From contig CAZBTP010000001.1 in NCBI GenBank assembly GCA_964494915.1, forward strand, positions 6,792 through 70,791: a stretch of 64,000 bases of DNA. The letters are read 5' to 3'. Origin of the DNA: Candidatus Woesearchaeota archaeon (GTDB lineage: Archaea; Nanobdellota; Nanobdellia; Pacearchaeales; GW2011-AR1). Made by a program: the position numbers and the translations under genes. Positions 1 to 64,000 of this stretch are shown here, one piece after another. The notes under the pieces were generated by a model that did not search any database, was not told the DNA's origin, and saw nothing but the letters and a program-made list of their open reading frames with translations. The stretch's first letter is position 1; the number at the start of each line of letters is the position of its first letter.

Positions 1-902
1 ACGTTATTGACAAGTGCGAAAACCTGCCAGAATGGTTCTGGTTTAAATTTTTCGATTTCACGTTCTCTGTCAACGATTATTTTAAGTGCAGGACCTTGGA
101 CGCGGCCTATAGAGAGGATCTTGAATGAGCCAACCGTCTTGAGCGCCGTCATTAAGGCGCGTGAGAGATTAATACCATAAAGCCAGTCAAGAATATGACG
201 AGTCTCTCCTGCGTAAGCCTGACCCCAATCAGGCGTCGGAAGAGGGTTTTCGTATGCCTTTTCTAGTTCTGACTTTGTAAGTGTAGAGAACTTCATTCTT
301 TTTGCACTGCTTCGATGACAGATAAAACGAAGAACATTCCAACCAATAACCTCGCCTTCATTATCATAATCCGTTGCGATAATAATATCATTTGTTCTCC
401 GCGCAAGTTTTTTCAGGAGATCAAAGTACTTTTTTGTGAAGGCAGCGGTATCTTTTTCATACGAAGGACGCCATTCTAATTCAAAGATAGGCCAGCCTCG
501 TTGCCCTTGTTTGTAGGTTAATCCAAAAAGATGTCCGACTGCAGACGCAATAAGGATTATTTTATCGCCTCTTTCAACGTCGAAATAGAAAACACCACCC
601 TCCCTATGCTTTCTCGCGCTCCCAAGAGCAAAAGCTATTTTTTGTGCTGCTTGGGGTTTTTCTGTTATGATAAGGACTGTGTTTGTATTCGGGCGCTCTA
701 TCTTCTCAGGATCAGACGTTGCTTTTCTGGTTCTTCTCCTTTTTTGCGGTTTTTCAGAGGATGTTTCTTCGAGGGTGTCTGCAGGAATTGGCTTTCCTGG
801 AGATTCTATTGTCGTCCGTTCTGCGAGTGTTGGTTTCTGTTTTACTTCTTTTTCTACTGTTTGTTTAACGTCTTTGATCGGTATAAAGTCTCTTACAGTC
901 AT
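1..902 (-). CDS. topA: DNA topoisomerase IA, N-terminal Toprim portion (5' partial; gene continues beyond window start)
   Basis: Hand translation of the minus strand from the ATG at 900-902 gives MTVRDFIPIKDV...LIITEKPQAAQKIAFALG...ATDYDNEGEVIGW...GRVQGPAL. The TEKP/DxDxEGE/GRVQ motifs are those of the Toprim domain of type IA topoisomerases. Not in the ORF track because it runs off the edge. Confidence 0.75.
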   Translation of the reverse strand, partial: MTVRDFIPIKDVKQTVEKEVKQKPTLAERTTIESPGKPIPADTLEETSSEKPQKRRRTRKATSDPEKIERPNTNTVLIITEKPQAAQKIAFALGSARKHREGGVFYFDVERGDKIILIASAVGHLFGLTYKQGQRGWPIFELEWRPSYEKDTAAFTKKYFDLLKKLARRTNDIIIATDYDNEGEVIGWNVLRFICHRSSAKRMKFSTLTKSELEKAYENPLPTPDWGQAYAGETRHILDWLYGINLSRALMTALKTVGSFKILSIGRVQGPALKIIVDREREIEKFKPEPFWQVFALVNN

Positions 903-954
903 TTTCTAAGTAAAAATAGAGAGTTCTTAAAGTATATAGTACTTTGGATTCTTT

Positions 955-1572
955 TCAAATCTCAATGACACGGCCATCCCTACCGACATTGATCACCCGC
1001 GTTCCCTCGATGTTTTCTTCAACACCTGCCGCCTCGTGGATATGGCCATGGAGAAGAATGTCTGGCTTAAACTGTCTGATCGCCTTTCTAATCGCCTCGC
1101 TACCAGGAATCCCAGAGAATTCTGAGACGCTGCCTGCAGGATGCATATGGGTTACCATAATCTTTTTTTCTATACCTCTGAGATCTGCGTGTGCCTTCTC
1201 AAGTGTCTTAAAGAGCTCTTTTTCTGTTATTCTTCCTGGACCAAGGTCTGCACCACCTGCACCAAAAAAGCCAATGTTCTCATAAGTAACTGCATACCCA
1301 TGAATATTCTTCACGCCATAGAGCGCAGCAAGAAAGTCCGTTGTTGCAAAGGAATCGTGATTACCAGGGATTATAAGAAGGGGTTTGTTCTTATCTTTAA
1401 AGGGTTTTATAATATCTTTTGTTTCTGTCCAAGAAGTAATGTCGCCGCATAAAACAACAAGATCAACCTTTTCCTTCTCAGCTTTCGTCGCAAGTTTTTT
1501 TGCAAGGGCTGAATCACCATGAATATCTGAAGCTGCAAGGATCTTGAACCTTCTCATTTTTGTTTTCGACAT
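955..1572 (-). CDS. calcineurin-like metallophosphoesterase (YfcE/MJ0936 family)
   Basis: Motifs ASDIHGD, LCGDI, GNHD and a GHIH pattern over a 205-aa length. Confidence 0.8.
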   Translation of the reverse strand: MSKTKMRRFKILAASDIHGDSALAKKLATKAEKEKVDLVVLCGDITSWTETKDIIKPFKDKNKPLLIIPGNHDSFATTDFLAALYGVKNIHGYAVTYENIGFFGAGGADLGPGRITEKELFKTLEKAHADLRGIEKKIMVTHMHPAGSVSEFSGIPGSEAIRKAIRQFKPDILLHGHIHEAAGVEENIEGTRVINVGRDGRVIEI

Positions 1573-1655
1573 TGTTTCCCAAGAACATAAGAGGTTATAA
1601 GAGTTTGGTTTTAGCCCTGCAATAGTCTTTTATACCTCCTCTTTCTCTAATCGTC

Positions 1656-3107
1656 ATGGCAACAAAAAAATTCTACCTCACAACACCAATCTACTACCCA
1701 AATGACATACCTCATCTTGGGCATGCATATACAACAATCGCAGCCGATGCTCTTGCGCGCTGGCACAGACTACTAGGAAACAAGGTATTCTTCCTTACAG
1801 GAACAGACGAACACGGAAAGAAAATAGCGCGAACCGCAGAAAAAGTAGGAAAAACACCGGAGCAATTTACTGATGCCCTTGTCCCTGAATTCAAAAAAGC
1901 ATGGCACACACTCAATATAACCTACGACCGGTTTATCCGTACAACAGAAGAAGATCATAAAAAAGTCGTTCAATACATCCTCGAGAAAGTCAACGCGAAC
2001 AACGATATCTACAAAGGAATGTACGAAGGACTCTATTGTACAGAGTGCGAGGCATACTACACAGAAAAAGACGTTCCAACCGCCCACTGCCCAATCCACA
2101 AAAAGCCGCTGGAAACACTCAAAGAAGAGTCTTACTTCTTCAGACTTTCAAAATACCAACCTTTTCTCCTCGATTTCTACAAAAAAAATCCAGAATTCAT
2201 CTCGCCAAAAAAGAGAAAACAAGAAATAATCAACCGGGTGAAAGAAGGCCTCAGGGATTTCAGCATCTCACGAACCTCATTCAGCTGGGGCATCCCTCTT
2301 CCATTTGACAAAAAACACATCACCTACGTTTGGTTCGATGCGCTTATCAACTATCTCTCGGGCGTTGATATCCTAAAAAACAAAAAACAATTCTCAACCT
2401 TCTGGCCAGCAGATGTTCACCTCATTGGCAAAGACATCCTCTGGTTTCATGTTGTTTACTGGCCTGCCATGCTCAAATCAGCAGGTATTGAACTTCCAAA
2501 GAAAGTATTTGCACACGGCTTTCTTACCCTTCATAATGAGAAGATAGGAAAATCAGCAGGCAACGCAATCACCATCCAGACACTTATCAATTATGCAGGC
2601 GTTGACACAGCACGCTATTTCCTTCTTCGATCAACACCCTTCGGCGAAGACGGTGACTTCTCAGAACACGCACTCAAAGAAAGACACAATAACGAACTTG
2701 CAAACAAACTCGGAAATCTCGTTACAAGGACAACTGCTCTTGCGGAAAGGTATGGTATCGAGAAGACCCTAATAAAAAGATTATCATCAAAACAACTCTA
2801 TACAAAGATAACAAACTATCTTAAGAATCTTGAATTTGATAAAGCTTTGAATGAGATATTTTCTTTTATTGATCGATGCAACAAATTCATCCAAACGAAA
2901 AAACCCTGGGAAACAAAAGACAAAGAAGTCTTATATGAACTCTGTAATGCCCTCAAAGACATTGCAATCCTCCTCTCCCCATTTCTACCAGAAACATCAG
3001 AAAAAATAGCAACAATACTCAATACCCCAATAACGCTCAAAAACCTCAAAAAACCCCTCCTCATAAACAAAATAAAAAAATCAGAAATCCTATTTAAAAA
3101 GATTTAG
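1656..3107 (+). CDS. metG: methionyl-tRNA synthetase (short form without C-terminal tRNA-binding domain)
   Basis: HLGH motif (PHLGHAYT), KMSKS-like KIGKSAGN, and a Cys-x2-Cys...Cys-Pro knuckle (CTECEAYY...HCP). Confidence 0.93.
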   Translation: MATKKFYLTTPIYYPNDIPHLGHAYTTIAADALARWHRLLGNKVFFLTGTDEHGKKIARTAEKVGKTPEQFTDALVPEFKKAWHTLNITYDRFIRTTEEDHKKVVQYILEKVNANNDIYKGMYEGLYCTECEAYYTEKDVPTAHCPIHKKPLETLKEESYFFRLSKYQPFLLDFYKKNPEFISPKKRKQEIINRVKEGLRDFSISRTSFSWGIPLPFDKKHITYVWFDALINYLSGVDILKNKKQFSTFWPADVHLIGKDILWFHVVYWPAMLKSAGIELPKKVFAHGFLTLHNEKIGKSAGNAITIQTLINYAGVDTARYFLLRSTPFGEDGDFSEHALKERHNNELANKLGNLVTRTTALAERYGIEKTLIKRLSSKQLYTKITNYLKNLEFDKALNEIFSFIDRCNKFIQTKKPWETKDKEVLYELCNALKDIAILLSPFLPETSEKIATILNTPITLKNLKKPLLINKIKKSEILFKKI

Positions 3108-6100
3108 CCGAGACTCTTTCGACATCCAAACGGATAATCAAACCACAAGAACTTAAAACACCGTCGACAAACGCCGAAACCGTTCTCGCTAACACAAACA
3201 TTGCCATCGGGACACTTAAGAAGTTCATAATCCAAAACATTCCCAGCACAATAATACACTCTTAGATTACGCCCCGGATAATAATCAGGATTACAAATAT
3301 CCTTTTGTTCAACGTACCCATCTTCCTGATTCCCTGTCACTGTATTCTTCACCTTTTTTATTGAGTCGTACGAGAGCGGGTCAGATTCCTTTTGTTGAGC
3401 AGCGCTGATCTGACCTCCGGTTCTGGTAGGGAATACTCTCCCCACAGGGTCATTGCATGTGTATCCAAGTTCCGTGGCATCAGTTTGTTCTTGGTTGTTT
3501 GTTTGCGAAGTTTGCGAGGAGGAAAATTTAATTTCTACATTAATTCCGCCATCAGACGTTATCTCTTTAACTTTTATCCTTAAATCATTATCGGGATCAT
3601 AAAACTCTTTTCCAATATTTAAGAAAGAATCTACAAAGTCGGTTCTTGTTATATCTTTAGATTCCTTTGGATAATCTGGCAAAGATTCAGGAGTCATATC
3701 AAGTAAATAGGTTGACCACGATTCATAATCTTCGGGTAAAAGGCCTCTAATTAAAATTCCATTAATATTGATTCCCATTCCCTCAAGACGTTTAAGTTTT
3801 TCGTCAAACCCAATAGATTGTCTAAATTCCAATAAATAAGAAGAAATTTCCAGTCCTTCTTTGTCGGATATAGATATATGATTCTTTAATGGAACTTTTA
3901 TTACTTTTAATTTAGAATTTACTTCTTCCAGAGGATAGAGAGTATAAACTCCGCTTTGCGAAACAACTTGAAAATTACTCTCTTCAAACCAGCCCAGACG
4001 TTTTTTGTGGTTCCCATTAAAATGATAAGCATACAACCTACCTCCCATAACATCAAACACATCGCTATAAGGGTCTATCGAGCACTTGGAGTAATCTTTA
4101 GTTATGATCTCTTTTCCACATTCATAAGTTATTGCATGTCCATTAATACCGAAACTATGTCCCAGCTCATGTGCAAAAACAGTATTTGCGGCAGGAAAAT
4201 GATCTTTTCCTCCCAAACTATCTCCATACGGAGAGAATATTTGGTCGAAGTAAATATGGGAAATGCCTATTTTTATTCTTCCGTCAGGAGTATCAATGAC
4301 TTTTTTTCCAAAAGATGAACTACCAAAAGCACCAGGGCAATTCTCGCGGAATACAATAATAATTCTATCATAATCCGGATAATAAACTTCATTATCGGCT
4401 ATCTCAAAAATTTCTTGATCGGTTCGAGAGCAAGAATCCTCTCCCTCTTTTAAATGATACCATCCATAAACATCCCCTGTCAACCATGTCTTTCCATAGG
4501 ACGCCTCTGTAATAAAACTAGTTATTGATTTTTGTGCCCCAGTATCAAAAATTGCCTTCTGGTAATCTGCTAGAGGGGTTTCACCATTATCGTTTAACAA
4601 ATCTACTAAAATCACAGCAATTTTTTGCTCACCTGATACATCGCCAATTTCAGCACAGCTCGATGCAGTAAAGGTTCGCAGGGGAGAATTCACTCCGTTC
4701 GATATCCATACACTATAGGTACTTCCCTCTTGCAAATTAAACCCGCTTCGTTCAATATATGTTCCAGAACTCGCGTGCCAGAATGTTCTCTCGCCACCGG
4801 ACGGCGCAACAACACTCATTGTTGGAGAAAGTACATAGCTATCCCAATAATCAGTTGGATATTCAGTCGTGTACGAACCAGGAGCAACAGCAATCCAATA
4901 TTTCCCACTTGAGGGGGCACTACCACCGCTCCACGAAATTGTTGCTTTTGACACACCATTCTCACACGAAAGAGACACACTAGGCTTGTTCACTGGCGTG
5001 ACAGAAGAAGTATTCTGAGTAGGTATTGGTTGCGTTGGTTGTTGTGTACTACAAATAGGAGTCGTTATACTAGTCATTCCTGAATTCTTGCCGTTAGAAA
5101 CCCAGAAACTATAAGCTTTATTTTCTTCCAAAACAAATCCTCCTTGTTGAATATATGTTCCATCTTTTGCGTGCCAGAATGCTCTCTCGCCACCATTCCA
5201 AGCAACAACACTTGTTGTAGAAGAACTAACATAGGTATCCCAATAATCAGTTGGATAGGTTGTGTGTAAGCCAGGAGCAACAGCAATCCAATATTTCCCA
5301 CTTGAGGGGGCACTACCACCGCTCCACGAAATTGTTGCTTTTGACACACCATTCTCACACGAAAGAGACACACTAGGCTTGTTCACTGGCGTGACAGAAG
5401 AAGTATTCTGAGTAGGTATTGGTTGCGTTGGTTGTTGTGTACTACAAATAGGAGTCGTTATACTAGTCATTCCTGAATTCTTGCCGTTAGAAACCCAGAA
5501 ACTATAAGCTTTATTTTCTTCCAAAACAAATCCTCCTTGTTGAATATACGTTCCAGAACTCGCGTGCCAGAATGTTCTCTCGCCACCGGACGGCGCAACA
5601 ACACTTGTCGTAGAAGAAGTAATATAAGTATATGTAGAAGAATTAACATTAGTACCTATAAAAGAACTGACATACGTATCCCAGTAATCAGTCGGATAGG
5701 TTGTGTGTGAACCAGGAGCAACAGCGATCCAATATCTCCCACTTGAAGGAGCACTACCACCACTCCATGAAATTGTTGCTTTTACAACGTTTCCATCACA
5801 AAACGCATTCACACTTGGCGCATTCGTCGGTATTATCTGAGGGCTCGTCCCGCTACATCTTTGGGCAGAAAATCTTGTTATTAGCGAATTTGAATTTGCA
5901 CCCTTCGATACCCATACACTATACTCAGCTCCATCTTCTAACGAGAATCCTCCTTGTTGAATATACGTTCCAGAACTCGCGTGCCAGAATGTTCTCTCGC
6001 CACCGGACGGCGCAACAACACTCATTGTTGGAGAAAGTACATAGCTATCCCAATAATCAGTTGGATAGGTTGTGTACGAACCAGGAGCAATAGCGATCCA

Positions 6101-6319
6101 ATATCTGTCACTCGCAGGATTAGGATCGCCACTCCAAACGATACTCGCTTTTGAGACACTATTTTCACAATACGTTTGCACAAAGGGTTGCGTAACCGGA
6201 CTTAATTGCGGACGCTTAAAACCGAACCATTCAAGAATATCATCGCCAAGCCCAGCAGAAACAAAGGGAATACCTAATAGTAAAACAATAACAAATCCAA
6301 GATAAATAATAGTTCTCAT
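3104..6319 (-). CDS. giant secreted modular protein with four approximately 100-aa W/Y-rich Cys-bounded repeat modules, a zinc metalloprotease domain (M6/InhA-like, HELGH) and a Cys-rich C-terminal domain
   Basis: Signal peptide MRTIIYLGFVIVLLLGIPFVSA. Repeated modules VSKATISWSGGSAP..YWIAVAPG..YPTDYWD..GGERTFWH..YSFWVSNG. PT-rich linkers QQPTQPIPTQNTSS. Protease region EQKIAVILV...EASYGKTWLTGDVYGWY...HELGHSFG. C-terminal GYTCNDP...CRRCFKFLWFDYPFGC. Confidence 0.7.
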   Translation of the reverse strand: MRTIIYLGFVIVLLLGIPFVSAGLGDDILEWFGFKRPQLSPVTQPFVQTYCENSVSKASIVWSGDPNPASDRYWIAIAPGSYTTYPTDYWDSYVLSPTMSVVAPSGGERTFWHASSGTYIQQGGFSLEDGAEYSVWVSKGANSNSLITRFSAQRCSGTSPQIIPTNAPSVNAFCDGNVVKATISWSGGSAPSSGRYWIAVAPGSHTTYPTDYWDTYVSSFIGTNVNSSTYTYITSSTTSVVAPSGGERTFWHASSGTYIQQGGFVLEENKAYSFWVSNGKNSGMTSITTPICSTQQPTQPIPTQNTSSVTPVNKPSVSLSCENGVSKATISWSGGSAPSSGKYWIAVAPGLHTTYPTDYWDTYVSSSTTSVVAWNGGERAFWHAKDGTYIQQGGFVLEENKAYSFWVSNGKNSGMTSITTPICSTQQPTQPIPTQNTSSVTPVNKPSVSLSCENGVSKATISWSGGSAPSSGKYWIAVAPGSYTTEYPTDYWDSYVLSPTMSVVAPSGGERTFWHASSGTYIERSGFNLQEGSTYSVWISNGVNSPLRTFTASSCAEIGDVSGEQKIAVILVDLLNDNGETPLADYQKAIFDTGAQKSITSFITEASYGKTWLTGDVYGWYHLKEGEDSCSRTDQEIFEIADNEVYYPDYDRIIIVFRENCPGAFGSSSFGKKVIDTPDGRIKIGISHIYFDQIFSPYGDSLGGKDHFPAANTVFAHELGHSFGINGHAITYECGKEIITKDYSKCSIDPYSDVFDVMGGRLYAYHFNGNHKKRLGWFEESNFQVVSQSGVYTLYPLEEVNSKLKVIKVPLKNHISISDKEGLEISSYLLEFRQSIGFDEKLKRLEGMGININGILIRGLLPEDYESWSTYLLDMTPESLPDYPKESKDITRTDFVDSFLNIGKEFYDPDNDLRIKVKEITSDGGINVEIKFSSSQTSQTNNQEQTDATELGYTCNDPVGRVFPTRTGGQISAAQQKESDPLSYDSIKKVKNTVTGNQEDGYVEQKDICNPDYYPGRNLRVYYCAGNVLDYELLKCPDGNVCVSENGFGVCRRCFKFLWFDYPFGCRKSLG
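4877..5547. repeat. intragenic tandem duplication in gene 3104-6319: about 280 nt of perfect identity at 390-nt offset
   Basis: The string from ccaggagcaacagcaatccaatatttcccacttgagggggcactaccaccgctcc to ccttgttgaatata occurs identically at about 4877-5157 and about 5267-5547. Confidence 0.8.
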
Positions 6320-6420
6320 CGTCCTCCTTCTTATATAAAATAATATGTCTCAATTTATATATCTTACTGCAAGTATCAAGAATAAAATATATTTACGCTA
6401 AAGCGAAAGATCTTCGTCAC

Positions 6421-6620
6421 CAATCAATCCAGAACCCTCTCGTTAATACCCTTCCACTCACGAAAGGCTTTTTCATACCGCTCCTCATAAACAAAATAAA
6501 AAAATCAGAAATCCTATTTAAAAAGATTTAGCCGAGACTCTTTCGACATCCAAACGGATAATCAAACCACAAGAACTTAAAACACCGTCGACAAACACCG
6601 AAACCATCTTCATTGATACT
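6421..6620. repeat. mosaic intergenic spacer made of copied gene 3' ends (NTase 11663 region, MetRS 3057-3107, secreted gene 3108-3185)
   Basis: 6425-6485 matches 11667-11727 with 3 mismatches. 6481-6531 equals 3057-3107 exactly. 6532-6612 equals 3108-3188 with about 1 mismatch. Confidence 0.85.
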
Positions 6621-6662
6621 TGTCGATTTAGAAATTATTACCTATGTACCTATGGGGATAGG

Positions 6663-9600
6663 CTATAAGTTCCTTTTGACATCCTCGAGATACTTGCTGT
6701 AGCCGCTTAGTACCTTTTGACATCCAAATGGGTAATCGAACAACCAGAAGTTAAAGCATCTTCGACAAGCACCAACCCAAAAACCAAGATTCTTATCATT
6801 GATACATATATGGTTCTCTGGACACTTAAGTATTTCATATTTTAGTGCATTCCCAACACAATAAGGCACCTGCAGATCATAACCAGAAGGACTACAAAGA
6901 TCTGATACTTCAAAATCTCCTACTCCTTGATTTCCCGTAACAGTATTCTTCTCCTTTTTTATTAAGTCGTATGAGAGGGGATTGAGTATCATATCTTTAT
7001 TACTTCTACCTGGTCTTGTAGGGAATACTCTCCCCGCAGGGTCATTGCATGTGTATCCAAGCTGTCCTGCGTCAACAACAGCAGGCGCAGGCGGTGTTGT
7101 TGATCCTTCAGCTCCACTACATGTAACACTAACGCTATTGCTATTCGCGTCTAATCCTTCATCACCGCCATCGATGTAATAGGTATGACTTCTGACAGAG
7201 GCTTCAAAACTAGTTGACAGCAAGGTCTGCCCGATAACTACATCACTTGGTTGCTCAACAAACTTTACAACTTGATTATTCTCTACAACATTATATCCGC
7301 TAACTGAATTAATACTGGCCCATGATAAATCAACGCGTGTACCGCTGCAGAAGCCAGCTAGTGAGATCTCGAACTGTGTTGGTGTTGGCGTTGTTGTACC
7401 CGGTGTCGGACTTTGAACATCTCGGGGCGGACTAATACAATAATAGATCACTCTTCCATTTCTATCTTCAAACGATCCTATAACACTATCGCTCCCGCAA
7501 CCGTTATACTGAACATACACATTTGTCAAGAACACGGTATTTTCTGAAAATGAAGACTTCCTCACACACTGATACACGACCGCCCCCTTTCCGTCAAGGA
7601 ACCAACTGCCAACACGATCGCCCACGATCCCACAACCTTCTGCACTATCGCGGAAGTAAACATGAGTAACATACTCTTTTCCAGGACTACCAACAGACTT
7701 CCGTACACAATGATTAATCCGCCGTCCATTAGCATCATCAAACCAACTTGTAACATCATCACCCCCACAAGTATCATACTGAAAATAAGCCCCTTCCACA
7801 ATCCCTATTGAAACAGTCAAGGGAGGCGTCGTAATACCATTCGCCTTTAACTCTCGGAAGATATTCCTCGCCAAACCAGGATCGCGTTGGCTACCAAAAA
7901 ATCCCCCAGGTTTCTCAAACAAGAAATCAACCAGTGTCTCCTGAAATGCAGCATCAATCCTTCCAGAACTCAACCTGCTTTGCAACGTATCAGCCATCGA
8001 ATTACTCAATTCGCGAACACGCTGAACAGCAGAACTACCTAGATCAGAACTGAGTGTGGCATCATCAACAATAAGTTCTTTCAATACCTTCTCGCCAAGT
8101 TCAGCATTCCGCGGCGTATTCAAAAGACCACGAACACCATAGAGGTAATCTAACAAACTAATCTGAAACTCAACATCAATATTACGCGCATTAAACTTCG
8201 TCTCTAAATTACTTGCCATCCCTGGATCTTTATCCTGTAAATAACTGATAACTTCGTCTTTCAACGCACCGCTAATCATATATCCATTTAACACAATAGG
8301 TAATGTTCCTTCTCCACCTTGTTCTCCTCCAGTTCTACCAGATACAATATCAGCACAGCTCATTGCGGTAAAGGTTTGCAGAAGAGAATTCACTCCATTT
8401 GATATCCATACACTATAGGCACCCCCTTCCTGCAAGGTAAACCCACTCTGTCCGATATATGTTCCAGAACTCGCGTGCCAGAATGTTCTCTCGCCACCAG
8501 ACGGAGCAACAACACTGGTCGTAGAAGAACTAACATACGTATCCCAATAATCAGTTGGGTAGGTTGTGTGTGAGCCAGGAGCAATAGCGATCCAATATCT
8601 CCCAGTTGAAGGAGCAGCGCCACCAGACCATGAAATCGTTGCTTTTGAGACGCCATTCTCACACAAAAGGGACACACTAGGCTTGTTCACTGGCGTGACA
8701 GAAGGAGTATTCTGAGTAGGTGTTGGTTGCGTTGGTTGCTGTGTACAAATAGGAGTCGTTATACTAGTCATCCTTGAATTCACGCCGTTAGAAACCCAGA
8801 AACTATAAGCTTTATTTCCTTCCAAAACAAGCCCACTTTGTCCGATATATGTTCCATCTTTTGCGTGCCAGAATGTTCTCTCGCCACCAGACGGAGCAAC
8901 AACACTTGTCGTAGAAGAACTAACATATGTATCCCAATAATCAGTTGGATATTCGGTCGTGTACGAACCAGGAGCAACAGCGATCCAATATCTCCCAGTT
9001 GAAGGAGCAGCGCCACCGCTCCACGAAATCGTTGCTTTTGCAACGTTTCCATCACAAAACGGAGTTAAAGATGGAGGATTCACCGGCGCTATCTGAGGAG
9101 GGGTGGCTGTAGTGGTTGGCGTCGGTGTAGGTTGTGGAGTTAATTGTTGCGTACAAATAAGGGCACGGAAATGGGTCCTTCCTGAATTCACGCCATTAGA
9201 TACCCAGTAAGTATACTCTTTCGTTGGTTCCAAAACAAATCCTCCTTGTTGAATATACGTACCGTCTTTCACATGCCAAAATGTTCTCTCGCCACCAGTT
9301 GGAACAACAACACTTGTTGTAGAAGAACTTACATAGCTGTCCCAGTAATCAGTTGGATAGGTTCCATATAAGCCGGGAGCAACAGCAATCCAATATCTTC
9401 CACCTGAGGGAGCACCACCACCGCTCCACGAAATCGTTGCTTTTGCAACGTTTCCATCACAAAACGGAGTTAAAGATGGAGGATTCACCGGCGCTATCTG
9501 AGGAGGGGTGGCTGTAGTGGTTGGCGTCGGTGTAGGTTGTGGAGTTAATTGTTGCGTACAAATAAGGGCACGGAAATGGGTCCTTCCTGAATTCACGCCA

Positions 9601-10361
9601 TTAGATACCCAGTAAGTATACTCTTTCGTTGGTTCCAAAACAAATCCTCCTTGTTGAATATACGTACCGTCTTTCACATGCCAAAATGTTCTCTCGCCAC
9701 CAGTTGGAACAACAACACTTGTTGTAGAAGAACTTACATAGCTGTCCCAGTAATCAGTTGGATAGGTTCCATATAAGCCGGGAGCAACAGCAATCCAATA
9801 TCTTCCACCTGAGGGAGCACCACCACCGCTCCACGAAATCGTTGCTTTTGAAACATCATTTTCACAAAACGTAAGCACCGTTGGAGTCACGCGGCAACCT
9901 GAGGCAATAAACTGTATTATTTGAGAGTTCGCCCCATTTGAGATCCATACACTATAAGTACTTCCACTTTGCAAGGTAAACCCACTTTGTTCAAAATATG
10001 TTCCGGAACTTGCATGCCAGAATGCTCTATCGCCACCAGTTGGAACAACAACACTTGTCGTAGAAGAACTTACATAGCTGTCCCAGTAATCAGTTGGATG
10101 AGTTGCATGTACACCAGGAGCAACAGCAATCCAATATCTTCCACCTGAGGGAGCACTACCACCGCTCCACGAAATCGTTGCTTTTGAAACATCATTTTCA
10201 CAGTAAACGCGTACTCCGATTTGATTTATAGGTTCCGGACTCAATTGCGGACGCTTAAAACCAAACCATTCAAGAATATCATCGCCAAGCCCAGCAGAAA
10301 CAAAGGGAATACCTAATAGTAAAACAATAACAAATCCAAAATAGATTGTAGTTCTCATCAT
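6663..10361 (-). CDS. giant secreted modular protein paralog with six W/Y-rich repeat modules, no HExxH domain, a triplicated small Cys motif, an FN3-like segment and the shared Cys-rich C-terminal domain
   Basis: Signal peptide and first 40 aa nearly identical to gene 3104-6319, as are the 5'-end nucleotides 10270-10361 versus 6228-6319. Same module consensus and C-terminal GYTCNDPAGRVFPTRPG...CRRCFNFWLFDYPFGCQK. Confidence 0.7.
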   Translation of the reverse strand: MMRTTIYFGFVIVLLLGIPFVSAGLGDDILEWFGFKRPQLSPEPINQIGVRVYCENDVSKATISWSGGSAPSGGRYWIAVAPGVHATHPTDYWDSYVSSSTTSVVVPTGGDRAFWHASSGTYFEQSGFTLQSGSTYSVWISNGANSQIIQFIASGCRVTPTVLTFCENDVSKATISWSGGGAPSGGRYWIAVAPGLYGTYPTDYWDSYVSSSTTSVVVPTGGERTFWHVKDGTYIQQGGFVLEPTKEYTYWVSNGVNSGRTHFRALICTQQLTPQPTPTPTTTATPPQIAPVNPPSLTPFCDGNVAKATISWSGGGAPSGGRYWIAVAPGLYGTYPTDYWDSYVSSSTTSVVVPTGGERTFWHVKDGTYIQQGGFVLEPTKEYTYWVSNGVNSGRTHFRALICTQQLTPQPTPTPTTTATPPQIAPVNPPSLTPFCDGNVAKATISWSGGAAPSTGRYWIAVAPGSYTTEYPTDYWDTYVSSSTTSVVAPSGGERTFWHAKDGTYIGQSGLVLEGNKAYSFWVSNGVNSRMTSITTPICTQQPTQPTPTQNTPSVTPVNKPSVSLLCENGVSKATISWSGGAAPSTGRYWIAIAPGSHTTYPTDYWDTYVSSSTTSVVAPSGGERTFWHASSGTYIGQSGFTLQEGGAYSVWISNGVNSLLQTFTAMSCADIVSGRTGGEQGGEGTLPIVLNGYMISGALKDEVISYLQDKDPGMASNLETKFNARNIDVEFQISLLDYLYGVRGLLNTPRNAELGEKVLKELIVDDATLSSDLGSSAVQRVRELSNSMADTLQSRLSSGRIDAAFQETLVDFLFEKPGGFFGSQRDPGLARNIFRELKANGITTPPLTVSIGIVEGAYFQYDTCGGDDVTSWFDDANGRRINHCVRKSVGSPGKEYVTHVYFRDSAEGCGIVGDRVGSWFLDGKGAVVYQCVRKSSFSENTVFLTNVYVQYNGCGSDSVIGSFEDRNGRVIYYCISPPRDVQSPTPGTTTPTPTQFEISLAGFCSGTRVDLSWASINSVSGYNVVENNQVVKFVEQPSDVVIGQTLLSTSFEASVRSHTYYIDGGDEGLDANSNSVSVTCSGAEGSTTPPAPAVVDAGQLGYTCNDPAGRVFPTRPGRSNKDMILNPLSYDLIKKEKNTVTGNQGVGDFEVSDLCSPSGYDLQVPYCVGNALKYEILKCPENHICINDKNLGFWVGACRRCFNFWLFDYPFGCQKVLSGYSKYLEDVKRNL
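9016..9825. repeat. perfect 405-bp (135-codon) tandem duplication, two copies, inside gene 6663-10361
   Basis: About 433 nt starting caccgctccacgaaatcgttgcttttgcaacg is identical at 9013-9445 and 9418-9850. The encoded module LTPFCDGNVAKATISW...QIAPVNPPS appears twice verbatim. Confidence 0.9.
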
Positions 10362-10575
10362 CCCCTTTTCGTATCTACTAATCTCCTTCTTCCTTTATAT
10401 ACTTTATTGTCTATTCAGTTGTTCCGATGTGCAAATTGGACAGAAGAAGAGAAAAAGAAAATCCGAGATAATTTACTGAAATATTGTGAGTGTGATACTT
10501 TGGCAGAGGTTATGATTGTTGAGAGGTTGGGGAGATTGTTAATGAGTGAGTAACCATCTCTGAGGAACTAAGTCT

Positions 10576-10983
10576 CTAGCTATTTTTCAATTCCTCGACA
10601 ATTTTTTTGCATTTTTCTATTGCTTGTTTTGCGGTTTCATAATCCATCCTGTTTCCGTAATAAGTAAGGGAGTTTCTTTTATACCTTAAGTCATCAATTA
10701 ATATATACAAATCCTCTCTTTTTAGAACATCCCTTAAATAATAACCTAAGCAAATATGGTTTAATATGTTGAATCCTTTTTTGAAAGCCATTGCCTGCAA
10801 TAATTCAAGCAATGAAGTATAATAATCTTCAAATATAAAATTGCAGTTTTTTTCATTCACTTCTTTAATTAAGTTCATTCTTTCGCTTGCAGTCTCTTGT
10901 AAAGATTCTGCTCTTTTTAGGTCAGGAGTTATAGTTTTAGCTGATTTATTGATTAAGCAATCATCCCAGTTTGCTTCTTTCAT
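10576..10983 (-). CDS. HEPN-domain protein (partner of the adjacent minimal nucleotidyltransferase)
   Basis: 135-aa helical protein overlapping by 4 nt (ATGA) with the upstream MNT gene. R-x(4-6)-H-like region LRYKRNSLTYYG. Typical MNT-HEPN pair arrangement. Confidence 0.55.
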   Translation of the reverse strand: MKEANWDDCLINKSAKTITPDLKRAESLQETASERMNLIKEVNEKNCNFIFEDYYTSLLELLQAMAFKKGFNILNHICLGYYLRDVLKREDLYILIDDLRYKRNSLTYYGNRMDYETAKQAIEKCKKIVEELKNS

Positions 10984-11513
10984 CTAAAAACCTCCACAAA
11001 TCCATTTAATAAAAAGCCGTTTATAACATTATTTGCTAAATGAGGATTTGATAATTCATTAAGATTTTTATGCTGGAATACTTGTATTCTTCTTTTAAGT
11101 AATTTTTCAAATTTTTCAAAAATTACTTTTCTCTTTGAAGGGGTTTCTATATATAAGTCAATATCGCTTTCTTCTGTGTCTTCTCCTTTTGCAAAAGAAC
11201 CGAAAAGAACAATTGCGGGGTTGCTTAATTCCTGTTTTAGATACTCTATAAGCCCTGATTCATATATCTTTTTTATATTGCAGAGCTTTTTTTCCAAGAG
11301 GTATTTTTCACTGCTCCTATTTGCTGTGTAGAAATTAACATTGCCTGTTTTAACTGCTGTTAAAATGCTTTCTTTTTCCAGTTCTTTGCAATATCTTATA
11401 ACAGAAGGAAGAGAAAGTTTAAGGGTTCTTTCTATCTCTCTTACCCTAAGTTTAGCATTAGGATTAACAAAGAAGTATTCACTGATTGTTTGCTTGATAT
11501 CTTTTCTTTTCAT
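10980..11513 (-). CDS. minimal nucleotidyltransferase (MNT) with N-terminal winged-helix domain
   Basis: GSFAKGEDTEESDIDLYIE matches GS-x(9-13)-DxD of the pol-beta NTase superfamily. N-terminal wHTH-like LSLPSVIRYCKELEKESIL. Confidence 0.7.
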   Translation of the reverse strand: MKRKDIKQTISEYFFVNPNAKLRVREIERTLKLSLPSVIRYCKELEKESILTAVKTGNVNFYTANRSSEKYLLEKKLCNIKKIYESGLIEYLKQELSNPAIVLFGSFAKGEDTEESDIDLYIETPSKRKVIFEKFEKLLKRRIQVFQHKNLNELSNPHLANNVINGFLLNGFVEVFR

Positions 11514-11662
11514 TTGATAATATAAAGTATCAACTGATATTTAAAGTTATCGACTTTGTGTAATTACTTACCTTTCTGAAGTAAATCTGACATAAAACTC
11601 ATAGGATTATTTGATTGCAGTTTTGGAGTGAACCCCTAAAATTGGACACATAGTTAAGCTAA

Positions 11663-12403
11663 CTAATCCAGAACCTTTTCATTAATACCCTTCCACTCAC
11701 GAAAGGCTTTTTCATACCGCTCCCAGGTATCCGTTGGAAACCATTGTCCTTGAAACAAGAAACCCGCGAGCTGCCCCCGCGAGGCAAGAATCGGCCAAAT
11801 CTCTCGCTCAATCGAAACAGCCCTCTCTTCAGGAATCAGATCAATAACAGAAGGTTCTAGGACATACAATCCAGAGCTAATCAATTTGCTCGGTGCTTCA
11901 TGCGCGAGCGGCTTTTCCACAAATCTTTTTATTTTATTATCCTCAAGATCTGCAACCCCATAGCCTGTAATATCCTCAAGCTCCTTCAACGCAATCGTTG
12001 CCAACACGCCTTGTTGCGCATGAAAATCATGGAAGACATCAAGGTTAACATCCTTTAACTCATCGCCATTACACATATAAAACCTTTCTTTTAATAAGCC
12101 TCGAGCTAGCCGTAGTGCCCCTGCAGTTCCCATCGGCTGATTCTCAATAACATATCGTATCCGCACACCAAACCTTGAACCATCGCCAAAATACCGCATA
12201 AACTGCGACGCCTTATACCCGATCGCAAGAACAATCTCTTGAACATTGTGTCTCTTAAACAACTCAATCCCATGTTCCAGAATCGGCTTTCCATGAATTG
12301 GAATCATTAATTTTGCGACTTCATACGTTAACGGTCGTAACCGCGTTCCCAATCCTCCTGCAAGAATAAACGCCTTTGTTGGTGTTTCCATTACCACAAA
12401 CAA
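11663..12403 (-). CDS. sugar-1-phosphate nucleotidyltransferase (RmlA/GlmU-like NTP_transferase)
   Basis: FILAGGLGTRLRPLT G-rich loop. Probable true start at METPTK (about 12391). Confidence 0.85.
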   Translation of the reverse strand: MFVVMETPTKAFILAGGLGTRLRPLTYEVAKLMIPIHGKPILEHGIELFKRHNVQEIVLAIGYKASQFMRYFGDGSRFGVRIRYVIENQPMGTAGALRLARGLLKERFYMCNGDELKDVNLDVFHDFHAQQGVLATIALKELEDITGYGVADLEDNKIKRFVEKPLAHEAPSKLISSGLYVLEPSVIDLIPEERAVSIEREIWPILASRGQLAGFLFQGQWFPTDTWERYEKAFREWKGINEKVLD

Positions 12404-12445
12404 AAGTTAAGACATATAAACACTTTGCTTCTCAATTATATACGC

Positions 12446-13153
12446 TTAATACCTCCCACCAAGATAAACCTGTTTGATTTTTCGATGGCGAAGAATTCTC
12501 TTCCCAGATCCCTGAAGGACAATCGCTCCATCCTCAAGCACATACGTTCTATCAGCAATCTCAAGAGCCTTCTTCGCATTTTGTTCAACAATCAAAAGTG
12601 ACATATCAAACTGATCACGAAGTTTCGCAATGGTCTTAAATAATTCTGTCTGTATTTTAGGAGAAAGCCCAAGAGAAGGCTCATCAAGGAGAAGCAAAGA
12701 AGGTTGTTGCATCAATGCCCTCCCCAGTGAAAGCATCCGCCGCTCGCCCCCGCTCAACACATACGCAAACTCCTTCCGCCGCTCCTGCAGAAAAGGAAAT
12801 TGCGCATAAACAAGAGAAAAGCGTGCGTCTCGCTCTTTTAGCGTAAAACGAACACCAAGACCTAGATTCTCTTCAACACGAAGATTCTCAAAAATAACCC
12901 TCCCTTGATTAACATAGCAAAGACCTTTCTTTATGAGCTCATACGGCTTCAAACCAACAATGCTTGTTCCTTCAAATAAAATCTCTCCTTTACGAATCTC
13001 TACAAGATTAAAAATAGACCTCAACAATGTACTCTTCCCAGCTCCATTTGGTCCAATAAGCGCAACAATCTCATTCTTCTCAACCTTGAGTGTTATTCCC
13101 TTCAAAATATCTAATCCGTTATATCCTGAATAAAGTCCCTTAATCTCAAGCAT
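12446..13153 (-). CDS. livF: branched-chain amino acid ABC transporter ATP-binding protein LivF
   Basis: Walker A GPNGAGKSTLL, signature LSGGERRML, Walker B LLLDEP. Likely start at MLEIKGL, overlapping livG by 8 nt (track ORF extends to 13252). Confidence 0.85.
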   Translation of the reverse strand: MLEIKGLYSGYNGLDILKGITLKVEKNEIVALIGPNGAGKSTLLRSIFNLVEIRKGEILFEGTSIVGLKPYELIKKGLCYVNQGRVIFENLRVEENLGLGVRFTLKERDARFSLVYAQFPFLQERRKEFAYVLSGGERRMLSLGRALMQQPSLLLLDEPSLGLSPKIQTELFKTIAKLRDQFDMSLLIVEQNAKKALEIADRTYVLEDGAIVLQGSGKRILRHRKIKQVYLGGRY

Positions 13154-13910
13154 CACTCCCTCCCAAATATGCATCGAGAACCTTTTTGTTCCTTCGAATC
13201 TCTCGAGGCTTCCCTTGAGCAATAACCTCCCCATGATCCAATACATAGACATAATCTGCCAAGTCCATTACAAAATTCATATCATGTTCAATAAGCAAAA
13301 TACTTTCTCCTTCTCTCTTTAATTGAACAAGAATATCTCGTATCTTTCCCCGTACTTCAGGGTGAACACCTGCAACAGGTTCATCAAGGAGTAAAAATGA
13401 ATGTTTTCTCGTAAGTGCCATCGCGAGATCAAGTAATTTTCGCTGCCCAAAACTCAGCGTAGAAGGCAAAGCATCAAGATCAACGTATAAACCAACGCGC
13501 CGAAGAATCTTCAGGATCCTTTCGTCATCGAAAGCGCGCGGAACAAATAATCCCCGTAATAATCGTTCATAATCCTCTGACAATGCAAGCTCAAGGTGCT
13601 CTCGGACACTCAAGCTCTGAAACAGCCTTACTTCTTGAAATGTCCGTGATATACCGCGTCGTGCAACCGCATAATCCTCGAACCCTTCAAAATGCGCTCC
13701 ATCATAAACAATCGAGCCACTATCCTCCACTTCAATCCGTGAAATCACATTAAAGAGCGTTGTCTTCCCGCTTCCATTTGGCCCAATCAACGCAATAATC
13801 TTTTTCTTCTGAACCGTTAAGGTACACGAATCAAGCGCATGAACGCCTCCAAAGCTCTTCACGATTCTCTCTACTTTAATCATGTAAATCAACTCCCCCG
13901 TACAAACCAC
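13146..13910 (-). CDS. livG: branched-chain amino acid ABC transporter ATP-binding protein LivG
   Basis: GPNGSGKTTLFN, LSFGQRKLLDLA, LLLDEP. Start possibly at MIKVERI (about 13883). Confidence 0.85.
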   Translation of the reverse strand: MVCTGELIYMIKVERIVKSFGGVHALDSCTLTVQKKKIIALIGPNGSGKTTLFNVISRIEVEDSGSIVYDGAHFEGFEDYAVARRGISRTFQEVRLFQSLSVREHLELALSEDYERLLRGLFVPRAFDDERILKILRRVGLYVDLDALPSTLSFGQRKLLDLAMALTRKHSFLLLDEPVAGVHPEVRGKIRDILVQLKREGESILLIEHDMNFVMDLADYVYVLDHGEVIAQGKPREIRRNKKVLDAYLGGSDA

Positions 13911-14751
13911 GTGGACGTTTCATCAAAATAAAAAGCAACACGAGCCCATAAAGAATCTGTCTTCCTGGCCCAATAATACTGCTCGGTAATGGAACAAATC
14001 GCATGAGCTCTGCCAAGAGAATAATAACAAACGTTGCGAGAATCGACCCCTTGAACGAAGCAAGACCCCCAACAATCACAATACTAAGAATAAGGATAAG
14101 CTCATGAATAGAAAAAATGTTTGGATCAATATAGCCAAGGTAATGAGCCAATAAACTCCCTGCAATACCAACAAAAAAAGCAGAAATGCCCATCGTAATG
14201 TACTTTAATCGTTTTGTATTAACACCGAACATTCTGAGTCCAACTTCATCATCACGCATTGCAGCTAAGAGCGTTCCAAACCCAGAGCGAACAATTCGGA
14301 AGAGCACAAATAAGGAAACAAGAGCAATACCAGACACAAAAAGAAGATACAGGAGGTTCTCTTCGAGAACAAAACCAAAAAACGCAGATCGTGGTATGCC
14401 TGGAATCCCAAGAGGCCCGCGGGTTATCCCAACGAGATTTAAGAGTAAAGAATGAATCACAAACGCAAACCCAAGGGATGCGAGCGCATAGTAATCCCCT
14501 CGCAGCTTCTTTGTAGCGAACACCAAAAAAAAACCAAAAAAACTCGCAAGAAGTCCTGCCGCAAGAAACGCAACAAAAAAAGGAACACCGCGCAACACAA
14601 GCAATGTCGAAGTATACGCACCAACCCCAAAGAGCGCAACATGTCCAAGATTCAGCAATCCAGAATAACCAAGAGCAAGATTAAGACTCGTAATAACAAT
14701 AAGATAAATCCCAATCAGGATGAGAATATGAACAAGATAAGGTACGATCAT
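13876..14751 (-). CDS. livM: branched-chain amino acid ABC transporter permease LivM
   Basis: Polytopic membrane protein in the livFGMH order. 4-nt overlap with the upstream permease. Confidence 0.8.
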   Translation of the reverse strand: MIVPYLVHILILIGIYLIVITSLNLALGYSGLLNLGHVALFGVGAYTSTLLVLRGVPFFVAFLAAGLLASFFGFFLVFATKKLRGDYYALASLGFAFVIHSLLLNLVGITRGPLGIPGIPRSAFFGFVLEENLLYLLFVSGIALVSLFVLFRIVRSGFGTLLAAMRDDEVGLRMFGVNTKRLKYITMGISAFFVGIAGSLLAHYLGYIDPNIFSIHELILILSIVIVGGLASFKGSILATFVIILLAELMRFVPLPSSIIGPGRQILYGLVLLFILMKRPRGLYGGVDLHD

Positions 14752-15626
14752 GATATCCTCCGTTTTATACGAACAATCCCTTCAGGTTTAAACAAGAGAA
14801 ATAAAAACAAAAGAACAAACGAAATCGCATCTTTATATCCAGAGGGTAAAAATAAAATACCAATATTCTCAGCTAACCCAAGAAGGTATGATCCGAAAAC
14901 AGAGGCAGGAACAGAGCCGATACCACCGATAATTGCGCCGCTGAAACCCTTAATAATCAACTGCGTCCCACCATACGGCGTTATGTTCTGTTCAAGTGCA
15001 ATAAAAATACCTGCAACACCTGCGAGAAAAGAACCGATAAAAAACGAAAGACCAGAGACCCTTGTACTATGAATACCGACAAGAGAGGCAAGTTCTTTAT
15101 TATGAGAAACAGCCCGCATCTCTCTCCCAAAAGACGTTTTCTGCATAAACAGAAAGAGAAGAACGAAAAGAATGAGTGAAGAAAAGAAGAGAGTAAGTTG
15201 AAAAGGAGTTGCCTGAACACCGAGGAAACTAACTCCTTCCTTGATTTCAATATACCCAACGTCCTTGACACTTGCCCCGTATATAAGTAACATTATATTC
15301 TGAAACAAAACAAGAAGAGAGAGCGACACAATAAGAAGAATAACACGACTCGCCTTCCTCTTTTCGAATGGATAGTAAATAAATACATACATAAAAAAAC
15401 CAAGAAAGCTCGCATAGAACACTGCTAACAACACAGAAAAAACAAAATGAAAACCAACAACATGAAAGAACGTATAGACAAGATAGCCTGCAAAAACAAC
15501 AATACCACCATGAGCAAAATGCATGAAACGATTCGTCATACTAATCAAGGTAAATCCTGAAGCAACGAGAGCGTAAATCGATCCTGCAATAAGTCCATTA
15601 ACAACAAGCTGTAAAATCAAAGACAT
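14748..15626 (-). CDS. livH: branched-chain amino acid ABC transporter permease LivH
   Basis: Polytopic membrane protein of the LivH/BPD_transp_2 type in the operon. Confidence 0.8.
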   Translation of the reverse strand: MSLILQLVVNGLIAGSIYALVASGFTLISMTNRFMHFAHGGIVVFAGYLVYTFFHVVGFHFVFSVLLAVFYASFLGFFMYVFIYYPFEKRKASRVILLIVSLSLLVLFQNIMLLIYGASVKDVGYIEIKEGVSFLGVQATPFQLTLFFSSLILFVLLFLFMQKTSFGREMRAVSHNKELASLVGIHSTRVSGLSFFIGSFLAGVAGIFIALEQNITPYGGTQLIIKGFSGAIIGGIGSVPASVFGSYLLGLAENIGILFLPSGYKDAISFVLLFLFLLFKPEGIVRIKRRIS

Positions 15627-15644
15627 ATCCGTTGTACTCTCAAC

Positions 15645-16835
15645 CTACTCAACTAACACAAACGTGTTGTTTTGGAGCCGGTAAACCTCATAAGTCCCCG
15701 AGACATCTCCCTGTTCATCAAAATCAATTGACCCTGAAGCACCATCAAACTGGAGCGTCGTAAGCTGCTTCTGTATATCAGGTCCTGTTTTTGCATCACT
15801 CTTTATTGCGCGAGCGAGCGCATCGAAAGCATCATATGCCTGTGGCGCAAAAGGTTGTACCTCCAACCCATGTTCACGCATATATGCGTCTGCAAAACTC
15901 TTTGTCCCTGCCGATACTGAGGTAATCGTAAGTCCCTGTGCTGCCTTAAGTGCTGCAATTTCAGGTCCTTTTAACCCCTCAGACCCAAATACCCGCGTTT
16001 TTATCCCCATCTGTTTAAGCTGTTTAAGAAGAGCAACAGACGAATCCGGAGAATTACTAATAATATAAATCGCATCAGGCTTCGCAGCACGGATCTTTGC
16101 CAACTGCGTTCGTAAATCAACAACACCGCGCTCAAATGTTTCTTCTGCAACAACCTGCCCTCCGAGAAGCTCAAAATTCTCCCTGAGAACATTCTTAAAT
16201 CCTATACCATACTCTTCATTACTAAAGAGAATAGATAAATTTCGAAAACCTTCGCTAAAAACAAGCGCTGCACCAAACTTCCCTTGAAAACTATCACTAG
16301 GAATTGTCCGGAAAATATACTCGCCAGCTTTCGTTATCTCAGGACTTGTTGAACTTGCAGAGATCATCACCACCTTATTTTGTTCTGCAATAGGTGCTGC
16401 AGCAAGAGTAGCACCCGAACAAACCTCTCCAACAATGGCAACAACGCCGTCAACATCAATTAATTTACGGACCGCGCTTACAGCCTCTTTACCATCACAC
16501 TTTGTATCTTCATAAATAATCTCGACATTCTCTACACCAGAATCCTTAAGCGCAAGCGCTACTCCTCGCTTAATCGCATGCCCGTAACTTGCAGCATCCC
16601 CTGTTAATGGTCCCATAAACCCCACCTTGATAACATTCTGCGTGTTCTTACCTTCTCCAAAGAGAGAGCCTCCGGTTATTGTCCCATAGGCATACACAAG
16701 AACAACAATAGCAACAATAGCAATACCAACAATAAATGCCGAGGTATTCGTGTTTTGGCGAGAGTCACTCTCTTTTTCCTTTTTTTCAGGGGTGCTCTCC
16801 TCGCTTTCTTTAGGCTTTTCCTTCTTTTCAGCCAT
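15645..16835 (-). CDS. ABC transporter substrate-binding protein (LivJ/K-like, type I PBP), membrane-anchored
   Basis: N-terminal charged segment then TM FIVGIAIVAIVVLVYAY, followed by a Leu/Ile/Val-binding-protein-like periplasmic domain. Confidence 0.8.
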   Translation of the reverse strand: MAEKKEKPKESEESTPEKKEKESDSRQNTNTSAFIVGIAIVAIVVLVYAYGTITGGSLFGEGKNTQNVIKVGFMGPLTGDAASYGHAIKRGVALALKDSGVENVEIIYEDTKCDGKEAVSAVRKLIDVDGVVAIVGEVCSGATLAAAPIAEQNKVVMISASSTSPEITKAGEYIFRTIPSDSFQGKFGAALVFSEGFRNLSILFSNEEYGIGFKNVLRENFELLGGQVVAEETFERGVVDLRTQLAKIRAAKPDAIYIISNSPDSSVALLKQLKQMGIKTRVFGSEGLKGPEIAALKAAQGLTITSVSAGTKSFADAYMREHGLEVQPFAPQAYDAFDALARAIKSDAKTGPDIQKQLTTLQFDGASGSIDFDEQGDVSGTYEVYRLQNNTFVLVE

Positions 16836-16888
16836 GCTAACTCACCGAAACACCTCTATATAAAGTTTTATTTATTAGCATATACACA

Positions 16889-17695
16889 TTACGAAGACAG
16901 GAAATCATACAAGAAAATACCGCCAACGAAGAACGCAAGAATACCAACATACACACCAAACCACCAAAGGTTCTTTTTATCTTTCAAGAAATACCTTAGT
17001 AAAAGATGAATTGTTGCCATACCAACAATAAATGAAACCAGCGTAGCCCAAACATACTGGGGCGGTAAGGATCGTGTTCCAATAACAAGAACATTCGCTC
17101 CGAAAATAACAGGAATCGACATAAGAAAAGAAAAACGAAGCGCCTCCTTCTCCTTCAATCCGGCAAGCAAACCAGCAGCAATAGTCATTCCGCTTCGTGA
17201 TATGCCAGGAAAAAGAGCAAATACCTGCGCAATACCAACAATGAGCGCTTCACGATACCCAAAAACCCTCCTCTGAAATGGTTTCTGATCCTCAAAATCA
17301 CGAGAAGCTATAAACAAAACTAATGCGCTTACACCGAACCCTAACGCAACAACCCCCAGATGTTCAAACGCAAATTCAAAAACTGATCGAAAAAGAAAAC
17401 CAATAATCGCAGCAGGAATTGTTGCCACACCTACCAAAATCCCGAGTCGACCATACTCGCTTCCCAATCTTCCGTGCAATACATCACGAACAATACTAAC
17501 TATGTCGCGTCCATAATACACAAACACAGCCATCAGTGTCCCAAGGTGCACAACAACCTCGAACACAAAATCAGCATTATACCCTAATAACCACTCACCC
17601 ACAACCAAATGTCCAGAACTCGAAATCGGCAACCACTCACTAACGCCCTGCACAACAGCCAGGATCAATCCTGCAAGAAAATTATACTCAAGCAT
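16889..17695 (-). CDS. uppP: undecaprenyl-diphosphatase
   Basis: Signature VSEWLPISSSGH near the N-terminus. 268 aa polytopic. Confidence 0.9.
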   Translation of the reverse strand: MLEYNFLAGLILAVVQGVSEWLPISSSGHLVVGEWLLGYNADFVFEVVVHLGTLMAVFVYYGRDIVSIVRDVLHGRLGSEYGRLGILVGVATIPAAIIGFLFRSVFEFAFEHLGVVALGFGVSALVLFIASRDFEDQKPFQRRVFGYREALIVGIAQVFALFPGISRSGMTIAAGLLAGLKEKEALRFSFLMSIPVIFGANVLVIGTRSLPPQYVWATLVSFIVGMATIHLLLRYFLKDKKNLWWFGVYVGILAFFVGGIFLYDFLSS

Positions 17696-17735
17696 CTCAA
17701 AAAAGAAAACACAGACTTAATAAAAATTCCTATAC

Positions 17736-18605
17736 TCAACCAAAAAGGCTCTTGAGCCATGCAATAAGACGTCGAAAGAATCCCTCTCTCTTCTGAGGTG
17801 GAATAATGCCCTCACTTCCATTTATCGAGTTATTTGCAGAAACATTGAGTGAATCATTCGTCACAGAAGACACACTAACATTCTCTCCTGTCCCATTCGT
17901 ACTTTGATTAGAAAGAGTAACGTTTGCAGATGCATTAACCGATAAAGTCTGGTTTGTTGTTTGATTAAGGCTCGTTGTTTGTTCAGTTGTACTAATCACA
18001 ACCTCTGAAATATCCCCAGTTGCACACCGTTGTACTTCAACAATCACATTCGTGCTTGAAGCAGAACTAAGCTCAACCACATAGGACAGATTACCAAAAG
18101 TTACTTTTTCTGAAGGATTCTGTTCCTCAGACAAAGATAGCTTCTGTGCACCGACAACAAGTCTCACATTCGCCCCCTCAGGGCCAGTAGCTTCTGCATC
18201 ACTTAGATACACAAATAAACCCTTTATCGTAGCAACCGCACCCTCATCAACACTAGCAGATTCCCCTCCAATAGAAATCTTCGCAAAAGAAGAGGATGCA
18301 TTGAGCATGGAAATCGTATAACCACCGCTCAACAAATTAATTGTCTCAGACGAAGTTTGATTCGTTAAGCTTAAACGACGACTATCAAGAAGCAAATCCG
18401 CAGAAAACTGCCTGAATCGACTCCCTTCCTGTGCCTGAGTCGCACCAATGCCAAGTCCATTAATAACACGCGAAGAACCAAGATCCACCTCTCCCACGTC
18501 ACGAATCACTGCGCTCCCATCACTACAGTTCGCTTCCGCTGAAACACGAACCAGCCCAAGAGCAAAAAAGAACAGAAAAAACACAAACACCACCCCTTTT
18601 TTCAT
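17736..18605 (-). CDS. secreted Ser/Thr/Asn-rich protein with many N-glycosylation sequons
   Basis: Signal peptide MKKGVVFVFFLFFFALGLVRVSA. C-terminal run NQTTNQTLSVNASANVTLSNQSTNGTGENVSVSSVTNDSLNVSANNS. Confidence 0.5.
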   Translation of the reverse strand: MKKGVVFVFFLFFFALGLVRVSAEANCSDGSAVIRDVGEVDLGSSRVINGLGIGATQAQEGSRFRQFSADLLLDSRRLSLTNQTSSETINLLSGGYTISMLNASSSFAKISIGGESASVDEGAVATIKGLFVYLSDAEATGPEGANVRLVVGAQKLSLSEEQNPSEKVTFGNLSYVVELSSASSTNVIVEVQRCATGDISEVVISTTEQTTSLNQTTNQTLSVNASANVTLSNQSTNGTGENVSVSSVTNDSLNVSANNSINGSEGIIPPQKREGFFRRLIAWLKSLFG

Positions 18606-18756
18606 GCAGTAAAAGAGTTATCACAATTTATAAATTTACTTATTATATTTTTTATCACACAATTTATCATAAGAATTGTAATATAAATAGCGATATTTAT
18701 AACTATAGAATAACAACAATACAAAGATTTAAAAAGGAGAATCTTATTAAATAATT

Positions 18757-19005
18757 ATGACAAATGAGCAAATTAGAACATATGCAACTAAACAACCAGA
18801 TAGTGATACCTATGTATTAATGCATTCTGGAAGAGATTCTTATGTTCCAGTATTCGAATCTAAAGAAGGAGAAAGAAAACTAAGGGCAAGTCATCCGGCT
18901 TTTTCTGAAGCATTGGATAAAGGTCTTGAATTTGTAGTTGTGGACGTTAGCCCTCTTGTTTCTGCTTGTTTGTTAGATGAAAGTAAATTGTATAACTTTC
19001 ACTAA
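18757..19005 (+). CDS. hypothetical small protein
   Basis: 82-aa ORF after an AT-rich promoter-like region. No recognisable domain. Confidence 0.35.
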   Translation: MTNEQIRTYATKQPDSDTYVLMHSGRDSYVPVFESKEGERKLRASHPAFSEALDKGLEFVVVDVSPLVSACLLDESKLYNFH

Positions 19006-19119
19006 TCTATAACATTCTGAGACATTTTTTAGAACCTATAAATATGTGGGATGTTTCTGTCCCACAATGTATTCTCTAAATATACAAATTATTATAAGCA
19101 ATATATGTTATAATAAAAA

Positions 19120-19506
19120 ATGGGCAGCTTAATAGAAATAAATGACACGTTAAAAATATCAAAAGAAAGAGGTTTTCCTGAAGGTTTAACTTTAGACTCT
19201 CATGTTTCAAATTCATCGATCTCTTCAAGGTTTATTGGCCAAGAATTTGAGTTTTGGAACAATAATGAAAGATTATACCACAGACCTCCAACAAGAGTAT
19301 TTTTAGTTGAAGAAGTAGATGGAAAATGGCTTTATTGGGGCAATGCTTTAATCACATCGCAAACAATAGAAGAAGGCAGAACTAAAGGAAGGTATAAGAT
19401 CGTTAAAATCTATCAGCCAGATTTTCAGAGACAGATAACTATTGAAGAATCTCCTAAGGATAAAAGCTATTTTCCTGATAGCCCAAAAAGTCTTCTTCCA
19501 TCATAA
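19120..19506 (+). CDS. hypothetical protein
   Basis: 128-aa ORF bracketed by short hairpins containing cccacaat at 19040-19069 and 19509-19537. Confidence 0.4.
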   Translation: MGSLIEINDTLKISKERGFPEGLTLDSHVSNSSISSRFIGQEFEFWNNNERLYHRPPTRVFLVEEVDGKWLYWGNALITSQTIEEGRTKGRYKIVKIYQPDFQRQITIEESPKDKSYFPDSPKSLLPS

Positions 19507-19569
19507 CTACATTGTGAGACCCTTTTGACCCACAATTTATAAATATAGCGCCCATTTCTGTCCTCTATC

Positions 19570-20130
19570 TTAAAATTCAAAATATTCTCTTTTGATTAAT
19601 ATTTTATCATCACAAACATTCCATAAATGATTTGATAAAGAAAAACCAGACTTTCTTTTTCTATCGGTGAAATATGCTAAAATAATTTTAACACCAAAGT
19701 CCTTTCTTATCTCCTGAATGATTGGAACGAAATCAGTATCCGAAGTTAATAATATCAAATTCTTAATTTCTTTCTTTTGTGAAACTTTAAGTAAATCCAT
19801 TGTAAGCAAAGTATCAACTCCTTTCTGTTGGAATCCGCCTTCACTTTTTTGAACTCTTCCTTCTCTAATATTTATTTTTGGTTTTACTTCTCTTAGTTTT
19901 AGAATAAATTTGTCGTAATTAGCACGTCTCTTATTTTCTTCGATAGTTGATGTTGAACTTTGATATGGTGGAGCAGTATAAAAATAAATTTCTTCAACTT
20001 CTAAATTCTTAATTTTAGCTATATTTTGAGCAAACTTTTCGATTTTATTTCCTAATGGTTTACCTTTACCAAAATATTTTGAAATAAAAGATAAATAACC
20101 TCCGTCTATAAAGAATACTGTTTTTTCCAT
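19570..20130 (-). CDS. NYN-domain (LabA-like, PIN-related) putative ribonuclease
   Basis: N-terminal VFFIDGGYL, GVDTLLTMD, and LILLTSDTDFVPII pattern typical of NYN/DUF88. Confidence 0.6.
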   Translation of the reverse strand: MEKTVFFIDGGYLSFISKYFGKGKPLGNKIEKFAQNIAKIKNLEVEEIYFYTAPPYQSSTSTIEENKRRANYDKFILKLREVKPKINIREGRVQKSEGGFQQKGVDTLLTMDLLKVSQKKEIKNLILLTSDTDFVPIIQEIRKDFGVKIILAYFTDRKRKSGFSLSNHLWNVCDDKILIKREYFEF

Positions 20131-20349
20131 TATATTTCATCGGGCAACCCAAAGGATCACCCGGGATTATGTTAATAAAGCTATGATTCTCGATCTTTTA
20201 AAACTTTCTATTTTCGTGCTGTGTTGTATGATTAATGCAACATAGACAAAGTTGAATTCTGGGTTTACAATTTGCTTCAAGAGATTACATAAATCCATAG
20301 GATCAGCGAAAGCCACGTTGTTTAAGACGAGTCATACAACACAGCAGCG

Positions 20350-20625
20350 TTACTCATACTGGAGAACAACAGTATAACCAACTTCTTCGTTCACATCCTC
20401 GTCAGCTTCTTCGTTCACATCTGCGTCAGCTTCTTCGTACACCCCATGAGATTCTTCTTGAGCAACCTCACGACAGCGCCAGCACAAGGATTGCTCACTA
20501 CCACCTTGATAATCCTGCTCATGTTCTAACTCTTGCAGATCGTACCAAAGGTCAAACACAGCATTGCACCGCCGACATCGAACAGGCAGTACACACATTG
20601 CTTGTCTCATATGCAACAGAAACAT
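20350..20625 (-). CDS. small zinc-ribbon protein with acidic repeat tail
   Basis: CRRC...CWRC four-Cys arrangement. Tail EEADADVNEEADEDVNEE. Start uncertain (internal Met at about 20610). Confidence 0.35.
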   Translation of the reverse strand: MFLLHMRQAMCVLPVRCRRCNAVFDLWYDLQELEHEQDYQGGSEQSLCWRCREVAQEESHGVYEEADADVNEEADEDVNEEVGYTVVLQYE

Positions 20626-20764
20626 ACAGACTATAAATAAACATAGAGAACTTCAATTATTACATTCGTTCTCAACAAATCTTATATAGCAAATACCTTT
20701 AGAGTTACAAATACCAAGTGAGGATAAAACAACAATATTTTTATACTGCGTTACTCCGAAGTAC

Positions 20765-21235
20765 TTACTTTACAGGTTCGAGTAAGGTATACATAATGTT
20801 ATTTGCTAGATCACTAGGATTAAATCCTTCTGGCGCATCAAGGATATATCCTACCATGAAGCTTCCAGGTTCAAGCGCCACTACATGAGCTACTTCCCTT
20901 GGAAGATAAATAATCCTTTGTTCAGGGTTATAACTATTGAATTCTAATTCAACATGTTCTTCTCCTGACCGAACTCTCTGAGCTACTACTATTCCCCTCC
21001 CTCGTCCAAGAACAAAAAGCTCGTCAAAAATTTCATGATAATGATTCCCGAGAACGAGTCTGCCATGACTGTCAACCCCTTTTTCAGGATTAAGGCTTAA
21101 GTCAAATATATTTGAGCCAGCCACTTTTCTTCCCTGTAGATACCCTACAGGAAGGTCGCCAATAAATCGTCGCGAGTCGCGGTGCGAACCGACAAATTTC
21201 CGTCGTATGATTTGTTCTAATTCTGATGCTGTCAT
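20765..21235 (-). CDS. cupin-fold protein (possible sugar isomerase/epimerase-like)
   Basis: GRLVLGNHYHEIFDELFVLGRGRG resembles cupin motif 1 (G..H.H...E......G). 156 aa. Confidence 0.45.
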   Translation of the reverse strand: MTASELEQIIRRKFVGSHRDSRRFIGDLPVGYLQGRKVAGSNIFDLSLNPEKGVDSHGRLVLGNHYHEIFDELFVLGRGRGIVVAQRVRSGEEHVELEFNSYNPEQRIIYLPREVAHVVALEPGSFMVGYILDAPEGFNPSDLANNIMYTLLEPVK

Positions 21236-21329
21236 CTTTGTCGTTATACGAAAATCTTTATAAGCTTTCTAGTGATAGAGTGATATGTTCGATAGCAACT
21301 TTTAATAATCTGTTCACTTTCTTCTTCTC

Positions 21330-22784
21330 ATGGAACTAAAAGAGTATCAACAACTTGGCCTGAAAGCAGGTCTTGAAATCCACCAACAACTCGACACAGG
21401 CACAAAGCTCTTTTGCAACTGTCCTTCTTTCCTAAGAAATGACCCTCCTGAAATAACAATAAAACGGAAACTTCATGCAGTCGCAGGCGAAACAGGCGAA
21501 GTTGATAGCGCGGTCGAGTACGAAGCAGCACGTAATCGCGAATTTTATTACCAAGGCTACCATGATACTACCTGCCTTATTGAACTCGATGAAGAACCCC
21601 CAAAACTAATAAATGAAACAGCGTTAAACGAGGCACTTAAGATAGCGCTTCTTCTCAACTGTGAAATCTATCAAGTGACACAAATCATGCGAAAAACAGT
21701 AATAGACGGCTCAAATACCTCTGGCTTCCAACGTACAGTCCTCATCGCTCGTAATGGTCTCCTTAAAACATCGAAGGGCGATGTGGGAATAGAAACCCTC
21801 GCCCTAGAAGAAGACGCAGCCCGCATTATAGAAAAAGATGATAAAAAATCGATCTATCGTCTCGATCGTCTTGGCATTCCTCTTGTAGAGATTACAACAA
21901 CGCCAACCCTCCAAGATCCTGAACACATTAAGGAAACAGCACTCAAACTCGGAGAAATCCTTCGCGCCTGTAAGGTAAAACGCGGCATCGGTACAATTAG
22001 ACAGGATATCAATGTTAGCATTAAAAGCCACGAGAAGGTTGAGATCAAGGGCTTCCAAGATCCGGCTCTAATGGTGAAAACAATAGGATTAGAAGTCCAA
22101 CGTCAGGTAGAAGATCTCAAAAACAACAAAAAAACAGGAGAAGTACGAAACGCGCTTCCTGATGGCACAACTGAATTCCTGAGACCTCTTCCTGGAAGAG
22201 CGCGCATGTATCCTGAGACCGATCTTCCGCTCTTAAGGATAAGTAGAGAAAAAATAAATGCCATTAAAAAACAACTACCAAAACTAAAACACGAGATAAG
22301 ATCAGAACTCAAGAAGAAAGGCCTCTCGGATGAACTCATTCCTCGTATTCTTGAAGGGAATCTTGATGAGTTTGAAACTCTTCTCCAAGTGTATGAAAAA
22401 AACCCAAATCTCATTGCAAAAATGATGACGCTCTGGCGATCAGAACTTGCAACCAAACTTAGAAAACCGCTCGCTGAAATAAAAGAAATCCTCTCAGAAA
22501 GAATCCTCGAACAAATCCTTGAAGCATTAAAAGAAAACAGAATCACCGAATCAGACATCCGCCCAATCATGGAGAAGATCACAACAGGCACACCGCTTGA
22601 AGACGCCCTGAGAACAGAAAGAATATCTTCTGACGAACTCGAAGAGCATATTCGAAAAATAATCAAAGAAAAACCGGGATTGCGCCCAAATGCTTACATG
22701 GGACTTATCATGCAACAACTCAAAGACAAACTCAACCCCCAACAAGCTATGCAGATCATACAAAAAATCCTTGCCGCAGAATGA
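21330..22784 (+). CDS. gatB: Asp/Glu-tRNA amidotransferase subunit B (GatB/GatE family)
   Basis: N-terminal GLEIHQQLDTGTKLFCNCPS, RMYPETDLP, and C-terminal YqeY-like helical domain. Partnered in the window by gatA and gatC. Confidence 0.85.
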   Translation: MELKEYQQLGLKAGLEIHQQLDTGTKLFCNCPSFLRNDPPEITIKRKLHAVAGETGEVDSAVEYEAARNREFYYQGYHDTTCLIELDEEPPKLINETALNEALKIALLLNCEIYQVTQIMRKTVIDGSNTSGFQRTVLIARNGLLKTSKGDVGIETLALEEDAARIIEKDDKKSIYRLDRLGIPLVEITTTPTLQDPEHIKETALKLGEILRACKVKRGIGTIRQDINVSIKSHEKVEIKGFQDPALMVKTIGLEVQRQVEDLKNNKKTGEVRNALPDGTTEFLRPLPGRARMYPETDLPLLRISREKINAIKKQLPKLKHEIRSELKKKGLSDELIPRILEGNLDEFETLLQVYEKNPNLIAKMMTLWRSELATKLRKPLAEIKEILSERILEQILEALKENRITESDIRPIMEKITTGTPLEDALRTERISSDELEEHIRKIIKEKPGLRPNAYMGLIMQQLKDKLNPQQAMQIIQKILAAE

Positions 22785-23275
22785 GAGTAAAGAAACTCAG
22801 TTTCCGAAGTATCACCCCCTTCGTTCTAATCTTCTTTATTATTCTTAGTACAATGTTATTAATCACATCCATTAAAAAAACAACACAAACACAACCATTA
22901 CAAACACTCACAATTCAAACACAAACAAAAACACTCTTGATTGATATAGAGATAGCAAACACCCCACGAAAACGCGCACAAGGACTTATGTATCGCCCCT
23001 CCCTAGAACAAAACACCGGCATGCTCTTCGTCTTTCCTCGAGAACAACAGCAAACTTTCTGGATGAAAAACACCCTCATTCCTCTTGACATTCTCTTCAT
23101 AAACACAAACCTCGAGATCATCGAAATCATAACAGCACAGCCCTGCAGCCATAACCCCTGTTTCTATTACACCTCCTCACTCCCAGCAAGGTACGTTCTC
23201 GAACTCAATGCCGGTTTTTCTCAGCGCAATAATCTCTCCCAGAGCGATAGAATCATCGTCAACACCGGGCTGTGA
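22781..23275 (+). CDS. DUF192 (COG1430) family protein with N-terminal TM
   Basis: IANTPRKRAQGLMYR...GMLFVF...FWMKNTLIPLDILF pattern. Confidence 0.6.
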   Translation: MRVKKLSFRSITPFVLIFFIILSTMLLITSIKKTTQTQPLQTLTIQTQTKTLLIDIEIANTPRKRAQGLMYRPSLEQNTGMLFVFPREQQQTFWMKNTLIPLDILFINTNLEIIEIITAQPCSHNPCFYYTSSLPARYVLELNAGFSQRNNLSQSDRIIVNTGL

Positions 23276-23336
23276 AGTAAACGTCTAGAATTCCGAACAA
23301 AACATTTATATAATAGTTATACATATAAGTTATACA

Positions 23337-23564
23337 ATGGCGATCGAAGTTAAAACAAAAAAATGGGGAAACTCGATAGGAATAGTTATACCTATAGAGG
23401 CTGTGGAAAGATTTAATATAAAACCAGAAGAAGATATTATAATCGAGATTGAAAAAAAGAATAATGTGCTCAAAGAGATGTTCGGGAAGGCTAAATTAAA
23501 GAAATCTGCAAAGAGGATGATAAAGGATTTTAGAAAAGAAAACGAAAGCAAATGGATGAAATAA
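23337..23564 (+). CDS. AbrB/SpoVT-type antitoxin (VapB-like)
   Basis: KWGNSIGIVIPIEAV swapped-hairpin motif. 13-nt overlap with the downstream PIN gene. Confidence 0.65.
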   Translation: MAIEVKTKKWGNSIGIVIPIEAVERFNIKPEEDIIIEIEKKNNVLKEMFGKAKLKKSAKRMIKDFRKENESKWMK

Positions 23565-23926
23565 AGAAATGTTTGGACACGTATGCGCTAATGGAGATTT
23601 ATTTAGGCAATGAGAGATTTGCCCAATATCTAAATGTTGATTTTGTAATAAATGATTTCACACTAGCAGAATTTTACGGAGTTCTCTTAAAAGAATATGG
23701 CGAAAGCGAGGCTGAACTTTGGCTGAAAAAATTAGAGAGATATTCTTTGCCAGTCACCAGAAAAATTTTAATTGAAGCTATCAAGTTTCGACAAGAAAAT
23801 AAAAAACAAGACATCTCATTTTTTGATGCAGTAGGATACATGTTCTCAGTTAAGAATGGATATTATTTTGTTACAGGAGATAAAGAATTTGAAAACCTTC
23901 CGAATGTTGAATTCAAGAAAAAATAA
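23552..23926 (+). CDS. PIN-domain toxin (VapC-like)
   Basis: LDTYALMEI acidic N-terminal motif, TGDKEF near the C-terminus, 124 aa. Confidence 0.65.
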   Translation: MDEIKKCLDTYALMEIYLGNERFAQYLNVDFVINDFTLAEFYGVLLKEYGESEAELWLKKLERYSLPVTRKILIEAIKFRQENKKQDISFFDAVGYMFSVKNGYYFVTGDKEFENLPNVEFKKK

Positions 23927-24008
23927 GAGGCCGTTTTCAGTTATGCACTAATCATACAACACAGCATATCAACACAAATCTTAAAAACCTCTCTCGACTC
24001 TCACTCCT

Positions 24009-25385
24009 ATGTTACGAACGCATACTTGTAATGAGCTAAAGAAAAAAGATGCAGGCAAGAAGGCAACACTCTGTGGCTGGATTGATACGATCCGCGAACA
24101 CGGAAAGCTTTCATTCATAGATATCAGAGATCGCTACGGTAAAACCCAGGTTGTTGTACGAGAGAAACACGAACTCAAACCAGAATACGTTGTTCGAATA
24201 AAGGGCGAAGTAAAAACACGCAAACCAGGCACAGAAAACAAAGACCTTGAGACAGGAGACATTGAACTACTTGCAGAGAAAATAGAGATCCTAGGGAAAT
24301 CAAAAACTCCTCCCTTTGAAATTCTCGATGAAAAGCCAGCAGGCGATGAAATCAGGATGAAATACCGCTTCCTTGATCTGCGTCGTCCTATCATGCAAAA
24401 AAATCTCGCATTTCGAGCACGAGGAACACACGCTATACGAGAATTCTTTTTGGAAAACAATTTTATTGAAATAGAAACGCCCCTCCTTGTTAAACCAACA
24501 CCGGAAGGAGCACGTGATTACATTGTTCCGAGCAGAGTAAATCCAGGGAAGTTCTATGCGCTCCCTCAATCTCCTCAATTATACAAACAGATCCTCATGA
24601 TTGCAGGCTTTGATAGATACTTCCAGATCGCACGCTGCCTTCGTGATGAAGATCTCCGCGCAGATAGGCAACCAGAACACACACAAATAGATCTCGAAAT
24701 GTCGTTTGTTGAGGCAGCAGATATAATGGAAATTGTAGAATCGCTCTACAAACATCTCTTCAAGAAACTCTTACGCATCGAACTGAAAAAATTTGCACGA
24801 GTATCATACGAAGAAGCAATGAAGACGTATAAAACAGACAAACCAGATCTACGAAAAAACAAAACAGATAAAAAAGAATTCGCTTTCTGCTGGGTCTATG
24901 ATTTTCCGCTCTTTTCCTACAACGACGAAGAAAAACGATGGGAACCAGAACATCATATGTTCAGTGCTCCTAAAAAAGAGCACCTCTCTTTCCTTGAAAA
25001 AGATCCTGCAAAGGTAAAGGGCGATCTTTTCGACATTGTCCTGAACGGTGTCGAAATCGGTTCAGGGTCAATTCGTATTAACAACCCAGAAGTACAAGAG
25101 CGTGTTATGAAGGTTATTGGCATGTCAAAAGAAGAAGCACACAAGAAATTCGGCTTTCTCCTCGATGCCTATGAATATGGTGGTCCTATTCATGGCGGCA
25201 TGGGTCTCGGCCTTGATCGCCTTATTGCTCTCATGCTGGGTTATTCTGACATTCGTGAAGTTATCGCCTTCCCTAGAAACAAAGCAGCGCAAAACCCCAT
25301 GGACAACTCTCCTACAGACGTCTCACAAAAACAACTGAAAGAAGCCCACATCTCTCTCGACCTTCCGAAAAGATCAAAGAGATGA
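24009..25385 (+). CDS. aspS: aspartyl-tRNA synthetase, archaeal/eukaryal type (likely non-discriminating)
   Basis: Class II motifs FRARGTHAIREFF, QSPQLYKQ...FQIARCLRDEDLRADRQPEHTQIDLEMSF, GGMGLGLDRL. GatC encoded 5 nt downstream. Confidence 0.93.
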   Translation: MLRTHTCNELKKKDAGKKATLCGWIDTIREHGKLSFIDIRDRYGKTQVVVREKHELKPEYVVRIKGEVKTRKPGTENKDLETGDIELLAEKIEILGKSKTPPFEILDEKPAGDEIRMKYRFLDLRRPIMQKNLAFRARGTHAIREFFLENNFIEIETPLLVKPTPEGARDYIVPSRVNPGKFYALPQSPQLYKQILMIAGFDRYFQIARCLRDEDLRADRQPEHTQIDLEMSFVEAADIMEIVESLYKHLFKKLLRIELKKFARVSYEEAMKTYKTDKPDLRKNKTDKKEFAFCWVYDFPLFSYNDEEKRWEPEHHMFSAPKKEHLSFLEKDPAKVKGDLFDIVLNGVEIGSGSIRINNPEVQERVMKVIGMSKEEAHKKFGFLLDAYEYGGPIHGGMGLGLDRLIALMLGYSDIREVIAFPRNKAAQNPMDNSPTDVSQKQLKEAHISLDLPKRSKR

Positions 25386-25389
25386 AACA

Positions 25390-25617
25390 ATGACCGCACA
25401 AAAAGAAATCGAAGCAGAAGCAAAACACCTACTTAAAAAATTCAGTAGGGCATTACATAAAATAAAAGAAAAGGAGAAAGAAATAAAACCAACAACAGAC
25501 GGTATGCGAGAAGAAGGCCCTGGCGAAACTGCAGATCCAGAGTTCAAAAAGTCCATGTTTGCGAATGCTCCTAAAACAGACAATGGCTTCATTATCGCAG
25601 AGAAGAAAAAATGGTGA
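25390..25617 (+). CDS. gatC: Asp/Glu-tRNA amidotransferase subunit C (short)
   Basis: C-terminal FANAPKTDNGFIIAEK matches GatC NAP...G.I.VP. Placed immediately after aspS. Confidence 0.6.
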   Translation: MTAQKEIEAEAKHLLKKFSRALHKIKEKEKEIKPTTDGMREEGPGETADPEFKKSMFANAPKTDNGFIIAEKKKW

Positions 25618-25919
25618 CACAGATAATGAATGAAGAAAGAGAGATAAAGAAGGCAAAAATAAAAGCCTCAAAACCGATCGAAGAGATAAAAAAAGGCGAT
25701 AGAATAAGAATAGATTCTCTCCTTCTCGAAGTCGATTCTCACCACATCCTCATAAATCATGGTTCGACAAAAGAAATAGCAATCGAACTCTTCGACCCAA
25801 AAACCGATAAAGACTACCAACTCCGCTACTTTTCAGATCAACCTGAAACCAGCCTCGAGCTCTATGAGCTTCAAGAGATCATTTACAACAAGGTTGATAT
25901 TGATAACATCGAATGGTAA
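25611..25919 (+). CDS. hypothetical protein
   Basis: 102-aa ORF overlapping gatC stop by 7 nt. Confidence 0.4.
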   Translation: MVTQIMNEEREIKKAKIKASKPIEEIKKGDRIRIDSLLLEVDSHHILINHGSTKEIAIELFDPKTDKDYQLRYFSDQPETSLELYELQEIIYNKVDIDNIEW

Positions 25920-25982
25920 TTGCTCTTCTTTATCCTACAACAAACAAATAATTAAAAACCCCGGCAGCCTCTCCAGACAATA

Positions 25983-26474
25983 ATGCCATACTATACGATA
26001 GGGTATGAAATACTCGGAGAAACCCTGAGCACCGTAGTTCGCTTTGGGGAAAGACTTATCCATAAAACACCAAAAGAACTCGAGAGCACCTTATTTCACT
26101 CTGAGAGAGAACTTAATCATAAAGAACTAAGCGATCTTGTTAATCAAGCGACAAAAAATGCTCTCGTGCACGCAATCAATCATAGAGATGAGTATTTTTG
26201 GAGTCTGGAAGAGGGAGGAATATCTTTTGCGGAGCTATATTTCAAAGTAGTTGAAGAACTAGAAAATTTGGGACTCAAAGAATTAGACGTCAAACTAGAA
26301 TTGAATTATCAGGGATCTGCTTCTATCTGCACTGATAAGGACGGGGAATCTGAGTTCACGACTCCAGAGAATAAACTTCTCATAGAGAGTATTCCGAAGG
26401 AACTGAGAGAGGAAGCGATAAAAATAGCTCGTGATTTTCATAAAGAGTATTTCGAAGGGATGAAAGAGAAATAG
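25983..26474 (+). CDS. hypothetical protein
   Basis: 163-aa acidic ORF with coding-like composition. Confidence 0.45.
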   Translation: MPYYTIGYEILGETLSTVVRFGERLIHKTPKELESTLFHSERELNHKELSDLVNQATKNALVHAINHRDEYFWSLEEGGISFAELYFKVVEELENLGLKELDVKLELNYQGSASICTDKDGESEFTTPENKLLIESIPKELREEAIKIARDFHKEYFEGMKEK

Positions 26475-26531
26475 CTAGAAATAGAGCGCGATTTTGGCGG
26501 CAAATTCCTCCGGATTAGAAATTCTTAACAT

Positions 26532-27641
26532 TTATTCATAGCACAATTTCCAAGTCAGATGATCTTTATGGATAAGACGTAAGATGGAAGCTTTCGCCCC
26601 CTCACTAAAATATGGCTCAGGACATATTCTTTCGCCGTTTTCGCCCAGCCGTAGGACACCCAAGTCGACATGAGAGCCGTCGCCTCCATTGATCAGCTTT
26701 CCGATCAAGTCTCCCTGCTTAACTTCGTCCCCGTTTTTCACAAACACATTATCCTTTTGTCTTTGGTTAACTGCATCACTGGATGAAAAAGTCTCGAAAC
26801 TGTAACAGACAAGAAAGGGATTGTGATCGATGCAAAGTTGAGTATTTCCACCTTCGTTTCGGAAATTAGTGATCTTACCATCGGTAACCGCCAGAAACGG
26901 AATCATGTCAGACACAGGGAAGAAATCAATCCCCAGATGTTTTATCCCTAATAAACCGCCAGATGTTTCACTGTATGGACCGATTCGGCTGATATCTGCT
27001 TCATCGAAATACGGTGTGATCATCACAAGATCCTGATATGTTTTTTGGCTTGGCAAATTTTGATCGTATGAAGACTCATTACGAATCAAACCCCCATGGG
27101 AAGTGTATCCGTAGTAGGAATTATCAAGCCCATAAATTTGGTACGCAAAAAAACCTAAGAACAAAATATTTATTACAGCTAATATCAAAATTGTATTCCA
27201 CCTGCCTTTTGCGCCCCACGTGCGATCCACGTTTCTATAAATGAAATAAGGGGTTAATACAAAAAAGCCGACGCCGATAAGAGTCCAAATAGGACTTTGC
27301 GTTTTACCCGGGTCGGGCAGAAACCATTTGAAAATAAACCAAATAGTCGACGCACTAACCCACACGATGGGCCAGCTTAATGAACGGAACAGAATCCAGC
27401 TTATAAAACCAAACAGCAAATAGAATAGTGGACGGTGGAGAGCATCGCTCAAACTCATATCTAATATCGAGACTTTGTCGGGACCACCTCCGCCGATGCC
27501 AGGACCGATCAAATAGAGTGGCAGAGCTATAATCTGTTCACCAAGAAGAAAGAATGTTAAGACGAAAAATAAGATAAAACTCGCAGAAAGCTTACGATCC
27601 TCCCTCCAGTTCCCATATTTCTTGAAAAAATCCATATTCAT
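26532..27641 (-). CDS. membrane protein with C-terminal M23/LytM-like peptidase domain
   Basis: Several N-terminal TM helices. HLGIDF (HxxxD) and later GDGSHVDLG motifs. Confidence 0.5.
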   Translation of the reverse strand: MNMDFFKKYGNWREDRKLSASFILFFVLTFFLLGEQIIALPLYLIGPGIGGGGPDKVSILDMSLSDALHRPLFYLLFGFISWILFRSLSWPIVWVSASTIWFIFKWFLPDPGKTQSPIWTLIGVGFFVLTPYFIYRNVDRTWGAKGRWNTILILAVINILFLGFFAYQIYGLDNSYYGYTSHGGLIRNESSYDQNLPSQKTYQDLVMITPYFDEADISRIGPYSETSGGLLGIKHLGIDFFPVSDMIPFLAVTDGKITNFRNEGGNTQLCIDHNPFLVCYSFETFSSSDAVNQRQKDNVFVKNGDEVKQGDLIGKLINGGDGSHVDLGVLRLGENGERICPEPYFSEGAKASILRLIHKDHLTWKLCYE

Positions 27642-27751
27642 TTCAATAAATCTTCAATAGTCTTGGCATAATTTTTATTACAGAGTTACAAGTTTATAAA
27701 TATACCCTCAATAATAAGAACATTTATTAACTCAAAACCTTTCTGTCGACA

Positions 27752-28132
27752 ATGAATAAAGTTGTTCACTTTGAAATACCCTATGATAATATAGACCGTG
27801 TAAAAACCTTCTATGAAAACGTGTTTGGATGGAAGATCAATGAAATTCCTGCGATGAATTATCACATGGTTACCACCGTCCAAACAGACGAAAAACAGAT
27901 GCCAAAAGAATCCGGTGCGATTAACGGCGGCATGTATAAGCGCGGTATGGGCGGCTCACAAACACCAGTCATTGTTATCGATGTGCCATCGATCGATGCA
28001 TACATCGAAAAAGTAAAAGCTGCAGGCGGTACGATTGTCTTTGACAAGCGCAAGGTCGGCGACATGGGCTTCTACGCACAAATCAAGGATACAGAAGGCA
28101 ACATCGTTGGCATCTGGCAGACAACACAATAA
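27752..28132 (+). CDS. VOC/glyoxalase-family protein
   Basis: HFEIPYDNIDRVKTFYENVFGW start and GIWQ end, typical of small VOC proteins. Confidence 0.8.
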   Translation: MNKVVHFEIPYDNIDRVKTFYENVFGWKINEIPAMNYHMVTTVQTDEKQMPKESGAINGGMYKRGMGGSQTPVIVIDVPSIDAYIEKVKAAGGTIVFDKRKVGDMGFYAQIKDTEGNIVGIWQTTQ

Positions 28133-28427
28133 ACGTATCTACTTAGAATTATAAAGTTACGAGGACAACTTTATGTTACAACTTTGATAATGTCAAGATG
28201 TTACGACATCTTGAGCATGCTCAAGAACCGGGTGTTCTTGACATTGCTAAATTATCTCAATTACGAAAGATTTAATTTAATGAATGCTGATAATAATATC
28301 GAAGAAAAATATGATACCTTAGCTATTTTTTCAAGGTAAATTTTAAAGATTAGTAGATTTTAGCTTTACAAAGCTAAGCAATTACCAATAGACAAAACCT
28401 TATTAATACCCTCTCTCTTTTCTTACC

Positions 28428-29729
28428 ATGGATTTAGAACAAAAGGTAAAATCCTATCTGGAAAGAATAAAAAAAGAGGACAAGAAAATAAACGCCTTTC
28501 TCCATCTCAATGAGAACGTGCTTCGCGAAGCAAAGGCGATAGACAAGAAACAAAAAAAAGGAAAACTCTACCAGCATATTATAGCAGTAAAGAGCAACAT
28601 ACAAGTAAAAGGACTTATCTGCAATTGTGCATCAAGAACACTTGAAAACTATAGGGCTCCTTATAATGCAACTGTTATTGAAAAAATAAAAGCAGAAGAC
28701 GGCCTCATTGTCGGTATGACAAACATGGATGAATTTGCTGCAGGCTCATCGGGCGAAAATTCTGCGTTTGGTCCAACGCAAAACCCTACAGCCCCCGGCA
28801 GAATTCCAGGAGGCTCCAGCTCAGGCTCAGCAGCAGCTGTCGCAGCCTCATTTTGCAATAGTGCCCTTGGCTCAGACACTGGCGGCTCAGTAAGAAATCC
28901 TGCGAGTCAGTGCGGCATTATGGGCTACAAGCCTTCATACGGACTCGTTTCACGATACGGTCTCATTGACCTCTCAATGTCTCTTGACCAGATCGGTATC
29001 TTAGCAAAAAACCTCGCAGACATAACGCTCCTTCTTTCAGTCATTCAAGGTAAAGACAAGAGAGATACAACGACCTTTGAAGCGCCCCCACTCGAAGAAA
29101 CAAACACGAACGCAATAACGCTAGGCATCCTCTCAATCAAAGGAACAAACAAAAAAATACAAGAGCACATAACAAAAAAGATTGAATCGCTAACAAAAAA
29201 ACATAACTGGAAAACAAAAAATGTAACAATAAAGCACATTGATCTCGCAGTGCAAACCTACTACCTATTAGTCTATGCAGAGTTCTTCTCAGCAACCAGG
29301 AGATTCGATGGGAGGCGCTACGGTAAAAAAATCGAAGATGTTGCAGGTCAGGAAGTGCTAAGGAGAATCCTTGGTGGTAGCGAAACAACAAGAGCAGAAT
29401 TCGAAGGCGCCTACTATGAAAAAGCACGTGCAGTAAAACAGATCATCAAAAAAGAATTCGAAAACCTCTTTAAAGACGTTGACTGCATTGCACTTCCAAC
29501 ACTCCCCTTGCTCCCCTGGAAAATCGGGGAAGGTAACGTAATGAAAGCAGAAGAAATCTACGCTGCAGACGCCCTAACCATACCGGTAAACCTTGCAGAA
29601 GCCTGTGCAATCTCGCTGCCTGCTGGAAAAATCGACAATCTCCCGGTTGGCCTCCAACTCATCTGCGCAAAAGCACATGACGCACGATTACTCTCAATCG
29701 CAAAAAGAATAGAGAAAACACAATGGTAG
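28428..29729 (+). CDS. gatA: Asp/Glu-tRNA amidotransferase subunit A (amidase signature family)
   Basis: GGSSSGSAAAVAA and GSDTGGSVRNPAS amidase-signature motifs. Confidence 0.88.
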   Translation: MDLEQKVKSYLERIKKEDKKINAFLHLNENVLREAKAIDKKQKKGKLYQHIIAVKSNIQVKGLICNCASRTLENYRAPYNATVIEKIKAEDGLIVGMTNMDEFAAGSSGENSAFGPTQNPTAPGRIPGGSSSGSAAAVAASFCNSALGSDTGGSVRNPASQCGIMGYKPSYGLVSRYGLIDLSMSLDQIGILAKNLADITLLLSVIQGKDKRDTTTFEAPPLEETNTNAITLGILSIKGTNKKIQEHITKKIESLTKKHNWKTKNVTIKHIDLAVQTYYLLVYAEFFSATRRFDGRRYGKKIEDVAGQEVLRRILGGSETTRAEFEGAYYEKARAVKQIIKKEFENLFKDVDCIALPTLPLLPWKIGEGNVMKAEEIYAADALTIPVNLAEACAISLPAGKIDNLPVGLQLICAKAHDARLLSIAKRIEKTQW

Positions 29730-30397
29730 AAATAAAAAATATATCGCTCGATTTCCTAGGACATGCAGGTTTTCTTATCAGATTAGAAGATAAGAAAAAG
29801 ATAGCAATCGATCCTTATAATATCTCGCAAAACATTCCACCGGTCGATATTATTCTCATTACACATAGCCACTATGATCATTGTAGTATTAAAGACATAG
29901 AGAAAATTACACAAAAAGGAACGATCATTATTATACCCCCAGACGCTCAGAGCAAGATAACAAAAATAAAGGATGTCGAGATGCAGATCATTGAAGTAGG
30001 CGATGAACTCTCATTTGATACAATCAAGATAGAAGCAGTCCCCGCGTACAACATAAAAAAAGAGTTCCATCCTAAGTCTGAAGGCTGGCTTGGTTACCTC
30101 ATAAAAATAGGTGACGTAATCATATACCACACAGGCGATACTGACAGAATTCCGGAGATGGAAAAACTCACCGGCTATGGAAAACACAATAACGAATTTA
30201 TTATCCTCCTCCCTGTTTCAGGAACCTATACCATGAACGCTGAAGAAGCCGCTGATGTCGCAAAACTTCTTGGTCCGACACTAACAATCCCAATGCACTA
30301 CGGTGCCGGTGTTGCTGGTTCTCGTGAGGACGCAGAGAGATTCCTACAAGAGTGTTCAAAACTAAATATCCGGGCTCAAATCCTCGAGAAAATATGA
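29723..30397 (+). CDS. MBL-fold metal-dependent hydrolase
   Basis: ILITHSHYDH (HxHxDH) plus downstream His/Asp ligands. 7-nt overlap with gatA. Confidence 0.8.
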   Translation: MVEIKNISLDFLGHAGFLIRLEDKKKIAIDPYNISQNIPPVDIILITHSHYDHCSIKDIEKITQKGTIIIIPPDAQSKITKIKDVEMQIIEVGDELSFDTIKIEAVPAYNIKKEFHPKSEGWLGYLIKIGDVIIYHTGDTDRIPEMEKLTGYGKHNNEFIILLPVSGTYTMNAEEAADVAKLLGPTLTIPMHYGAGVAGSREDAERFLQECSKLNIRAQILEKI

Positions 30398-30434
30398 TAG
30401 CATAGTTTTTTAACAATCAATTCTTTCTTCTTAT

Positions 30435-30959
30435 ATGGGGAAATATAAATTGAGGTTATATAACAAAGACTCTCCTAAGTTGTATAAAAGAGAGGAGACC
30501 AAGTTGAAAAAGATTCTTCCTAAAAATACAAATATAGAACATATTGGTAGTAGTGCTGTTGTTGGGTTAAGAGGAAAGGGTTTGATAGATATTATTATAG
30601 CTGTTCCTAAAAGGAAGATTAGTAAAATAAAGATCATCTTAGAAAAAGGAGAGTATGAGTTTCGACCTAATTCTGGGGATAAAGAAAGATTATTCTTTAG
30701 AAGAGACTATACTTCAAATGGAAAAACGCGAAGAGTTCACTTACATCTTACTCACTATCCTAGCAAAACATGGTTAGGAACACGGGCTGTTAGAGACTAT
30801 CTAAGAACTCATAAAGAAGAAGCTCGAGAATATGAGGAAGTTAAAAGAAAAGCTGTTAAGAAAGCTAAAGGTAATGGTGAGACTTATAGGAAAGTTAAGA
30901 ATAAATATCTTAAGCTACTAACTAAGAAGGCTCTAAAATCACTAAAATTAAAACTCTAA
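30435..30959 (+). CDS. GrpB/UPF0157-family protein (nucleotidyltransferase-like)
   Basis: IEHIGSSAVVGLRGKGLIDIIIAV pattern and Lys-rich tail. Confidence 0.65.
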   Translation: MGKYKLRLYNKDSPKLYKREETKLKKILPKNTNIEHIGSSAVVGLRGKGLIDIIIAVPKRKISKIKIILEKGEYEFRPNSGDKERLFFRRDYTSNGKTRRVHLHLTHYPSKTWLGTRAVRDYLRTHKEEAREYEEVKRKAVKKAKGNGETYRKVKNKYLKLLTKKALKSLKLKL

Positions 30960-31254
30960 TCTATACATTTAGAACCACGCCATTTGGAGATAAGATACTT
31001 AGATACTTTCTCTAAAAAGATATTAAAGGAAAAACCTAACTTCATTATAAGTATAGCTAAGAGCAACAACACAGAGGGTTAGCACCTAAAAAGGCTAACC
31101 CTTTATAGATTATCGCCCTCTATATACTATCAATTACCCTCAGTGCCGCCATCGAAGAGAGTATAAAAACCCAGCAACACACAACAATCAAATATATAAA
31201 GGTAATAGACCTCACAAAAAAGAAAACTGAAAGGAGGCATATAAAAAAAGGTAA

Positions 31255-32334
31255 ATGGTCCTAGACATTGCGAAAGAGGCAATCGCAAGCGCGCAAACAC
31301 ACAGTATAAACTTTGATGAACTCCGTGCAGGAAAAGCAAACATCAAGGTTTTTGGTGTCGGTGGCGCTGGGTGCAATGCAATAACCTGGCTTTTTAACAA
31401 GGGAATCAATGGTGCAACAATCTACGGAGTAAACACAGATGCCCTCCATTTAAGTATTACAAAATCAGATGAGAAAGTTCTCATCGGAAAAGAACTTACA
31501 CGAGGTCTTGGTGCGGGCGGTAAACCAAATGTTGGAAGAGAGGCGGCAAAAGAGTCAATATCAGAACTAAAGAGAGCAACAAGCGGCGCAGACATGGTCT
31601 TTGTCCTTGTAGGTCTCGGAGGTGGTACTGGCACCGGAGCAGCGCCGGTTGTAGCGCAACTCGCCAAAGAATCAGGCGCGGTTGTTATTGCAGTAGCAAC
31701 AATGCCTTTTGATTGTGAAAAAGTACGGCAGGATAAGGCAGAATTTGGTTTACAAGAACTCGTTGAAGTAGTTGACACAGCAATACTCATTGACAACAAT
31801 CGTCTCGTTGATATCGCAGGTAATCTCCCCATGGAACAAGCATTTGCAGTCGCGAATGAATTAGTGAGTACAATGATTAAGGGTATCGTAGAAACGATTA
31901 CGCTTCCATCATTGATCAATCTCGACTATGCAGACGTTGCTGCAATCATGAAAAACGGAGAGGTTGCAGTTATTGGCGTCGGTGAATCAGATACAACATC
32001 ACGAGCCGATGAAGCAGTACGCCAAGCACTGACACAACCACTACTCGATGTTGACTACAGGGGCGCAACAGGCGCATTAATCCACATTACCTGTGGTCCA
32101 GATTTCAAACTCGAAGAATTCTCAAGCGTTGGTGAACTCGTTACAGAAAACATCAGTCCAGAAGCTCAAGTAATTATTGGCGCGCGCATTAATAAAGACT
32201 TTGCAAACCGCGTTCGCGTTATTACCATTATGACAGGAGTAAAATCTCCGTACGTTCTCGGACGAGCAGCATACAAGGAACAAGAACGCGCAACGTCAGA
32301 AATGTCAGAGCTCGGTATAGAAGTCTTTAGATAA
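31255..32334 (+). CDS. ftsZ: cell division GTPase FtsZ
   Basis: Tubulin signature GGGTGTGAAP, VFGVGGAGCNA nucleotide-binding loop, T7-loop region. Confidence 0.9.
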   Translation: MVLDIAKEAIASAQTHSINFDELRAGKANIKVFGVGGAGCNAITWLFNKGINGATIYGVNTDALHLSITKSDEKVLIGKELTRGLGAGGKPNVGREAAKESISELKRATSGADMVFVLVGLGGGTGTGAAPVVAQLAKESGAVVIAVATMPFDCEKVRQDKAEFGLQELVEVVDTAILIDNNRLVDIAGNLPMEQAFAVANELVSTMIKGIVETITLPSLINLDYADVAAIMKNGEVAVIGVGESDTTSRADEAVRQALTQPLLDVDYRGATGALIHITCGPDFKLEEFSSVGELVTENISPEAQVIIGARINKDFANRVRVITIMTGVKSPYVLGRAAYKEQERATSEMSELGIEVFR

Positions 32335-32367
32335 GTTTTATTTTTTTCTTCTTTTTCTTTTTACCAA

Positions 32368-32949
32368 TTAACTTGGTGGGCGATAATCCTCTCTATCCTC
32401 TTCAAATATAGTAGGTCTCCTTTTATTCCCCCAACGTTCCCAATGAACAGTCGCTTCAAGCGATCGCTTTTTCCGCACAGCACTTCCTTTCTGCACTAAC
32501 TCATACCCAACAGGAATAATCGCTTCAACCTGCATGTGCTGAGGGATCTTTAACTTCTCCTTAACAAGTTCATCAGGATATGCTCCTACCCAACATCCGC
32601 TTAATCCAGAATGGACGAGTGAGAGTAAGATCGTCTGAATCACAGCCCCTGCCTGCTGTCGTGAGTACACGCGGCCTCGTTCTCCATACATATTCTCCAA
32701 ATGAATATCATCAGAAACAACGATAATAAACAACGACGCTTCAGCAGTCCATAGCTGCTCAGCCAATGAAGCCAAGGTACGTATCATTTCTTTATCTTCA
32801 ACAATAATAAATCGTATATTTGTATGATTCCCTGCAAACGGTCCCTGCAATGCAGCATCAATCGCATACAGCACGTCCTTCCAACTAGCACGTTTTTTCA
32901 AAAAACTCCGAACAGATGTCCGTTGTTTCACGACCTCATTAAAATCCAT
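32368..32949 (-). CDS. nitroreductase-family protein
   Basis: KQRTSVRSF N-terminal motif and overall 190-aa nitroreductase-like pattern. Confidence 0.7.
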   Translation of the reverse strand: MDFNEVVKQRTSVRSFLKKRASWKDVLYAIDAALQGPFAGNHTNIRFIIVEDKEMIRTLASLAEQLWTAEASLFIIVVSDDIHLENMYGERGRVYSRQQAGAVIQTILLSLVHSGLSGCWVGAYPDELVKEKLKIPQHMQVEAIIPVGYELVQKGSAVRKKRSLEATVHWERWGNKRRPTIFEEDREDYRPPS

Positions 32950-32982
32950 AGAGTAAAAAAGAAACCATTCTATAAAAACCTT

Positions 32983-34083
32983 TCACCGCAGCCTCATCTC
33001 CCCTCCTCCAACAACGCGCTCGCCATCATAGATCACAAGCGCCTGTCCTTCAGCAATTCCCCAAACAGGTTTCTTAAAGTGAAATACGAATCTTCCCTTT
33101 CTCCTCGTCAAGCTCCCGTAATGCAACACACCACGATGTCGTATTCTCCCCCGTAATCTTCGCGAGTATATTTGAGCATTATGAGCAACAAACAGAAATT
33201 TCCTTACAAAGACCTTCTTTCCCTTCAGCAACGAATCTCCCTCAGGTACAACCACGAGGACATTTCCTCTTTTTTTTGCTGCAACATATAGCCTTCTCTT
33301 CCTCCATAGCTCGGCTTTTTCATTAAAAACAAATTCCTTCCCTTCACCAACGCGCTCCCCAATAGTAAAAAATACACTCCCGGGATGTGTTCCAATAATC
33401 TCCCCTCGAGGCGACATAACATCCCCCTTCTTTTTTTTAATTCTTTTCTTCAAAAAAGCCTTCATATCCATCTTCCCAATAAAACAAATCCCCCGCGTTC
33501 CTTGCTTATTCCAATTTGGAAATCCGTTCTTCCGTGCGAGAGCTCGAATCCCATCCTTCCGATAACCACCGAGAGGGAAAAGCGTATGCCTTAAATCTTT
33601 TTGTGTAAGTTCATACAAAAAATACGACTGATCCTTGTCATTATCAGCCCCGCGCAATAACTCGTATTCCTTCGTTCCATGCTGAACTCTCGCGTAATGT
33701 CCTGTCGCGATAAAATCTGCCCCAAGCGATCGCGCCTTCTTCCATAAAAATGGAAACTTAATAACGCGATTGCACAAAATATCAGGATTCGGCGTTAAAC
33801 CACTCGCATAGTCTTTGTACATACAATCGATTACAGAACGTTTATATTCCCTTTCAGAATCAATCATCACAATTGGAATGTTCAGCATACCAGCAACGCG
33901 CTGAGCCATTCTCCATTCCTCCCTCCAATGACACTCCCCACTCGTAGGATCCTTACGATCAGAATAATTCTTCATAAACGCACCAATAACCTTATATCCC
34001 TTCTTCTTCAACAACAACGCAGCCACGCTTGAATCAACGCCTCCTGACATCCCAACAAGGACCGTTTCTCTATGAACACGCAT
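32983..34083 (-). CDS. mnmA: tRNA-specific 2-thiouridylase MnmA
   Basis: PP-loop VGMSGGVDSSVAA, catalytic Cys context, 366 aa. Confidence 0.9.
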   Translation of the reverse strand: MRVHRETVLVGMSGGVDSSVAALLLKKKGYKVIGAFMKNYSDRKDPTSGECHWREEWRMAQRVAGMLNIPIVMIDSEREYKRSVIDCMYKDYASGLTPNPDILCNRVIKFPFLWKKARSLGADFIATGHYARVQHGTKEYELLRGADNDKDQSYFLYELTQKDLRHTLFPLGGYRKDGIRALARKNGFPNWNKQGTRGICFIGKMDMKAFLKKRIKKKKGDVMSPRGEIIGTHPGSVFFTIGERVGEGKEFVFNEKAELWRKRRLYVAAKKRGNVLVVVPEGDSLLKGKKVFVRKFLFVAHNAQIYSRRLRGRIRHRGVLHYGSLTRRKGRFVFHFKKPVWGIAEGQALVIYDGERVVGGGEMRLR

Positions 34084-34133
34084 ACAACAACCAACGAAAA
34101 AAGATTTATAACTATTACTGTCTTTCCTTTCCT

Positions 34134-34358
34134 ATGGCGGAAAAAGTGTCGACAGGCGGCGTAAAGTCATTCACGTACACGAAAGAGCACAATCCTCGAC
34201 TTACTTCAGAACAAAAACAAGAAATTAGAGAGGCCTACCAACACTATGATGAGCGAAAAGCACGTCAAAAAAAAGAGAAGAGAACGAGAATAATCATCAT
34301 AAGTATCATTATCCTTATCCTCATCATACTCGCAGTACTATTCCTCAGAAAATCCTAA
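34134..34358 (+). CDS. hypothetical small protein with C-terminal TM helix
   Basis: MAEKVSTGG... ending IIIISIIILILIILAVLFL. Track ORF 34029-34358 overlaps the mnmA start, so the internal ATG at 34134 is used. Confidence 0.25.
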   Translation: MAEKVSTGGVKSFTYTKEHNPRLTSEQKQEIREAYQHYDERKARQKKEKRTRIIIISIIILILIILAVLFLRKS

Positions 34359-34360
34359 CA

Positions 34361-34999
34361 TCAAACACGCCGAAATCGCTGCGATGCAAGGATATAACCA
34401 ATAAACGCGATATTTAACAAAACACCGACCATAGCCTCAAGAGCAGCAATAAACTTATTAATCCCTAAGGGGGTAAAGTCGCCATAACCAACTGTCGTAA
34501 AAGTAATTGCACTATAATAAAGCGAATCAGGAAAAGATATCACTGTCGGTTTACTAAGATACAAAAATTGCGTATCGCTCGCATAATACGCCCCCGCGAA
34601 TAAAAGAATAATCATCGTCACAAAAAACCCATAACTCAGAATAAACACTGCAACCCTCTTTGATTTCAAAAGATGATCAATCCATGGAATCAATCCAACT
34701 GAATATATCATGACAAAAACGATAACAATAATAATAATCGAATTGATCTGCTCTCGTAAGATCAGATTGATAATCCCAAAAATAACAATAAGCGCGAGTG
34801 CCGTATAATCCTCAAAAATACTTCCACCAATACGACGCATATCATAGATACGTAATCCAACAAAAACTAAGATCAAGAGAGTGGTAAACACAGGTGGCAC
34901 ATGCAAGTACTGTTCAGAAAACAATGACCCCAACAAAAGAGCAGCAATAACAACCGCTAATATGAACTCAGCCCGCTGCAGAGATACCCTCTTTTTCAT
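34361..34999 (-). CDS. potassium channel family protein
   Basis: K+ selectivity filter TTVGYGDFTP after multiple TM helices. Start moved to MKKRVSL because the track ORF (to 35101) runs into tRNA-Asn. Confidence 0.7.
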   Translation of the reverse strand: MKKRVSLQRAEFILAVVIAALLLGSLFSEQYLHVPPVFTTLLILVFVGLRIYDMRRIGGSIFEDYTALALIVIFGIINLILREQINSIIIIVIVFVMIYSVGLIPWIDHLLKSKRVAVFILSYGFFVTMIILLFAGAYYASDTQFLYLSKPTVISFPDSLYYSAITFTTVGYGDFTPLGINKFIAALEAMVGVLLNIAFIGYILASQRFRRV

Positions 35000-35042
35000 A
35001 TCCAATAAACGTACAGGAGCTTTATAAGGCTTGTCGAGAAAA

Positions 35043-35128
35043 CGTCCCGGAGAGGACTCGAACCTCTGACCCCATGGTGTCTGTACGACGATAACAGCCA
35101 TGTGCTCTGCCAGCTGAGCTACCGGGAC
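35043..35128 (-). tRNA. tRNA-Asn (anticodon GUU) with 13-nt intron after position 37
   Basis: Cloverleaf GUCCCGG-UA-GCUCAGCUGGCAGAGC-A-CAUGG[CUGUUA+UCGUCGUACAGAC+A]CCAUG-GGGUC-AGAGGUUCGAGUCCUCU-CCGGGAC-G. No CCA encoded. Confidence 0.75.
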
Positions 35129-35387
35129 TCATCCCTTCCAACAAAAAACGTTATTTAACCTTTGTGGCCAAAAAGTCCATATCCTGAATCGCAATTAGAT
35201 TGTGGATGAATTGGCCTGGAAGGATATATAAATATGGATATTGTAGTTGTAATAATAAAAATAAATATTTTAGGCAAGGGACTTGCCTTGTGGAGACGAT
35301 GTCAGACTTTCCTTTGGGAAATCAGTTGTCTATAAAGCAAGAAGCCATAACCTCAACAGAAAATGTTAGGTTATGATAGTTCACACA

Positions 35388-35882
35388 TTACTTCAGATAC
35401 GCTTCTTTTCGAATCCGATTCATTCGCTCAAGATATTTATACATATTCGCCTGTTTCGATCCTCTGATAATATGGGTAATAGCAGTAACTGCATGTTCAA
35501 TCGACTCGCTATCTCCAATAATCCCAACATCATAATCCCGAATAATCAAGAAACATCCGGAAATTTTCTCAATCGTCCGTTTTGTTTTTCCCTTTGTTCC
35601 CACGATGCGAGAAAGAACATCTCGCAAATTCTTCCGCCGGGTATAATCACGAATACGTATCTTTCGGAAATGATAGTCTTCCTCTATCAGCAAGAGCGCT
35701 TTCTGAACAGAGAACCCAAACGCAATCGCTTCAAAGACCAATGCTGCCCCATACTCATCTAACGGCAATCCTTCAAAGCGAACCTGCCCTCCGTTTACAG
35801 CAATACGAACATTCAATCTCTTCTCAAGCTCTTGCTTTTTCTTCTTTACACGCCCGCTATTGCGCATATACACGAGTTCCAT
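35388..35882 (-). CDS. KH-domain RNA-binding protein (Dim2/Pno1/Krr1-like)
   Basis: GxxG KH loop IVGTKGKTKRTIEKISG and a second KH-like segment. Confidence 0.5.
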   Translation of the reverse strand: MELVYMRNSGRVKKKKQELEKRLNVRIAVNGGQVRFEGLPLDEYGAALVFEAIAFGFSVQKALLLIEEDYHFRKIRIRDYTRRKNLRDVLSRIVGTKGKTKRTIEKISGCFLIIRDYDVGIIGDSESIEHAVTAITHIIRGSKQANMYKYLERMNRIRKEAYLK

Positions 35883-35925
35883 TAATTGAGAATGTAAATC
35901 TCCTTTTTAAGCTATCGGCTGAGTA

Positions 35926-36231
35926 TTATAACAATACCAACGCAAAGGGAATTCCCTGTACGTATCCTATATTTCCTCGAACAATAATTCCTACCTCAAG
36001 CGCGATCTGTACTGAATTTTTTCCAACAATATTAAACGTCGCGTCTTCCTGAGACTCGTGTTTCAGAATAGTTACAAGCTGTTCAGCGAATACTTCCTCG
36101 CCCTTATAAAAACCCTCACGTACATCAAGCTGTCGTTTTCCTTCTTCAAATTTTTTTCCGAGTAAATCAGCATCGCATACCGCCACAAGATGCCGATATT
36201 GCGTATATATCTTTAAAAAGAACCAGTGCTC
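35926..36231 (-). CDS. DUF424-family archaeal protein
   Basis: LKIYTQYRHLVAVCDADLLGKKFEEGKRQLDVREGFYKGEEV matches the DUF424 consensus (ICDEELLGK...EGFY.GE). Start taken at MEHWFF, shorter than track ORF 35926-36303. Confidence 0.5.
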   Translation of the reverse strand, partial: EHWFFLKIYTQYRHLVAVCDADLLGKKFEEGKRQLDVREGFYKGEEVFAEQLVTILKHESQEDATFNIVGKNSVQIALEVGIIVRGNIGYVQGIPFALVLL

Positions 36232-36288
36232 CATAGTGACATTTAAAAGCACTGCTTTAAATAAGTTACGCTCACCAGAAGAAAAGAG

Positions 36289-36816
36289 ATGGCACAACGA
36301 CATCGGTTACGTCATACAATCGTATTTACTATTTTGTTATTAGTTCTAATGCTTCTTATCTTGTCATATAGACATCTTTCGTACGCTGAACAAAGATCGC
36401 ACCCCCGAGAGAGTCGTGTTTTAAAAAATCCTGTCGAAGACCTAAGTGACGAAGAAGCAATTGCGCAGTTTAATGAAGACTTTGTTTTGTACCTATTATA
36501 CACAATAAAAGCACAGAGATTGCACAATCCTCCACTAAGCAAGAGTACGCCGAAAATAGAGGTTTTTGTTGACGAGGACGTGTATCGTGCAGAAGTTATC
36601 GATAACGTAATTTACGTTGGGCGCGGGCGTTTTTCTGCGAAAGATATTGTTATTACAACAAGTGCTCGAGAAGCAGTTCAGATGTTGCGTGATCAATCAC
36701 ATATTGTCGAATCGTTTGCACAAGGAAATTCGCATCTTGAAATCATCGAGGACAAAGTAACATTATTTGCAAAAGGATACCGAGAGATTCATAATGAAGT
36801 AACGAAAAAGACGTGA
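36289..36816 (+). CDS. hypothetical membrane-anchored protein
   Basis: N-terminal TM TIVFTILLLVLMLLILSY followed by a soluble domain. Confidence 0.4.
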   Translation: MAQRHRLRHTIVFTILLLVLMLLILSYRHLSYAEQRSHPRESRVLKNPVEDLSDEEAIAQFNEDFVLYLLYTIKAQRLHNPPLSKSTPKIEVFVDEDVYRAEVIDNVIYVGRGRFSAKDIVITTSAREAVQMLRDQSHIVESFAQGNSHLEIIEDKVTLFAKGYREIHNEVTKKT

Positions 36817-36929
36817 GTGCTTTTTTGCACATTTTATTCGCTACTCTTGCGGGTAACACAGATAGGGAAAGATTTAAAAATCTGATATTGTGGGTCTAAT
36901 ATATAGATTACAATATATAGATTATAACC

Positions 36930-37205
36930 ATGGATGAAACACGAGACAACTTCGACATCTTTTTCAGGCGAAAACCTGCGATGATGTTGGTTGCATTAAA
37001 GCGGATCACACGAGTACGTTACGGAAGCATACTTGCAAAGGAGGTTGACTGTACGTATAGTCATGCTGTCAAGATTCTGCAAAGCCTCGAGCGTTTAGGA
37101 TTGGTAATGTTTGAGAAGAAAGGAAGGATAAAGTTAATTAAACTTACAAAAAGAGGACAAGAAGTTGCTGAGAATATAGAGAATATTAAAAAATCAATTA
37201 GTTAG
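36930..37205 (+). CDS. winged-helix transcriptional regulator
   Basis: 91-aa wHTH-like YGSILAKEVDCTYSHAVKILQSLERLGLV. Its last 6 codons lie within the 72-bp direct repeat. Confidence 0.5.
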   Translation: MDETRDNFDIFFRRKPAMMLVALKRITRVRYGSILAKEVDCTYSHAVKILQSLERLGLVMFEKKGRIKLIKLTKRGQEVAENIENIKKSIS

Positions 37206-37256
37206 GACCTCGTTGCATAAAAGAGCGCCTGTGCTTAAATTGCCGCTGTCTCTTCA
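37185..37256. repeat. 72-bp perfect direct repeat, left copy, bracketing the HEPN-MNT cassette
   Basis: attaaaaaatcaattagttaggacctcgttgcataaaagagcgcctgtgcttaaattgccgctgtctcttca is identical at 37185-37256 and 38277-38348. Confidence 0.9.
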
Positions 37257-37268
37257 CTGTCATGATGT

Positions 37269-37754
37269 TTGAATGGCCCAGACGGACTTCGTGATAAAAA
37301 GTTTCAAAGTAGGGTAATCTCAACATCTTTGTTTTCTGGAAAGTTTTTTATACCGCCTCTTCTTAGATCAAAAATGAGAAAGGAAGTCGGCAATTGGTTA
37401 AAACAGGCAAATAAAGACTTAGAAGTAGCAGAAAAGAATATCAAAATTGAAGAATATTACTCTGCTGTTTTTTGGTGCCAGCAAGCTGTTGAAAAAGGAT
37501 TAAAAGCAGTATATATACTAAAACATAATACCTTGCCGCCAAAAATACACGACTTAGTAGAAATTTGTAGATTGGTAAAGGCACCAGACAACATAGTCTT
37601 GCTGTCCGGGAAGATCGTCACAGCATACATATTCTCACGTTATCCGGGGGCTGCTCCAGAGATGCCCGAAGACTATTATGACAAGGGCAAGGCAGAAGAA
37701 CATGTTAAAATAGCTAAGGAGGTTCTAGAATGGGTTATAAAACTGATAAAATAA
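37269..37754 (+). CDS. HEPN-domain protein
   Basis: FWCQQAVEKGLKAVYILKHNTLPPKIHDL, typical of the HEPN helical core. Start may be MRKEVGN at about 37374. Confidence 0.6.
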   Translation: MNGPDGLRDKKFQSRVISTSLFSGKFFIPPLLRSKMRKEVGNWLKQANKDLEVAEKNIKIEEYYSAVFWCQQAVEKGLKAVYILKHNTLPPKIHDLVEICRLVKAPDNIVLLSGKIVTAYIFSRYPGAAPEMPEDYYDKGKAEEHVKIAKEVLEWVIKLIK

Positions 37755-38047
37755 TTAATTCTTTTGTAAAAAAAGTTAGAAATAAGGTTCCTTCGTCAAG
37801 AATTTATTTATTTGGCTCTAGGGCGAGGGGAACTGCAAAAAAAGGTAGTGATTACGACTTCCTTATTATAAGTAAGGATTTCAGAAATTTTAATTTTGAA
37901 GAAAGATCTGCCAAGATTTATTTTCTAAAAAGAAAGATTCCTGCGGCGATGGATATTTTATGCTACACTCCAGAAGAATTTGAAAAAAAGAAAAAGCAGA
38001 TTGGTATTGTTAAAATCGCTGTTGAAGAGGGAATCGAGATAAAATGA
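37730..38047 (+). CDS. minimal nucleotidyltransferase (MNT)
   Basis: IYLFGSRARGTAKKGSDYDFLII (GS-x9-DxD). Overlaps HEPN gene end. Confidence 0.7.
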   Translation: MGYKTDKIINSFVKKVRNKVPSSRIYLFGSRARGTAKKGSDYDFLIISKDFRNFNFEERSAKIYFLKRKIPAAMDILCYTPEEFEKKKKQIGIVKIAVEEGIEIK

Positions 38048-38160
38048 TATTATTTTACTTTATTATCGGCTTGATTGAAATTCTATTATTTTTGTTCTTG
38101 TCGCTTAATGGAACTTATTTATCCAGATTATGTGTCCCTCTTGAAAAATTAGATTGTATT

Positions 38161-38277
38161 ATCAAAAAAACTTTGAGTTTTACCACACCTTAAAAGATGT
38201 GGTTTGTTAGTTTTTTGGATGCTCAAGGAACTTCCGCATCTTGAAAGGTGCGGTTTTCGTCAAGTTCCTTGACATAA
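38161..38277. repeat. structured repeat element, copy 1 (two nested hairpins plus ACAUAA tail); second copy at 60690-60807
   Basis: atcaaaaaaactttgagttttaccacacc..gtgg..gctcaaggaact.ccgca.cttgaaaggtgcggttttcgtcaagttccttgacataa is shared with 60690-60807 with about 5 differences, which are positioned to preserve pairing (G-U wobble). Confidence 0.75.
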
Positions 38278-38348
38278 TTAAAAAATCAATTAGTTAGGAC
38301 CTCGTTGCATAAAAGAGCGCCTGTGCTTAAATTGCCGCTGTCTCTTCA
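38277..38348. repeat. 72-bp perfect direct repeat, right copy
   Basis: Identical to 37185-37256. Its reverse complement encodes the C-terminal 19 aa of the Toprim ORF. Confidence 0.9.
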
Positions 38349-38724
38349 TCGTATTATCGAGGTTTTCTACCTTCGTCATAAAGTTATGAATGCCTTCGAT
38401 ATGCGGAATATTTGCTTTGATAAGAATGCCACGGAGTGCTGAATCAATGCGACACCCTAATTCCTGGAGAATTGGTTTGATTGTTTCGTAAAGTTTTCTC
38501 CCTCGTTTGTCAAGATCCGTAAGGATACAGATTTTCTCTTTTTTACCGAGTCCAGCGACAATTTCTTCGATTCTCTCTCTAAGAGGGACAGCTGTTTTGT
38601 GGATTGTATAGACTTTATCGAAACCAAAGAGACGGAGTGCATCCCTATCCTTTTTTCCTTCAACAAGAATAACGTACGCTTTGAAGGATTCAATTTCATT
38701 TCTGAGCCTTTGATTGAATTTCAT
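38290..38724 (-). CDS. small Toprim-domain protein
   Basis: VILVEGKKDRDAL...ICILTDLDKRGRKL matches the Toprim E...DxD pattern. C-terminus encoded inside the 72-bp repeat. Confidence 0.55.
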   Translation of the reverse strand: MKFNQRLRNEIESFKAYVILVEGKKDRDALRLFGFDKVYTIHKTAVPLRERIEEIVAGLGKKEKICILTDLDKRGRKLYETIKPILQELGCRIDSALRGILIKANIPHIEGIHNFMTKVENLDNTMKRQRQFKHRRSFMQRGPN

Positions 38725-38734
38725 GATATTTAAA

Positions 38735-38809
38735 TGGCCCCGAGGGGATTTGAACCCCCGACACCTGGATTAAGAGTCCAGTGCTCTAACCGGGCTGAGC
38801 TACGGAGCC
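38735..38809 (-). tRNA. tRNA-Lys (anticodon CUU)
   Basis: GGCUCCG-UA-GCUCAGCCCGGUUAGAGC-A-CUGGA-CUCUUAA-UCCAG-GUGUC-GGGGGUUCAAAUCCCCU-CGGGGCC-A. Confidence 0.85.
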
Positions 38810-38846
38810 TCACAAGAAGAAATTGAAAGCGATTTAAAAATCTATG

Positions 38847-39152
38847 TCAGCGATACACTCGCCAGGTATGATCGCACTTAGTACACTTATAGAATTTTGT
38901 TTCTGATTCGTCTGAGGAGCGGGTTTGTCGTGTCCAGAAATAACAAGTTTTGTTTTTACATTTAGGACATCTCATTTCGATTATTGGATAGATATTCTCC
39001 CCTTCCTTGATAACGACAACGGTTTCTGTTTTCCCAATTTTTTCCGATGCCTTTATTTTCAGTTTTTTTTGCGATCGGTGTCCACACCGTGCACACACCG
39101 CTTTTTCATCTTTTATAAGGAGCATACCACCGCATTTCTCACAAAATTCCAT
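38847..39152 (-). CDS. tfs: transcription factor S / RNA polymerase subunit M (TFIIS-type zinc ribbon)
   Basis: N-terminal CEKCGG...CARCGH ribbon and C-terminal CPKCKNKTCYFWTRQTRSSDESETKFYKCTKCDHTW. Confidence 0.85.
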   Translation of the reverse strand: MEFCEKCGGMLLIKDEKAVCARCGHRSQKKLKIKASEKIGKTETVVVIKEGENIYPIIEMRCPKCKNKTCYFWTRQTRSSDESETKFYKCTKCDHTWRVYR

Positions 39153-39219
39153 GTTCTTCTAACGAGATAGTACACTAAACTCTTATTTATACTTTTGGAA
39201 TACTGAGAAGTAGTACTCG

Positions 39220-39825
39220 CTACCTACAGAATCCACGTTGTGCAGCCTCACGAAATGGTTCAAAGAATATCAGCTTTATCCAGCCAAGAAGGGGTATTTT
39301 TATGATCGCTTTTCCCATAATTCTTTCAGGCAGGATGTTTGTCTCATCAATGTTCTGGTTATTAGTATTCCCCACAAGCTGTCCTGGGTTGTGATCTCCT
39401 TTTGTTGCTATCGGATCGGTAGTAACAATACGGTGAATAATTGGGTGTCTCGCGTTTGCTTCAGGATTCGCCTCAAAAACAATAACGTCTCCCACAATGT
39501 ACGATGATCTCCCCCATACCACAATAATATCTCCCTTTGTAAATCCGTTTCTTAAACGAAATGTCATAAACTCCTCTTCCGAAATGCCGTTTGTTTTGTA
39601 CCATTCAGCGTTCTTTGTCCACCACATTTCAAACCCTGATTCGTGGTACATGGAACAGGATTCTACAACGACGAGTGGTAAAGGGCTTGCCGTAATAAAG
39701 GAAAGTGTCGGGAAAAAGATAAAGCGTATAAGGACAACAATAAGAATAAGCGAAACGACCCAAGAATGCCAGCTGTCTTTTTTGAGGTAGTTCCAGAATT
39801 GTTGTATTCGTATTTTTAGGGCCAT
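39220..39825 (-). CDS. signal peptidase I, archaeal/Sec11 type (S26)
   Basis: Box B-like VVVESCSMYH, GDIIVV, IIHRIV, KGDHN boxes after an N-terminal TM. Confidence 0.6.
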   Translation of the reverse strand: MALKIRIQQFWNYLKKDSWHSWVVSLILIVVLIRFIFFPTLSFITASPLPLVVVESCSMYHESGFEMWWTKNAEWYKTNGISEEEFMTFRLRNGFTKGDIIVVWGRSSYIVGDVIVFEANPEANARHPIIHRIVTTDPIATKGDHNPGQLVGNTNNQNIDETNILPERIMGKAIIKIPLLGWIKLIFFEPFREAAQRGFCR

Positions 39826-39896
39826 AAGAGAGTATCGACTTAGATATTTATAAACTGTCGCCTCGCTGCACGCCTTTTCATCACCACGAATAAAAA

Positions 39897-39977
39897 TGGG
39901 GCTGCCGGGATTCCCGTAACGAGCTGTGCGAGTGAGGGCACCGCGGAGCTTTGCTCTGCGAGTGCGTGCGAATCCTA
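39897..39977 (-). other. 81-nt 3' trailer of tRNA-Pro ending in an exact 18-nt copy of the tRNA 3' end, followed by oligo-U
   Basis: atggggctgccgggattc occurs at 39895-39912 and 39981-39998. AAAAA at 39892-39896 gives U5 on the minus strand. Internal 10-bp inverted repeat gtgcgaatcc/ggattcgcac. Confidence 0.6.
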
Positions 39978-40051
39978 TGGGGCTGCCGGGATTCGCACCC
40001 GGGTCGCAAACCCCCGAAGCTTGAAGGTTAACTAAACTACCCCACAGCCCC
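39978..40051 (-). tRNA. tRNA-Pro (anticodon CGG)
   Basis: GGGGCUG-UG-GGGU-AGUUUAGUUA-ACCU-U-CAAGC-UUCGGGG-GUUUG-CGAC-CCGGG-UGCGAAU-CCCGG-CAGCCCC-A. The D-loop is atypical, hence moderate confidence. Confidence 0.55.
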
Positions 40052-40082
40052 GTAAGAAAAAGAGATTATTAGAGATTATAAA

Positions 40083-40153
40083 TGCGCTGACCGGGAGTTG
40101 AACCCGGGCGATCACCTTGGGAAGGTGACATCATACCGTTAGATCATCAGCGC
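40083..40153 (-). tRNA. tRNA-Gly (anticodon CCC)
   Basis: GCGCUGA-UG-AUC-UAACGGUAU-GAU-G-UCACC-UUCCCAA-GGUGA-UCGC-CCGGGUUCAACUCCCGG-UCAGCGC-A. Confidence 0.75.
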
Positions 40154-40215
40154 TTGAACACGTATGACCGTCAGTTTTAAATAACTTAGTATATGATAGA
40201 ATTGCTATTTATACA

Positions 40216-41049
40216 ATGGCACGTTTTCATGTACCAGATCTCGAAGAGCTTACTCGCGGCTATAATCCACGTTTTTTTAATGAACTCTGTCGAAAAGGAG
40301 AATGGGTATTACGAAGGCTCGTACAGGATTCTATTGTTACCGATAAGTACGGAACGTTTCGTTCATTAGCCGAAAATCCACGCCAGGCACTCCATCTAAG
40401 CAATCATCGAAGTCAGTATGATCCCTTACAGCAACTATTCACGTTTTGGAAGTACAGGGTAACAATACCAAGAATCGCAGCAGATAAGCACGCGTTTCTG
40501 CCAGGCATTGGAAGAATTTGGCGGCTTTGTGGTGCATTTGAACTTCCGACTGTTCGTAACGATATTAATGCGTTGAGGTCTCTATATTATATTTTTGATC
40601 GATTAGTCAAGGCAGGAGAGAGTATTTTCATGTATCCTGAAGGTAGTAGAAGTACTGATGGTTCTTTAAAAGAATTTCAAAGAGTAGCAATTCGTATTAT
40701 ACACCATCGCGTACAAGCCCATAAGAAAGAGGTGATTGTTGTCCCTCACTATATTACATACGATCATCCCATTGAAGAGAAGTATTTCCCTTATTTATTT
40801 CCTGAACGTTTTCCCGCAACAAAGAGAAAGCTACTTTCTCCAGCACAACGTCAGCGCGTTGAGCTGTATGCGTTTACAAACCGGTTTGTTCAAGGTCTTG
40901 TTGCTCCTCAAGGCGTTGTACTCCACGCCATCGGAAAATCGTTCTCTCTCAGCGAATGTGAAAATGAGGAAGCTGTGTGTAAACATGCCTACAATGCAAT
41001 CGATACTATGAGGCAAGACTATAAAGGAAAATTAGAGTATTGGCCCTAG
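40216..41049 (+). CDS. lysophospholipid/glycerol-phosphate acyltransferase family protein (PlsC-like)
   Basis: HX4D motif HRSQYD and FMYPEGSRS (PEGTR-like) block. Confidence 0.55.
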   Translation: MARFHVPDLEELTRGYNPRFFNELCRKGEWVLRRLVQDSIVTDKYGTFRSLAENPRQALHLSNHRSQYDPLQQLFTFWKYRVTIPRIAADKHAFLPGIGRIWRLCGAFELPTVRNDINALRSLYYIFDRLVKAGESIFMYPEGSRSTDGSLKEFQRVAIRIIHHRVQAHKKEVIVVPHYITYDHPIEEKYFPYLFPERFPATKRKLLSPAQRQRVELYAFTNRFVQGLVAPQGVVLHAIGKSFSLSECENEEAVCKHAYNAIDTMRQDYKGKLEYWP

Positions 41050-41093
41050 GGCTATAGTAGGTTTTATAAACGAATTGTTTTTTAGAGTCGTAA

Positions 41094-41168
41094 GATCGTG
41101 TAGCTCAGCCCGGTTAGAGCACTGCTCTGATAAGGCAGGGGTCCCCGGTTCAAATCCGGGCACGATCA
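41094..41168 (+). tRNA. tRNA-Ile (anticodon GAU)
   Basis: GAUCGUG-UA-GCUCAGCCCGGUUAGAGC-A-CUGCU-CUGAUAA-GGCAG-GGGUC-CCCGGUUCAAAUCCGGG-CACGAUC-A. Confidence 0.85.
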
Positions 41169-41561
41169 TGCATTCTTATCTTTTTTAAAATCAAGCGCGA
41201 GTGAGTTGATGCAATAACGTTCGCCAGTAGGATGTGGTCCATCATGAAAGAGATGACCAAGATGACTGCCACATTTTTTGCAGAGGACTTCTGTTCGAAT
41301 CATGCCATGCGAATAATCAGGTTTTGTTGTTACATTTTTTTTGTTAGAAGAGAAGAAACTTGGCCAGCCGCTACCAGAATCAAATTTTTTCTCTGATGAA
41401 AAGAGTTCTGCGCCACAGGCAGCGCATCGATAGCCACCGTGATCTTTATTGGAAAGAAGTTTCCCTGAAAACGCAGGTTCTGTCGCTTTCTGTCGCAGCG
41501 CTGCGTACTGTTCAGGAGAGAGTTTGTTCTTGAAAAAGGTTTCAGAGATCTTTTTTTTCAT
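41166..41561 (-). CDS. msrB: peptide-methionine (R)-S-oxide reductase
   Basis: Two CxxC pairs ([21 protein letters not shown]) and catalytic RYCINS. Confidence 0.9.
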
Positions 41562-41564
41562 TAG

Positions 41565-42245
41565 CTAGTGATTGTTAAACTCAACAAAGAGTTTGTTTTC
41601 TGAAATCATATAGCGTTTCATTGGAAGGTTAACAGGGATTGAGTTCACATAAACCTTCTTGTCACCAATTGCTTTTATTTCATAACCTGATTCAAGTCTC
41701 GAGACAAAGATATCATCGACCGATATGAGACCAGGAGTTGTTAGTTCGTAGACTATTTTATTACCAAGGCGTTTTACTGTTGTCTTTGCTTTTTCCTTTG
41801 GCAATTGAGCCATACGTTCGAGTTGTTCTTCAGAGATCTTTCTTTGTTGAGGCTGGTGTCTGTGTAATGAATTGGTATGGGGCGGTAGTTGACTCGTAAT
41901 CTTTATTCGCACTCCATTAGGGAGTGTTGTTATCTCTGCGTTGGCATCATTGAGCTCACGTTCCATCTCCTTCATTTGTTGTTTAAATTGCTTATCAAAG
42001 GATTTCATAATGCTATTGACAAGTGAATTAAATATTCTATCTGAGATTCCGAATCCTTCCGGAGAAGCAGCCTCATTCTCGGAGAGAGAAGAATCGTCTC
42101 TACCAAGGAGACCATAATCGCGCTGTTCTTTTTGATGATCGATAATAGTGTTCCCACAATATGGGCAGAACTTATAGTCCTGACCTGACAATTCTCCACA
42201 CTGATCACATCGCTTCTTGTTTTTTTTATTGAAAAGCATCGCCAT
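41565..42245 (-). CDS. zinc-ribbon protein with possible Hsp20/alpha-crystallin-like C-terminal domain
   Basis: N-terminal CDQCG...CPYCG ribbon. C-terminal beta-rich region IVYELTTPGLISVDDIFVSRLESGYEIKA...KLFVEF. Confidence 0.35.
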   Translation of the reverse strand: MAMLFNKKNKKRCDQCGELSGQDYKFCPYCGNTIIDHQKEQRDYGLLGRDDSSLSENEAASPEGFGISDRIFNSLVNSIMKSFDKQFKQQMKEMERELNDANAEITTLPNGVRIKITSQLPPHTNSLHRHQPQQRKISEEQLERMAQLPKEKAKTTVKRLGNKIVYELTTPGLISVDDIFVSRLESGYEIKAIGDKKVYVNSIPVNLPMKRYMISENKLFVEFNNH

Positions 42246-42297
42246 ATTAGGAGAGCAGTACTTTTAAACTTTCCGTCGATCCCACGCCATGGTTTTT

Positions 42298-43713
42298 TTA
42301 CGATTTATTCCTAAAGAGTACCCGAAACCAACCCATTTCTGCACGGATTGTTCTGAAAGGATGAGCAATGTGGACATGCATTGGTGGAAGACGTTCGACC
42401 TTGCGAACCTCTTCTACACGTGGAAGGAAGACGAGTGCGACACCAAGCCGAAGGAGCGAGGCTAAGATAAAGATGAGAAAGAATTTATTGAGCGAGAGCG
42501 TATTTGAAGGGAGGACAGAAAGAAGATAACCCCCAAGAATAGCGCCGAAGAAACTGCCAAGCCCAATAAGAACGTTCGTATAAGCGATACAGCGACCGCG
42601 TTTTTCTTGAGAGACAGCATCATAGGTAAAGTTCGTTGATGCGATAATGAATGCTGCGTTCGCAATACCTGCCACGAGTTGCGGTATAACAATCAGGTAG
42701 ATCGGATTCTTAGATATGAGCCAGAGAAGTGGTGTAAAAATAAAACATACGTTCGCGATAACCAGAAGGCGTGCGTTGCCATATCTATCCGAGAACTTGC
42801 CTGCAAGTGGTGTGAAGAGGAGGTAAAAGAGTGAAGAACTCATTGCGACAAGTGTATAGAGGAGATAGTTCTGATTATAGCCAAGTTCTTGGAGCATGTA
42901 GACCGCAAAGAATGGTGATGCGACCATAATTGCGAATTCGAAGAATGCCAAATACACAGAAAACCTTCCGTAATTATCAAAACGTTTTATAAATTGCCAG
43001 AATGAAAAATAGTTTGAACGATGGATCTTGAGCGGTGGTGCATAATGTTTCCGAAAACTTGCGAACGATAACATGCGGAAGAGAAATGCGAGGATAAATA
43101 AGATAAAAAAACCAATCATAATCCCTTCTTGTTCGAAGAAATCAAGGATAAATGCGCCCATAAGAAAGGTCACAAGGCTTACGATACCAGTAACAACATT
43201 TCGTTTGCTGAAATACCGACCACGATCTTTCTCAGGAACAAGATCACCCATCCAAGAATACCAAGCAGGAAATGCAAGTCCATTAAAGATACCAAGAAGC
43301 GTATAAGCGACAATAAGAAACAAGATAAAAAAAGGATTCTTCGTTTTTATATATGCAAAGATTGCAATCGCTGCGAGAACGAGCCACATACACGCATTAA
43401 GGAAAACAGAGGCGAGAACAATCTTTTTCCGTGGACTTCTCGCCATAAGAGAACTCCCCCGAAGTTGTGCGAGAGGTGACGCAAGCGCTGTGATCGCGCT
43501 GAGTAGACCAATATGGATTGGTTGTGCACCAAGTACGTCAGCAAAGGGCGTTATATATGAATCACCAGTTCCTGTTGCAACACTCGCCGCAGCACCTTCG
43601 TCCATACTGCGCCTAAGTGTTTTTTGCTTTTCGTGAACGACTTTGGTTGACGAACCTTTCACGTCTTTTTCAACCTCTTTTATATCAAGAATCTTTTTCG
43701 CTGGATTCTCCAT
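42298..43713 (-). CDS. MFS transporter
   Basis: About 12 predicted TM helices in a 6+6 layout with a cytoplasmic N-terminal extension. Confidence 0.7.
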   Translation of the reverse strand: MENPAKKILDIKEVEKDVKGSSTKVVHEKQKTLRRSMDEGAAASVATGTGDSYITPFADVLGAQPIHIGLLSAITALASPLAQLRGSSLMARSPRKKIVLASVFLNACMWLVLAAIAIFAYIKTKNPFFILFLIVAYTLLGIFNGLAFPAWYSWMGDLVPEKDRGRYFSKRNVVTGIVSLVTFLMGAFILDFFEQEGIMIGFFILFILAFLFRMLSFASFRKHYAPPLKIHRSNYFSFWQFIKRFDNYGRFSVYLAFFEFAIMVASPFFAVYMLQELGYNQNYLLYTLVAMSSSLFYLLFTPLAGKFSDRYGNARLLVIANVCFIFTPLLWLISKNPIYLIVIPQLVAGIANAAFIIASTNFTYDAVSQEKRGRCIAYTNVLIGLGSFFGAILGGYLLSVLPSNTLSLNKFFLIFILASLLRLGVALVFLPRVEEVRKVERLPPMHVHIAHPFRTIRAEMGWFRVLFRNKS

Positions 43714-43744
43714 GACGAGAAATAGAATCGTCGGTTAATAAAGA

Positions 43745-44434
43745 TTACCCAGCATCTAACTCTTTTTTTCTCCCTTTAAGTCGTTCTCTGACTGTTCTTA
43801 CTATCCCAGGTAATAGACTCTGTCCCTTTTCAAGTACATCTGGTTTCTTTCCCAAATATTCAAGATGGAGAATACTAAATGGAACTCCTCTGTAACGTGT
43901 ATCTCTACGTTTTCTTTGAGCATAGAGATGCTCTCCGATAGTGACTCGCGGATTCTCATCACGTTCTATTGGTGTTTGATATTCTATTTTTTCTCCTAAG
44001 AGGTGTAAAGAAAGGTTTCCTGTTTCTCTTTTTATTCTTCTGTTTATATGAATAACCATACCCATATAAAGCAATATGCATGGCTGAGAAACTCTGTCTA
44101 AACGATCAGCAACGCGTCGATAGGCAAGAATAACCTGATCTAATGCGAGCGCTCCTATTTGGGACTGAAACTCAAGAGCTCGGTCAGCATGAAAAGTCGC
44201 TCGTTGTTCTGCTGAGGCAAGTCTCCTTTTTGTTTCTCTGAGCGTTCCTTGATAGCTCGCCTCTACATCACGAAATCCCGCTTCCTGTCCTCTAATAACA
44301 TCCCGATAACGTTGATCGTGTTCATCAAGCCTTCGTTGATATGAGGGTGTCGATTGAATAAACACATCAAGACAACTTGCAGTTGTTCTAGTAAAGTATG
44401 TTACAACACCTCGAAGAAGACCGCGATAATCCAT
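43745..44434 (-). CDS. hypothetical Arg-rich protein
   Basis: 229-aa ORF, no domain recognised. Confidence 0.4.
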   Translation of the reverse strand: MDYRGLLRGVVTYFTRTTASCLDVFIQSTPSYQRRLDEHDQRYRDVIRGQEAGFRDVEASYQGTLRETKRRLASAEQRATFHADRALEFQSQIGALALDQVILAYRRVADRLDRVSQPCILLYMGMVIHINRRIKRETGNLSLHLLGEKIEYQTPIERDENPRVTIGEHLYAQRKRRDTRYRGVPFSILHLEYLGKKPDVLEKGQSLLPGIVRTVRERLKGRKKELDAG

Positions 44435-44465
44435 TATTCATATGACAACCGAAATATTTAAATAG

Positions 44466-44494
44466 TATTGTATACACAGAAAGTGTATACAATA
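44466..44494. promoter_or_regulatory. palindromic operator-like site (12-bp arms, 5-bp spacer) 8 nt upstream of the start codon at 44502
   Basis: tattgtatacac-agaaa-gtgtatacaata is a perfect inverted repeat. Confidence 0.45.
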
Positions 44495-44501
44495 AGGATA
44501 C

Positions 44502-44885
44502 ATGACTATGAAAGACTTGTTTGATGCAAAGATCGTGTGTAAGCAATGTGACGTACAGATGAAACCAATCTACGTCGAAAAGTCTGGTTTTCGTCTGCGA
44601 GCAATTCACTGTCCACACTGCAATGATAAGATTATTCATCCCGGAGATTTACACGATTTAGAGCAGTATAATGGCTTGCGGCAGAAAACGTTCGATGTGA
44701 AATTACGTATGGTAGGAAACAGCCATGCAATCAGTATCCCGAAAGAGATTGTTGATTTTATTAATGAAACACACCAGCGCATGCATAAACAGATGAGCGA
44801 TATGGTACGTTTAGGATTTGAGGATTTTGGAAAGTTGAGCATTACATTTTTTAATGATGCTCAAAAGAGGGGGCGCGAATGGTAA
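44502..44885 (+). CDS. zinc-ribbon plus AbrB/SpoVT-like (swapped-hairpin) small protein, translationally coupled to cdc48
   Basis: CKQCD...CPHCN ribbon. [22 protein letters not shown] resembles AbrB/MazE. Stop overlaps the CDC48 start (ATGG at 44879). Confidence 0.5.
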
Positions 44886-47800
44886 AGAGCACAGGTATTA
44901 AACTAAAAGTCGTTGAGTCATTGCAAGACGATGTATACAAAGGAGTTGCACGAATCGATCCGCAGATCATGCGATCGATGGGTTTGATGAGGGGCGATAT
45001 TATCACAATTCAAGGCGGGCGAGAAACGCAAGCGATTGTCGATCGTGCATACCCTGCTGATGTCGGCGAGAGTATTATTCGTATCGACGGTCTGATCAGA
45101 AAGAATGCGCGTATTGGCGTCGGTGAGCACGTTATCGTCAAGAAAGCAACGAGCAGACCAGCAACAAAGGTCATTATTGCACCTGCACAGCAAGGGATTA
45201 TGGTACAAGGCGATCCTGAAATGTTAAAGCAGGGTTTGTTAGGACGCCCAGTTGCAAAGGGAGATATCATCTCATTAGGAGGAGTGCATCGCCGGAGAGA
45301 TAGTATAGGTGATGGTTTTCCTGACTTCTTCGGCGATCTACATGATCTGTTCGGAGGGCATCTTGCATTTCCTGGCTTTCAACACCTACGATTTATCGTC
45401 GTTTCAACAATACCAAATCAGCAGTGTTTTATCAATGAAGATAGCGAGATCGTACTAAATCCAAAGGCCGTTGATATCTCTGAAGATGCAATGCCGGGTA
45501 TTACATACGAAGAGATTGGCGGTTTAAGGGACGAGATTAAAAAAATACGTGAAATGGTCGAACTTCCGTTGAAACATCCTGAGATCTTTGAACGTCTTGG
45601 CATTGACGCGCCAAAGGGAGTTTTATTACATGGTCCACCAGGAACTGGAAAGACACTCCTCGCAAAGGCTGTGGCGAATGAGTCCGATGCTAATTTCATT
45701 TTGTTAAATGGTCCTGAGGTCATGAGTAAATTTTACGGGGAATCTGAGAAAAAGATTAGAGATATCTTCGAAGAAGCAGAGAAGCATGCACCGAGCATTA
45801 TCTTTTTCGACGAGATTGATGCGATCGCGCCGAAGCGAGAGGATGTACAAGGAGAGGTTGAACGAAGGGTGGTAAGTCAGTTATTATCAATGATGGATGG
45901 TTTAAAGTCAAGAGGAAAGGTTGTTGTTATTGGAGCGACAAATAGGGTTAATTCTGTTGATCCTGCGTTACGAAGACCTGGAAGATTTGACCGAGAGATT
46001 GAGATCTCTGTCCCCGGAAAGGAGGCGCGTTTAGATATACTAAAGATTCATACGCGAAATATGCCATTAACAAAAAATGTCAATCTTGATATGCTTGCAG
46101 GAAAGACGCACGGTTTTGTTGGCGCTGATTTGTCCGCGTTGACAAAAGAGGCTGCGATGAATGTTCTACGAAAGATGCTACCTGAGCTTAAGATGGACAG
46201 TGAAGAACCAATACCAAAGGAGGTTTTGGAAAAAGCTATTGTTCGCGTCGAGGACTTTGAAGATGCATTAAAGGTTGTACGCCCGAGTGCAATGAGAGAA
46301 GTTTTTGTTGAAACACCAAATGTTTCCTGGGAAGACGTTGGTGGCCTAGAAAAAACAAAGCAAGAATTGAAGGAAGCCGTTGAATGGCCGATTACGAATC
46401 CTGACGGCTTTAAACGACTCGGTATCAGAGCACCACGGGGAATCTTGTTGTATGGACCTCCAGGAACAGGGAAGACGCTATTAGCGAAGGCAGTTGCGAA
46501 GGAATCTGAGGCAAACTTTATTCATATTAAAGGACCTTCGCTATTAAGTATGTGGGTCGGAAAGTCGCTTCCCTATGAGGAAGAGGTTATTGTAATGAAA
46601 AATGGGCTTGTTGATAGAAAACCCATTGGAAGGCTTGTTGAAAACAAAGAGAAGGCTGATGTTATAAGTTTTGATAAACATAAAAAAGTAAAGTTCTCTC
46701 CGATAAAGGATTTTATACTCCATAATTCGGATGGGTCTCTTGTTGAGATCACTACTGCAAGTGGTAGGAAGATTCGTGTAACGAAAGATCATTCATTGTT
46801 TAGTTTGTATGGTACTGAGATTATTGATCTGCCAACGACTCATCTTAAAGAGAATGAGAGCTATATTGCGATTCCGCGGAAACTTCCTCTTCCTGAGATC
46901 GAACCGGAGCCGATTAATCTCTTGCATGTTCTTGAGGAAGAAATTTCTGTTTCTTTTAATAGCTATATTGGGGAAGCGGTTAAGGTGTTAGGAAAAGAAC
47001 GATCTGCCGAAGTACTTGAGATACCTCTAAAGTATATGTATGATGTGCTTAGCAAAGAGTTGGCGATCTCCGCAAAAGGATTTCTAGCCCTCATGAAGGA
47101 AGCAGGAATAGCGTTCGACTATAAGCAGACTAGTATCCATGTACGAAATAGCACCCACTCAATGCAAGCTTCTTTGATTATTACTCCAGAATTGTGCGAA
47201 CTTCTTGGACTATGGGTTGCTGAAGGCGATTACAATAAAAAAAGCGTTCGTATTCATGCGATGAATAAGGAGATACGAATGAGAGTGAGAGAACTTTTAG
47301 ATGTCTGTCGTTTACCCTTCTCGACTAATAAAGAAACCTTTAGTATCAACTCGTTATTATTCCAGCGTATCATGAAGGAAGTTTTCAAGTTATATGATAA
47401 AGCCCATAATAAGCGAATACCTGCTTTGGTGTTTACTTTACCACGGCGATATATTCATTCTTTTTTGAGAGGTTATTACAGTGGAGATGGTTCTATTTAT
47501 TCTACGAATGGAAGAAGTTCTGCTATTGAAGCTGCGACAAAAAGTGAGAAACTAGCGAATGATTTACTTTATCTATTGTTAGGGCTTGGTATCGTTGGAA
47601 GGGTTTATGAAAAGAGCATTGATACAGAACGCTATTATCGAGTTATGTTTATGGGAGTCGACTATCTCACCGTATTTAGCGAGATAGGCTTTATTGATAC
47701 CAAGAGAAATAATAGGATTCTGTTGTACATTAAAAGTAAGAAATGGAAAAGAAGTGATAATATTCCTATTACAGGAGATTTGTACACGCTTCTTCCAAAA

Positions 47801-48619
47801 TCACGAAGATCGAATGAAAGTATTGAACGAGAAGAACTGAGAAAGATTGGGAACCAGTTGAATAATGAAAACATATTAAAATTGGTTGATGCCGATGTTT
47901 ATTTTGATAAGGTCGTTGAAATTACCAATCTCGACTATTCTCTCCCTGTATACGATCTAACAATAAATCCAACTGAGAATTTTGTTGCAGGATTTGGTGG
48001 TGTGTTCGTGCATAATAGCGAAGAAGGCGTTCGAAAGGTTTTTGAGCGCGCGCGGCAGGTCGCACCCTGTGTTGTGTTCTTTGACGAGATTGATGCACTT
48101 GCAGGAAAACGAGGGTTAGAAGTCGGGACAAAGGTAACCGAACGTGTTTTGAATCAGCTCTTAGCAGAGATTGACGGTCTTGAAGACCTAAAAGACGTAA
48201 CTATTATTGGTGCTACGAATCGGCCAGATATGTTAGATCCGGCTATCTTACGACCAGGAAGGTTCGATCGAGTGATCTTGGTTGATATACCCGATGAAAC
48301 AAGTCGTCAGAGAATTTTAGAGATCCATACCAAAAAGACACCGTTGGGAGACGACGTTGATATACGCGAGCTTGTAAAGTTAACCGATGGTTTTGTTGGT
48401 GCTGATTTAGAAGCGTTAGTACGTGAAGCTGCGCTGAATGCATTACGGAAAGATAACAGCGCGAGTATGGTGATGCTTGATGATTTCGACGAAGCGTTCA
48501 AGAGGGTTAAACCCTCAGTATCGCGCGACACTGCGCAGCGATACAAAAAGATCGAAGAGTATTATTTAAAGCGAGCAAAAGCAGGATTAGAAAGTTCCAG
48601 CCCTATGTATGCAGGATAA
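44879..48619 (+). CDS. cdc48: CDC48/VCP-like AAA+ ATPase containing a 484-aa LAGLIDADG intein in the D2 domain
   Basis: N-domain, two Walker A GPPGTGKT, two DEID Walker B, SRH. Extein about 762 aa once 46565-48016 is removed. Confidence 0.9.
46565..48016 (+). mobile_element. intein with LAGLIDADG homing-endonuclease domain inserted between WVGK and SEEGVRK of CDC48 D2
   Basis: Begins with Ser, ends VHN followed by Ser. Motifs [11 protein letters not shown] and [13 protein letters not shown]. Flanks reconstitute the CDC48 consensus LLSxWVGESE. Confidence 0.85.
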
Positions 48620-48711
48620 TCGTATTTTGAAACCGAAAAAAAATCGCTCAAAGAACTCCTTTCCAATTGGCATGGGGCGTCGGTTTCGATCGTGATTTGA
48701 AGCTTGGACCC

Positions 48712-48742
48712 TCTCACGCTAGGTCCCTCTCATCTCTTTTTC
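48712..48742. repeat. 31-bp direct repeat (copy 1) flanking the protease gene 48897-51782
   Basis: tctcacgctaggtccctctcatctctttttc is identical at 48712-48742 and 51777-51807. Confidence 0.85.
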
Positions 48743-48896
48743 TTTTTTAGCATGTTTTAATTAACGGGCTGGACCGCGGGGAATTATTCGACTGCACGTA
48801 CCGTCAATGCAAATCTCTTCTTCTATGCATTCCTGAAGTTGTTCTTCTCGAACACCGCAGGTGTCAACCGAGTAAACATCCGCATTGAAACATATT

Positions 48897-51782
48897 TTAG
48901 AACCGACAACTGTCTCCACGACATGAACGTCCACCACAGCCCGTATATAACGACGAGGGATTCCCACAGGAGTCAAACCAGTAAACATTCCCATTATAGC
49001 AGCTTTTGTATGCAAAATCCGAGCAACATCCTGAAAAATCGAATAAGCAATTGGAATTGCAACCTAATAGTCCACGGTCCCAACAAAAGTTTCCACAGGT
49101 TTTTCCGTTCAATTTGTTTCCTTCGCATTGTTCACCGGGTTCTATTAGGCCGTTTCCACAAATGGCCTGCACCCGGTCTATTGAAGAGGGATTTTCCAAG
49201 ACTACAAGAGCAACTGGCAGGCTTCCACTCCTCCGGAATTGGTTTATCGACTTCAGATAAAGGTTTTCCTTAATTGCGGGTTTGATTTGGGCATTTTGGA
49301 AATTGATTACAGTTTGGGGGTTAACGGTCTGGGAACCAATAACGATATTAGAGGTATCCAACAATTCAAATACCGCACTCGGCCGGTTGTCTGAATTGGA
49401 GTTTATTGAAACCAGTTTCATTTTCATGGTTTGGCCTTCAAAAATCCCTTTGCCTGTCAAGAAGATCATTGATCCCACGTCAATGGTTTTTGTTTCAAAT
49501 GTTCTGTCGCTGGGTTGTTCGATGCAGTAAATTCTTTGTCGGGTTGAACAATCGGATAATGATCTTTTGGTTCTTTCCCATTCAATCGTATTAGTCCCGT
49601 CAATTATCCCAGAAGCGCCTTTTACGGTGGCGCTATGTTGGTCAAAAGTCCAGTCCTGGCAAGTGAGAAGAGCACCCAAAGTCGGAGTCAATCGGTTGCT
49701 TGGTCTCAAAGGTTTTTTTCCAGTCCAAACAAAAGAGTTGACCAACGTTTTTGTTTCATCCAAATTAATGGGGTGTCGAATAGTTCCATCGGTAAGGTCA
49801 TTCCAATCATTTGCGATCCGTGTCCCGTCGAGTAACTGGTAGGGAAAGGGTGTTTCAGCGATTCCATTTCCTGGTTCCATAGCGGAAGTGCCCAGATAGG
49901 CTTTCCATCTTCCTCCCAAGTTGGCGTTGTCCGCGAGTATTTGGCATTGAAAGTCTGCCCCGCGTGTTCCACCGAGGTTTCCTGAAAATTGAGTGCTCGA
50001 AACAAACACTCGAAAGCGATTGCAATCCAATTCGCAGTTCGCAAGGTTTTCGTAGGGTTCGCAGACATTATTGCCACAAGATAAAGGAGAATAGGGTGGA
50101 AAATCAATTTTAACTTGGGTTTCTTCTAAGTTCGTCTTTAAATTGGTGATTCCAACATCGTTAAATGGTGCAATAACTGTTTGACCAGTTGGGATAATCG
50201 GCTTCAGCCAATCCCACTTATCATTTGTTCGCGGATTAGAATGGGGAGTCATATCGAGTAAAATAGGAGACGAGAAATCGTAATCGCTTAACTTTTTATG
50301 AGCCATCGGGCCGTTTATATCGTACTTTTCGCCACCATATATAGCGTCTTTGCCCAGGGGCTGTCGGAATTCAAGATAAAAAGTATAATCCTGCCTTGCT
50401 CCGCACGGAATTTTTAAGACTTTGGTGTTCAGACCCGCTCGTTCAAGCGGAGTTAACGCAATAATTGCATCCTGAGTCACATCCACTATGTTCCCTGAAT
50501 TAAACCAACCCAGTGTTTCTTTTTGGATGCTATTAAAATGTCCGTCGAGGCCGCCCATAATATCAAAATAATCACCATACTCGAAAACAGAACATGCATT
50601 CGGACTGTGAGAAAAAGAGACATCTCCGCATTCCAAACTGCTGGAGTGAGGCAGCCCCAAATTGTGCCCAAATTCATGAATAAATACGTTATAAAAAACA
50701 TCATCGAATCGATATTCTGCTATCAACAGAACCGAAGTTAAAGTTGAACTGCCATCTTGCGTATTAATAAAAGACGATCCGAGAGCAAATCCCAGACCAC
50801 ATGACACTCCGGTGGAAACAATGACTGCGATTCGTTGATAATCCGGATAGAAAATATCAGCATCGGCTACCTCCAGTGCCCTCTGAAGTAGTCCGTGAGA
50901 AGAACACACTTCTACGTCTCCTGAAGTTTCAATGTGGATGATATCCGAGGGTGTATCTCCTCCTTGGTACCATCCAAACACATTGCCAGTAAGCCATGTT
51001 TTACCGTAAGAAACTTCTTTGTAATAAGAATCAACCGAATCCGCATTGGTTAAACCGAATATGCGATCGTGAATTTCTTCTGGAGATACAGTGGGGGTAG
51101 GGCCATCCGAAAAAGCAACTAAAATTACGGCGATTTTTTGTTCTCCCGTCGTCGGAATTTGCGTCCTATCAACCTCAGCACCTGCAATGCCGAGTACTTG
51201 GTCCGCGTTCGCGAGGATAACCTGATTGTCAAGCGCGTACCCACTTAAAACCACTTCTGACCCTGAGTTGGTTTTAGGTTCCCCCATTGCAAAAAATAGT
51301 TCGGATCTCCCAGTTTTTTCTTTCAGAAAGTACCGCTGTTTATACTTTTTGTTTTCGAAGTCGTCCTCGTGCCAGACTTCAAATGTTCCTTGTTTTCGAA
51401 TGGACTGTTCAATATATAGTTTTATCCCTGGAGGCAACCGGTTTCGGGTTTCTCCCGGAAGTGCGAGTTCTAAAAAAGCCTTTGGGTCTTTTTTGATTAA
51501 TTGTAGCATTTTTTGTTTGCGTTGTTTGGCGAAGGTCACTCGTTTGGAGAGTGGAAGAGCATTATTCAGGAGTTGTGTATCGAACTTTTTGATTTGTTCC
51601 TTGTCGCTTACAGCGCTGGCAAAATCCGTTGCAGTGTTTTTTGGTCGAGAAGATGCAATCCCGGAATTTTCTAATATTAAATTTGGACCAAAAACCGAGC
51701 TTTGGATAACTGCTAGTATGCCCACAGCGGAGATAATAAAAACGACGAGTATCCAATTTAGCTGGTGCTTGAACGATCTCAC
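48897..51782 (-). CDS. secreted zinc metalloprotease, M6/InhA-like, with Cys-rich C-terminal region. GTG start.
   Basis: N-terminal TM/signal. EQKIAVILVAF...DSYYKEVSYGKTWLTGNVFGWY...HEFGHNLGLPH (HExxHxxGxxH). C-terminal Cys-rich modules. The start codon GTG lies inside the 31-bp repeat. Confidence 0.7.
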   Translation of the reverse strand: MRSFKHQLNWILVVFIISAVGILAVIQSSVFGPNLILENSGIASSRPKNTATDFASAVSDKEQIKKFDTQLLNNALPLSKRVTFAKQRKQKMLQLIKKDPKAFLELALPGETRNRLPPGIKLYIEQSIRKQGTFEVWHEDDFENKKYKQRYFLKEKTGRSELFFAMGEPKTNSGSEVVLSGYALDNQVILANADQVLGIAGAEVDRTQIPTTGEQKIAVILVAFSDGPTPTVSPEEIHDRIFGLTNADSVDSYYKEVSYGKTWLTGNVFGWYQGGDTPSDIIHIETSGDVEVCSSHGLLQRALEVADADIFYPDYQRIAVIVSTGVSCGLGFALGSSFINTQDGSSTLTSVLLIAEYRFDDVFYNVFIHEFGHNLGLPHSSSLECGDVSFSHSPNACSVFEYGDYFDIMGGLDGHFNSIQKETLGWFNSGNIVDVTQDAIIALTPLERAGLNTKVLKIPCGARQDYTFYLEFRQPLGKDAIYGGEKYDINGPMAHKKLSDYDFSSPILLDMTPHSNPRTNDKWDWLKPIIPTGQTVIAPFNDVGITNLKTNLEETQVKIDFPPYSPLSCGNNVCEPYENLANCELDCNRFRVFVSSTQFSGNLGGTRGADFQCQILADNANLGGRWKAYLGTSAMEPGNGIAETPFPYQLLDGTRIANDWNDLTDGTIRHPINLDETKTLVNSFVWTGKKPLRPSNRLTPTLGALLTCQDWTFDQHSATVKGASGIIDGTNTIEWERTKRSLSDCSTRQRIYCIEQPSDRTFETKTIDVGSMIFLTGKGIFEGQTMKMKLVSINSNSDNRPSAVFELLDTSNIVIGSQTVNPQTVINFQNAQIKPAIKENLYLKSINQFRRSGSLPVALVVLENPSSIDRVQAICGNGLIEPGEQCEGNKLNGKTCGNFCWDRGLLGCNSNCLFDFSGCCSDFAYKSCYNGNVYWFDSCGNPSSLYTGCGGRSCRGDSCRF

Positions 51783-51807
51783 GCTAGGTCCCTCTCATCT
51801 CTTTTTC
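51777..51807. repeat. 31-bp direct repeat (copy 2), overlapping the protease GTG start
   Basis: Identical to 48712-48742. Confidence 0.85.
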
Positions 51808-51986
51808 CTTTTTTTGCAATTGTAATATCCACTATTAATCTTCAATCGATTATTTAAGTTAATCATTGTTTTTATTCCTTTCGTTGCTTGATACTATTTA
51901 AAGGATCCTTACCAAGATATACATATACATCAGATAAGAAAAGAAACAAAGCACGCTCCTCCTAACAAGACCAAAAAGTTTCAAGT

Positions 51987-53378
51987 TTATGGAATAGTTT
52001 CCGCCATAAAAAAAACTTTATTTGACACAACACGAGCGTGTTTGTTATTATAAACAAATGAAGCACTCGCAGAAGGCAGTTCAAATCTACCAATAACATT
52101 AAGTGTTGTGTAGATTATATACGAATAAACACGTACCTCCCCTGCATTAAGTTTTTCTATGTTCCACGTAAGTCTCTTTGTGTTCGGATCAACATGCTCG
52201 TCCGATGTTCTGCCAAACTGTTCATAGAGTTTTGTCGCCGTTGGTAGCTGGTCTATTATTCTTACATGCTCAAGATATTTTTGTGCTTTTGCAGTGAGTG
52301 TAACCTTAAGTGCGAAATGGCTACTTTTTGTTTTTATGAATGATACCTTCTTATGAAGCGTCACTGGTGTGCGGATATAGATCCTTACAGCGAGCGTTCC
52401 AAGAATAATTATTGCAAGAATAATTGTCGGAAGAGTATAATTTGAGGTAGTTGATACAATTATTGAGTCGCTTGGGTTCAGGAATGATCGCCAGCGATAG
52501 GTAACATATAGTCCTTTCCGTTCTATTTCATGAGGCGTTGGTTCTTCACGAGTAAGAAAACGAGAGAGAATATCCTTTTTTATTTCTACAGTTTCTGCAA
52601 TCGGTGTATTTCCTTCGTTTGTTTTTTTAACAGTCGTTCTTCGTATGATAATCCCTTCAGACGAACGCTCAACAATAACGCCTTCCCGCTCTCTATAATC
52701 AAGTGTTATATCGAATTCTACTTTTTTGTTCTCGAGAATAATTCCAACACTCGCCGAATAAAACCCTGCTGCAATCTGTCGCGTTCGCTCTCGATCAATT
52801 GGAAGCGAAATATCTTTTATTTCATAAGGACCCAGTGTTAGTTTTTCTTCCTGGTCAAAGAATCGTGAGGTAAGTTGTACGCTGAGATTCTCTATAGGTA
52901 TACCTTCTTTGTTCTTTACGCGAACAGTTATTGTTGTATCCATCGGATTTATTGGCGCCGCGGTTATCTCAAAGATTTCCTGGATAGGAACTATCTTCAT
53001 AAGGAGTGTGTCTTTTGTAATTCCAGTGTTCTGCCCTCGTAGTTGATATTCGAATTGGTAGAAGCCGCTAGATTTTCGCACCTCTTTATTTGGATTTGCA
53101 GTTACTTCCAGTGTTGTCTTCCCTGATGGAAGATCAAACGTTCCCCTCGGGGTCATTGAGACTCCTACGAAAGAATAGATCTCAAAGGTGTCTTGCTTCC
53201 CGAGGTTATTAATCGTAAATTCAAAGATCGCTGGATTGTTGAGCTCCGCAATTACAATGCTATGCTTCTCCTTTTTTTCTATCTCTATTCCCTGGGCACT
53301 TGTAAGTGTTAGGAGAAGCATAAGTGAGAAGAGTGTACAAGAGAGAAAAAGTAACACGAACAACGACGCTCTTTTCAT
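51987..53378 (-). CDS. type-I membrane-anchored surface protein
   Basis: Signal peptide MKRASLFVLLFLSCTLFSL..., TM LPTIILAIIILGTLAV at about aa 305, and a cytoplasmic tail of about 140 aa. Confidence 0.5.
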   Translation of the reverse strand: MKRASLFVLLFLSCTLFSLMLLLTLTSAQGIEIEKKEKHSIVIAELNNPAIFEFTINNLGKQDTFEIYSFVGVSMTPRGTFDLPSGKTTLEVTANPNKEVRKSSGFYQFEYQLRGQNTGITKDTLLMKIVPIQEIFEITAAPINPMDTTITVRVKNKEGIPIENLSVQLTSRFFDQEEKLTLGPYEIKDISLPIDRERTRQIAAGFYSASVGIILENKKVEFDITLDYREREGVIVERSSEGIIIRRTTVKKTNEGNTPIAETVEIKKDILSRFLTREEPTPHEIERKGLYVTYRWRSFLNPSDSIIVSTTSNYTLPTIILAIIILGTLAVRIYIRTPVTLHKKVSFIKTKSSHFALKVTLTAKAQKYLEHVRIIDQLPTATKLYEQFGRTSDEHVDPNTKRLTWNIEKLNAGEVRVYSYIIYTTLNVIGRFELPSASASFVYNNKHARVVSNKVFFMAETIP

Positions 53379-53449
53379 CGTCCTAAAGAAGGGATGTGTT
53401 ATATAAATATTTGTGTTCTTTTTCGCGTAGTTTTTTCCGAAAGAGAAGA

Positions 53450-53950
53450 TTATCTCCGACCTGTAAGTTCGAGAAAGGCCTTCATTTCTTCTTTGATCGT
53501 TTTTACCTCTGACGATGTTTTTAGCTTTGATTCCATAACTCGTGAAGGAATAATATATTTGTTGTACGTATCCCTAAGAAAGCGTGCATAGGGCGAGGTT
53601 TCCCATTTCCCTTCAGGATCTTTCACAAGCGTTCCTCTAATATCGACAGAGATATCTCCCTTATTCATCTTTTTCTTTGTTCCGTCTATTTCAACCTCAA
53701 CATCAGTCAGGTTCTTTATCTCGAATTTTAGTTTCATCTCAATTGAGAAATAGTCTGAAATACGCTTGACCGCCTTCCATTCAATGAGAATATCACGTTT
53801 GTTCGCGCTTATCTTTTCGCTATATTTTTCTTCATCAACACCATATTCCTCATCACGAAACCAAGAGTGTGCGTAGTTATAGAATGCCCCGAAGTCAAAG
53901 ATTCCTGAGTGGTCTACTTTCTCACGGATGATCATCTCTTTATCAGCCAT
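53450..53950 (-). CDS. hypothetical protein
   Basis: 166-aa Lys/Glu-rich ORF. Confidence 0.4.
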   Translation of the reverse strand: MADKEMIIREKVDHSGIFDFGAFYNYAHSWFRDEEYGVDEEKYSEKISANKRDILIEWKAVKRISDYFSIEMKLKFEIKNLTDVEVEIDGTKKKMNKGDISVDIRGTLVKDPEGKWETSPYARFLRDTYNKYIIPSRVMESKLKTSSEVKTIKEEMKAFLELTGRR

Positions 53951-53989
53951 TTTTCTCTTTGGTAGTATGGAGAGGATTGTATTTAAAGG

Positions 53990-54922
53990 TTATTGGGAAG
54001 ACGATTGGCGAGGTCGGATATTAACAACTGCACCATTATTCTCTTTTGAGAGCTCACGTTCTTGATGATAAACCACAAACGAAACACGGTTGGTTTCTCG
54101 AGGGATATAGATATTGGTAACTGTTATAATGCGCTTTGTACCAATTGAATAATTTCCGATATCAAAGGTTTTTACCCTCTCTTCATTCGCTGAAAGATCA
54201 AGGAAGGCGTTTTTTGCTTCTTTGAGTCCGTCGTTTGCAATAATAACCTCAATATTCAGGTAGCGACCTGTTTTGTTTGCTTTTACTCTCTCTATAACAA
54301 GATCACTAAGTGCAGAATCACGGTAGAGATTGTTAATTTCCTCAATAATGTACGCATCTATTGTCTGCCGGCAGTTTGTAACCGGATAGATAATACTTGT
54401 TTTATGTGCATTATGGTCAAAGCCAAGAGCATGGAGAATTTCGTGCGTTGCTACTTGAGGAGTTTTGCAGCTCTCTGGACGGTAGAGTGCTATTTTTCCA
54501 GACGTGATCACCGCATATCGTGTCGCGTTGATAATCTCTGTTGGTCCGCCCTCCCCTGCAACAAAATGATTTTCTTGTGTTGGTTGTGGAGCAATGTTTT
54601 CACACGAAATCTCAATCTGAGCCTCTAAAGACTCATTAAACATAAGGATCGTTTTTTGTTGAAGAAGTGCAAAAGCCGCTCGCCCATCTGTTCTCTTTTT
54701 TTGGTCACAGGATTCACTAAAAGAATAAGATATAATCCTATCTGGATAGCGCATATTTGGGTAGAATTGCGAGCTTTTCGTTGAGATATTCTCGGTCGTT
54801 ATCGAAGTGAATGTCTCAAACTCTTGCGGCGGGGTAGGAAGATTTACCCAAAGAAAATAAATAGAAAATATAAGCAGGCTAAAAAGCACAAGGAAAACAA
54901 GTGCATTGAATACAACCCCCAT
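53990..54922 (-). CDS. membrane-anchored metzincin-type zinc metalloprotease
   Basis: N-terminal TM. HEILHALGFDH (HExxHxxGxxH). Confidence 0.65.
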   Translation of the reverse strand: MGVVFNALVFLVLFSLLIFSIYFLWVNLPTPPQEFETFTSITTENISTKSSQFYPNMRYPDRIISYSFSESCDQKKRTDGRAAFALLQQKTILMFNESLEAQIEISCENIAPQPTQENHFVAGEGGPTEIINATRYAVITSGKIALYRPESCKTPQVATHEILHALGFDHNAHKTSIIYPVTNCRQTIDAYIIEEINNLYRDSALSDLVIERVKANKTGRYLNIEVIIANDGLKEAKNAFLDLSANEERVKTFDIGNYSIGTKRIITVTNIYIPRETNRVSFVVYHQERELSKENNGAVVNIRPRQSSSQ

Positions 54923-54982
54923 TTCTCATCATGGATTTGCGATATTATAAATCTTTTTAAATCTCGAGCACATTGGATAAGA

Positions 54983-55387
54983 ATGAGATACGAGTTTTTA
55001 GAGCATACTGCAGATATAAAGTTTAGAGCATACGGAAAAACCCTCAACGAGCTATTCGAGAATGCTGTATTAGCTGTTGCCGCGTATGTGGGCAAGGGTG
55101 AGAAAATACACCCAAGAAAAGCGCGAAGGATCGAGGTACATGGCACTGATATTGAAAATTTGCTCTATTCATTTTTAGATGAACTCATTTATTTAATGGA
55201 TGCTGAGAAGTTTGTGACAGCAAAGGCAGAGGTGTTTGTTCGCGGGAATAATCTAACCGCCGAACTGTACGGTGATGCTGCTACTCAATACGAAGGTTTA
55301 GATGCAATAAAGGCAGCAACCTATGCTGACATGTATGTTAAAAAAACGAGTAAAGGCTGGGAGTTGCAAGTAGTCCTGGACGTATAG
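54983..55387 (+). CDS. archease
   Basis: MRYEFLEHTADIKFRAYGKTLNELFENA canonical archease N-terminus. Start chosen at the internal ATG because the track ORF (from 54824) overlaps the upstream gene. Confidence 0.85.
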   Translation: MRYEFLEHTADIKFRAYGKTLNELFENAVLAVAAYVGKGEKIHPRKARRIEVHGTDIENLLYSFLDELIYLMDAEKFVTAKAEVFVRGNNLTAELYGDAATQYEGLDAIKAATYADMYVKKTSKGWELQVVLDV

Positions 55388-55431
55388 TTATATGTATAAT
55401 CACCCAAAAAAAAGAAAAAGAAAAGCCAGGA

Positions 55432-55460
55432 TAAAAAAATCTCACCGCCTACTTAGGCGG
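55432..55460 (-). terminator. hairpin plus U7 terminator for the minus-strand surface-protein gene
   Basis: ccgcc-tactta-ggcgg stem-loop followed on the minus strand by UUUUUUU (aaaaaaa at 55432-55438). Confidence 0.45.
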
Positions 55461-55703
55461 CGGAGGTACGAGACAAATCTCTGTCGCGGTATTACCTGCA
55501 GCATCTGTAGCTACAATTATCGCATCACTCTTTAGAGTAATGTGTACTATAATCGCTCCAGCTTGGCCGTTCGTACTTCCTATCTTTTTTAATGACGCAG
55601 TCGCACCCGGCGCTTCAGTGATCTTTACCTTATCACCAGAGGCAAATGGCCCGAATGGACCAGAACCAGCACTATCTGTGACAAAGATCTCGACATCTAT
55701 GTC

Positions 55704-56705
55704 TTAATCGTCTTTTCCTATAAGTTCGTAGAACCCGTCTTCATTCTGGCCGCCCTTCGAACCTGGAAGCGTCGTGCTTCCCGCTGGCGGAATATTTTTT
55801 CCGTGAGGGTTGACTGTCTCTATACAACCTATCTTCGGTGGGGTTTCATCATGAGGTTCTTGTAATGGACACGTCCCTGCTTCTACTTCAAAGGCCTCAT
55901 ACAGACTGTTAAATGCATCCTTAGCAAGAATCGCTTCTTTTGGAGCGTACGTTACCGGGTCACAGGTAAGATCCTCTACTCTTCCTGCTGTCGTAGCAAA
56001 CTGGGATATAAAATCGCCATTTGTTTTATTAATTCTCCGAATCTCAGCAGCACCATTACGACCTATATACAATGTATTCCCTGCTCCAACCACCACGCCG
56101 CTAACACTACAATCTGATATATTGTTAGCGTCCTTTGGCGTTACTGTGTTAAGAAGTGTTCCATTCGGTGTGAGATGGTAAACATTGCAGTTAACATCAG
56201 GGCTATAGTATATTGTGTCATCACTTCCATCGTATGCTAATCCATCAACGAGGGGTAGTCCACTAACATTAGGACTAAACTGAAAGGTTGCCAGTGCTGT
56301 ACCATTAAGAGTCTTATTACCGACATCAATGAGATAGACACTGTCATTGAAAGCTCCCCAGAGCAGATCCCTGCCCTGATCCCAGGCTAATGCACTAATA
56401 ATAATCGAATCATTGCTCGCGTTTATGATAGACTTTGTAGCTATAAGTGTTGCACTTCCATTCCCGCCGATAGGTGGTTGGTATATACCTATCACTGTTC
56501 CAGAACAGCTATTTGAGTTGATTGTAAGGTAGTATACACCATCAAACGTACCAGCGACTGAACAACCACCATTTCCAGGTAAACTAACCGTTCCTAATAG
56601 ATCTCCTGCAACTGCTAAAACTATACTAGCGGTCGTAATCATGAGAGATAGCATTATGAACATCTTTACGCTTCTCGCATTCAGAAATCTTTTCTGATTA
56701 TCCAT
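55704..56705 (-). CDS. secreted beta-propeller-like surface protein with many NxS/T sequons (ends at an in-frame TAA; 87 further sense codons follow)
   Basis: Signal/TM IMLSLMITTASIVLAVA. Repeated YY/NGT-containing blades. Confidence 0.55.
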   Translation of the reverse strand: MDNQKRFLNARSVKMFIMLSLMITTASIVLAVAGDLLGTVSLPGNGGCSVAGTFDGVYYLTINSNSCSGTVIGIYQPPIGGNGSATLIATKSIINASNDSIIISALAWDQGRDLLWGAFNDSVYLIDVGNKTLNGTALATFQFSPNVSGLPLVDGLAYDGSDDTIYYSPDVNCNVYHLTPNGTLLNTVTPKDANNISDCSVSGVVVGAGNTLYIGRNGAAEIRRINKTNGDFISQFATTAGRVEDLTCDPVTYAPKEAILAKDAFNSLYEAFEVEAGTCPLQEPHDETPPKIGCIETVNPHGKNIPPAGSTTLPGSKGGQNEDGFYELIGKDD

Positions 56706-56861
56706 CTTTTTATCCCTCCTTTCAGCTATTGATTGTAACTATAATTACATATCAATGGATTGTAACTATATATACATTATGCCAGTCTGCTAAGATTAAG
56801 CCCAGAATTTTTAATAACCGAGAATCGCAATAGTTAAAAGGTTCGTTGAGTATCGTTCTAC

Positions 56862-59693
56862 ATGGGAATAAAGAAAGTAAGTGAGAACGTCTGGGAAATC
56901 GAAAAAGAAGGAAGGATGCTAGTTCCAGGGATTGTGTTTGCCTCAGATAGCTTAATGGCTTCAATTCAAAAAGATAAGACACTCGAACAAGTGAAAAACG
57001 TTGCACAGCTTCCAGGAATTGTTGGATATTCTCTCGCGATGCCAGATGCACATCAAGGATATGGAATGGCTGTCGGAGGTGTAGCCGCGTTTGATTCCGA
57101 GCACGGAATTATTTCTCCCGGAGCAGTAGGTTATGACGTGAACTGCTTAACGGGCGATACAGAAATCCTTACAGAATTCGGAAATTCGATAAAAATTGAA
57201 GAATTTGAAAAATACAAATCAGAAATAGAAATTGAACAAAATAACCAAAAAATTAAAAAAATAATATTCTCGCGCAATCTGCCAACCTTAAACCTTGATA
57301 CAAAAAAAATAGAAGATAAATCTATTAATTTATTTATGTCAAGGCACGCGGAAGATGTATGTGAGATAACTTTAGCATCCGGCTTAAAAATTAAAGCTAC
57401 AAGCGATCATCCTTTTTTAACAAAACAAGGAATGAAAAAATTATCTGAATTAAAAGATAACACAGAACTAGCAATAAATACTTTTGAAGGAGTTGAATCC
57501 AGCGAAGTGATAAATGAAAAGGAAGCAATCCTTGCAAAGTTAATTGGTTATATGTTTGGGGATGGTTCCTTCTACGAAACAAAAGGAGAATTACGTGCGG
57601 TAGCTTATGGGCAAAAAGAAGACCTTGAAAAAATAAAGGAAGACTTATCAAGATTAGAAATAAATTCAAGTCTCTTTTGCAGAATAAGGGAGCATAAAAT
57701 ACAGACTCGTTATGGCGAAAAAAGTTTTAATTCTACAAACTGGGAGTTACATATTTATAATCAAGCTTTTCTTAAGATTTTAAAAGAAAGAGGTCTCACG
57801 TTAGGAAATAAAACAAGGCAGAAAATCAGGGTTCCCGAATGGATAAAAAAGTCAAGTAAATTAACAAAAAGATTATTTTTAGCTGGTTTTTTCGGCGCAG
57901 AAATGTCATCTCCTAAAACACTCTCTAGAACATGCTTTTGTAGCTCAACTATTAATCAGAATAAAATAACCTTACTAAAAAAAAACTGTAGAGATTTTCT
58001 TATAGACATCTCTCTGCTTTTAGAAGAATTTGGGATTAAAAATTACAAAATATCAGAGATGGAGGATTATATCAATAAATACAAAGAAAAAACATCAAGA
58101 TTAAGGCTAGCTTTATACGGAGAGGATACAATGTTAAAACTATGGAGAACAATAGGTTTTGAGTATAATAAAAAAAGACAGGACTTGGCAAACATAGCCT
58201 CTTTGTATATCTTACTAAAAAAGCAGGAAAATCAACGGAGGATTGAACTGGCTAGAAAAATAAAACAATACAGGAAAAATGGACTTACAATAGCAGAAGT
58301 AAAGGGACTCTTCCATAAAGAGATTAACGAAAGATTTATAGAAAGGCACTATTACGAAAATGCAAAACAAAGAATCAATCTTGATTTTATTACTTTTAAT
58401 GAGTTCAGAGATATAAAACTCAAAGAAATAAGAGAAATTGGGACTCTTCTTGACAAAATAATTTCTATTAAAAAGATAGAAGGCATACATAAAGTTTATG
58501 ATTTTAACATTCAGGATAATCATAATTTTATTGCAAATGGCTTTATAGTTTCGAATTGTGGAGTACGATTGCTTGCGACGAATATAACGAAAAAAGAATT
58601 TTTACCGAAACGAGGAATAGTATTAAATGAACTCTATAAGAATGTGCCGTCCGGCATCGGAAGAGGAACAGGAATAAAACTTTCAGATGCTGAATGTAAC
58701 GCGGTCTTAGAAAAGGGATTAAAATGGGCACGAGAAAAAGGATATGCGTCTGAGGAAGATATTGAGCACACAGAAGATAAGGGCTGTATTCAAGGAGCGA
58801 ATGCAGCAAAAGTTTCGCAAAGAGCAAAAGCAAGAGGCAGGGATCAGCTCGGGAGCATTGGGGCAGGAAATCATTTCCTTGAAGTACAAGAGATCGTGGA
58901 GATTTTTGATGATCGTGTTGCAAAAACGTTTGGATTAAACGAAGTCAAACAGATCGTAGTAATGATCCATACCGGCTCACGAGGGTTAGGACACCAAACT
59001 GCATCAGATTATATTATGAAAATGGAAAAAGAGTATGGATATAAACACCTTCCAGATCGCGAGTTGGCATATGCGCCAATTACTTCTGCTTTGGGAAAAG
59101 ACTATAGAGAAGCAATGGCGAGTGCTGCTAATTTCGCATTTACAAATCGGCAGATGATCACGCATCTTATAAGAAAAAGTTTTGAGAAGTATTTTCCAAA
59201 CGCGAAACTAAGCGTTGTGTATGATATCGCACATAATATTGCGAAGCTTGAGGAGTTCGAAGTCGAGAACGAGAAAAAAATATTGTGCGTACACCGAAAA
59301 GGTGCAACTCGATCATTTGGACCAGGAAGAAAAGAAATTCCGAGCGATTATAGAGAGGTAGGCTGTCCGATTTTTATTCCAGGAAGTATGGGAACATTTT
59401 CGTATGTCCTCGTCGGAACAAAGAAAGCACGTGAGATTTCGTTTGCGTCAACAGCCCATGGTGCTGGACGAATGCTATCAAGGACGTACGCAAAACAACA
59501 TATTTCTGCTGAGCATTTAAAACAAGGGCTAGCAGAAAGAGATATTATAATTAAAGCTGGATCGCTAAAAGGCATGATTGAAGAAGCGCCAGAGGCGTAT
59601 AAGGATGTGAGCGAGGTTGTTCGTGTTTCACATGCGCTCGGTATTGGAAGCGTAGTTGCAAAGCTGAAACCATTAGCCGTAATGAAAGGGTGA
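56862..59693 (+). CDS. rtcB: RNA-splicing ligase RtcB containing a 471-aa LAGLIDADG intein
   Basis: PDAHQGYG, GYDVN-CGVRL split by the intein, GAGNHF, HTGSRGLGHQ. Extein 472 aa. Confidence 0.9.
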   Translation: MGIKKVSENVWEIEKEGRMLVPGIVFASDSLMASIQKDKTLEQVKNVAQLPGIVGYSLAMPDAHQGYGMAVGGVAAFDSEHGIISPGAVGYDVNCLTGDTEILTEFGNSIKIEEFEKYKSEIEIEQNNQKIKKIIFSRNLPTLNLDTKKIEDKSINLFMSRHAEDVCEITLASGLKIKATSDHPFLTKQGMKKLSELKDNTELAINTFEGVESSEVINEKEAILAKLIGYMFGDGSFYETKGELRAVAYGQKEDLEKIKEDLSRLEINSSLFCRIREHKIQTRYGEKSFNSTNWELHIYNQAFLKILKERGLTLGNKTRQKIRVPEWIKKSSKLTKRLFLAGFFGAEMSSPKTLSRTCFCSSTINQNKITLLKKNCRDFLIDISLLLEEFGIKNYKISEMEDYINKYKEKTSRLRLALYGEDTMLKLWRTIGFEYNKKRQDLANIASLYILLKKQENQRRIELARKIKQYRKNGLTIAEVKGLFHKEINERFIERHYYENAKQRINLDFITFNEFRDIKLKEIREIGTLLDKIISIKKIEGIHKVYDFNIQDNHNFIANGFIVSNCGVRLLATNITKKEFLPKRGIVLNELYKNVPSGIGRGTGIKLSDAECNAVLEKGLKWAREKGYASEEDIEHTEDKGCIQGANAAKVSQRAKARGRDQLGSIGAGNHFLEVQEIVEIFDDRVAKTFGLNEVKQIVVMIHTGSRGLGHQTASDYIMKMEKEYGYKHLPDRELAYAPITSALGKDYREAMASAANFAFTNRQMITHLIRKSFEKYFPNAKLSVVYDIAHNIAKLEEFEVENEKKILCVHRKGATRSFGPGRKEIPSDYREVGCPIFIPGSMGTFSYVLVGTKKAREISFASTAHGAGRMLSRTYAKQHISAEHLKQGLAERDIIIKAGSLKGMIEEAPEAYKDVSEVVRVSHALGIGSVVAKLKPLAVMKG
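57144..58556 (+). mobile_element. intein with LAGLIDADG homing endonuclease in RtcB at the GYDVN/CGVRL site
   Basis: Starts CLTGDTEIL (block A), LIGYMFGDGSF and FLAGFFGAEMS LAGLIDADG motifs, ends IVSN followed by Cys. Terminal Asn is preceded by Ser rather than His. Confidence 0.85.
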
Positions 59694-59696
59694 TGT

Positions 59697-60425
59697 ATGA
59701 AGGTTATTATTGTTCGTAACAAAAACGAAGGAGGAGCACGTGCAGCAAAGCTCGTTTCCGATATTATTCAAAACAAAAAGAACTGTACACTCGGATTAGC
59801 GACAGGAAAAACAATGATTCCTTTTTATCGAGCGCTCATCAGCGCGGCGCATACAAAGAAGATAGATTTTTCTCGAGTAAAGACCTTTAATATTGATGAG
59901 TTTTATGGTCTAAACACTCCCGAGAAGGGAAGTTTTCGACATTTTATGGATTCACATTTTTTTCACAGAGTAAATATAAGCAAGAAAAATATTCATTTTT
60001 TAGATGGGAAAAAAAAGGATTATAAAAAAGAGTGTAACGAATACGAACGTGCAATAAAACACAAGGAGGGAATCGATATAGCAATCGTGGGTATCGGAAA
60101 AAACAGGCATATTGGTTTTAATGAGCCCGGATCGTCTTTTGCAAGCAGAACGCGAAAAGTGAGATTGCGCGATGAAACACGGCACGCAAATGCCTGGCTG
60201 TTTGAATCCTTTTCGCGCGTGCCTCAGTATGCGCTAACAATGGGTATTGAAACAATACTCGCTTCACGAAAGATTATCTTGTTAGCCTTCGGAAAAGAAA
60301 AAGCAACTGCTGTTGCAGCCACCTTCAAGCATGTCACACAACAAGTGCCAGCGAGCGTCCTACAACGTCATACTAATGTAACGTTTATTATCGACCGCGC
60401 GGCAGCCAAGCGCGTGTTTAAATAA
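59697..60425 (+). CDS. nagB: glucosamine-6-phosphate deaminase/isomerase family (NagB-like)
   Basis: TLGLATGKTMIPFY, FNIDEFYGL, GIGKNRHIGFNEPGSSFASRTR. Confidence 0.85.
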   Translation: MKVIIVRNKNEGGARAAKLVSDIIQNKKNCTLGLATGKTMIPFYRALISAAHTKKIDFSRVKTFNIDEFYGLNTPEKGSFRHFMDSHFFHRVNISKKNIHFLDGKKKDYKKECNEYERAIKHKEGIDIAIVGIGKNRHIGFNEPGSSFASRTRKVRLRDETRHANAWLFESFSRVPQYALTMGIETILASRKIILLAFGKEKATAVAATFKHVTQQVPASVLQRHTNVTFIIDRAAAKRVFK

Positions 60426-60429
60426 TCCC

Positions 60430-60672
60430 TTGACAATACAATACAATACAATGAAAAAAGTTGTATTTACATTCACAAACGCCCTCTACCCAACACAAAA
60501 GATAATAAAAGAGATAGTATTTAGTGACGATATTATTTCCTCACGCTATTGGTCACTTCAATTATCGAGCGTGTCAGGATTAACACCGGGTCAATATGCA
60601 CTCTCAATAAAAGCCTACAACAGAGAATATATTTCCTCTCCTCCAATAACACTAACATTAACGCTAACCTAA
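60430..60672 (+). CDS. hypothetical small protein
   Basis: 80-aa ORF 5 nt after the nagB stop. Confidence 0.3.
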   Translation: MTIQYNTMKKVVFTFTNALYPTQKIIKEIVFSDDIISSRYWSLQLSSVSGLTPGQYALSIKAYNREYISSPPITLTLTLT

Positions 60673-60689
60673 GTCTCTTTTTTTGAACA

Positions 60690-60807
60690 ATCAAAAAAAC
60701 TTTGAGTTTTACCACACCTTAAAAAGTGTGGTTTGTTAGTTTTTTGGACGCTCAAGGAACTACCGCACCTTGAAAGGTGCGGTTTTCGTCAAGTTCCTTG
60801 ACATAAC
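60690..60807. repeat. structured repeat element, copy 2
   Basis: See copy 1 (38161-38277). Both hairpins are perfect here (ccacacc/ggtgtgg and ccgcacc/ggtgcgg inside caaggaact/agttccttg), followed by ACAUAA. Confidence 0.75.
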
Positions 60808-60855
60808 AAACTTTAAATAGAATTTTCTCTTTGTGAGAAGAGAAAACAAAGAACG

Positions 60856-61452
60856 ATGACGCGAGCATTATGCATTGTTGCTCATCCTGATGACGAAACG
60901 ATATGGATGGGCGGAACGATTCTCCAAAAGAAGGACTGGAAGTGGACTATATTTTCACTCTGTAGAAAGAATGACCTAAATAGAATGCCGAGATTTATGA
61001 AGGTATGTAAATTCTATGGTGCGCAAGGTTTTATCGGGGACTTAGATGATGAAAGATTAGAACCACTTTCTGTTTTTGAGGTTATTGATTGTATACAGAA
61101 CTATCTCGATACATCTCATTACGATTATATGTTCACCCATGGAGAGAACGGCGAGTATGGGCATAAACGACACGAAGAAATCCATAAAGCCGTTCAGAAG
61201 TTGTTTTCCCTCGGAGCCTTGAATTGCACGAAGATGTACTATTTTTCGTATGTAGCTGGAACAGAAAGCGCAGCGCATGATTCCGCAATAAAAATACCGA
61301 TCGCAAAACAAGATTCAGACTGGTTTGTTTCTTTAACAAATGAACAGCATGCGACAAAGTTGAAAATTATTCGTGATTTCTACGGATTTTCCGATGGTAT
61401 CTTCGAAACGTTAAGCTGCGGAAAAGAGGAGGCATTTGTGCGTGCCTTATGA
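60856..61452 (+). CDS. PIG-L/LmbE-family N-acetylglucosaminyl deacetylase
   Basis: VAHPDDETIWMGG zinc-binding motif and downstream HxxH. Confidence 0.85.
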   Translation: MTRALCIVAHPDDETIWMGGTILQKKDWKWTIFSLCRKNDLNRMPRFMKVCKFYGAQGFIGDLDDERLEPLSVFEVIDCIQNYLDTSHYDYMFTHGENGEYGHKRHEEIHKAVQKLFSLGALNCTKMYYFSYVAGTESAAHDSAIKIPIAKQDSDWFVSLTNEQHATKLKIIRDFYGFSDGIFETLSCGKEEAFVRAL

Positions 61453-62639
61453 GAATCATGTTACTCTACCCACATCCGCCTGAACCTGATGGACAGAGTT
61501 TACAAGGTGTTAGTCTAATGCAGGGTTTGAAAGAGAATGGGTACGATGTCATCGTATGTGATCGTGCTGATAGCATACAAAAAGAGTGGGCATATCGTTC
61601 ATTCAAACCTGATGTTGCCATTGGCATCGGATACTGGGCTGACACCCCTGATGTGATCTTAGATCCCTTAGAGCACGGCGTACAGGCAGTACCTTGGTTT
61701 AATGCCGATGGTTGGATTGCGAATTACCACCACGTTCTAAATAATCTACCGTTAGTAATGGTTACCAGTACATGGGTGAAATCGACGTATGTACGCGATG
61801 GTGTTTCCGGAGAAAATATTCATATAGCGCCGATCGGTTTTGATCCATCAGTCTTTTATCCACGCTCCGACAGTGCAGTACACGATCTACGGAAAACACT
61901 GGGTGTTGAAGATGACGAAAAAATGATCCTCACGATTGGTGGCGATGCAACAAGTAAAGGCGCACAAGAGATGTTTCGCGCACTTACATTTATTAATCAT
62001 CACTTTCCAAAATGGAAATATGTATGCAAGGTATGGAATAGCTTTTCAGCGCGGAATCATGGAAGGGAAGAGCGTCGTTTAATCCGTGAGCTCGGATTAG
62101 ACATGGATAAGATTGTTTATCTCGAGGGAAAATATTCTTCAGAGTTCGTGGCCCTTTTGTTGAATGCATGCGACATATATGCAGCGCCTTCACGTCTCGA
62201 GGGTTTTGGCATGATCCAGGTTGAGGCGCAGGCATGTGGTAAACCGGTTATTTCAATCAACTGTGGTGGACCACGAGATACAATTATCCATGAAAAAACA
62301 GGATTTCTAGCGAACGTTGCTTCAGAGGTTAAGCTTGAGCGTGAGTGGGTATATCCATGGATGGGATTTGAAGAGAAACACCAGATTGAGTTTCCAGAAC
62401 CAAAAACGTTTGCCTATCGAGCAGATAGTAATCAGCTCGCTGCATATACACTAAAGCTATTAGAAGATGATCGCCTCCGTGAACAAATGGGAAAGAATGC
62501 CACAGCACATGTTCACGAAAGATTTCACTACCGTGCAACAGCACAAAAAATCGTTGACTTAATCGAGGAGCACGTTATGAAAAAGAAAGTTATTGAGACT
62601 GTTCAACACACAGCTGTTGTCGAGCATAGTAAGGATTGA
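61449..62639 (+). CDS. glycosyltransferase family 4 (GT-B, RfaG-like)
   Basis: C-terminal EGFGMIQVEAQACGKPVISINCGGPRDTIIHEKTGFL (Ex7E motif). 4-nt overlap with the upstream deacetylase. Confidence 0.85.
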   Translation: MRIMLLYPHPPEPDGQSLQGVSLMQGLKENGYDVIVCDRADSIQKEWAYRSFKPDVAIGIGYWADTPDVILDPLEHGVQAVPWFNADGWIANYHHVLNNLPLVMVTSTWVKSTYVRDGVSGENIHIAPIGFDPSVFYPRSDSAVHDLRKTLGVEDDEKMILTIGGDATSKGAQEMFRALTFINHHFPKWKYVCKVWNSFSARNHGREERRLIRELGLDMDKIVYLEGKYSSEFVALLLNACDIYAAPSRLEGFGMIQVEAQACGKPVISINCGGPRDTIIHEKTGFLANVASEVKLEREWVYPWMGFEEKHQIEFPEPKTFAYRADSNQLAAYTLKLLEDDRLREQMGKNATAHVHERFHYRATAQKIVDLIEEHVMKKKVIETVQHTAVVEHSKD

Positions 62640-62760
62640 ATAATAGTTTCTCTGTAAAACTAATTATCAAGAAAAGTTAATTTTTTAGTTAAGATAACTC
62701 CCTTTAACTTGACAGCTCAAGCCAAGAGCATGTTTAAATAATCTCTCGACAATATAATAA

Positions 62761-64000
62761 AATGAAAAAAAGAGGTAAAAAGTTGTATAAGTTGTATATC
62801 CTCTATGCCCTAGGTACAGTTCTTCTTCTCACGCTCATAATCTTTGGAATAACCAAAGGAACTATTCACGGAGCATACACGATCGATACAGATGAATATT
62901 TTAATCCTGGTCCTGGTTTATTAGGACTACGCCAAATATCGCGAGAGTACTTCGGTGCTGAGGATTATGTAGTTCTAGCAAAAGAAGGAGATATAAGGAT
63001 CGAGAAAATAACTGAGTATATAATACTCTCAACTAGGACGCCAACAACAACTGTATTTCAAAACTCGTATATTGAGAAACGCGTATCGATAAAAGAATGG
63101 CTTGGGTCAACAGCGAGTCTAATAAAACAATATAATTCAGTAGAAATTCGTGCTAGCTCAGGTAGACTGCTGATAGAGTATAGCGAAAATGATAGGGCAG
63201 CACAACATAGAGGTAAAGTTGAAAATAAAATGCTAATAGAATACCAAGGAGGGATAGTAAAAAGATTTGAAAAAGAGGTTAAGGACTATATTATAGCGGG
63301 TGAGATACCACCAGTGCAATACACACCTCCAGCCTCACTAGACGATCCTAATCTTGAATTAGAGAGTAAATATGTCGAGATAGTTGAATATGACCCTACA
63401 ACAAGCGCTACTGCTTGGAATGATGATCCCCTCAACTTATTTACACGCGGTGATCTGGTTGGGAAACTAAAAAAATACATTCAAGAACATACAGTCTACG
63501 GTTTTAGGACACCCTATCCAGATTTCATTTTAATAACAGATGGTTTAATACAGCATGACGAACGTAGAAAAAAAGAGTATAACCCTCCAGGAATAATCGC
63601 GACATATGACCATACAAAAAGGGAATATACGAAACCACCGACTTTCCCAAATCCTCCGCTTTCACGGAGCCAGCAAAAATTAAAGAAGTATATAAACGAA
63701 CAGACTATTTACCATCCAAATGGTCCAATATATAAACACAGTTCTACTTTAGAAGACTATGATGATAACGGAGTGCCAAAAAGCTCAATAATAAAATCAA
63801 TTCATAATAACGATAAGGGCCAGAACTTTTATAACTATCAGACAAAGAAAACATATGATGAGAACGGAAACCTCATTGAAGAGAAAAAGACAGAAAAGCA
63901 AAATGACGAAGCGACATTAAAGAAACAAAGTTATCTCCATAGCGAAGAAACACCTCAAAAAACATATACATTCAATAAAAGGTGGTATCTTGATACAGCA
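62761..64000 (+). CDS. hypothetical membrane-anchored protein (3' partial, continues past window end)
   Basis: ATG at 62761, N-terminal TM LYILYALGTVLLLTLIIFGI, and over 410 sense codons without a stop in an AT-rich region. Confidence 0.45.

Follow-up and report, generated by a model that had tools for sequence, protein, structure and literature searches.

How did a single protease gene come to lie between two identical 31-nt sequences in the genome of a Candidatus Woesearchaeota archaeon, and do those sequences mark the ends of an insertion? DPANN archaea have small genomes, and gene acquisition in these organisms is poorly documented. An earlier interpretation of this DNA (the sequence-only reading) suggested that the gene had arrived or had been duplicated by recombination between the repeats, and that the repeat supplied a promoter and a start context; it also noted a catalytic core shared with a domain of a giant gene about 45 kb away. 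We analyzed a 64-kb stretch of DNA around the gene (the window) and compared it with related loci. The arrival of the gene and the start context held up; the repeats as insertion boundary, a recent duplication of the giant gene's domain, and the promoter did not. The locus is a clean, datable case of the gain of a single gene at a conserved junction.

The protease gene was inserted between two conserved genes

The junction is conserved and convergent. Its left anchor is cdc48 (44879-48619, + strand; 1246 aa, with an intein and a LAGLIDADG domain), and its right anchor encodes a conserved DPANN protein of unknown function (51987-53378, − strand; 463 aa). Exact look-ups of the cdc48 protein, the 463-aa protein, and P0001 gave no match, because of differing start-codon calls. 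The three closest relatives, whose neighboring protein is 76-79%, 52%, and 47% identical, have these genes in the same convergent arrangement, just ~8-30 nt apart (20 nt in L002 and 8 nt in L005), with no protease gene between them. In the source genome, the two stop codons are separated by 3,367 nt (48620-51986) that are absent from the closest relatives. Given the empty junctions in all three relatives, the protease gene is a lineage-specific insertion. In more distant relatives, the same junction has different cargo, and we found no flanking repeats at the other occupied junctions (L014, L050, L038, and L017).

Neither copy of the repeat coincides with an edge of the novel block; the copies are 92 nt and 179 nt inside it. 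DNA homology to the nearest relative (83-88%) stops at both of the flanking stop codons, which means that the outer flanks of 92 nt and 179 nt are novel DNA as well. (Neither flank has another copy in the window or in related loci.) With both copies inside the novel 3,367 nt, a boundary role for the repeats is not shown. If the repeats were boundaries, then a relative without the protease might have a single copy of the 31-mer at the junction. Junctions without the protease do exist, but there is no trace of the 31-mer in the spacers of L002, L005, or L015, with the proviso that identity in the coding DNA on either side reaches only ~85% even in the nearest relative. We also considered a target-site duplication, and we rejected it because the 31-mer is missing from the empty sites and novel DNA continues past both copies.

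The gene encodes a divergent zinc metalloprotease

The protease ORF (48897-51782, − strand) has 961 codons. The protein has a signal anchor at its N terminus (MRSFKHQLNWILVVFIISAVGILAVI), an M11/M6-like catalytic domain (approximately residues 212-560) with the sequence HEFGHNLGLPH, a DUF1554/endostatin-like region, and Cys-rich modules at the C terminus. As read in the translation, HEFGHNLGLPH matches the extended zinc motif HExxHxxGxxH, and the zinc motif aligns weakly to ADAM10 chains. We predict that the protein is a membrane-anchored or secreted zinc metalloprotease, and specifically an M11/M6-like metzincin. The sequence-only reading called the protease M6-like, but its best family is Pfam's M11 gametolysin (PF05548; 28.6 bits vs. 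a gathering cutoff of 21, E = 9.5e-7, residues 218-428). Both models for M6 score below their cutoffs (63.9 vs. 110.8 bits for TIGR03296 and 15.6 vs. 22 for PF05547); the protease is a relative of M6, but not an established member.

The catalytic core is shared with the domain in the giant gene at 3104-6319, as had been noticed: the two sequences are 33% identical over 375 aa (E = 3e-43), with the motifs GEQKIAVILV, SYGKTWLTG.V.GWY, and HExxH in common. This is no closer than unrelated matches from the databases, and we rejected a recent duplication of that domain. The best relatives of the protease in the databases are 30-34% identical, and none is above 34%. We found no relative in viral contigs and no similarity to the other giant gene (6663-10361). 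A foreign composition can be rejected, as the gene's GC, GC3, and synonymous codon usage are all within the window's range and typical of the host.

The repeat is real and was found only at this locus

The exact 31-mer (TCTCACGCTAGGTCCCTCTCATCTCTTTTTC) occurs at 48712-48742 (copy A) and at 51777-51807 (copy B), both on the + strand of the 64-kb window, and these copies bracket the protease gene as described. No such match arose in 100 shuffles of the sequence, and none is expected by chance. There is no third match in the window with 3 or fewer mismatches. Without gaps, the similarity extends to a 47-nt unit at 91% identity (48702-48748 and 51767-51813), and past this unit of ~47 nt, the flanks have no significant likeness in a shuffling test. 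The unit contains four mismatches, all of them outside of the central 31 nt (P ~ 0.01 if mismatches are placed at random, by our own calculation).

The repeat is also present in an independent assembly. A Logan contig (k = 31, run SRR8863434) is identical to 48713-51806 of the window, and a second Logan contig ends at 51778. The other assembler thus saw the same sequence, with branching at the repeat. The direct repeat is real.

A shared promoter or regulatory motif would be expected at many genes, and the sequence-only reading named this pattern as evidence against its own view. Within the sequence available, which for the source genome was the window, we rejected this candidate: there are just two copies in 64 kb (~60 genes), and a search of 1.1 Mb of related loci that allowed up to 6 mismatches gave none. 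As for public collections, a 20-mer core of the repeat is absent from a one-genome-per-species collection and from JGI metagenomes, and an 18-mer is absent from viral contigs; the source genome is thus not represented in these sets.

Copy B includes the start of the protease gene

On the minus strand, copy B reads, in order, an A-rich tract, the TGA stop codon of an upstream ORF (51797-51795), an SD-like GAGGG, a 7-nt spacer, GTG (51782-51780), and the first 5 codons of the protease. The proposed GTG start is indeed inside the repeat, and the ORF begins there. The next in-frame start is at codon 20, and its use would halve the hydrophobic anchor. The basic residues (R, K, and H) that come ahead of this 20-residue anchor are encoded in the ~47-nt unit, mostly in its imperfect part. 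Because the SD-like sequence, the GTG, and the basic residues before the anchor are all within the repeat unit, copy B is integral to the protease gene.

The upstream ORF (51795-51866, − strand) has 23 codons, encodes MINLNNRLKINSGYYNCKKRKKR, is in frame with the protease, and ends at the TGA inside the repeat. (We rejected TGA as a sense codon, since RtcB and other conserved genes stop at a TGA just where their profiles end.) Its ATG is 28 nt downstream of a canonical TATA-like box (TTTAAATA; 51895-51902, − strand), which is the sole consensus box upstream of the protease. From this box to the GTG is 112 nt, while for other genes in the window, the distance to the start codon is about 20-36 nt. 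Overall, the repeat does provide the start context, as proposed, but a promoter within it is not supported, since the only canonical TATA box lies outside of it.

Copy A may be a duplicated leader

Copy A has no gene behind it. It lies 92 nt past the stop codon of cdc48 and 18 nt past the stop codon that the protease had before a frameshift. This +1 frameshift, at ~48897-48905, cuts off the last 45 codons; the original stop is at 48761-48763. The out-of-frame (+1) continuation (48761-48896, − strand) holds a second copy (48854-48892) of the Cys module C.N..VY..D.CG. In a six-frame reading of 1.1 Mb, this module has only two occurrences, both in the protease locus. The ORF that follows copy A has no hydrophobic segment, and its similarity to the protease stops at codon 6.

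We tentatively favor the explanation that copy A is a duplicated leader, a recombination scar that is internal to the acquired DNA and was left by a 3,065-nt unit of leader plus gene. We read copy A this way because both copies are inside novel DNA, no relative has the 31-mer, and copy B is the start region of the gene. The lineage gained a 3.37-kb block (48620-51986) between cdc48 and the 463-aa gene, which are otherwise tail to tail, and the M11/M6-like zinc protease is the one gene that the block carries. The direct repeat corresponds to the protease's translation-start region (the A-rich tract, the SD-like GAGGG, the GTG, and the first 5 codons), with the leader once in place as copy B and again 18 nt past the original stop as copy A. 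Once the frame is restored, the closeness of the stop to copy A suggests that the leader-to-stop unit was repeated head to tail. Copy A would then be the joint of a 3,065-nt unit that was once present in more than one unit length. This might have arisen by tandem duplication or unequal crossing-over, and then a deletion, or else when a circular or tandem form was copied beyond its unit length. What is left today would be one full unit and the first ~47 nt of the next. The 31 nt of identity could still mediate the loss of the protease by recombination, so this short repeat could render the gene excisable.

Several observations bear on the duplicated leader. The lack of a recombinase domain in the scanned ORFs and the host-typical composition of the protease count for it, as do the relics of tandem segmental duplication between giant paralogues in the same window. 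On the other hand, tandem duplication followed by deletion requires two events; a crossover inside the 31-nt core, or selection that preserved it, could likewise account for its lack of mismatches (P ~ 0.01); and insertion-coupled duplication does happen in this genome, as seen from a 72-nt target duplication. Also, neither a donor nor anything closer than the next-best protease (30-34% identity) is present in the databases we searched, so the history of the gene cannot be reconstructed.

The differences between the copies give a hint as to their order. Copy A contains a 16-nt tandem (48702-48733, + strand; GCTTGGACCCTCTCAC and GCTAGGTCCCTCTCAT) whose halves are identical at 13/16 positions, as compared to 10/16 for the equivalent pair in copy B. 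On the coding side, all three of the differences between A and B make copy A agree with the adjoining 16-mer. Judging from these three positions, copy A looks ancestral and copy B derived, which is the opposite of a decaying scar.

Although no gene follows it, copy A might have a role. Its T5-C-T6 tract (48737-48748, + strand), which is on the other strand from the leader, is the first long oligo-T run past the stop codon of cdc48, and it is probably now an archaeal terminator for cdc48. Similarly, a T8 tract (48636-48643, − strand) is a candidate terminator for the protease, in which case its transcription would continue through copy A. Both of these roles are inferred from the sequence.

Recombinases and other duplications in the window

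Pfam scans of the window's ORFs of at least 150 aa, and of a few shorter ones, identified no integrase, transposase, or resolvase domains. We found no terminal inverted repeats. The predicted RNA fold of the repeat is not significant on either strand (z from −1.6 to +0.8), and there is no Rfam match across 48400-52200 at E up to 1.

Other segments of the window are duplicated as well. An insert with a HEPN-MNT toxin-antitoxin system, 11 kb away, has a 72-nt exact target duplication, which is confirmed by an empty site in the relative L002. A 2.3-kb segment with two genes (PIG-L and a glycosyltransferase) is bracketed by a 44-nt repeat that is 86% identical. And the giant paralogues (3104-6319 and 6663-10361) have other relics of tandem segmental duplication between them.

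Taken alone, the 31-mer is a duplication scar of an ordinary kind, and the protease adds one divergent member to the secreted metzincins. Together with the 72-nt duplication at the toxin-antitoxin insert, the locus suggests that recombination at short sequences is one way in which genes move in and out of the genomes of these organisms. More speculatively, this lineage may gain small cargo at convergent junctions without a recombinase gene and leave long direct duplications (31-72 nt) behind. The three cases, with 31/47 nt at the protease, 72 nt at the HEPN-MNT insert, and 44 nt at the PIG-L/glycosyltransferase segment, would then be products of one undescribed mechanism of cassette insertion or excision, in which the conserved 124-nt double-hairpin element next to one of the joints might take part. 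We think that such a common mechanism is a long shot.

Alternative explanations

The strongest alternative, and the one nearest to the sequence-only reading, is that a circular DNA of 3,065 nt, with the leader and the protease, recombined with a homologous sequence of ~47 nt already present at the junction. This would be a single crossover of the Campbell type, with the recombination functions (homologous or site-specific) supplied in trans. The repeats would be joints akin to attL and attR, and the gene could excise. A 31-nt core between related but mismatched sequences fits a crossover in the longest identical stretch (P ~ 0.01), and there are precedents in the HEPN-MNT insert, with its exact 72-nt target duplication and an empty site in L002, and in the 2.3-kb two-gene segment, with its 44-nt repeat (86%). 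The differing cargo at this junction in more distant relatives fits as well. However, the empty sites of the three nearest relatives have spacers of only ~8-30 nt and lack the 31-mer. Because the repeats are 92 and 179 nt inside the novel DNA, a leader-like target must have been there already, which presupposes an earlier resident cassette. Also, we found no integrase, either in the cargo or among the scanned ORFs of the window, and the other occupied junctions of the relatives do not have flanking repeats. We consider the integration of a cassette to be doubtful.

Could the bracketing of the protease be incidental? The 31-mer might be a functional cis element that is kept identical at two sites, for example an insulator or a terminator that acts on the + strand (T5CT6 / T5CCT7), or else a pair of tandem 16-nt sites for a DNA-binding protein. 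This would account for mismatches that avoid the 31-nt core, for the internal 16-nt tandem within the unit, and for the location in copy A, on the + strand, of the first strong oligo-T run past cdc48. But an element with only two copies in 64 kb and ~60 genes, that is absent from 1.1 Mb of related loci and from the genome, metagenome, and viral collections, and that has neither significant RNA structure (z from −1.6 to +0.8) nor an Rfam match, seems improbable, and on the + strand, copy B would terminate antisense transcription only.

Finally, the protease segment could be a separate molecule, or part of another genome, that was threaded in through a graph loop at the shared 31-mer, as in a k = 31 graph the segment loops back onto the repeat node and a Logan contig that runs exactly from repeat to repeat is also the signature of a circular contig, but this is very hard to believe given that the differing flanks of the two copies imply a path resolved by reads of 100-150 nt or by k > 47, that the repeat is merely 31-47 nt, that the composition and codon usage agree with the host, that a 3-kb circle with the protease gene alone and no replication gene is implausible, and that the same protein is on a deposited contig of 78 kb.

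Comparison to known systems

Like the attL and attR sites of integrative elements, the two copies of the repeat share tens of identical base pairs, are in direct orientation, and surround lineage-specific cargo, and precise excision is possible. Unlike attL/attR sites (of either the tyrosine-recombinase or the Campbell type), they have no associated integrase in the cargo or the scanned ORFs of the 64-kb window, and the target is not a tRNA or the 3' end of a gene. Furthermore, the novel DNA extends beyond the repeats on both sides, one copy holds the SD sequence and start codon of the cargo gene, and the empty sites do not have the sequence.

The locus also resembles the scars of unequal crossing-over at the giant paralogues, in that a short, non-coding, and nearly identical fragment of a gene end is found head to tail, one unit away. 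It differs from those scars because one full unit survives, so that a second event (a deletion) or an over-length copy is needed, and there is no second copy of the protease.

Target-site duplications of transposons are direct repeats around inserted DNA as well, and they are usually 2-15 bp. The repeat here is 31-47 nt and is absent from the empty site, and it comes with neither terminal inverted repeats nor a transposase.

As in the gene cassettes of integrons, a single gene lies between repeated sites, here in a DPANN-type genome, and archaeal integrons whose gene cassettes bear attC sites have been reported (PMC9668308). We rejected attC sites, given the fold z-scores of −1.6 to +0.8 on either strand and the lack of an integrase in the scanned ORFs of the window. 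Other features of integron cassettes are missing too: neither IntI nor attI is present, the repeat lacks the form of an imperfect inverted repeat or hairpin, and no R'/R'' core consensus is seen.

As to the protein, it has several features of M11 (gametolysin, PF05548) and M6 (immune inhibitor A, TIGR03296/PF05547) proteases: HExxHxxGxxH, a downstream DIMGG, and a catalytic domain of ~350 aa. What sets it apart is that it shares no more than 34% identity with any protein in the databases, and that its architecture, in which a signal anchor is combined with a DUF1554/endostatin-like region and with Cys-rich modules, is unusual.

A protease gene inserted next to cdc48

The cdc48 gene (44879-48619, plus strand) converges with a gene (51987-53378) for a 463-amino-acid protein that is conserved in MAGs of Woese-, Pace- and Nanoarchaeota. 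Between the two stop codons, the window has 3,367 nt (48620-51986), which include the protease gene. In related genomes the protease gene is absent and the spacer to the convergent cdc48 is short: 20 nt in loci L002 and L009 (GCA_964413975.1), where the 463-amino-acid protein is 76-79% identical; 8 nt in L005, L006 and L010 (52% identity); and about 29 nt or less in L015 (47% identity). Gene order on both sides of the junction is otherwise collinear with the window, and DNA homology to L002 (83-88%) ends at the two stop codons. Because the relatives' spacers are short and protease-free, and because homology ends at the stops, the protease is a lineage-specific insertion, and the comparison of sequences provides good support for a gene gain in this lineage. 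The sequence-only reading, which suggested that the gene arrived or was duplicated by recombination between flanking 31-nt repeats, was therefore right about the arrival.

More broadly, this junction is a recurrent site of gene gain. In more distant relatives, it carries a membrane protein and a PIN-like/antitoxin-like pair (L014, 9300-10760) or else a second cdc48 paralogue and an Hsp20-like gene (L050, 9170-12510; L038, 1650-6570). These three cargo-bearing junctions have no flanking repeats. We also found no recombinase or transposase domains among the scanned ORFs of the window (those of at least 150 amino acids and a few shorter ones).

A divergent metalloprotease

The protease ORF (48897..51782, minus strand) has a GTG start and encodes 961 amino acids, with an N-terminal signal anchor (MRSFKHQLNWILVVFIISAVGILAVI), a metzincin motif (HEFGHNLGLPH), a DUF1554/endostatin-like stretch, and Cys-rich modules. 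It had been described as M6-like. The catalytic domain matches Pfam's Peptidase_M11 at 28.6 bits, which is above the gathering score of 21, while matches to M6 models are below their cutoffs (63.9 vs. 110.8 bits for TIGR03296 and 15.6 vs. 22 for PF05547), so "M6-like" is a fair description but M11-like is a better one. Among 5.8 billion sequences, the next-best protein is just 30-34% identical. The domain inside the gene at 3104-6319 does share the catalytic motifs, as was claimed from the sequence, but the two catalytic domains are 33% identical, which is no higher than the identity to unrelated database proteins. We regard the protease as a new and divergent metzincin of the M11/M6-like type. 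Neither its composition nor its codon usage stands out within the window.

A Cys-rich module (C.N..VY..D.CG) is encoded in frame at 48963-49001. The +1 frame encodes it a second time 36 codons further on (48854-48892), and a six-frame reading of 1.1 Mb has no other occurrence. The second module implies that the original stop codon was at 48761-48763, 18 nt from the nearer repeat copy, and that a +1 frameshift near 48897-48905 removed this module from the 3' end. The frameshift sequence is identical in an independent Logan assembly, so the frameshift is likely to be a genuine mutation that signals the start of decay.

Another secreted metalloprotease (M10/astacin-like, with a CARDB domain; 53990-54922) is encoded 2 kb from the insert. 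Unlike the M11-like protease, it has conserved synteny in relatives such as L005.

Two copies of a 31-nt repeat

The window has exactly two copies of the 31-mer (TCTCACGCTAGGTCCCTCTCATCTCTTTTTC), at 48712-48742 (copy A) and 51777-51807 (copy B), both on the plus strand. There are no further matches in the window with up to 3 mismatches and none in 100 dinucleotide-preserving shuffles. An ungapped alignment can be extended to 47 nt with 91% identity (48702-48748 vs. 51767-51813), and the flanks beyond this unit have no significant alignment to each other. A Logan contig (run SRR8863434, assembled with k=31) matches 48713-51806 base for base, from repeat to repeat with 30-nt overlaps, and a second contig, which has the neighboring gene, terminates at 51778. 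In other words, a second assembler reproduces the sequence and branches exactly at the 31-mer. This confirms that the 31-mer is present on both sides of the protease gene.

Copy B spans the GTG start codon, as proposed. In minus-strand order, it runs from an A-rich tract through the TGA of an upstream ORF, a Shine-Dalgarno (SD)-like GAGGG, and a 7-nt spacer to the GTG and the first codons. The ~47-nt unit includes five of these codons, of which the exact 31-mer covers just the first two. In other SD-led genes of the window, the box is of the GGAGG type and precedes the start by 6-10 nt. The upstream ORF (51795-51866, minus strand) shares the protease's reading frame and has 23 codons, with its ATG at 51866 and its stop inside the repeat. 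Before the protease, a single sequence fits the TATA-box consensus, TTTAAATA (51895-51902), at a distance of 112 nt from the GTG and 28 nt from the upstream ATG; for other genes in the window, TATA boxes lie about 20-36 nt before the start codon. The upstream ORF could be a leaderless uORF that is coupled to the GTG start, or else what is left of an originally longer N-terminus.

Copy A has the same sequence, with nothing recognizable encoded behind it: the similarity stops at codon 6, and no hydrophobic segment follows in frame. It includes an internal 16-nt tandem (GCTTGGACCCTCTCAC and then GCTAGGTCCCTCTCAT), and the three differences from copy B on the tandem side all bring copy A closer to its neighboring 16-mer. 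On the plus strand, copy A includes T5CT6. This tract, the first long run of T residues downstream of cdc48, could plausibly serve as an archaeal terminator for that gene. Similarly, a T8 run on the minus strand (48643-48636) is the putative end of the protease transcript. The repeat has no significant RNA structure on either strand, and there are no Rfam matches across 48400-52200.

Origin of the repeat

The arrangement around the protease resembles the attL and attR sites of integrative elements, and it also resembles the scars of tandem duplications. Most likely, the repeat is an ordinary recombination scar. Both copies are inside the novel DNA (92 nt from the stop codon of cdc48 and 179 nt from that of the 463-amino-acid gene) rather than at its edges, and the relatives' empty sites have no trace of the 31-mer. 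This is unlike a target-site duplication, and it does not support the idea that the repeats mark the boundary of the insertion. Copy B is integral to the gene: it provides both the SD and the GTG, and the basic residues that precede the anchor are encoded by the repeat unit. Given this, and given the novel flanks outside both copies, the simplest explanation is that copy A duplicates the gene's own leader. Our tentative preference, at slightly less than even confidence, is that copy A is the joint of a 3,065-nt unit (leader plus gene). This unit would once have been present in more than unit length, perhaps through a tandem duplication or an unequal crossing-over and a later deletion, or perhaps as a copy, longer than one unit, of a circular or tandem form. 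The window has relics of tandem duplications elsewhere (fragments D6, D7 and D12).

The original proposal of integration by recombination within the repeat is doubtful, as a leader-like target would need to exist already at the junction and the relatives show none. The arrangement differs from an integrative element in that no recombinase was found among the scanned ORFs, and from an integron cassette in that the repeat has no hairpin and no IntI was found. On the other hand, all 4 mismatches in the 47-nt unit are outside the 31-nt core (p ~0.01 under random placement, by our own calculation), copy A appears ancestral on the coding side, and the window includes a proven insertion with a long target duplication (the HEPN-MNT pair). 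The 31-nt core could support excision in any case.

That the repeat is a conserved functional motif seems improbable. A shared promoter motif would be expected at many promoters, but the window has only the two copies; the 31-mer is absent from 1.1 Mb of related loci with up to 6 mismatches, and searches of genome, metagenome and viral collections for its core gave no matches. An assembly artefact is very improbable: the repeat is just 31-47 nt long, its two copies have different flanks that reads of 100-150 nt or k above 47 can resolve, the deposited 78-kb contig has this protein too, and a 3-kb circle with a protease but no replication gene is implausible.

Other inserts and features of the window

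The HEPN-MNT toxin-antitoxin pair is a clear case of an insertion that duplicated 72 nt of its target. Exact direct repeats (37185-37256 and 38277-38348) flank a 1.0-kb insert (37257-38276) that encodes the HEPN protein (37269-37754) and the MNT-type nucleotidyltransferase (37730-38047). The 72-mer consists of the 3' ends of two convergent, overlapping genes, one for a wHTH protein (36930-37205) and one for a Toprim protein (38290-38724). In L002, these genes overlap tail to tail with no insert (11730-12161 and 12154-12429).

At one end of this insert, the 72-nt repeat abuts a 124-nt double-hairpin element (38154-38277), which has another copy at 60683-60806 (94% identical). The element folds into two strong hairpins (z of -4.8 to -5.8) whose pairing is kept despite the differences between copies, and it has no match in Rfam. 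On a 118-kb JGI metagenome contig, two large genes for surface proteins flank a related copy (L090, 10380-10560, minus strand). The element could be an ncRNA, a terminator or a mobile hairpin element.

A third direct repeat (D17; 44 nt, 86% identity; 60404-60447 and 62720-62763) flanks 2.3 kb of DNA that encode a PIG-L/LmbE-like protein (60856-61452) and a GT4 glycosyltransferase (61449-62639). Its first copy holds the 3' end of the gene at 59697-60425. The segment may record an earlier event of this kind.

The giant genes at 3104-6319 and 6663-10361 form a tandem pair of paralogues whose 5' ends are 93% identical. They are separated by a spacer that is pieced together from fragments (95-98% identical) of the 3' ends of neighboring genes. 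The duplicated fragments D6, D7 and D12 (3053-3181 and 6477-6605; 6426-6484 and 11665-11723; 6196-6329 and 10235-10368) are relics of segmental tandem duplication.

Both cdc48 (1246 amino acids) and RtcB (56862-59693, 943 amino acids) contain a LAGLIDADG-domain intein; the closest relatives' cdc48 has 762 amino acids and no intein. Finally, ARAGORN reports an 86-nt "tRNA-Stop" with anticodon TTA at 35043-35128 (minus strand), overlapping the start of the ORF at 34361-35101. This is probably an intron-containing tRNA that was miscalled by the bacterial model.

Follow-up and report, generated by a model that had tools for sequence, protein, structure and literature searches.

Prokaryotic genes interrupted by a nonsense mutation, young pseudogenes among them, carry one lineage-specific in-frame stop codon in a frame that is continuous in their orthologs. 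The remnant downstream of the stop has no start codon, and the original stop codon and terminator are kept. UAA is usually the least leaky of the stop codons. In Archaea, interrupted coding sequences with a conserved downstream part are known from selenocysteine (Sec) insertion at UGA, from pyrrolysine (Pyl) insertion at UAG and from the fucA1 gene of Saccharolobus solfataricus, which uses a -1 frameshift. Demonstrated readthrough in Archaea is limited to Sec/Pyl insertion at UGA and UAG, according to a review (PMC8211752) and to PMC8037382.

In a Candidatus Woesearchaeota archaeon, within the 64-kb stretch of DNA analysed here (64,000 nucleotides, hereafter the window), the gene of a probable secreted or surface beta-propeller protein is interrupted by an in-frame TAA. 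A sequence-only reading of the window, made without database searches, had listed a recent nonsense mutation among several options, and this option is the one favoured here: the stop is unique among the homologs listed, the orthologs are continuous and the extension behind the stop has not decayed. We put at roughly 0.78 the probability that a recent, lineage-specific nonsense mutation to UAA truncates the protein.

Organization of the interrupted gene

Translation of the minus strand over 56705..55438 gives 333 sense codons, the TAA, 84 further sense codons and a TAG, corresponding to an ancestral gene of 418 codons (Table 1). The in-frame TAA and the open frame continuing behind it, both described by the sequence-only reading, are reproduced with exactly the same peptide string. 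Two of its figures have to be corrected: the extension, given as 87 codons, counts 84 by translation, and the TAG, placed at about 55441, occupies 55451-55449. The immediate context of the premature stop is GGAAAAGACGAT-TAA-GACATAGATGTC, UAA being followed by GAC, while the extension opens with DIDVEIFVTDSAGSGPFGPF and closes with TEICLVPPPPK directly before the TAG. The extension contains no in-frame ATG, GTG or TTG and therefore cannot be a separate gene. The 84 codons are the cut-off rest of the C-terminal domain and now most likely form an untranslated 3′ region. The 333-aa product consists of an N-terminal signal or transmembrane segment, the beta-propeller and, from the C-terminal domain, the initial ~45 residues. 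The database entry for this protein (P0001, NCBI/ENA) is 312 aa long and starts at the internal Met at 56642 (MITTASIV...) instead of 56705. The upstream ATG, giving 333 aa, is preferred because of the GGAGGG motif at 8-nt spacing and because of the ortholog alignment.

Table 1. Features of the interrupted gene, with coordinates in the window
Feature	Coordinates	Strand	Basis
Shine-Dalgarno-like GGAGGG, at a distance of 8 nt before the ATG at 56705	56714..56719	-	read from the sequence; putative role
Truncated gene, 333 aa, from the ATG at 56705 to the TAA	55704..56705	-	ORF list and translation
Hydrophobic N-terminus (residues 1-33, MDNQKRF...IVLAVAG), a signal peptide or membrane anchor	56607..56705	-	sequence; secretion predicted
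NHL/YVTN-type beta-propeller, about residues 35-285, ending ...FEVEAGTCPL	55851..56603	-	profile, model, Foldseek
C-terminal conserved domain of ~130 aa, an FN3/Ig-like beta-sandwich in which the TAA falls behind the second strand	55452..55841	-	
Premature in-frame TAA, codon 334	55704..55706	-	translation, ortholog alignment, Logan assemblies
84 in-frame sense codons (DIDVEIF...CLVPPPPK)	55452..55703	-	translation, codon score
TAG, original stop codon of the gene	55449..55451	-	orthologs likewise stop straight after ...PPK
Terminator-like hairpin (8 pairs, 4-nt loop), AGA and T7	55433..55462	-	terminator scan, fold; putative function

The extension does not look like a chance open frame. The probability of 84 stop-free codons is ~0.005, by arithmetic from about 41% GC, and the codon-usage score of the extension (0.24) is that of the genes of the window (0.23 +/- 0.08). 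Furthermore, the 130-aa C-terminal segment used as a query retrieved 428 homologs, the best with E = 3.5e-57. The earlier opinion that an extension of this length was unlikely to arise by chance is thus borne out by the stop-free probability, by gene-like codon usage and by hundreds of homologs.

A terminator scan recovers the hairpin and the T7 run that had been noticed at the TAG. The stem-loop, CGCCGCCT-AAGT-AGGCGGTG, lies at 55462-55443 and is followed by AGA and by the T7 at 55439-55433; the T of the TAG is the last base of the loop, and its AG opens the 3′ arm. The fold of the hairpin (-15.3 kcal/mol, z = -1.18) is by itself not statistically unusual, and the scan counted 2 terminator-like sites where 1.3 were expected. 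T-runs just past the stop codon, like the one past the TAG in the window, were present in two of the three orthologs examined. The same scan detected no terminator-like element after the premature TAA.

Domain architecture of the protein

The sequence-only reading had called the protein beta-propeller-like, an assignment on which NHL/Pizza profile matches, an AlphaFold2 model and Foldseek agree. The profile built from alignment A2 matches Pizza/NHL propellers in the PDB with E = 7.5e-7, in addition to a teneurin-like protein. The closest ortholog (P0002) was modelled by AlphaFold2 with a mean pLDDT of 88.8, with propeller strands at residues 30-271 and a C-terminal beta-sandwich at 287-407; a helix is predicted at residues 7-19, where the pLDDT is low. 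Foldseek retrieved NHL, YVTN and WD40 propellers at E about 1e-8, including the NHL domain of TRIM2, the S-layer protein 1l0q, which combines a YVTN propeller with a PKD domain, and glutaminyl cyclase. The joined protein had no match in Pfam/NCBIfam, and the Pfam NHL model did not match it either.

With about seven to nine strands, the C-terminal domain is a beta-sandwich of the FN3/Ig/PKD type. Its signature, PPKIGC.ETVNPHG..PPAG.TTLPG.KGGQNEDGFY ... C.VPPPPK, ends with the final residues of the protein. When the 130-aa segment was compared with Pfam/NCBIfam, the only match was a sub-threshold one to TrmI-like_N (E = 0.11). In the P0002 model, the premature stop maps just past the strand at 319-327, the second of the sandwich, and 7 of the 9 secondary-structure elements of the sandwich are lost with it (the strand and helix elements at 335-407). 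The truncated product keeps Cys294 and loses Cys411, both of which are invariant columns in alignment A1; the two may form a disulfide. The propeller of the truncated protein would probably still fold, since natural members of the family end right after the propeller; the propeller-only homologs P0107, P0110 and P0120 end in ...GTCPLYP or GTCGP...

The C-terminal domain also occurs as a stand-alone protein of ~148 aa, which is probably secreted, its consensus beginning with a signal-like segment. The domain ranges over CPR bacteria, Chloroflexota, Gammaproteobacteria, Actinomycetota and archaea (P0122-P0241; L014-L040). Its most conserved motif sits in a long, low-confidence loop of the FN3/Ig-like fold.

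Conservation across the position of the stop codon

The translation spanning the stop retrieved 675 relatives in the homolog search. Eleven of these are full-length orthologs of 404-438 aa and 43-75% identity, which align with the joined protein from end to end and show no break at the TAA position. All 11, as well as the extension, terminate in C-x-V-P-x-x-P-K, mostly as ...CLVPPPPK. At the column of the TAA, the orthologs have T, S, I, V or L, a variable position, as is also seen at the codon level. Among the matches listed, 24 homologs carry the NEDGF/Y motif: the window protein, represented by two entries, ends 13 residues past the motif, and the other 22 (from the 121 proteins listed after the first search) run on for 91-104 residues. 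Similarly, none of the best 120 of the 428 homologs of the C-terminal domain is interrupted, their query coverage being 83-100%. Members of the family were found in metagenome-assembled genomes of Chloroflexota, CPR/Patescibacteria, Gammaproteobacteria, Nanoarchaeota and Methanomassiliicoccales. A scan of GTDB representatives gave orthologs at 60% identity or less, and tblastn found no paralogs of the truncated gene in the window.

The extension retains all the invariant columns of the family. The identity ratio of extension to N-terminal part is 1.06 in pairs with the window protein and 1.08 in pairs of intact orthologs, and its pN (0.17-0.22 against 0.19-0.23) gives no excess of non-synonymous divergence. 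Synonymous sites are saturated (pS 0.64-0.84) relative to the nearest ortholog, so that for dating by dN/dS the non-synonymous comparison alone is usable. No sign of relaxed constraint was seen in the extension, which has no additional stops or frameshifts and no raised pN. The ortholog alignment that had been proposed as a check thus shows orthologs reading past the TAA position and downstream codons under strong conservation. Because the extension is undecayed and as conserved as in intact orthologs, the mutation is taken to be recent. Purifying selection therefore acted on the frame during practically the whole period since its divergence from the nearest known ortholog. The undecayed state of the extension fits a very recent event, and does not by itself prove that translation has been lost.

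Genomic context

The neighbouring RtcB tRNA ligase gene (943 aa, 56862-59693, plus strand) is divergent from the truncated gene and contains an intein with a LAGLIDADG endonuclease domain at about residues 130-565. On the opposite side of the truncated gene lies an archease gene (54983-55387, plus strand). Together with an intron-bearing tRNA, this pairing of archease with an intein-containing RtcB marks the gene content of the window as archaeal. The gene at 53990-54922 (minus strand) encodes a probable secreted zinc metalloprotease with an HEILHALGFDH motif and Pfam matches to Astacin and Matrixin, together with a weak, sub-threshold match to CARDB. This neighbour places the truncated gene among other genes for surface or secreted proteins.

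Antisense to the extension is a 55-aa ORF (55540-55707, plus strand), which the annotation of the Logan assembly lists as a gene. Most likely it is a shadow ORF that owes its call solely to the interruption of the real frame.

In its default mode, ARAGORN reports a tRNA-Stop(tta) with anticodon UUA at 35043-35128 (minus strand), which is a trap for suppressor-tRNA searches in this window. When introns are allowed, the same program reads 35043-35128 as tRNA-Asn(GUU) interrupted at the canonical 37/38 site by an intron of 13 nt, TCGTCGTACAGAC. The spliced tRNA-Asn has the canonical 73 nt, and in the Rfam alignment the unspliced sequence appears with a 14-nt insertion in the anticodon loop. On both grounds, the suppressor tRNA was rejected as a candidate.

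Origin of the premature stop codon

Over the TAA, the extension and the terminator, the contigs that Logan assembled from SRR8863434 (3839 nt) and from SRR8863435 (1967 nt) match the window at 100% identity, and they continue for 865 and 483 nt beyond the TAA, respectively. Three further assemblies (two Logan, one ENA) also contain the 333-aa product, and the entry from the original genome, P0001, likewise ends at the TAA. Both Logan runs belong to a single BioProject, PRJNA512237 (PMC11549363), and are possibly the genome's own source reads; they exclude an assembly error and do not amount to an independent population. The idea that the true genome has a sense codon, the TAA being an artefact of the consensus, draws on the source being a metagenome-assembled genome and on the fact that changing one base would be enough to give a sense codon again. 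The ENA contig k139_607097 of ERZ27284380 (L003), which breaks off right after the 'TA' of the premature TAA, could also reflect ambiguity at that codon. However, random substitution errors do not reach the consensus twice, whereas here the identical TAA was assembled separately from each run, which makes the sequencing error entertained by the sequence-only reading unlikely, and error of either kind, in sequencing or assembly, is extremely improbable. L003 is also what speaks for a segregating polymorphism, in which a null TAA allele would exist beside an intact one (e.g., TAY for Tyr) and the consensus would represent the null; this is a variant of the nonsense-mutation reading and compatible with it, not another mechanism. 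The contig corresponds to 57389-55705 of the window with one mismatch in 1685 nt (T>C on the minus strand, at 56031), and therefore represents a slightly different strain whose contig lacks just the last base of the stop. If 55704 were variable, a branch in the de Bruijn graph would be expected at this point, and the end of the contig may be such a branch at a polymorphic third base. Such an end has other possible causes, however, such as a drop in coverage or a variant one k-mer length upstream, and the intact allele was not found: the best match to the 130-aa segment in the homolog search is 76% identical, an exact DNA pattern in which the codon was left as NNN had 0 matches in JGI metagenomes, and look-ups for a contig continuing L003, by way of the 55-aa antisense ORF and of two versions of the archease, returned a known Logan contig or nothing. 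A polymorphism is unlikely.

If UAA were reassigned to an amino acid throughout the genome, the tRNA for it would be the default ARAGORN call at 35043-35128, which is in fact tRNA-Asn(gtt) with its 13-nt intron at position 38, and no tRNA with anticodon UUA was found within the 64-kb window. Furthermore, TAA ends 27 of the 54 non-overlapping long ORFs of the window, among them a Glucosamine_iso-family gene (59697-60425) whose TAA lies near the end of its Pfam profile. Behind the other TAAs there are short or non-coding-like stretches, or else a gene that begins with a start codon of its own. Among the 54 long ORFs, the extension is the sole post-stop stretch of at least 50 codons that is gene-like, has no start and is overlapped by no selected ORF. 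An inventory of every stop flanked on either side by a long open stretch revealed no second interrupted gene in the window, the remaining ones being explained by a further gene in the same frame that has its own start or by shadows of genes on the opposite strand. Reassignment is therefore refuted for the 64-kb window and its probability is practically nil, in line with the initial view that the genetic code is not recoded. Programmed or leaky readthrough of the UAA would insert an amino acid at codon 334 and yield both a propeller-only form and a full-length form with propeller and beta-sandwich. Such a mechanism would account for an extension that is intact, in frame, without a start and as conserved as in orthologs, and for the transcription terminator lying past it; continued translation also predicts the absence of a second lesion in the 84 codons. 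However, the stop is not conserved, as no ortholog or listed homolog of the C-terminal domain has one here, the window holds no suppressor tRNA, and no significant RNA structure was detected (a 116-nt fold around and after the stop has z = -1.28, with 24 of 200 shuffles as good). The intact downstream extension thus appears to be the one positive argument for programmed readthrough, which is quite improbable. It is very improbable that partial UAA readthrough in this archaeon produces two surface isoforms, the propeller alone and the propeller with the VPPPPK-terminated beta-sandwich; if true, this would be the first stop-codon readthrough in Archaea that is neither Sec nor Pyl.

With the nonsense mutation as the favoured explanation, a single-base substitution would have created the UAA at codon 334, which is variable among orthologs and lies between strands two and three of the sandwich. 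The ancestral codon would have been one step from TAA, TCA (Ser) or TTA (Leu) being those that match residues of the orthologs. Translation would stop at the UAA and release the 333-aa product, made of the propeller and a ~45-residue remnant, while transcription would still reach the original hairpin/T7 terminator about 260 nt onward. The 84 codons would then be an untranslated relic, too young to have decayed, and the gene a truncation allele or a nascent pseudogene. The event would be an ordinary one, a nonsense allele in a metagenome-assembled genome.

Implications for annotation and function

Truncated gene or pseudogene would be the better annotation for this locus; gene callers give a "hypothetical protein" of 312 or 333 aa and the spurious 55-aa antisense ORF. 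For a small and probably symbiotic archaeon, the loss of a C-terminal surface domain could reflect a change in its interaction with a host or phage. The ~130-aa domain terminated by VPPPPK, widespread and without a Pfam/NCBIfam model, may be a more useful by-product of the analysis than the stop codon.

Comparison with known systems

Like the nonsense-mutated genes and young pseudogenes of prokaryotes, the gene has one lineage-specific in-frame stop where its orthologs are continuous, a start-less downstream remnant, and its original stop and terminator in place. It differs from them in having no second lesion and no detectable excess divergence, which points to a very young event, and in having an autonomous N-terminal domain that may keep its function, which suggests a truncation rather than a dead gene. 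With archaeal Sec and Pyl recoding and with the frameshifted fucA1, it shares an interrupted coding sequence whose downstream part is conserved. In contrast to the known cases of archaeal recoding, which use UGA, UAG or frameshifting (PMC8211752; PMC8037382), the stop is a UAA that is not conserved in homologs, and there is no stimulatory structure, slippery site or dedicated tRNA in the window.

At the level of the protein, the order of an N-terminal signal or anchor, a propeller and an Ig-like domain recalls archaeal surface proteins such as the S-layer fragment 1l0q of Methanosarcina mazei, with its tandem YVTN propeller and PKD domains, and the NHL/YVTN-type propeller itself recalls NHL-repeat propellers such as the TRIM2 NHL domain and the Pizza designs derived from PknD. 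The likeness to solved propeller and Ig structures is one of fold only, at about 10-13% identity. Unlike known proteins that combine a propeller with an Ig domain, this family has a C-terminal signature of its own (NPHG, PPAG, GGQNEDGFY and C.VPPPPK) and a form in which the C-terminal domain stands alone as a small protein.

Follow-up and report, generated by a model that had tools for sequence, protein, structure and literature searches.

The window analysed here, a stretch of 64 kb in length from a DPANN-type archaeon, carries an rtcB gene that is interrupted by an intein. It also carries the gene for archease and a further intein-bearing gene. The genes and their parts are as follows:

44879..48619: CDC48-type AAA ATPase, the second intein-bearing gene of the window, with its intein at 46565..48016
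54983..55387, forward strand: archease gene, 134 aa, encoding the RtcB activator (PF01951, 6e-40)
55388..56861, no strand assigned: 1.5-kb segment between archease and rtcB
55704..56705, opposite strand to rtcB: ORF of 333 aa lying between archease and rtcB
56862..59693, forward strand: rtcB precursor ORF, 943 aa, ATG to TGA, consisting of N-extein, intein and C-extein
56862..57143, forward strand: RtcB N-extein, 94 aa, ending GAVGYDVN and including metal ligand Asp92 (equivalent to Pho Asp95)
57144..58556, forward strand: RtcB intein, 471 aa, precursor aa 95-565, with a HINT domain, a nested LAGLIDADG endonuclease and a helical region
58557..59693, forward strand: RtcB C-extein, 378 aa plus stop, with Cys+1 at 58557-58559

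The rtcB precursor and its spliced product

The 943-aa ORF matches the Pfam family RtcB (PF01139, E=4e-154) in two stretches, and the same ORF also matches Intein_splicing (PF14890, 1e-19) and LAGLIDADG_3 (PF14528, 5e-6). The intein starts with CLTGDTEIL and ends with FIVSN, after which the C-extein continues as CGVRLL. Removal of the intein in silico yields a 472-aa RtcB, of which residues 3-472 align end to end with residues 5-481 of Pyrococcus horikoshii RtcB (Pho RtcB, 1uc2; E=3.6e-153), the alignment running ungapped through GYD(V/I)N-CGVRL. The joined peptide across the splice junction reads ...GAVGYDVNCGVR.... The ORF, the Pfam matches and the 1uc2 alignment thus bear out the initial annotation, which had described RtcB as split at its catalytic GYDxN|CGVRL site by a homing-endonuclease intein of this length and with these termini.

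We compared the spliced protein with Pho RtcB at Asp95, Cys98, His203, His234 and His329, which hold the binuclear metal center, and at His404, which is guanylylated. The roles of these residues have been described, including that of Cys98 as an oxidation-sensitive Mn-bridging ligand (PMC9745838). All metal ligands are retained in the window protein (D92, C95, H200, H232 and H320 in spliced numbering), as is the guanylylated nucleophile, H395. Cys+1 is the equivalent of Pho Cys98, and so corresponds to both the Mn-bridging ligand and the splice nucleophile. Full-length homology and the active-site residues identify the predicted spliced product as an RtcB 3'-phosphate/5'-OH RNA ligase.

Splicing motifs of the intein

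The conserved splicing blocks can be located throughout the intein:

57144..57170, forward strand: block A, CLTGDTEIL, with the N-terminal nucleophile Cys1 (57144-57146)
57381..57422, forward strand: block B, GLKIKATSDHPFLT, with Thr86 (B:7) and His89 (B:10), reading T86-S-D-H89
58491..58541, forward strand: block F, KVYDFNIQDNHNFIANG, with Asp453 (F:4) and His460 (F:13)
58542..58556, forward strand: block G, FIVSN, with Ser470 (TCG, 58551-58553) and Asn471 (58554-58556)

Conservation of individual residues was counted over 64 members of the family to which this intein belongs. Cys1, His89 and Asn471 (G:7) are each present in 64/64 members, and Asp453 and His460 each in 63/64, while position B:7 is Thr in 49/64 and Ser in 15/64. 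In all 67 loci that the initial scan picked up, Cys+1 is present. In total, the window intein retains 90 of 92 family-conserved positions, and its block B aligns with that of the DnaB and DnaE intein structures. With Cys1, Thr86/His89, Asp453, His460, Asn471 and Cys+1 all in place, the intein is, as judged by its residues, a canonical class 1 intein. Class 3 inteins are defined by the lack of a nucleophile at position 1 together with a Trp(B)-Cys(F:4)-Thr(G:5) triplet. This class is ruled out, as the window intein has Cys1, with Asp453 at F:4 and Val469 at G:5.

Loss of block B or block G residues had been raised in the initial annotation as a sign that rtcB might be an inactivated pseudogene. 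Block B contains the TxxH residues and block G ends in Ser-Asn; because these residues are not missing, the gene is not a pseudogene on this account.

A known insertion site and a widespread intein family

The initial annotation left room for the junction to differ from the known RtcB intein site. The junction is not new. The window intein is inserted as GYDVN|C...N|CGVRL and that of a Thermococcales RtcB precursor (P0069) as GYDIN|C...N|CGVRLIRTNLTE, which is the same bond, Asn97|Cys98 in Pho numbering. Pho RtcB itself arises by protein splicing, and its splice junction is Cys98 (PMC4150793). The exteins of P0069 match P. horikoshii PH1602 (Pho RtcB, formerly Hyp-2; 1uc2) with E=2e-277, and its intein is homologous to that of the window (E=9e-50). 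Both inteins have Cys1 and Cys+1, and the Thermococcales intein likewise carries a nested LAGLIDADG endonuclease with a FLAGFF motif and an NxRF(V/I)ER helical motif. The two are homologous over the endonuclease and the C-terminal part at 34% identity. However, the Thermococcales intein is 480 aa long rather than 471 aa, ends VVVHN (His at G:6) rather than FIVSN, and resides in hyperthermophilic Euryarchaeota, unlike the DPANN-type host of the window.

Database searches with the window intein gave 29 RtcB-hosted matches, down to E=5e-29, and 79 genome loci with related RtcB inteins were found across archaea and bacteria. Members of this family (for example L001 from Woesearchaeota and P0001 from Nanoarchaeota) occupy the same site, are ∼460-520 aa long and end VSN|CG(V/I)R, and all of their splicing-block and LAGLIDADG residues match those of the window copy. 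At best they are 72-75% identical to the window intein, which differs from most of them at N-extein residue -2 (Val in the window, GYDVN, and Ile in most members). There is no qualitative difference between the window intein and this family. It is a new sequence variant and a further member of a known RtcB intein allele, real but ordinary, and it does not overturn current understanding.

The Ser-Asn ending

The presence of Ser rather than His before the terminal Asn had been singled out as unusual in the initial annotation. The Ser is confirmed, but it is not peculiar to this copy: the Ser-Asn ending is near-invariant in the family, being found at 73 of 74 species-level related loci. These span DPANN, Asgard, Methanosarcinales, Omnitrophota, Planctomycetia, Poribacteria and Clostridia. 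Among database representatives at the RtcB site, 61 end Ser-Asn versus 7 that end His-Asn. The RtcB active-site intein allele is therefore dominated by a Ser-Asn lineage of DPANN, Asgard and methanogen-related archaea and several bacterial phyla, and the textbook His-Asn version of Thermococcales is the minority. The penultimate Ser is encoded by TCA (29), TCT (21), TCC (12) and TCG (11), all of them TCN codons. The use of all four indicates purifying selection on Ser, with the third base drifting freely. The Ser-Asn ending is ancestral in this RtcB intein family and maintained by selection, and does not reflect decay. Surveys list RtcB among intein hosts (PMC4760082), and our literature search turned up no specific earlier account of RtcB inteins that end in Ser-Asn.

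A penultimate His (G:6) is the majority state among inteins and assists Asn cyclization, yet it is typical rather than obligatory, with ∼5% of functional inteins lacking it (PMC4031507). Ser470 in its place is thus not disqualifying. A well-studied counterpart is the split intein Npu DnaE (PDB 2keq/4kl5), which is also a class 1 intein with Cys1 and Cys+1. It ends ...NGFIASN, with Ser at G:6. Its GFIASN end aligns to block G of the window intein, and its blocks F and G align to window intein residues 431-471. Npu DnaE splices very fast even though it lacks His at G:6. Unlike the window intein, it is naturally split, has no endonuclease and is hosted by cyanobacterial DNA polymerase III alpha, and beyond the splicing blocks the two have no close relationship.

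Given the usual role of a penultimate His, the Ser at G:6 could in principle block Asn cyclization and splicing, leaving a dead intein and an inactivated rtcB. We regard this as very improbable. Fast splicing by Ser-Asn inteins such as Npu DnaE speaks against it, as do the conservation of Ser with synonymous TCN variation and the integrity of all the other splicing residues. Moreover, nothing interrupts the 2.8-kb ORF, and the exteins keep all of their catalytic residues. No second rtcB was seen within the 64-kb window, which encodes an intron-containing tRNA-Asn, and a ligase is therefore needed. The locus is far better read as a functional rtcB with a class 1 LAGLIDADG intein at the standard RtcB site, immediately before the Mn-bridging active-site Cys, a reading that its sequence makes highly likely. 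In annotation, the gene should be entered as a functional rtcB whose intein spans 57144-58556 and whose mature ligase has 472 aa, and not as a pseudogene or a fusion.

Proposed splicing and its possible regulation

The precursor of 943 aa would be translated as an inactive ligase, since the metal ligands Asp92 and Cys lie 471 residues apart in it. From the residues present, we infer the following course for splicing. An N-S acyl shift at Cys1, helped by Thr86 and His89, would be followed by attack of Cys+1 to form a branched thioester. Cyclization of Asn471 would then be aided by His460 and Asp453, with Ser470 replacing the usual His, and an S-N shift would complete the formation of the 472-aa RtcB and release the free 471-aa intein. 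The latter is expected to act as a LAGLIDADG homing endonuclease (Asp140/Glu253), copying itself into rtcB alleles that lack an intein by cutting them where the conserved GYDIN|CGVRL is encoded.

It is conceivable that splicing is conditional, being gated for instance by a Cys1-Cys+1 disulfide, by metal binding or by oxidative stress, such that RtcB would be activated post-translationally. The intein is flanked by Cys1 and Cys+1, the latter being the Mn-bridging Cys of RtcB that is sensitive to oxidation (PMC9745838), and the family is very widely retained over two domains. Conditional protein splicing has also been discussed as a property of inteins (PMC4031507). Nonetheless, we consider such a regulatory role improbable: placement in conserved catalytic motifs is the general insertion rule for selfish inteins, because the homing site is conserved there and imprecise loss is lethal, and the closest relative manages without an intein.

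An equally speculative proposal concerns the cyclization step itself. Position B:11 is Pro in the window intein family, as opposed to the Arg used by Ssp DnaE. Ser at G:6 (73/74) together with Pro at B:11 might represent a distinct, stable solution to Asn cyclization that uses neither a penultimate His nor Arg at B:11, perhaps tuned to the Mn-bridging, oxidation-sensitive +1 Cys. We think this a long shot. If it were true, splicing, and hence tRNA-ligase activation, could follow redox state or metal availability, and an enzyme essential to RNA processing would be governed by a conditional-splicing switch. When the seven His-Asn RtcB inteins were compared with the Ser-Asn ones, no co-variation of Ser or His at G:6 with blocks B and F was evident by eye.

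The endonuclease and helical region

Three motifs mark the region between blocks B and F:

57528..57572, forward strand: LAGLIDADG motif 1, ILAKLIGYMFGDGSF, with putative catalytic Asp140 (LIGYMFGD140G)
57867..57911, forward strand: LAGLIDADG motif 2, KRLFLAGFFGAEMSS, with putative catalytic Glu253 (LAGFFGAE253)
58326..58376, forward strand: helical-region motif N-x-RFIER-x2-YE-x4-R-I, conserved in the family

An AlphaFold2 model was built from a 6-sequence alignment. The endonuclease core (aa 123-250 and 280-330) has pLDDT values of 70-92, whereas those for the HINT domain (aa 25-121 and 458-471) are below 50. In Foldseek searches the core matches PI-SceI, I-SceI, I-WcaI and bI3 maturase with a probability of 1.00, although with modest TM-scores, and in the model the window intein contains the LAGLIDADG alpha-beta-beta-alpha-beta-beta-alpha core fold. 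The best matches are PI-SceI and TliVMA (PDB 1vde and 7qss; E=4.5e-8 and 8.4e-8), in which a two-motif LAGLIDADG endonuclease is likewise nested in a HINT domain. These inteins are hosted by V-ATPase rather than by RtcB, and end in His-Asn. They are 12-15% identical to the window intein, with TM-scores of 0.26-0.33 that are low partly because the HINT domain is poorly modelled. The region that separates the endonuclease core from block F (∼aa 343-432) is helical in the model. WhiA, which combines LAGLIDADG with HTH, is among the Foldseek matches, and the helical region probably serves as an accessory DNA-binding module.

Residues G139, D140 and G141 are kept in 63-64 of 64 family members and Glu253 in 62/64. 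This conservation of both LAGLIDADG acidic residues and of the motifs around them, in 62-64 of 64 members, points to continued selection on nuclease function throughout the family. In the window copy, two prolines that the family conserves are replaced, by T219 and S268, both in the endonuclease region, and these substitutions could alter nuclease activity.

Probable mobility of the intein

The closest RtcB to that of the window (P0178) is 89% identical, 472 aa long and free of an intein, and it is encoded on a syntenic contig (L080). Relative to L080, the intein is a precise in-frame insertion of 1413 bp. The empty site reconstituted from the window matches L080 at 50/60 nt, the window N-extein is 84% nt-identical to L080 944-1228, and the L080 empty site, TCCCCAGGAGCAGTAGGATATGATATCAAC|TGCGGCGTACGATTGCTTGCAGCGAATATA, is a candidate cleavage target. 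In several relatives, the inteins are closer to the window intein than the corresponding exteins are to the window exteins. Both observations, the intein-free nearest allele and inteins more similar than exteins, fit mobility.

These two lines of evidence support, in part, the active intein traffic that the initial annotation had proposed for this lineage. The G+C content of the intein is 0.30, versus 0.42-0.44 for the exteins. We rejected this as a sign of recent transfer, since 56 family members share the deficit (mean 0.09, SD 0.035). The second intein-bearing gene, correctly recognized in the initial annotation, is the CDC48-type AAA ATPase, and there is no third intein in the 64-kb window. 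A common origin of the RtcB and CDC48 inteins was also rejected, as blastp gave only short, block-level matches, the best being 35% over 69 aa.

The intein might still splice but have lost its endonuclease activity, persisting as a vertical passenger that is kept only because precise deletion is rare. Many inteins are in such a state, two conserved prolines have been replaced in this copy, and the nearest known intein is 75% identical, so that no very recent transfer is documented. We judge this possible although unlikely. Set against it are the family-wide retention of the catalytic acidic residues, the variable presence of the intein among close relatives, and the excess of intein over extein similarity in several of them, which indicates ongoing mobility in the clade. 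The window and L080 form a matched pair of filled and empty alleles (∼84% nt identity in the flanks) that provides a ready homing-site substrate. The pair also offers a natural system in which to study how splicing proceeds without a penultimate His.

Archease and rtcB

Archease and rtcB are the customary tRNA-splicing gene pair. Their joint operon has been described (PMC3973293). The Pfam match and the ORFs agree with the initial annotation that in the window archease is near but not adjacent to rtcB, with an opposite-strand gene between them: the two are co-oriented, and the distance from the end of archease to the start of rtcB is 1474 bp. In L080 they are only 37 bp apart, with an archease gene directly upstream of rtcB whose product is 89.6% identical to that of the window. 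The 1.5-kb segment, which carries the 333-aa ORF, is absent from the syntenic L080. The window thus has two insertions relative to L080, the 1413-bp intein and this segment with its opposite-strand gene. A Pfam search of the 333-aa ORF gave no match, and no homologues of this inserted gene were found in the 79 related loci. In 33 of these 79 loci, archease is found upstream of rtcB and co-oriented with it. The inserted gene has pushed archease and rtcB 1.5 kb apart in this genome; the operon structure is broken, but the functional pairing is probably retained.

An intein at the active site of RtcB

The rtcB gene of this archaeon encodes an intein-containing precursor.

56862..59693, forward strand: rtcB precursor ORF, 943 codons, ATG to TGA
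57144..58556, forward strand: intein, exactly 471 aa, precursor Cys95 to Asn565

Pfam recognizes the RtcB domain (PF01139, E=4e-154) in two stretches, between which lie matches to Intein_splicing (PF14890, 1e-19) and LAGLIDADG_3 (PF14528, 5e-6). The intein starts with CLTGDTEIL and finishes with NGFIVSN, followed by CGVRLL. Its removal yields a 472-aa RtcB that aligns with Pyrococcus horikoshii RtcB (PH1602; 1uc2, E=3.6e-153) with no gap over the junction, and the exteins keep all six catalytic residues of RtcB. Thus, the ORF, the Pfam matches and the 1uc2 alignment bear out the initial annotation of an RtcB split at GYDVN/CGVRL by a 471-aa Ser-Asn intein, every factual element of which is confirmed. 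From its sequence, rtcB is predicted, very probably, to be functional after splicing.

In the 1uc2 alignment, Asn94/Cys95 of the window protein superposes on P. horikoshii Asn97/Cys98. In the active site, both Mn ions are bridged by Cys98, and Asp95 binds the second of them (PMC9745838). Cys98 is also the published splice junction of P. horikoshii RtcB (PMC4150793). P0069, a Thermococcales-type precursor of 960 aa (exteins against PH1602, E=2e-277), carries between GYDIN and CGVRLIRTNLTE an intein homologous to that of the window (E=9e-50, 34% identity). Because the site is that of Cys98 and the P0069 intein is homologous, the window intein is an allele of the classical RtcB intein. It is an ordinary object, a new sequence member of this known active-site allele, and belongs to the allele's numerically dominant Ser-Asn lineage, here in a DPANN-type host.

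Among representative proteins, relatives of the intein also occupy other RtcB sites. Three (P0081, P0085 and P0140) read VSN/CIGGVAA, within the GxPIGGVAA motif, and one (P0071) reads VSN/CGYDINCGVRLL, an insertion five residues upstream of the usual site. These cases suggest that the Ser-Asn lineage made ectopic moves inside the same host protein.

Splicing residues and the Ser-Asn ending

Splicing-block positions follow standard intein nomenclature (PMC4031507).

A:1, Cys1
B:7 and B:10, Thr86 and His89 (TSDH)
F:4, Asp453
F:13, His460
G:7, Asn471, with Cys+1 next

The block B and block G residues singled out earlier for checking are present: TxxH occurs as T86-S-D-H89, and Asn471 is followed by Cys+1. 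The sole departure from consensus at any splicing position is Ser470 at G:6, the penultimate residue. In the family alignment, the splicing residues are kept in 63–64 of 64 complete members, with Thr or Ser at B:7, and the window copy conforms to the family at 90 of the 92 positions with at least 85% conservation. The class 3 signature is absent, and the intein is class 1.

The initial annotation had remarked on Ser in place of the usual His. Ser470 is confirmed, but it is not peculiar to the window copy. With the window intein as query, 29 RtcB-hosted relatives were found in the protein database, and 16 of the 17 whose C-junction lies on the contig end in VSN/C. An intein-profile scan, taking one genome per species, gave 79 loci. 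Their archaeal hosts are Woese-, Pace-, Nano- and Micrarchaeota, Altiarchaeota, Promethearchaeota, Methanosarcinales and Thermoplasmatales; bacterial hosts are Omnitrophota, Planctomycetia, Poribacteria (including a complete 6.3-Mb chromosome), Clostridia, Aerophobetes and CPR. The junction is GYD(I/V/L)N/C...N/CG at every readable locus, and 73 of 74 readable C-termini are Ser-Asn, the exception (L030) being His-Asn. The 73 Ser codons comprise TCA (29), TCT (21), TCC (12) and TCG (11); such free third-base drift with Ser retained is a signature of purifying selection on the G:6 Ser. HMMER, run exhaustively against 1.8 billion representatives, placed ∼61 Ser-Asn and 7 His-Asn inteins at this position in RtcB. 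Where related inteins interrupt RpoA', RpoB, uS12 and other hosts, the terminal Asn is preceded by Gly, Lys, Ser or His.

His at G:6 is missing in ∼5% of functional inteins, and in some of those a His there is detrimental (PMC4031507). Npu DnaE, a very efficient intein, ends in GFIASN, which aligns to block G of the window intein. Judged by its spread, its codons and this precedent, Ser-Asn is a hallmark of the family and not a lesion. As to a substitute for the His, the Arg at B:11 that aids Ssp DnaE is replaced by Pro in the family. The invariance of Ser at G:6 across domains at this RtcB site is the one mildly new generalization.

Endonuclease region

Both LAGLIDADG motifs of the intein, LIGYMFGD140GS and FLAGFFGAE253MS, are conserved in 62–64 of 64 family members. 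An AlphaFold2 model (mean pLDDT 65.5) is confident in the endonuclease core (70–92) and poor in the HINT domain. The best Foldseek matches are PI-SceI, the TliVMA intein, I-SceI, I-WcaI, bI3 maturase and WhiA. A conserved helical stretch at about aa 343–432 (NxRFIER..YE....RI), between the nuclease core and block F, is probably an additional DNA-binding module.

The archease–rtcB interval and the empty allele

55704..56705, reverse strand: 333-aa ORF
54983..55387: archease (PF01951, 6e-40), 1474 bp upstream of rtcB

As described initially, archease lies ∼1.5 kb upstream of rtcB with an opposite-strand gene between. The best 120 matches to the spliced RtcB, from Pacearchaeota, Nanoarchaeota and DPANN-like sources, are all intein-free and nearly all ∼470 aa. 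The top match, P0178, is exactly 472 aa and 89% identical. P0178 is encoded on L080 (GCA_964413975.1), a contig that shares with the window the gene order upstream gene, archease, rtcB, NagB-like, PIG-L, GT4; blastn aligns this syntenic contig and the window in four blocks of 79–85% identity. Exactly two segments are window-specific: 55387–56861, with the 333-aa gene, and the intein. The reconstituted window site matches the empty site at 50 of 60 nucleotides, and in L080 only 37 bp separate archease from rtcB.

The 333-aa protein has an N-terminal hydrophobic anchor, no Pfam match and no homologue found in any of the 79 loci. Given these results and its absence from L080, the segment 55388..56861 has the look of a lineage-specific insertion by which the archease–rtcB operon was broken. 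This operon is already known (PMC3973293). Of the 79 loci, 33 have archease upstream in the same orientation, adjacent or with 1–3 unrelated genes between, which is consistent with the known operon, loosened in this clade. Further upstream are two secreted zinc-metalloprotease-like genes, 53990..54922 and 48897..51782 (both reverse strand), one with matrixin/astacin HExxH and CARDB, the other M11/reprolysin-like; the 310-aa gene is conserved in position in L080 and the related locus L002.

Mobility of the window inteins

44879..48619, forward strand: CDC48/VCP-type AAA ATPase, 1246 aa
46565..48016, forward strand: its 484-aa LAGLIDADG intein, D2 domain, after WVGK

From the presence of two inteins in the window the initial annotation had suggested active intein traffic. 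Intein presence differs between the 89% identical alleles of the window and P0178, compatible with gain in the window lineage or loss in that of P0178. Several Woese- and Pacearchaeota inteins are 60–63% identical to the window intein, with C-exteins only 53–58% identical; in other pairs the exteins are the more similar, as expected. The nearest intein, P0001 (75%), is flanked by extein fragments only 57–70% identical to the window, compared with 92–95% for P0178 over the same segments. This allele variation and the excess of intein over extein identity fit mobility. However, the two window inteins share only weak similarity and are distantly related. That of CDC48 begins with Ser1, ends GGVFVHN/SEEG (His-Asn, Ser+1), and has a G+C content of 0.37 against 0.44–0.46 in its exteins. 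No third intein is present in the window. The G+C deficit of the RtcB intein (0.12) is inside the family norm (0.09 ± 0.035) and thus says nothing on the timing of its arrival.

The contig L010 (MGJU01000023.1) carries the label of a CPR bacterium, Candidatus Yanofskybacteria. Yet its rtcB intein and C-extein share 57% and 69% identity, respectively, with those of the window, and the gene downstream is again NagB-like (49%). Most probably this is DPANN archaeal sequence that was mis-binned.

An intron-containing tRNA

35043..35128, reverse strand: 86-nt tRNA

ARAGORN calls this gene, which overlaps a mechanical ORF (34361..35101), “tRNA-Stop (tta)”. In the Rfam alignment it is an ordinary tRNA except for a 14-nt insertion that follows the anticodon loop. 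Visual inspection reads it as tRNA-Asn(GUU) whose intron occupies the canonical 37/38 position, and the ARAGORN label is wrong. Such a tRNA would be processed by the splicing endonuclease and RtcB, so that its presence implies a need for the splicing ligase.
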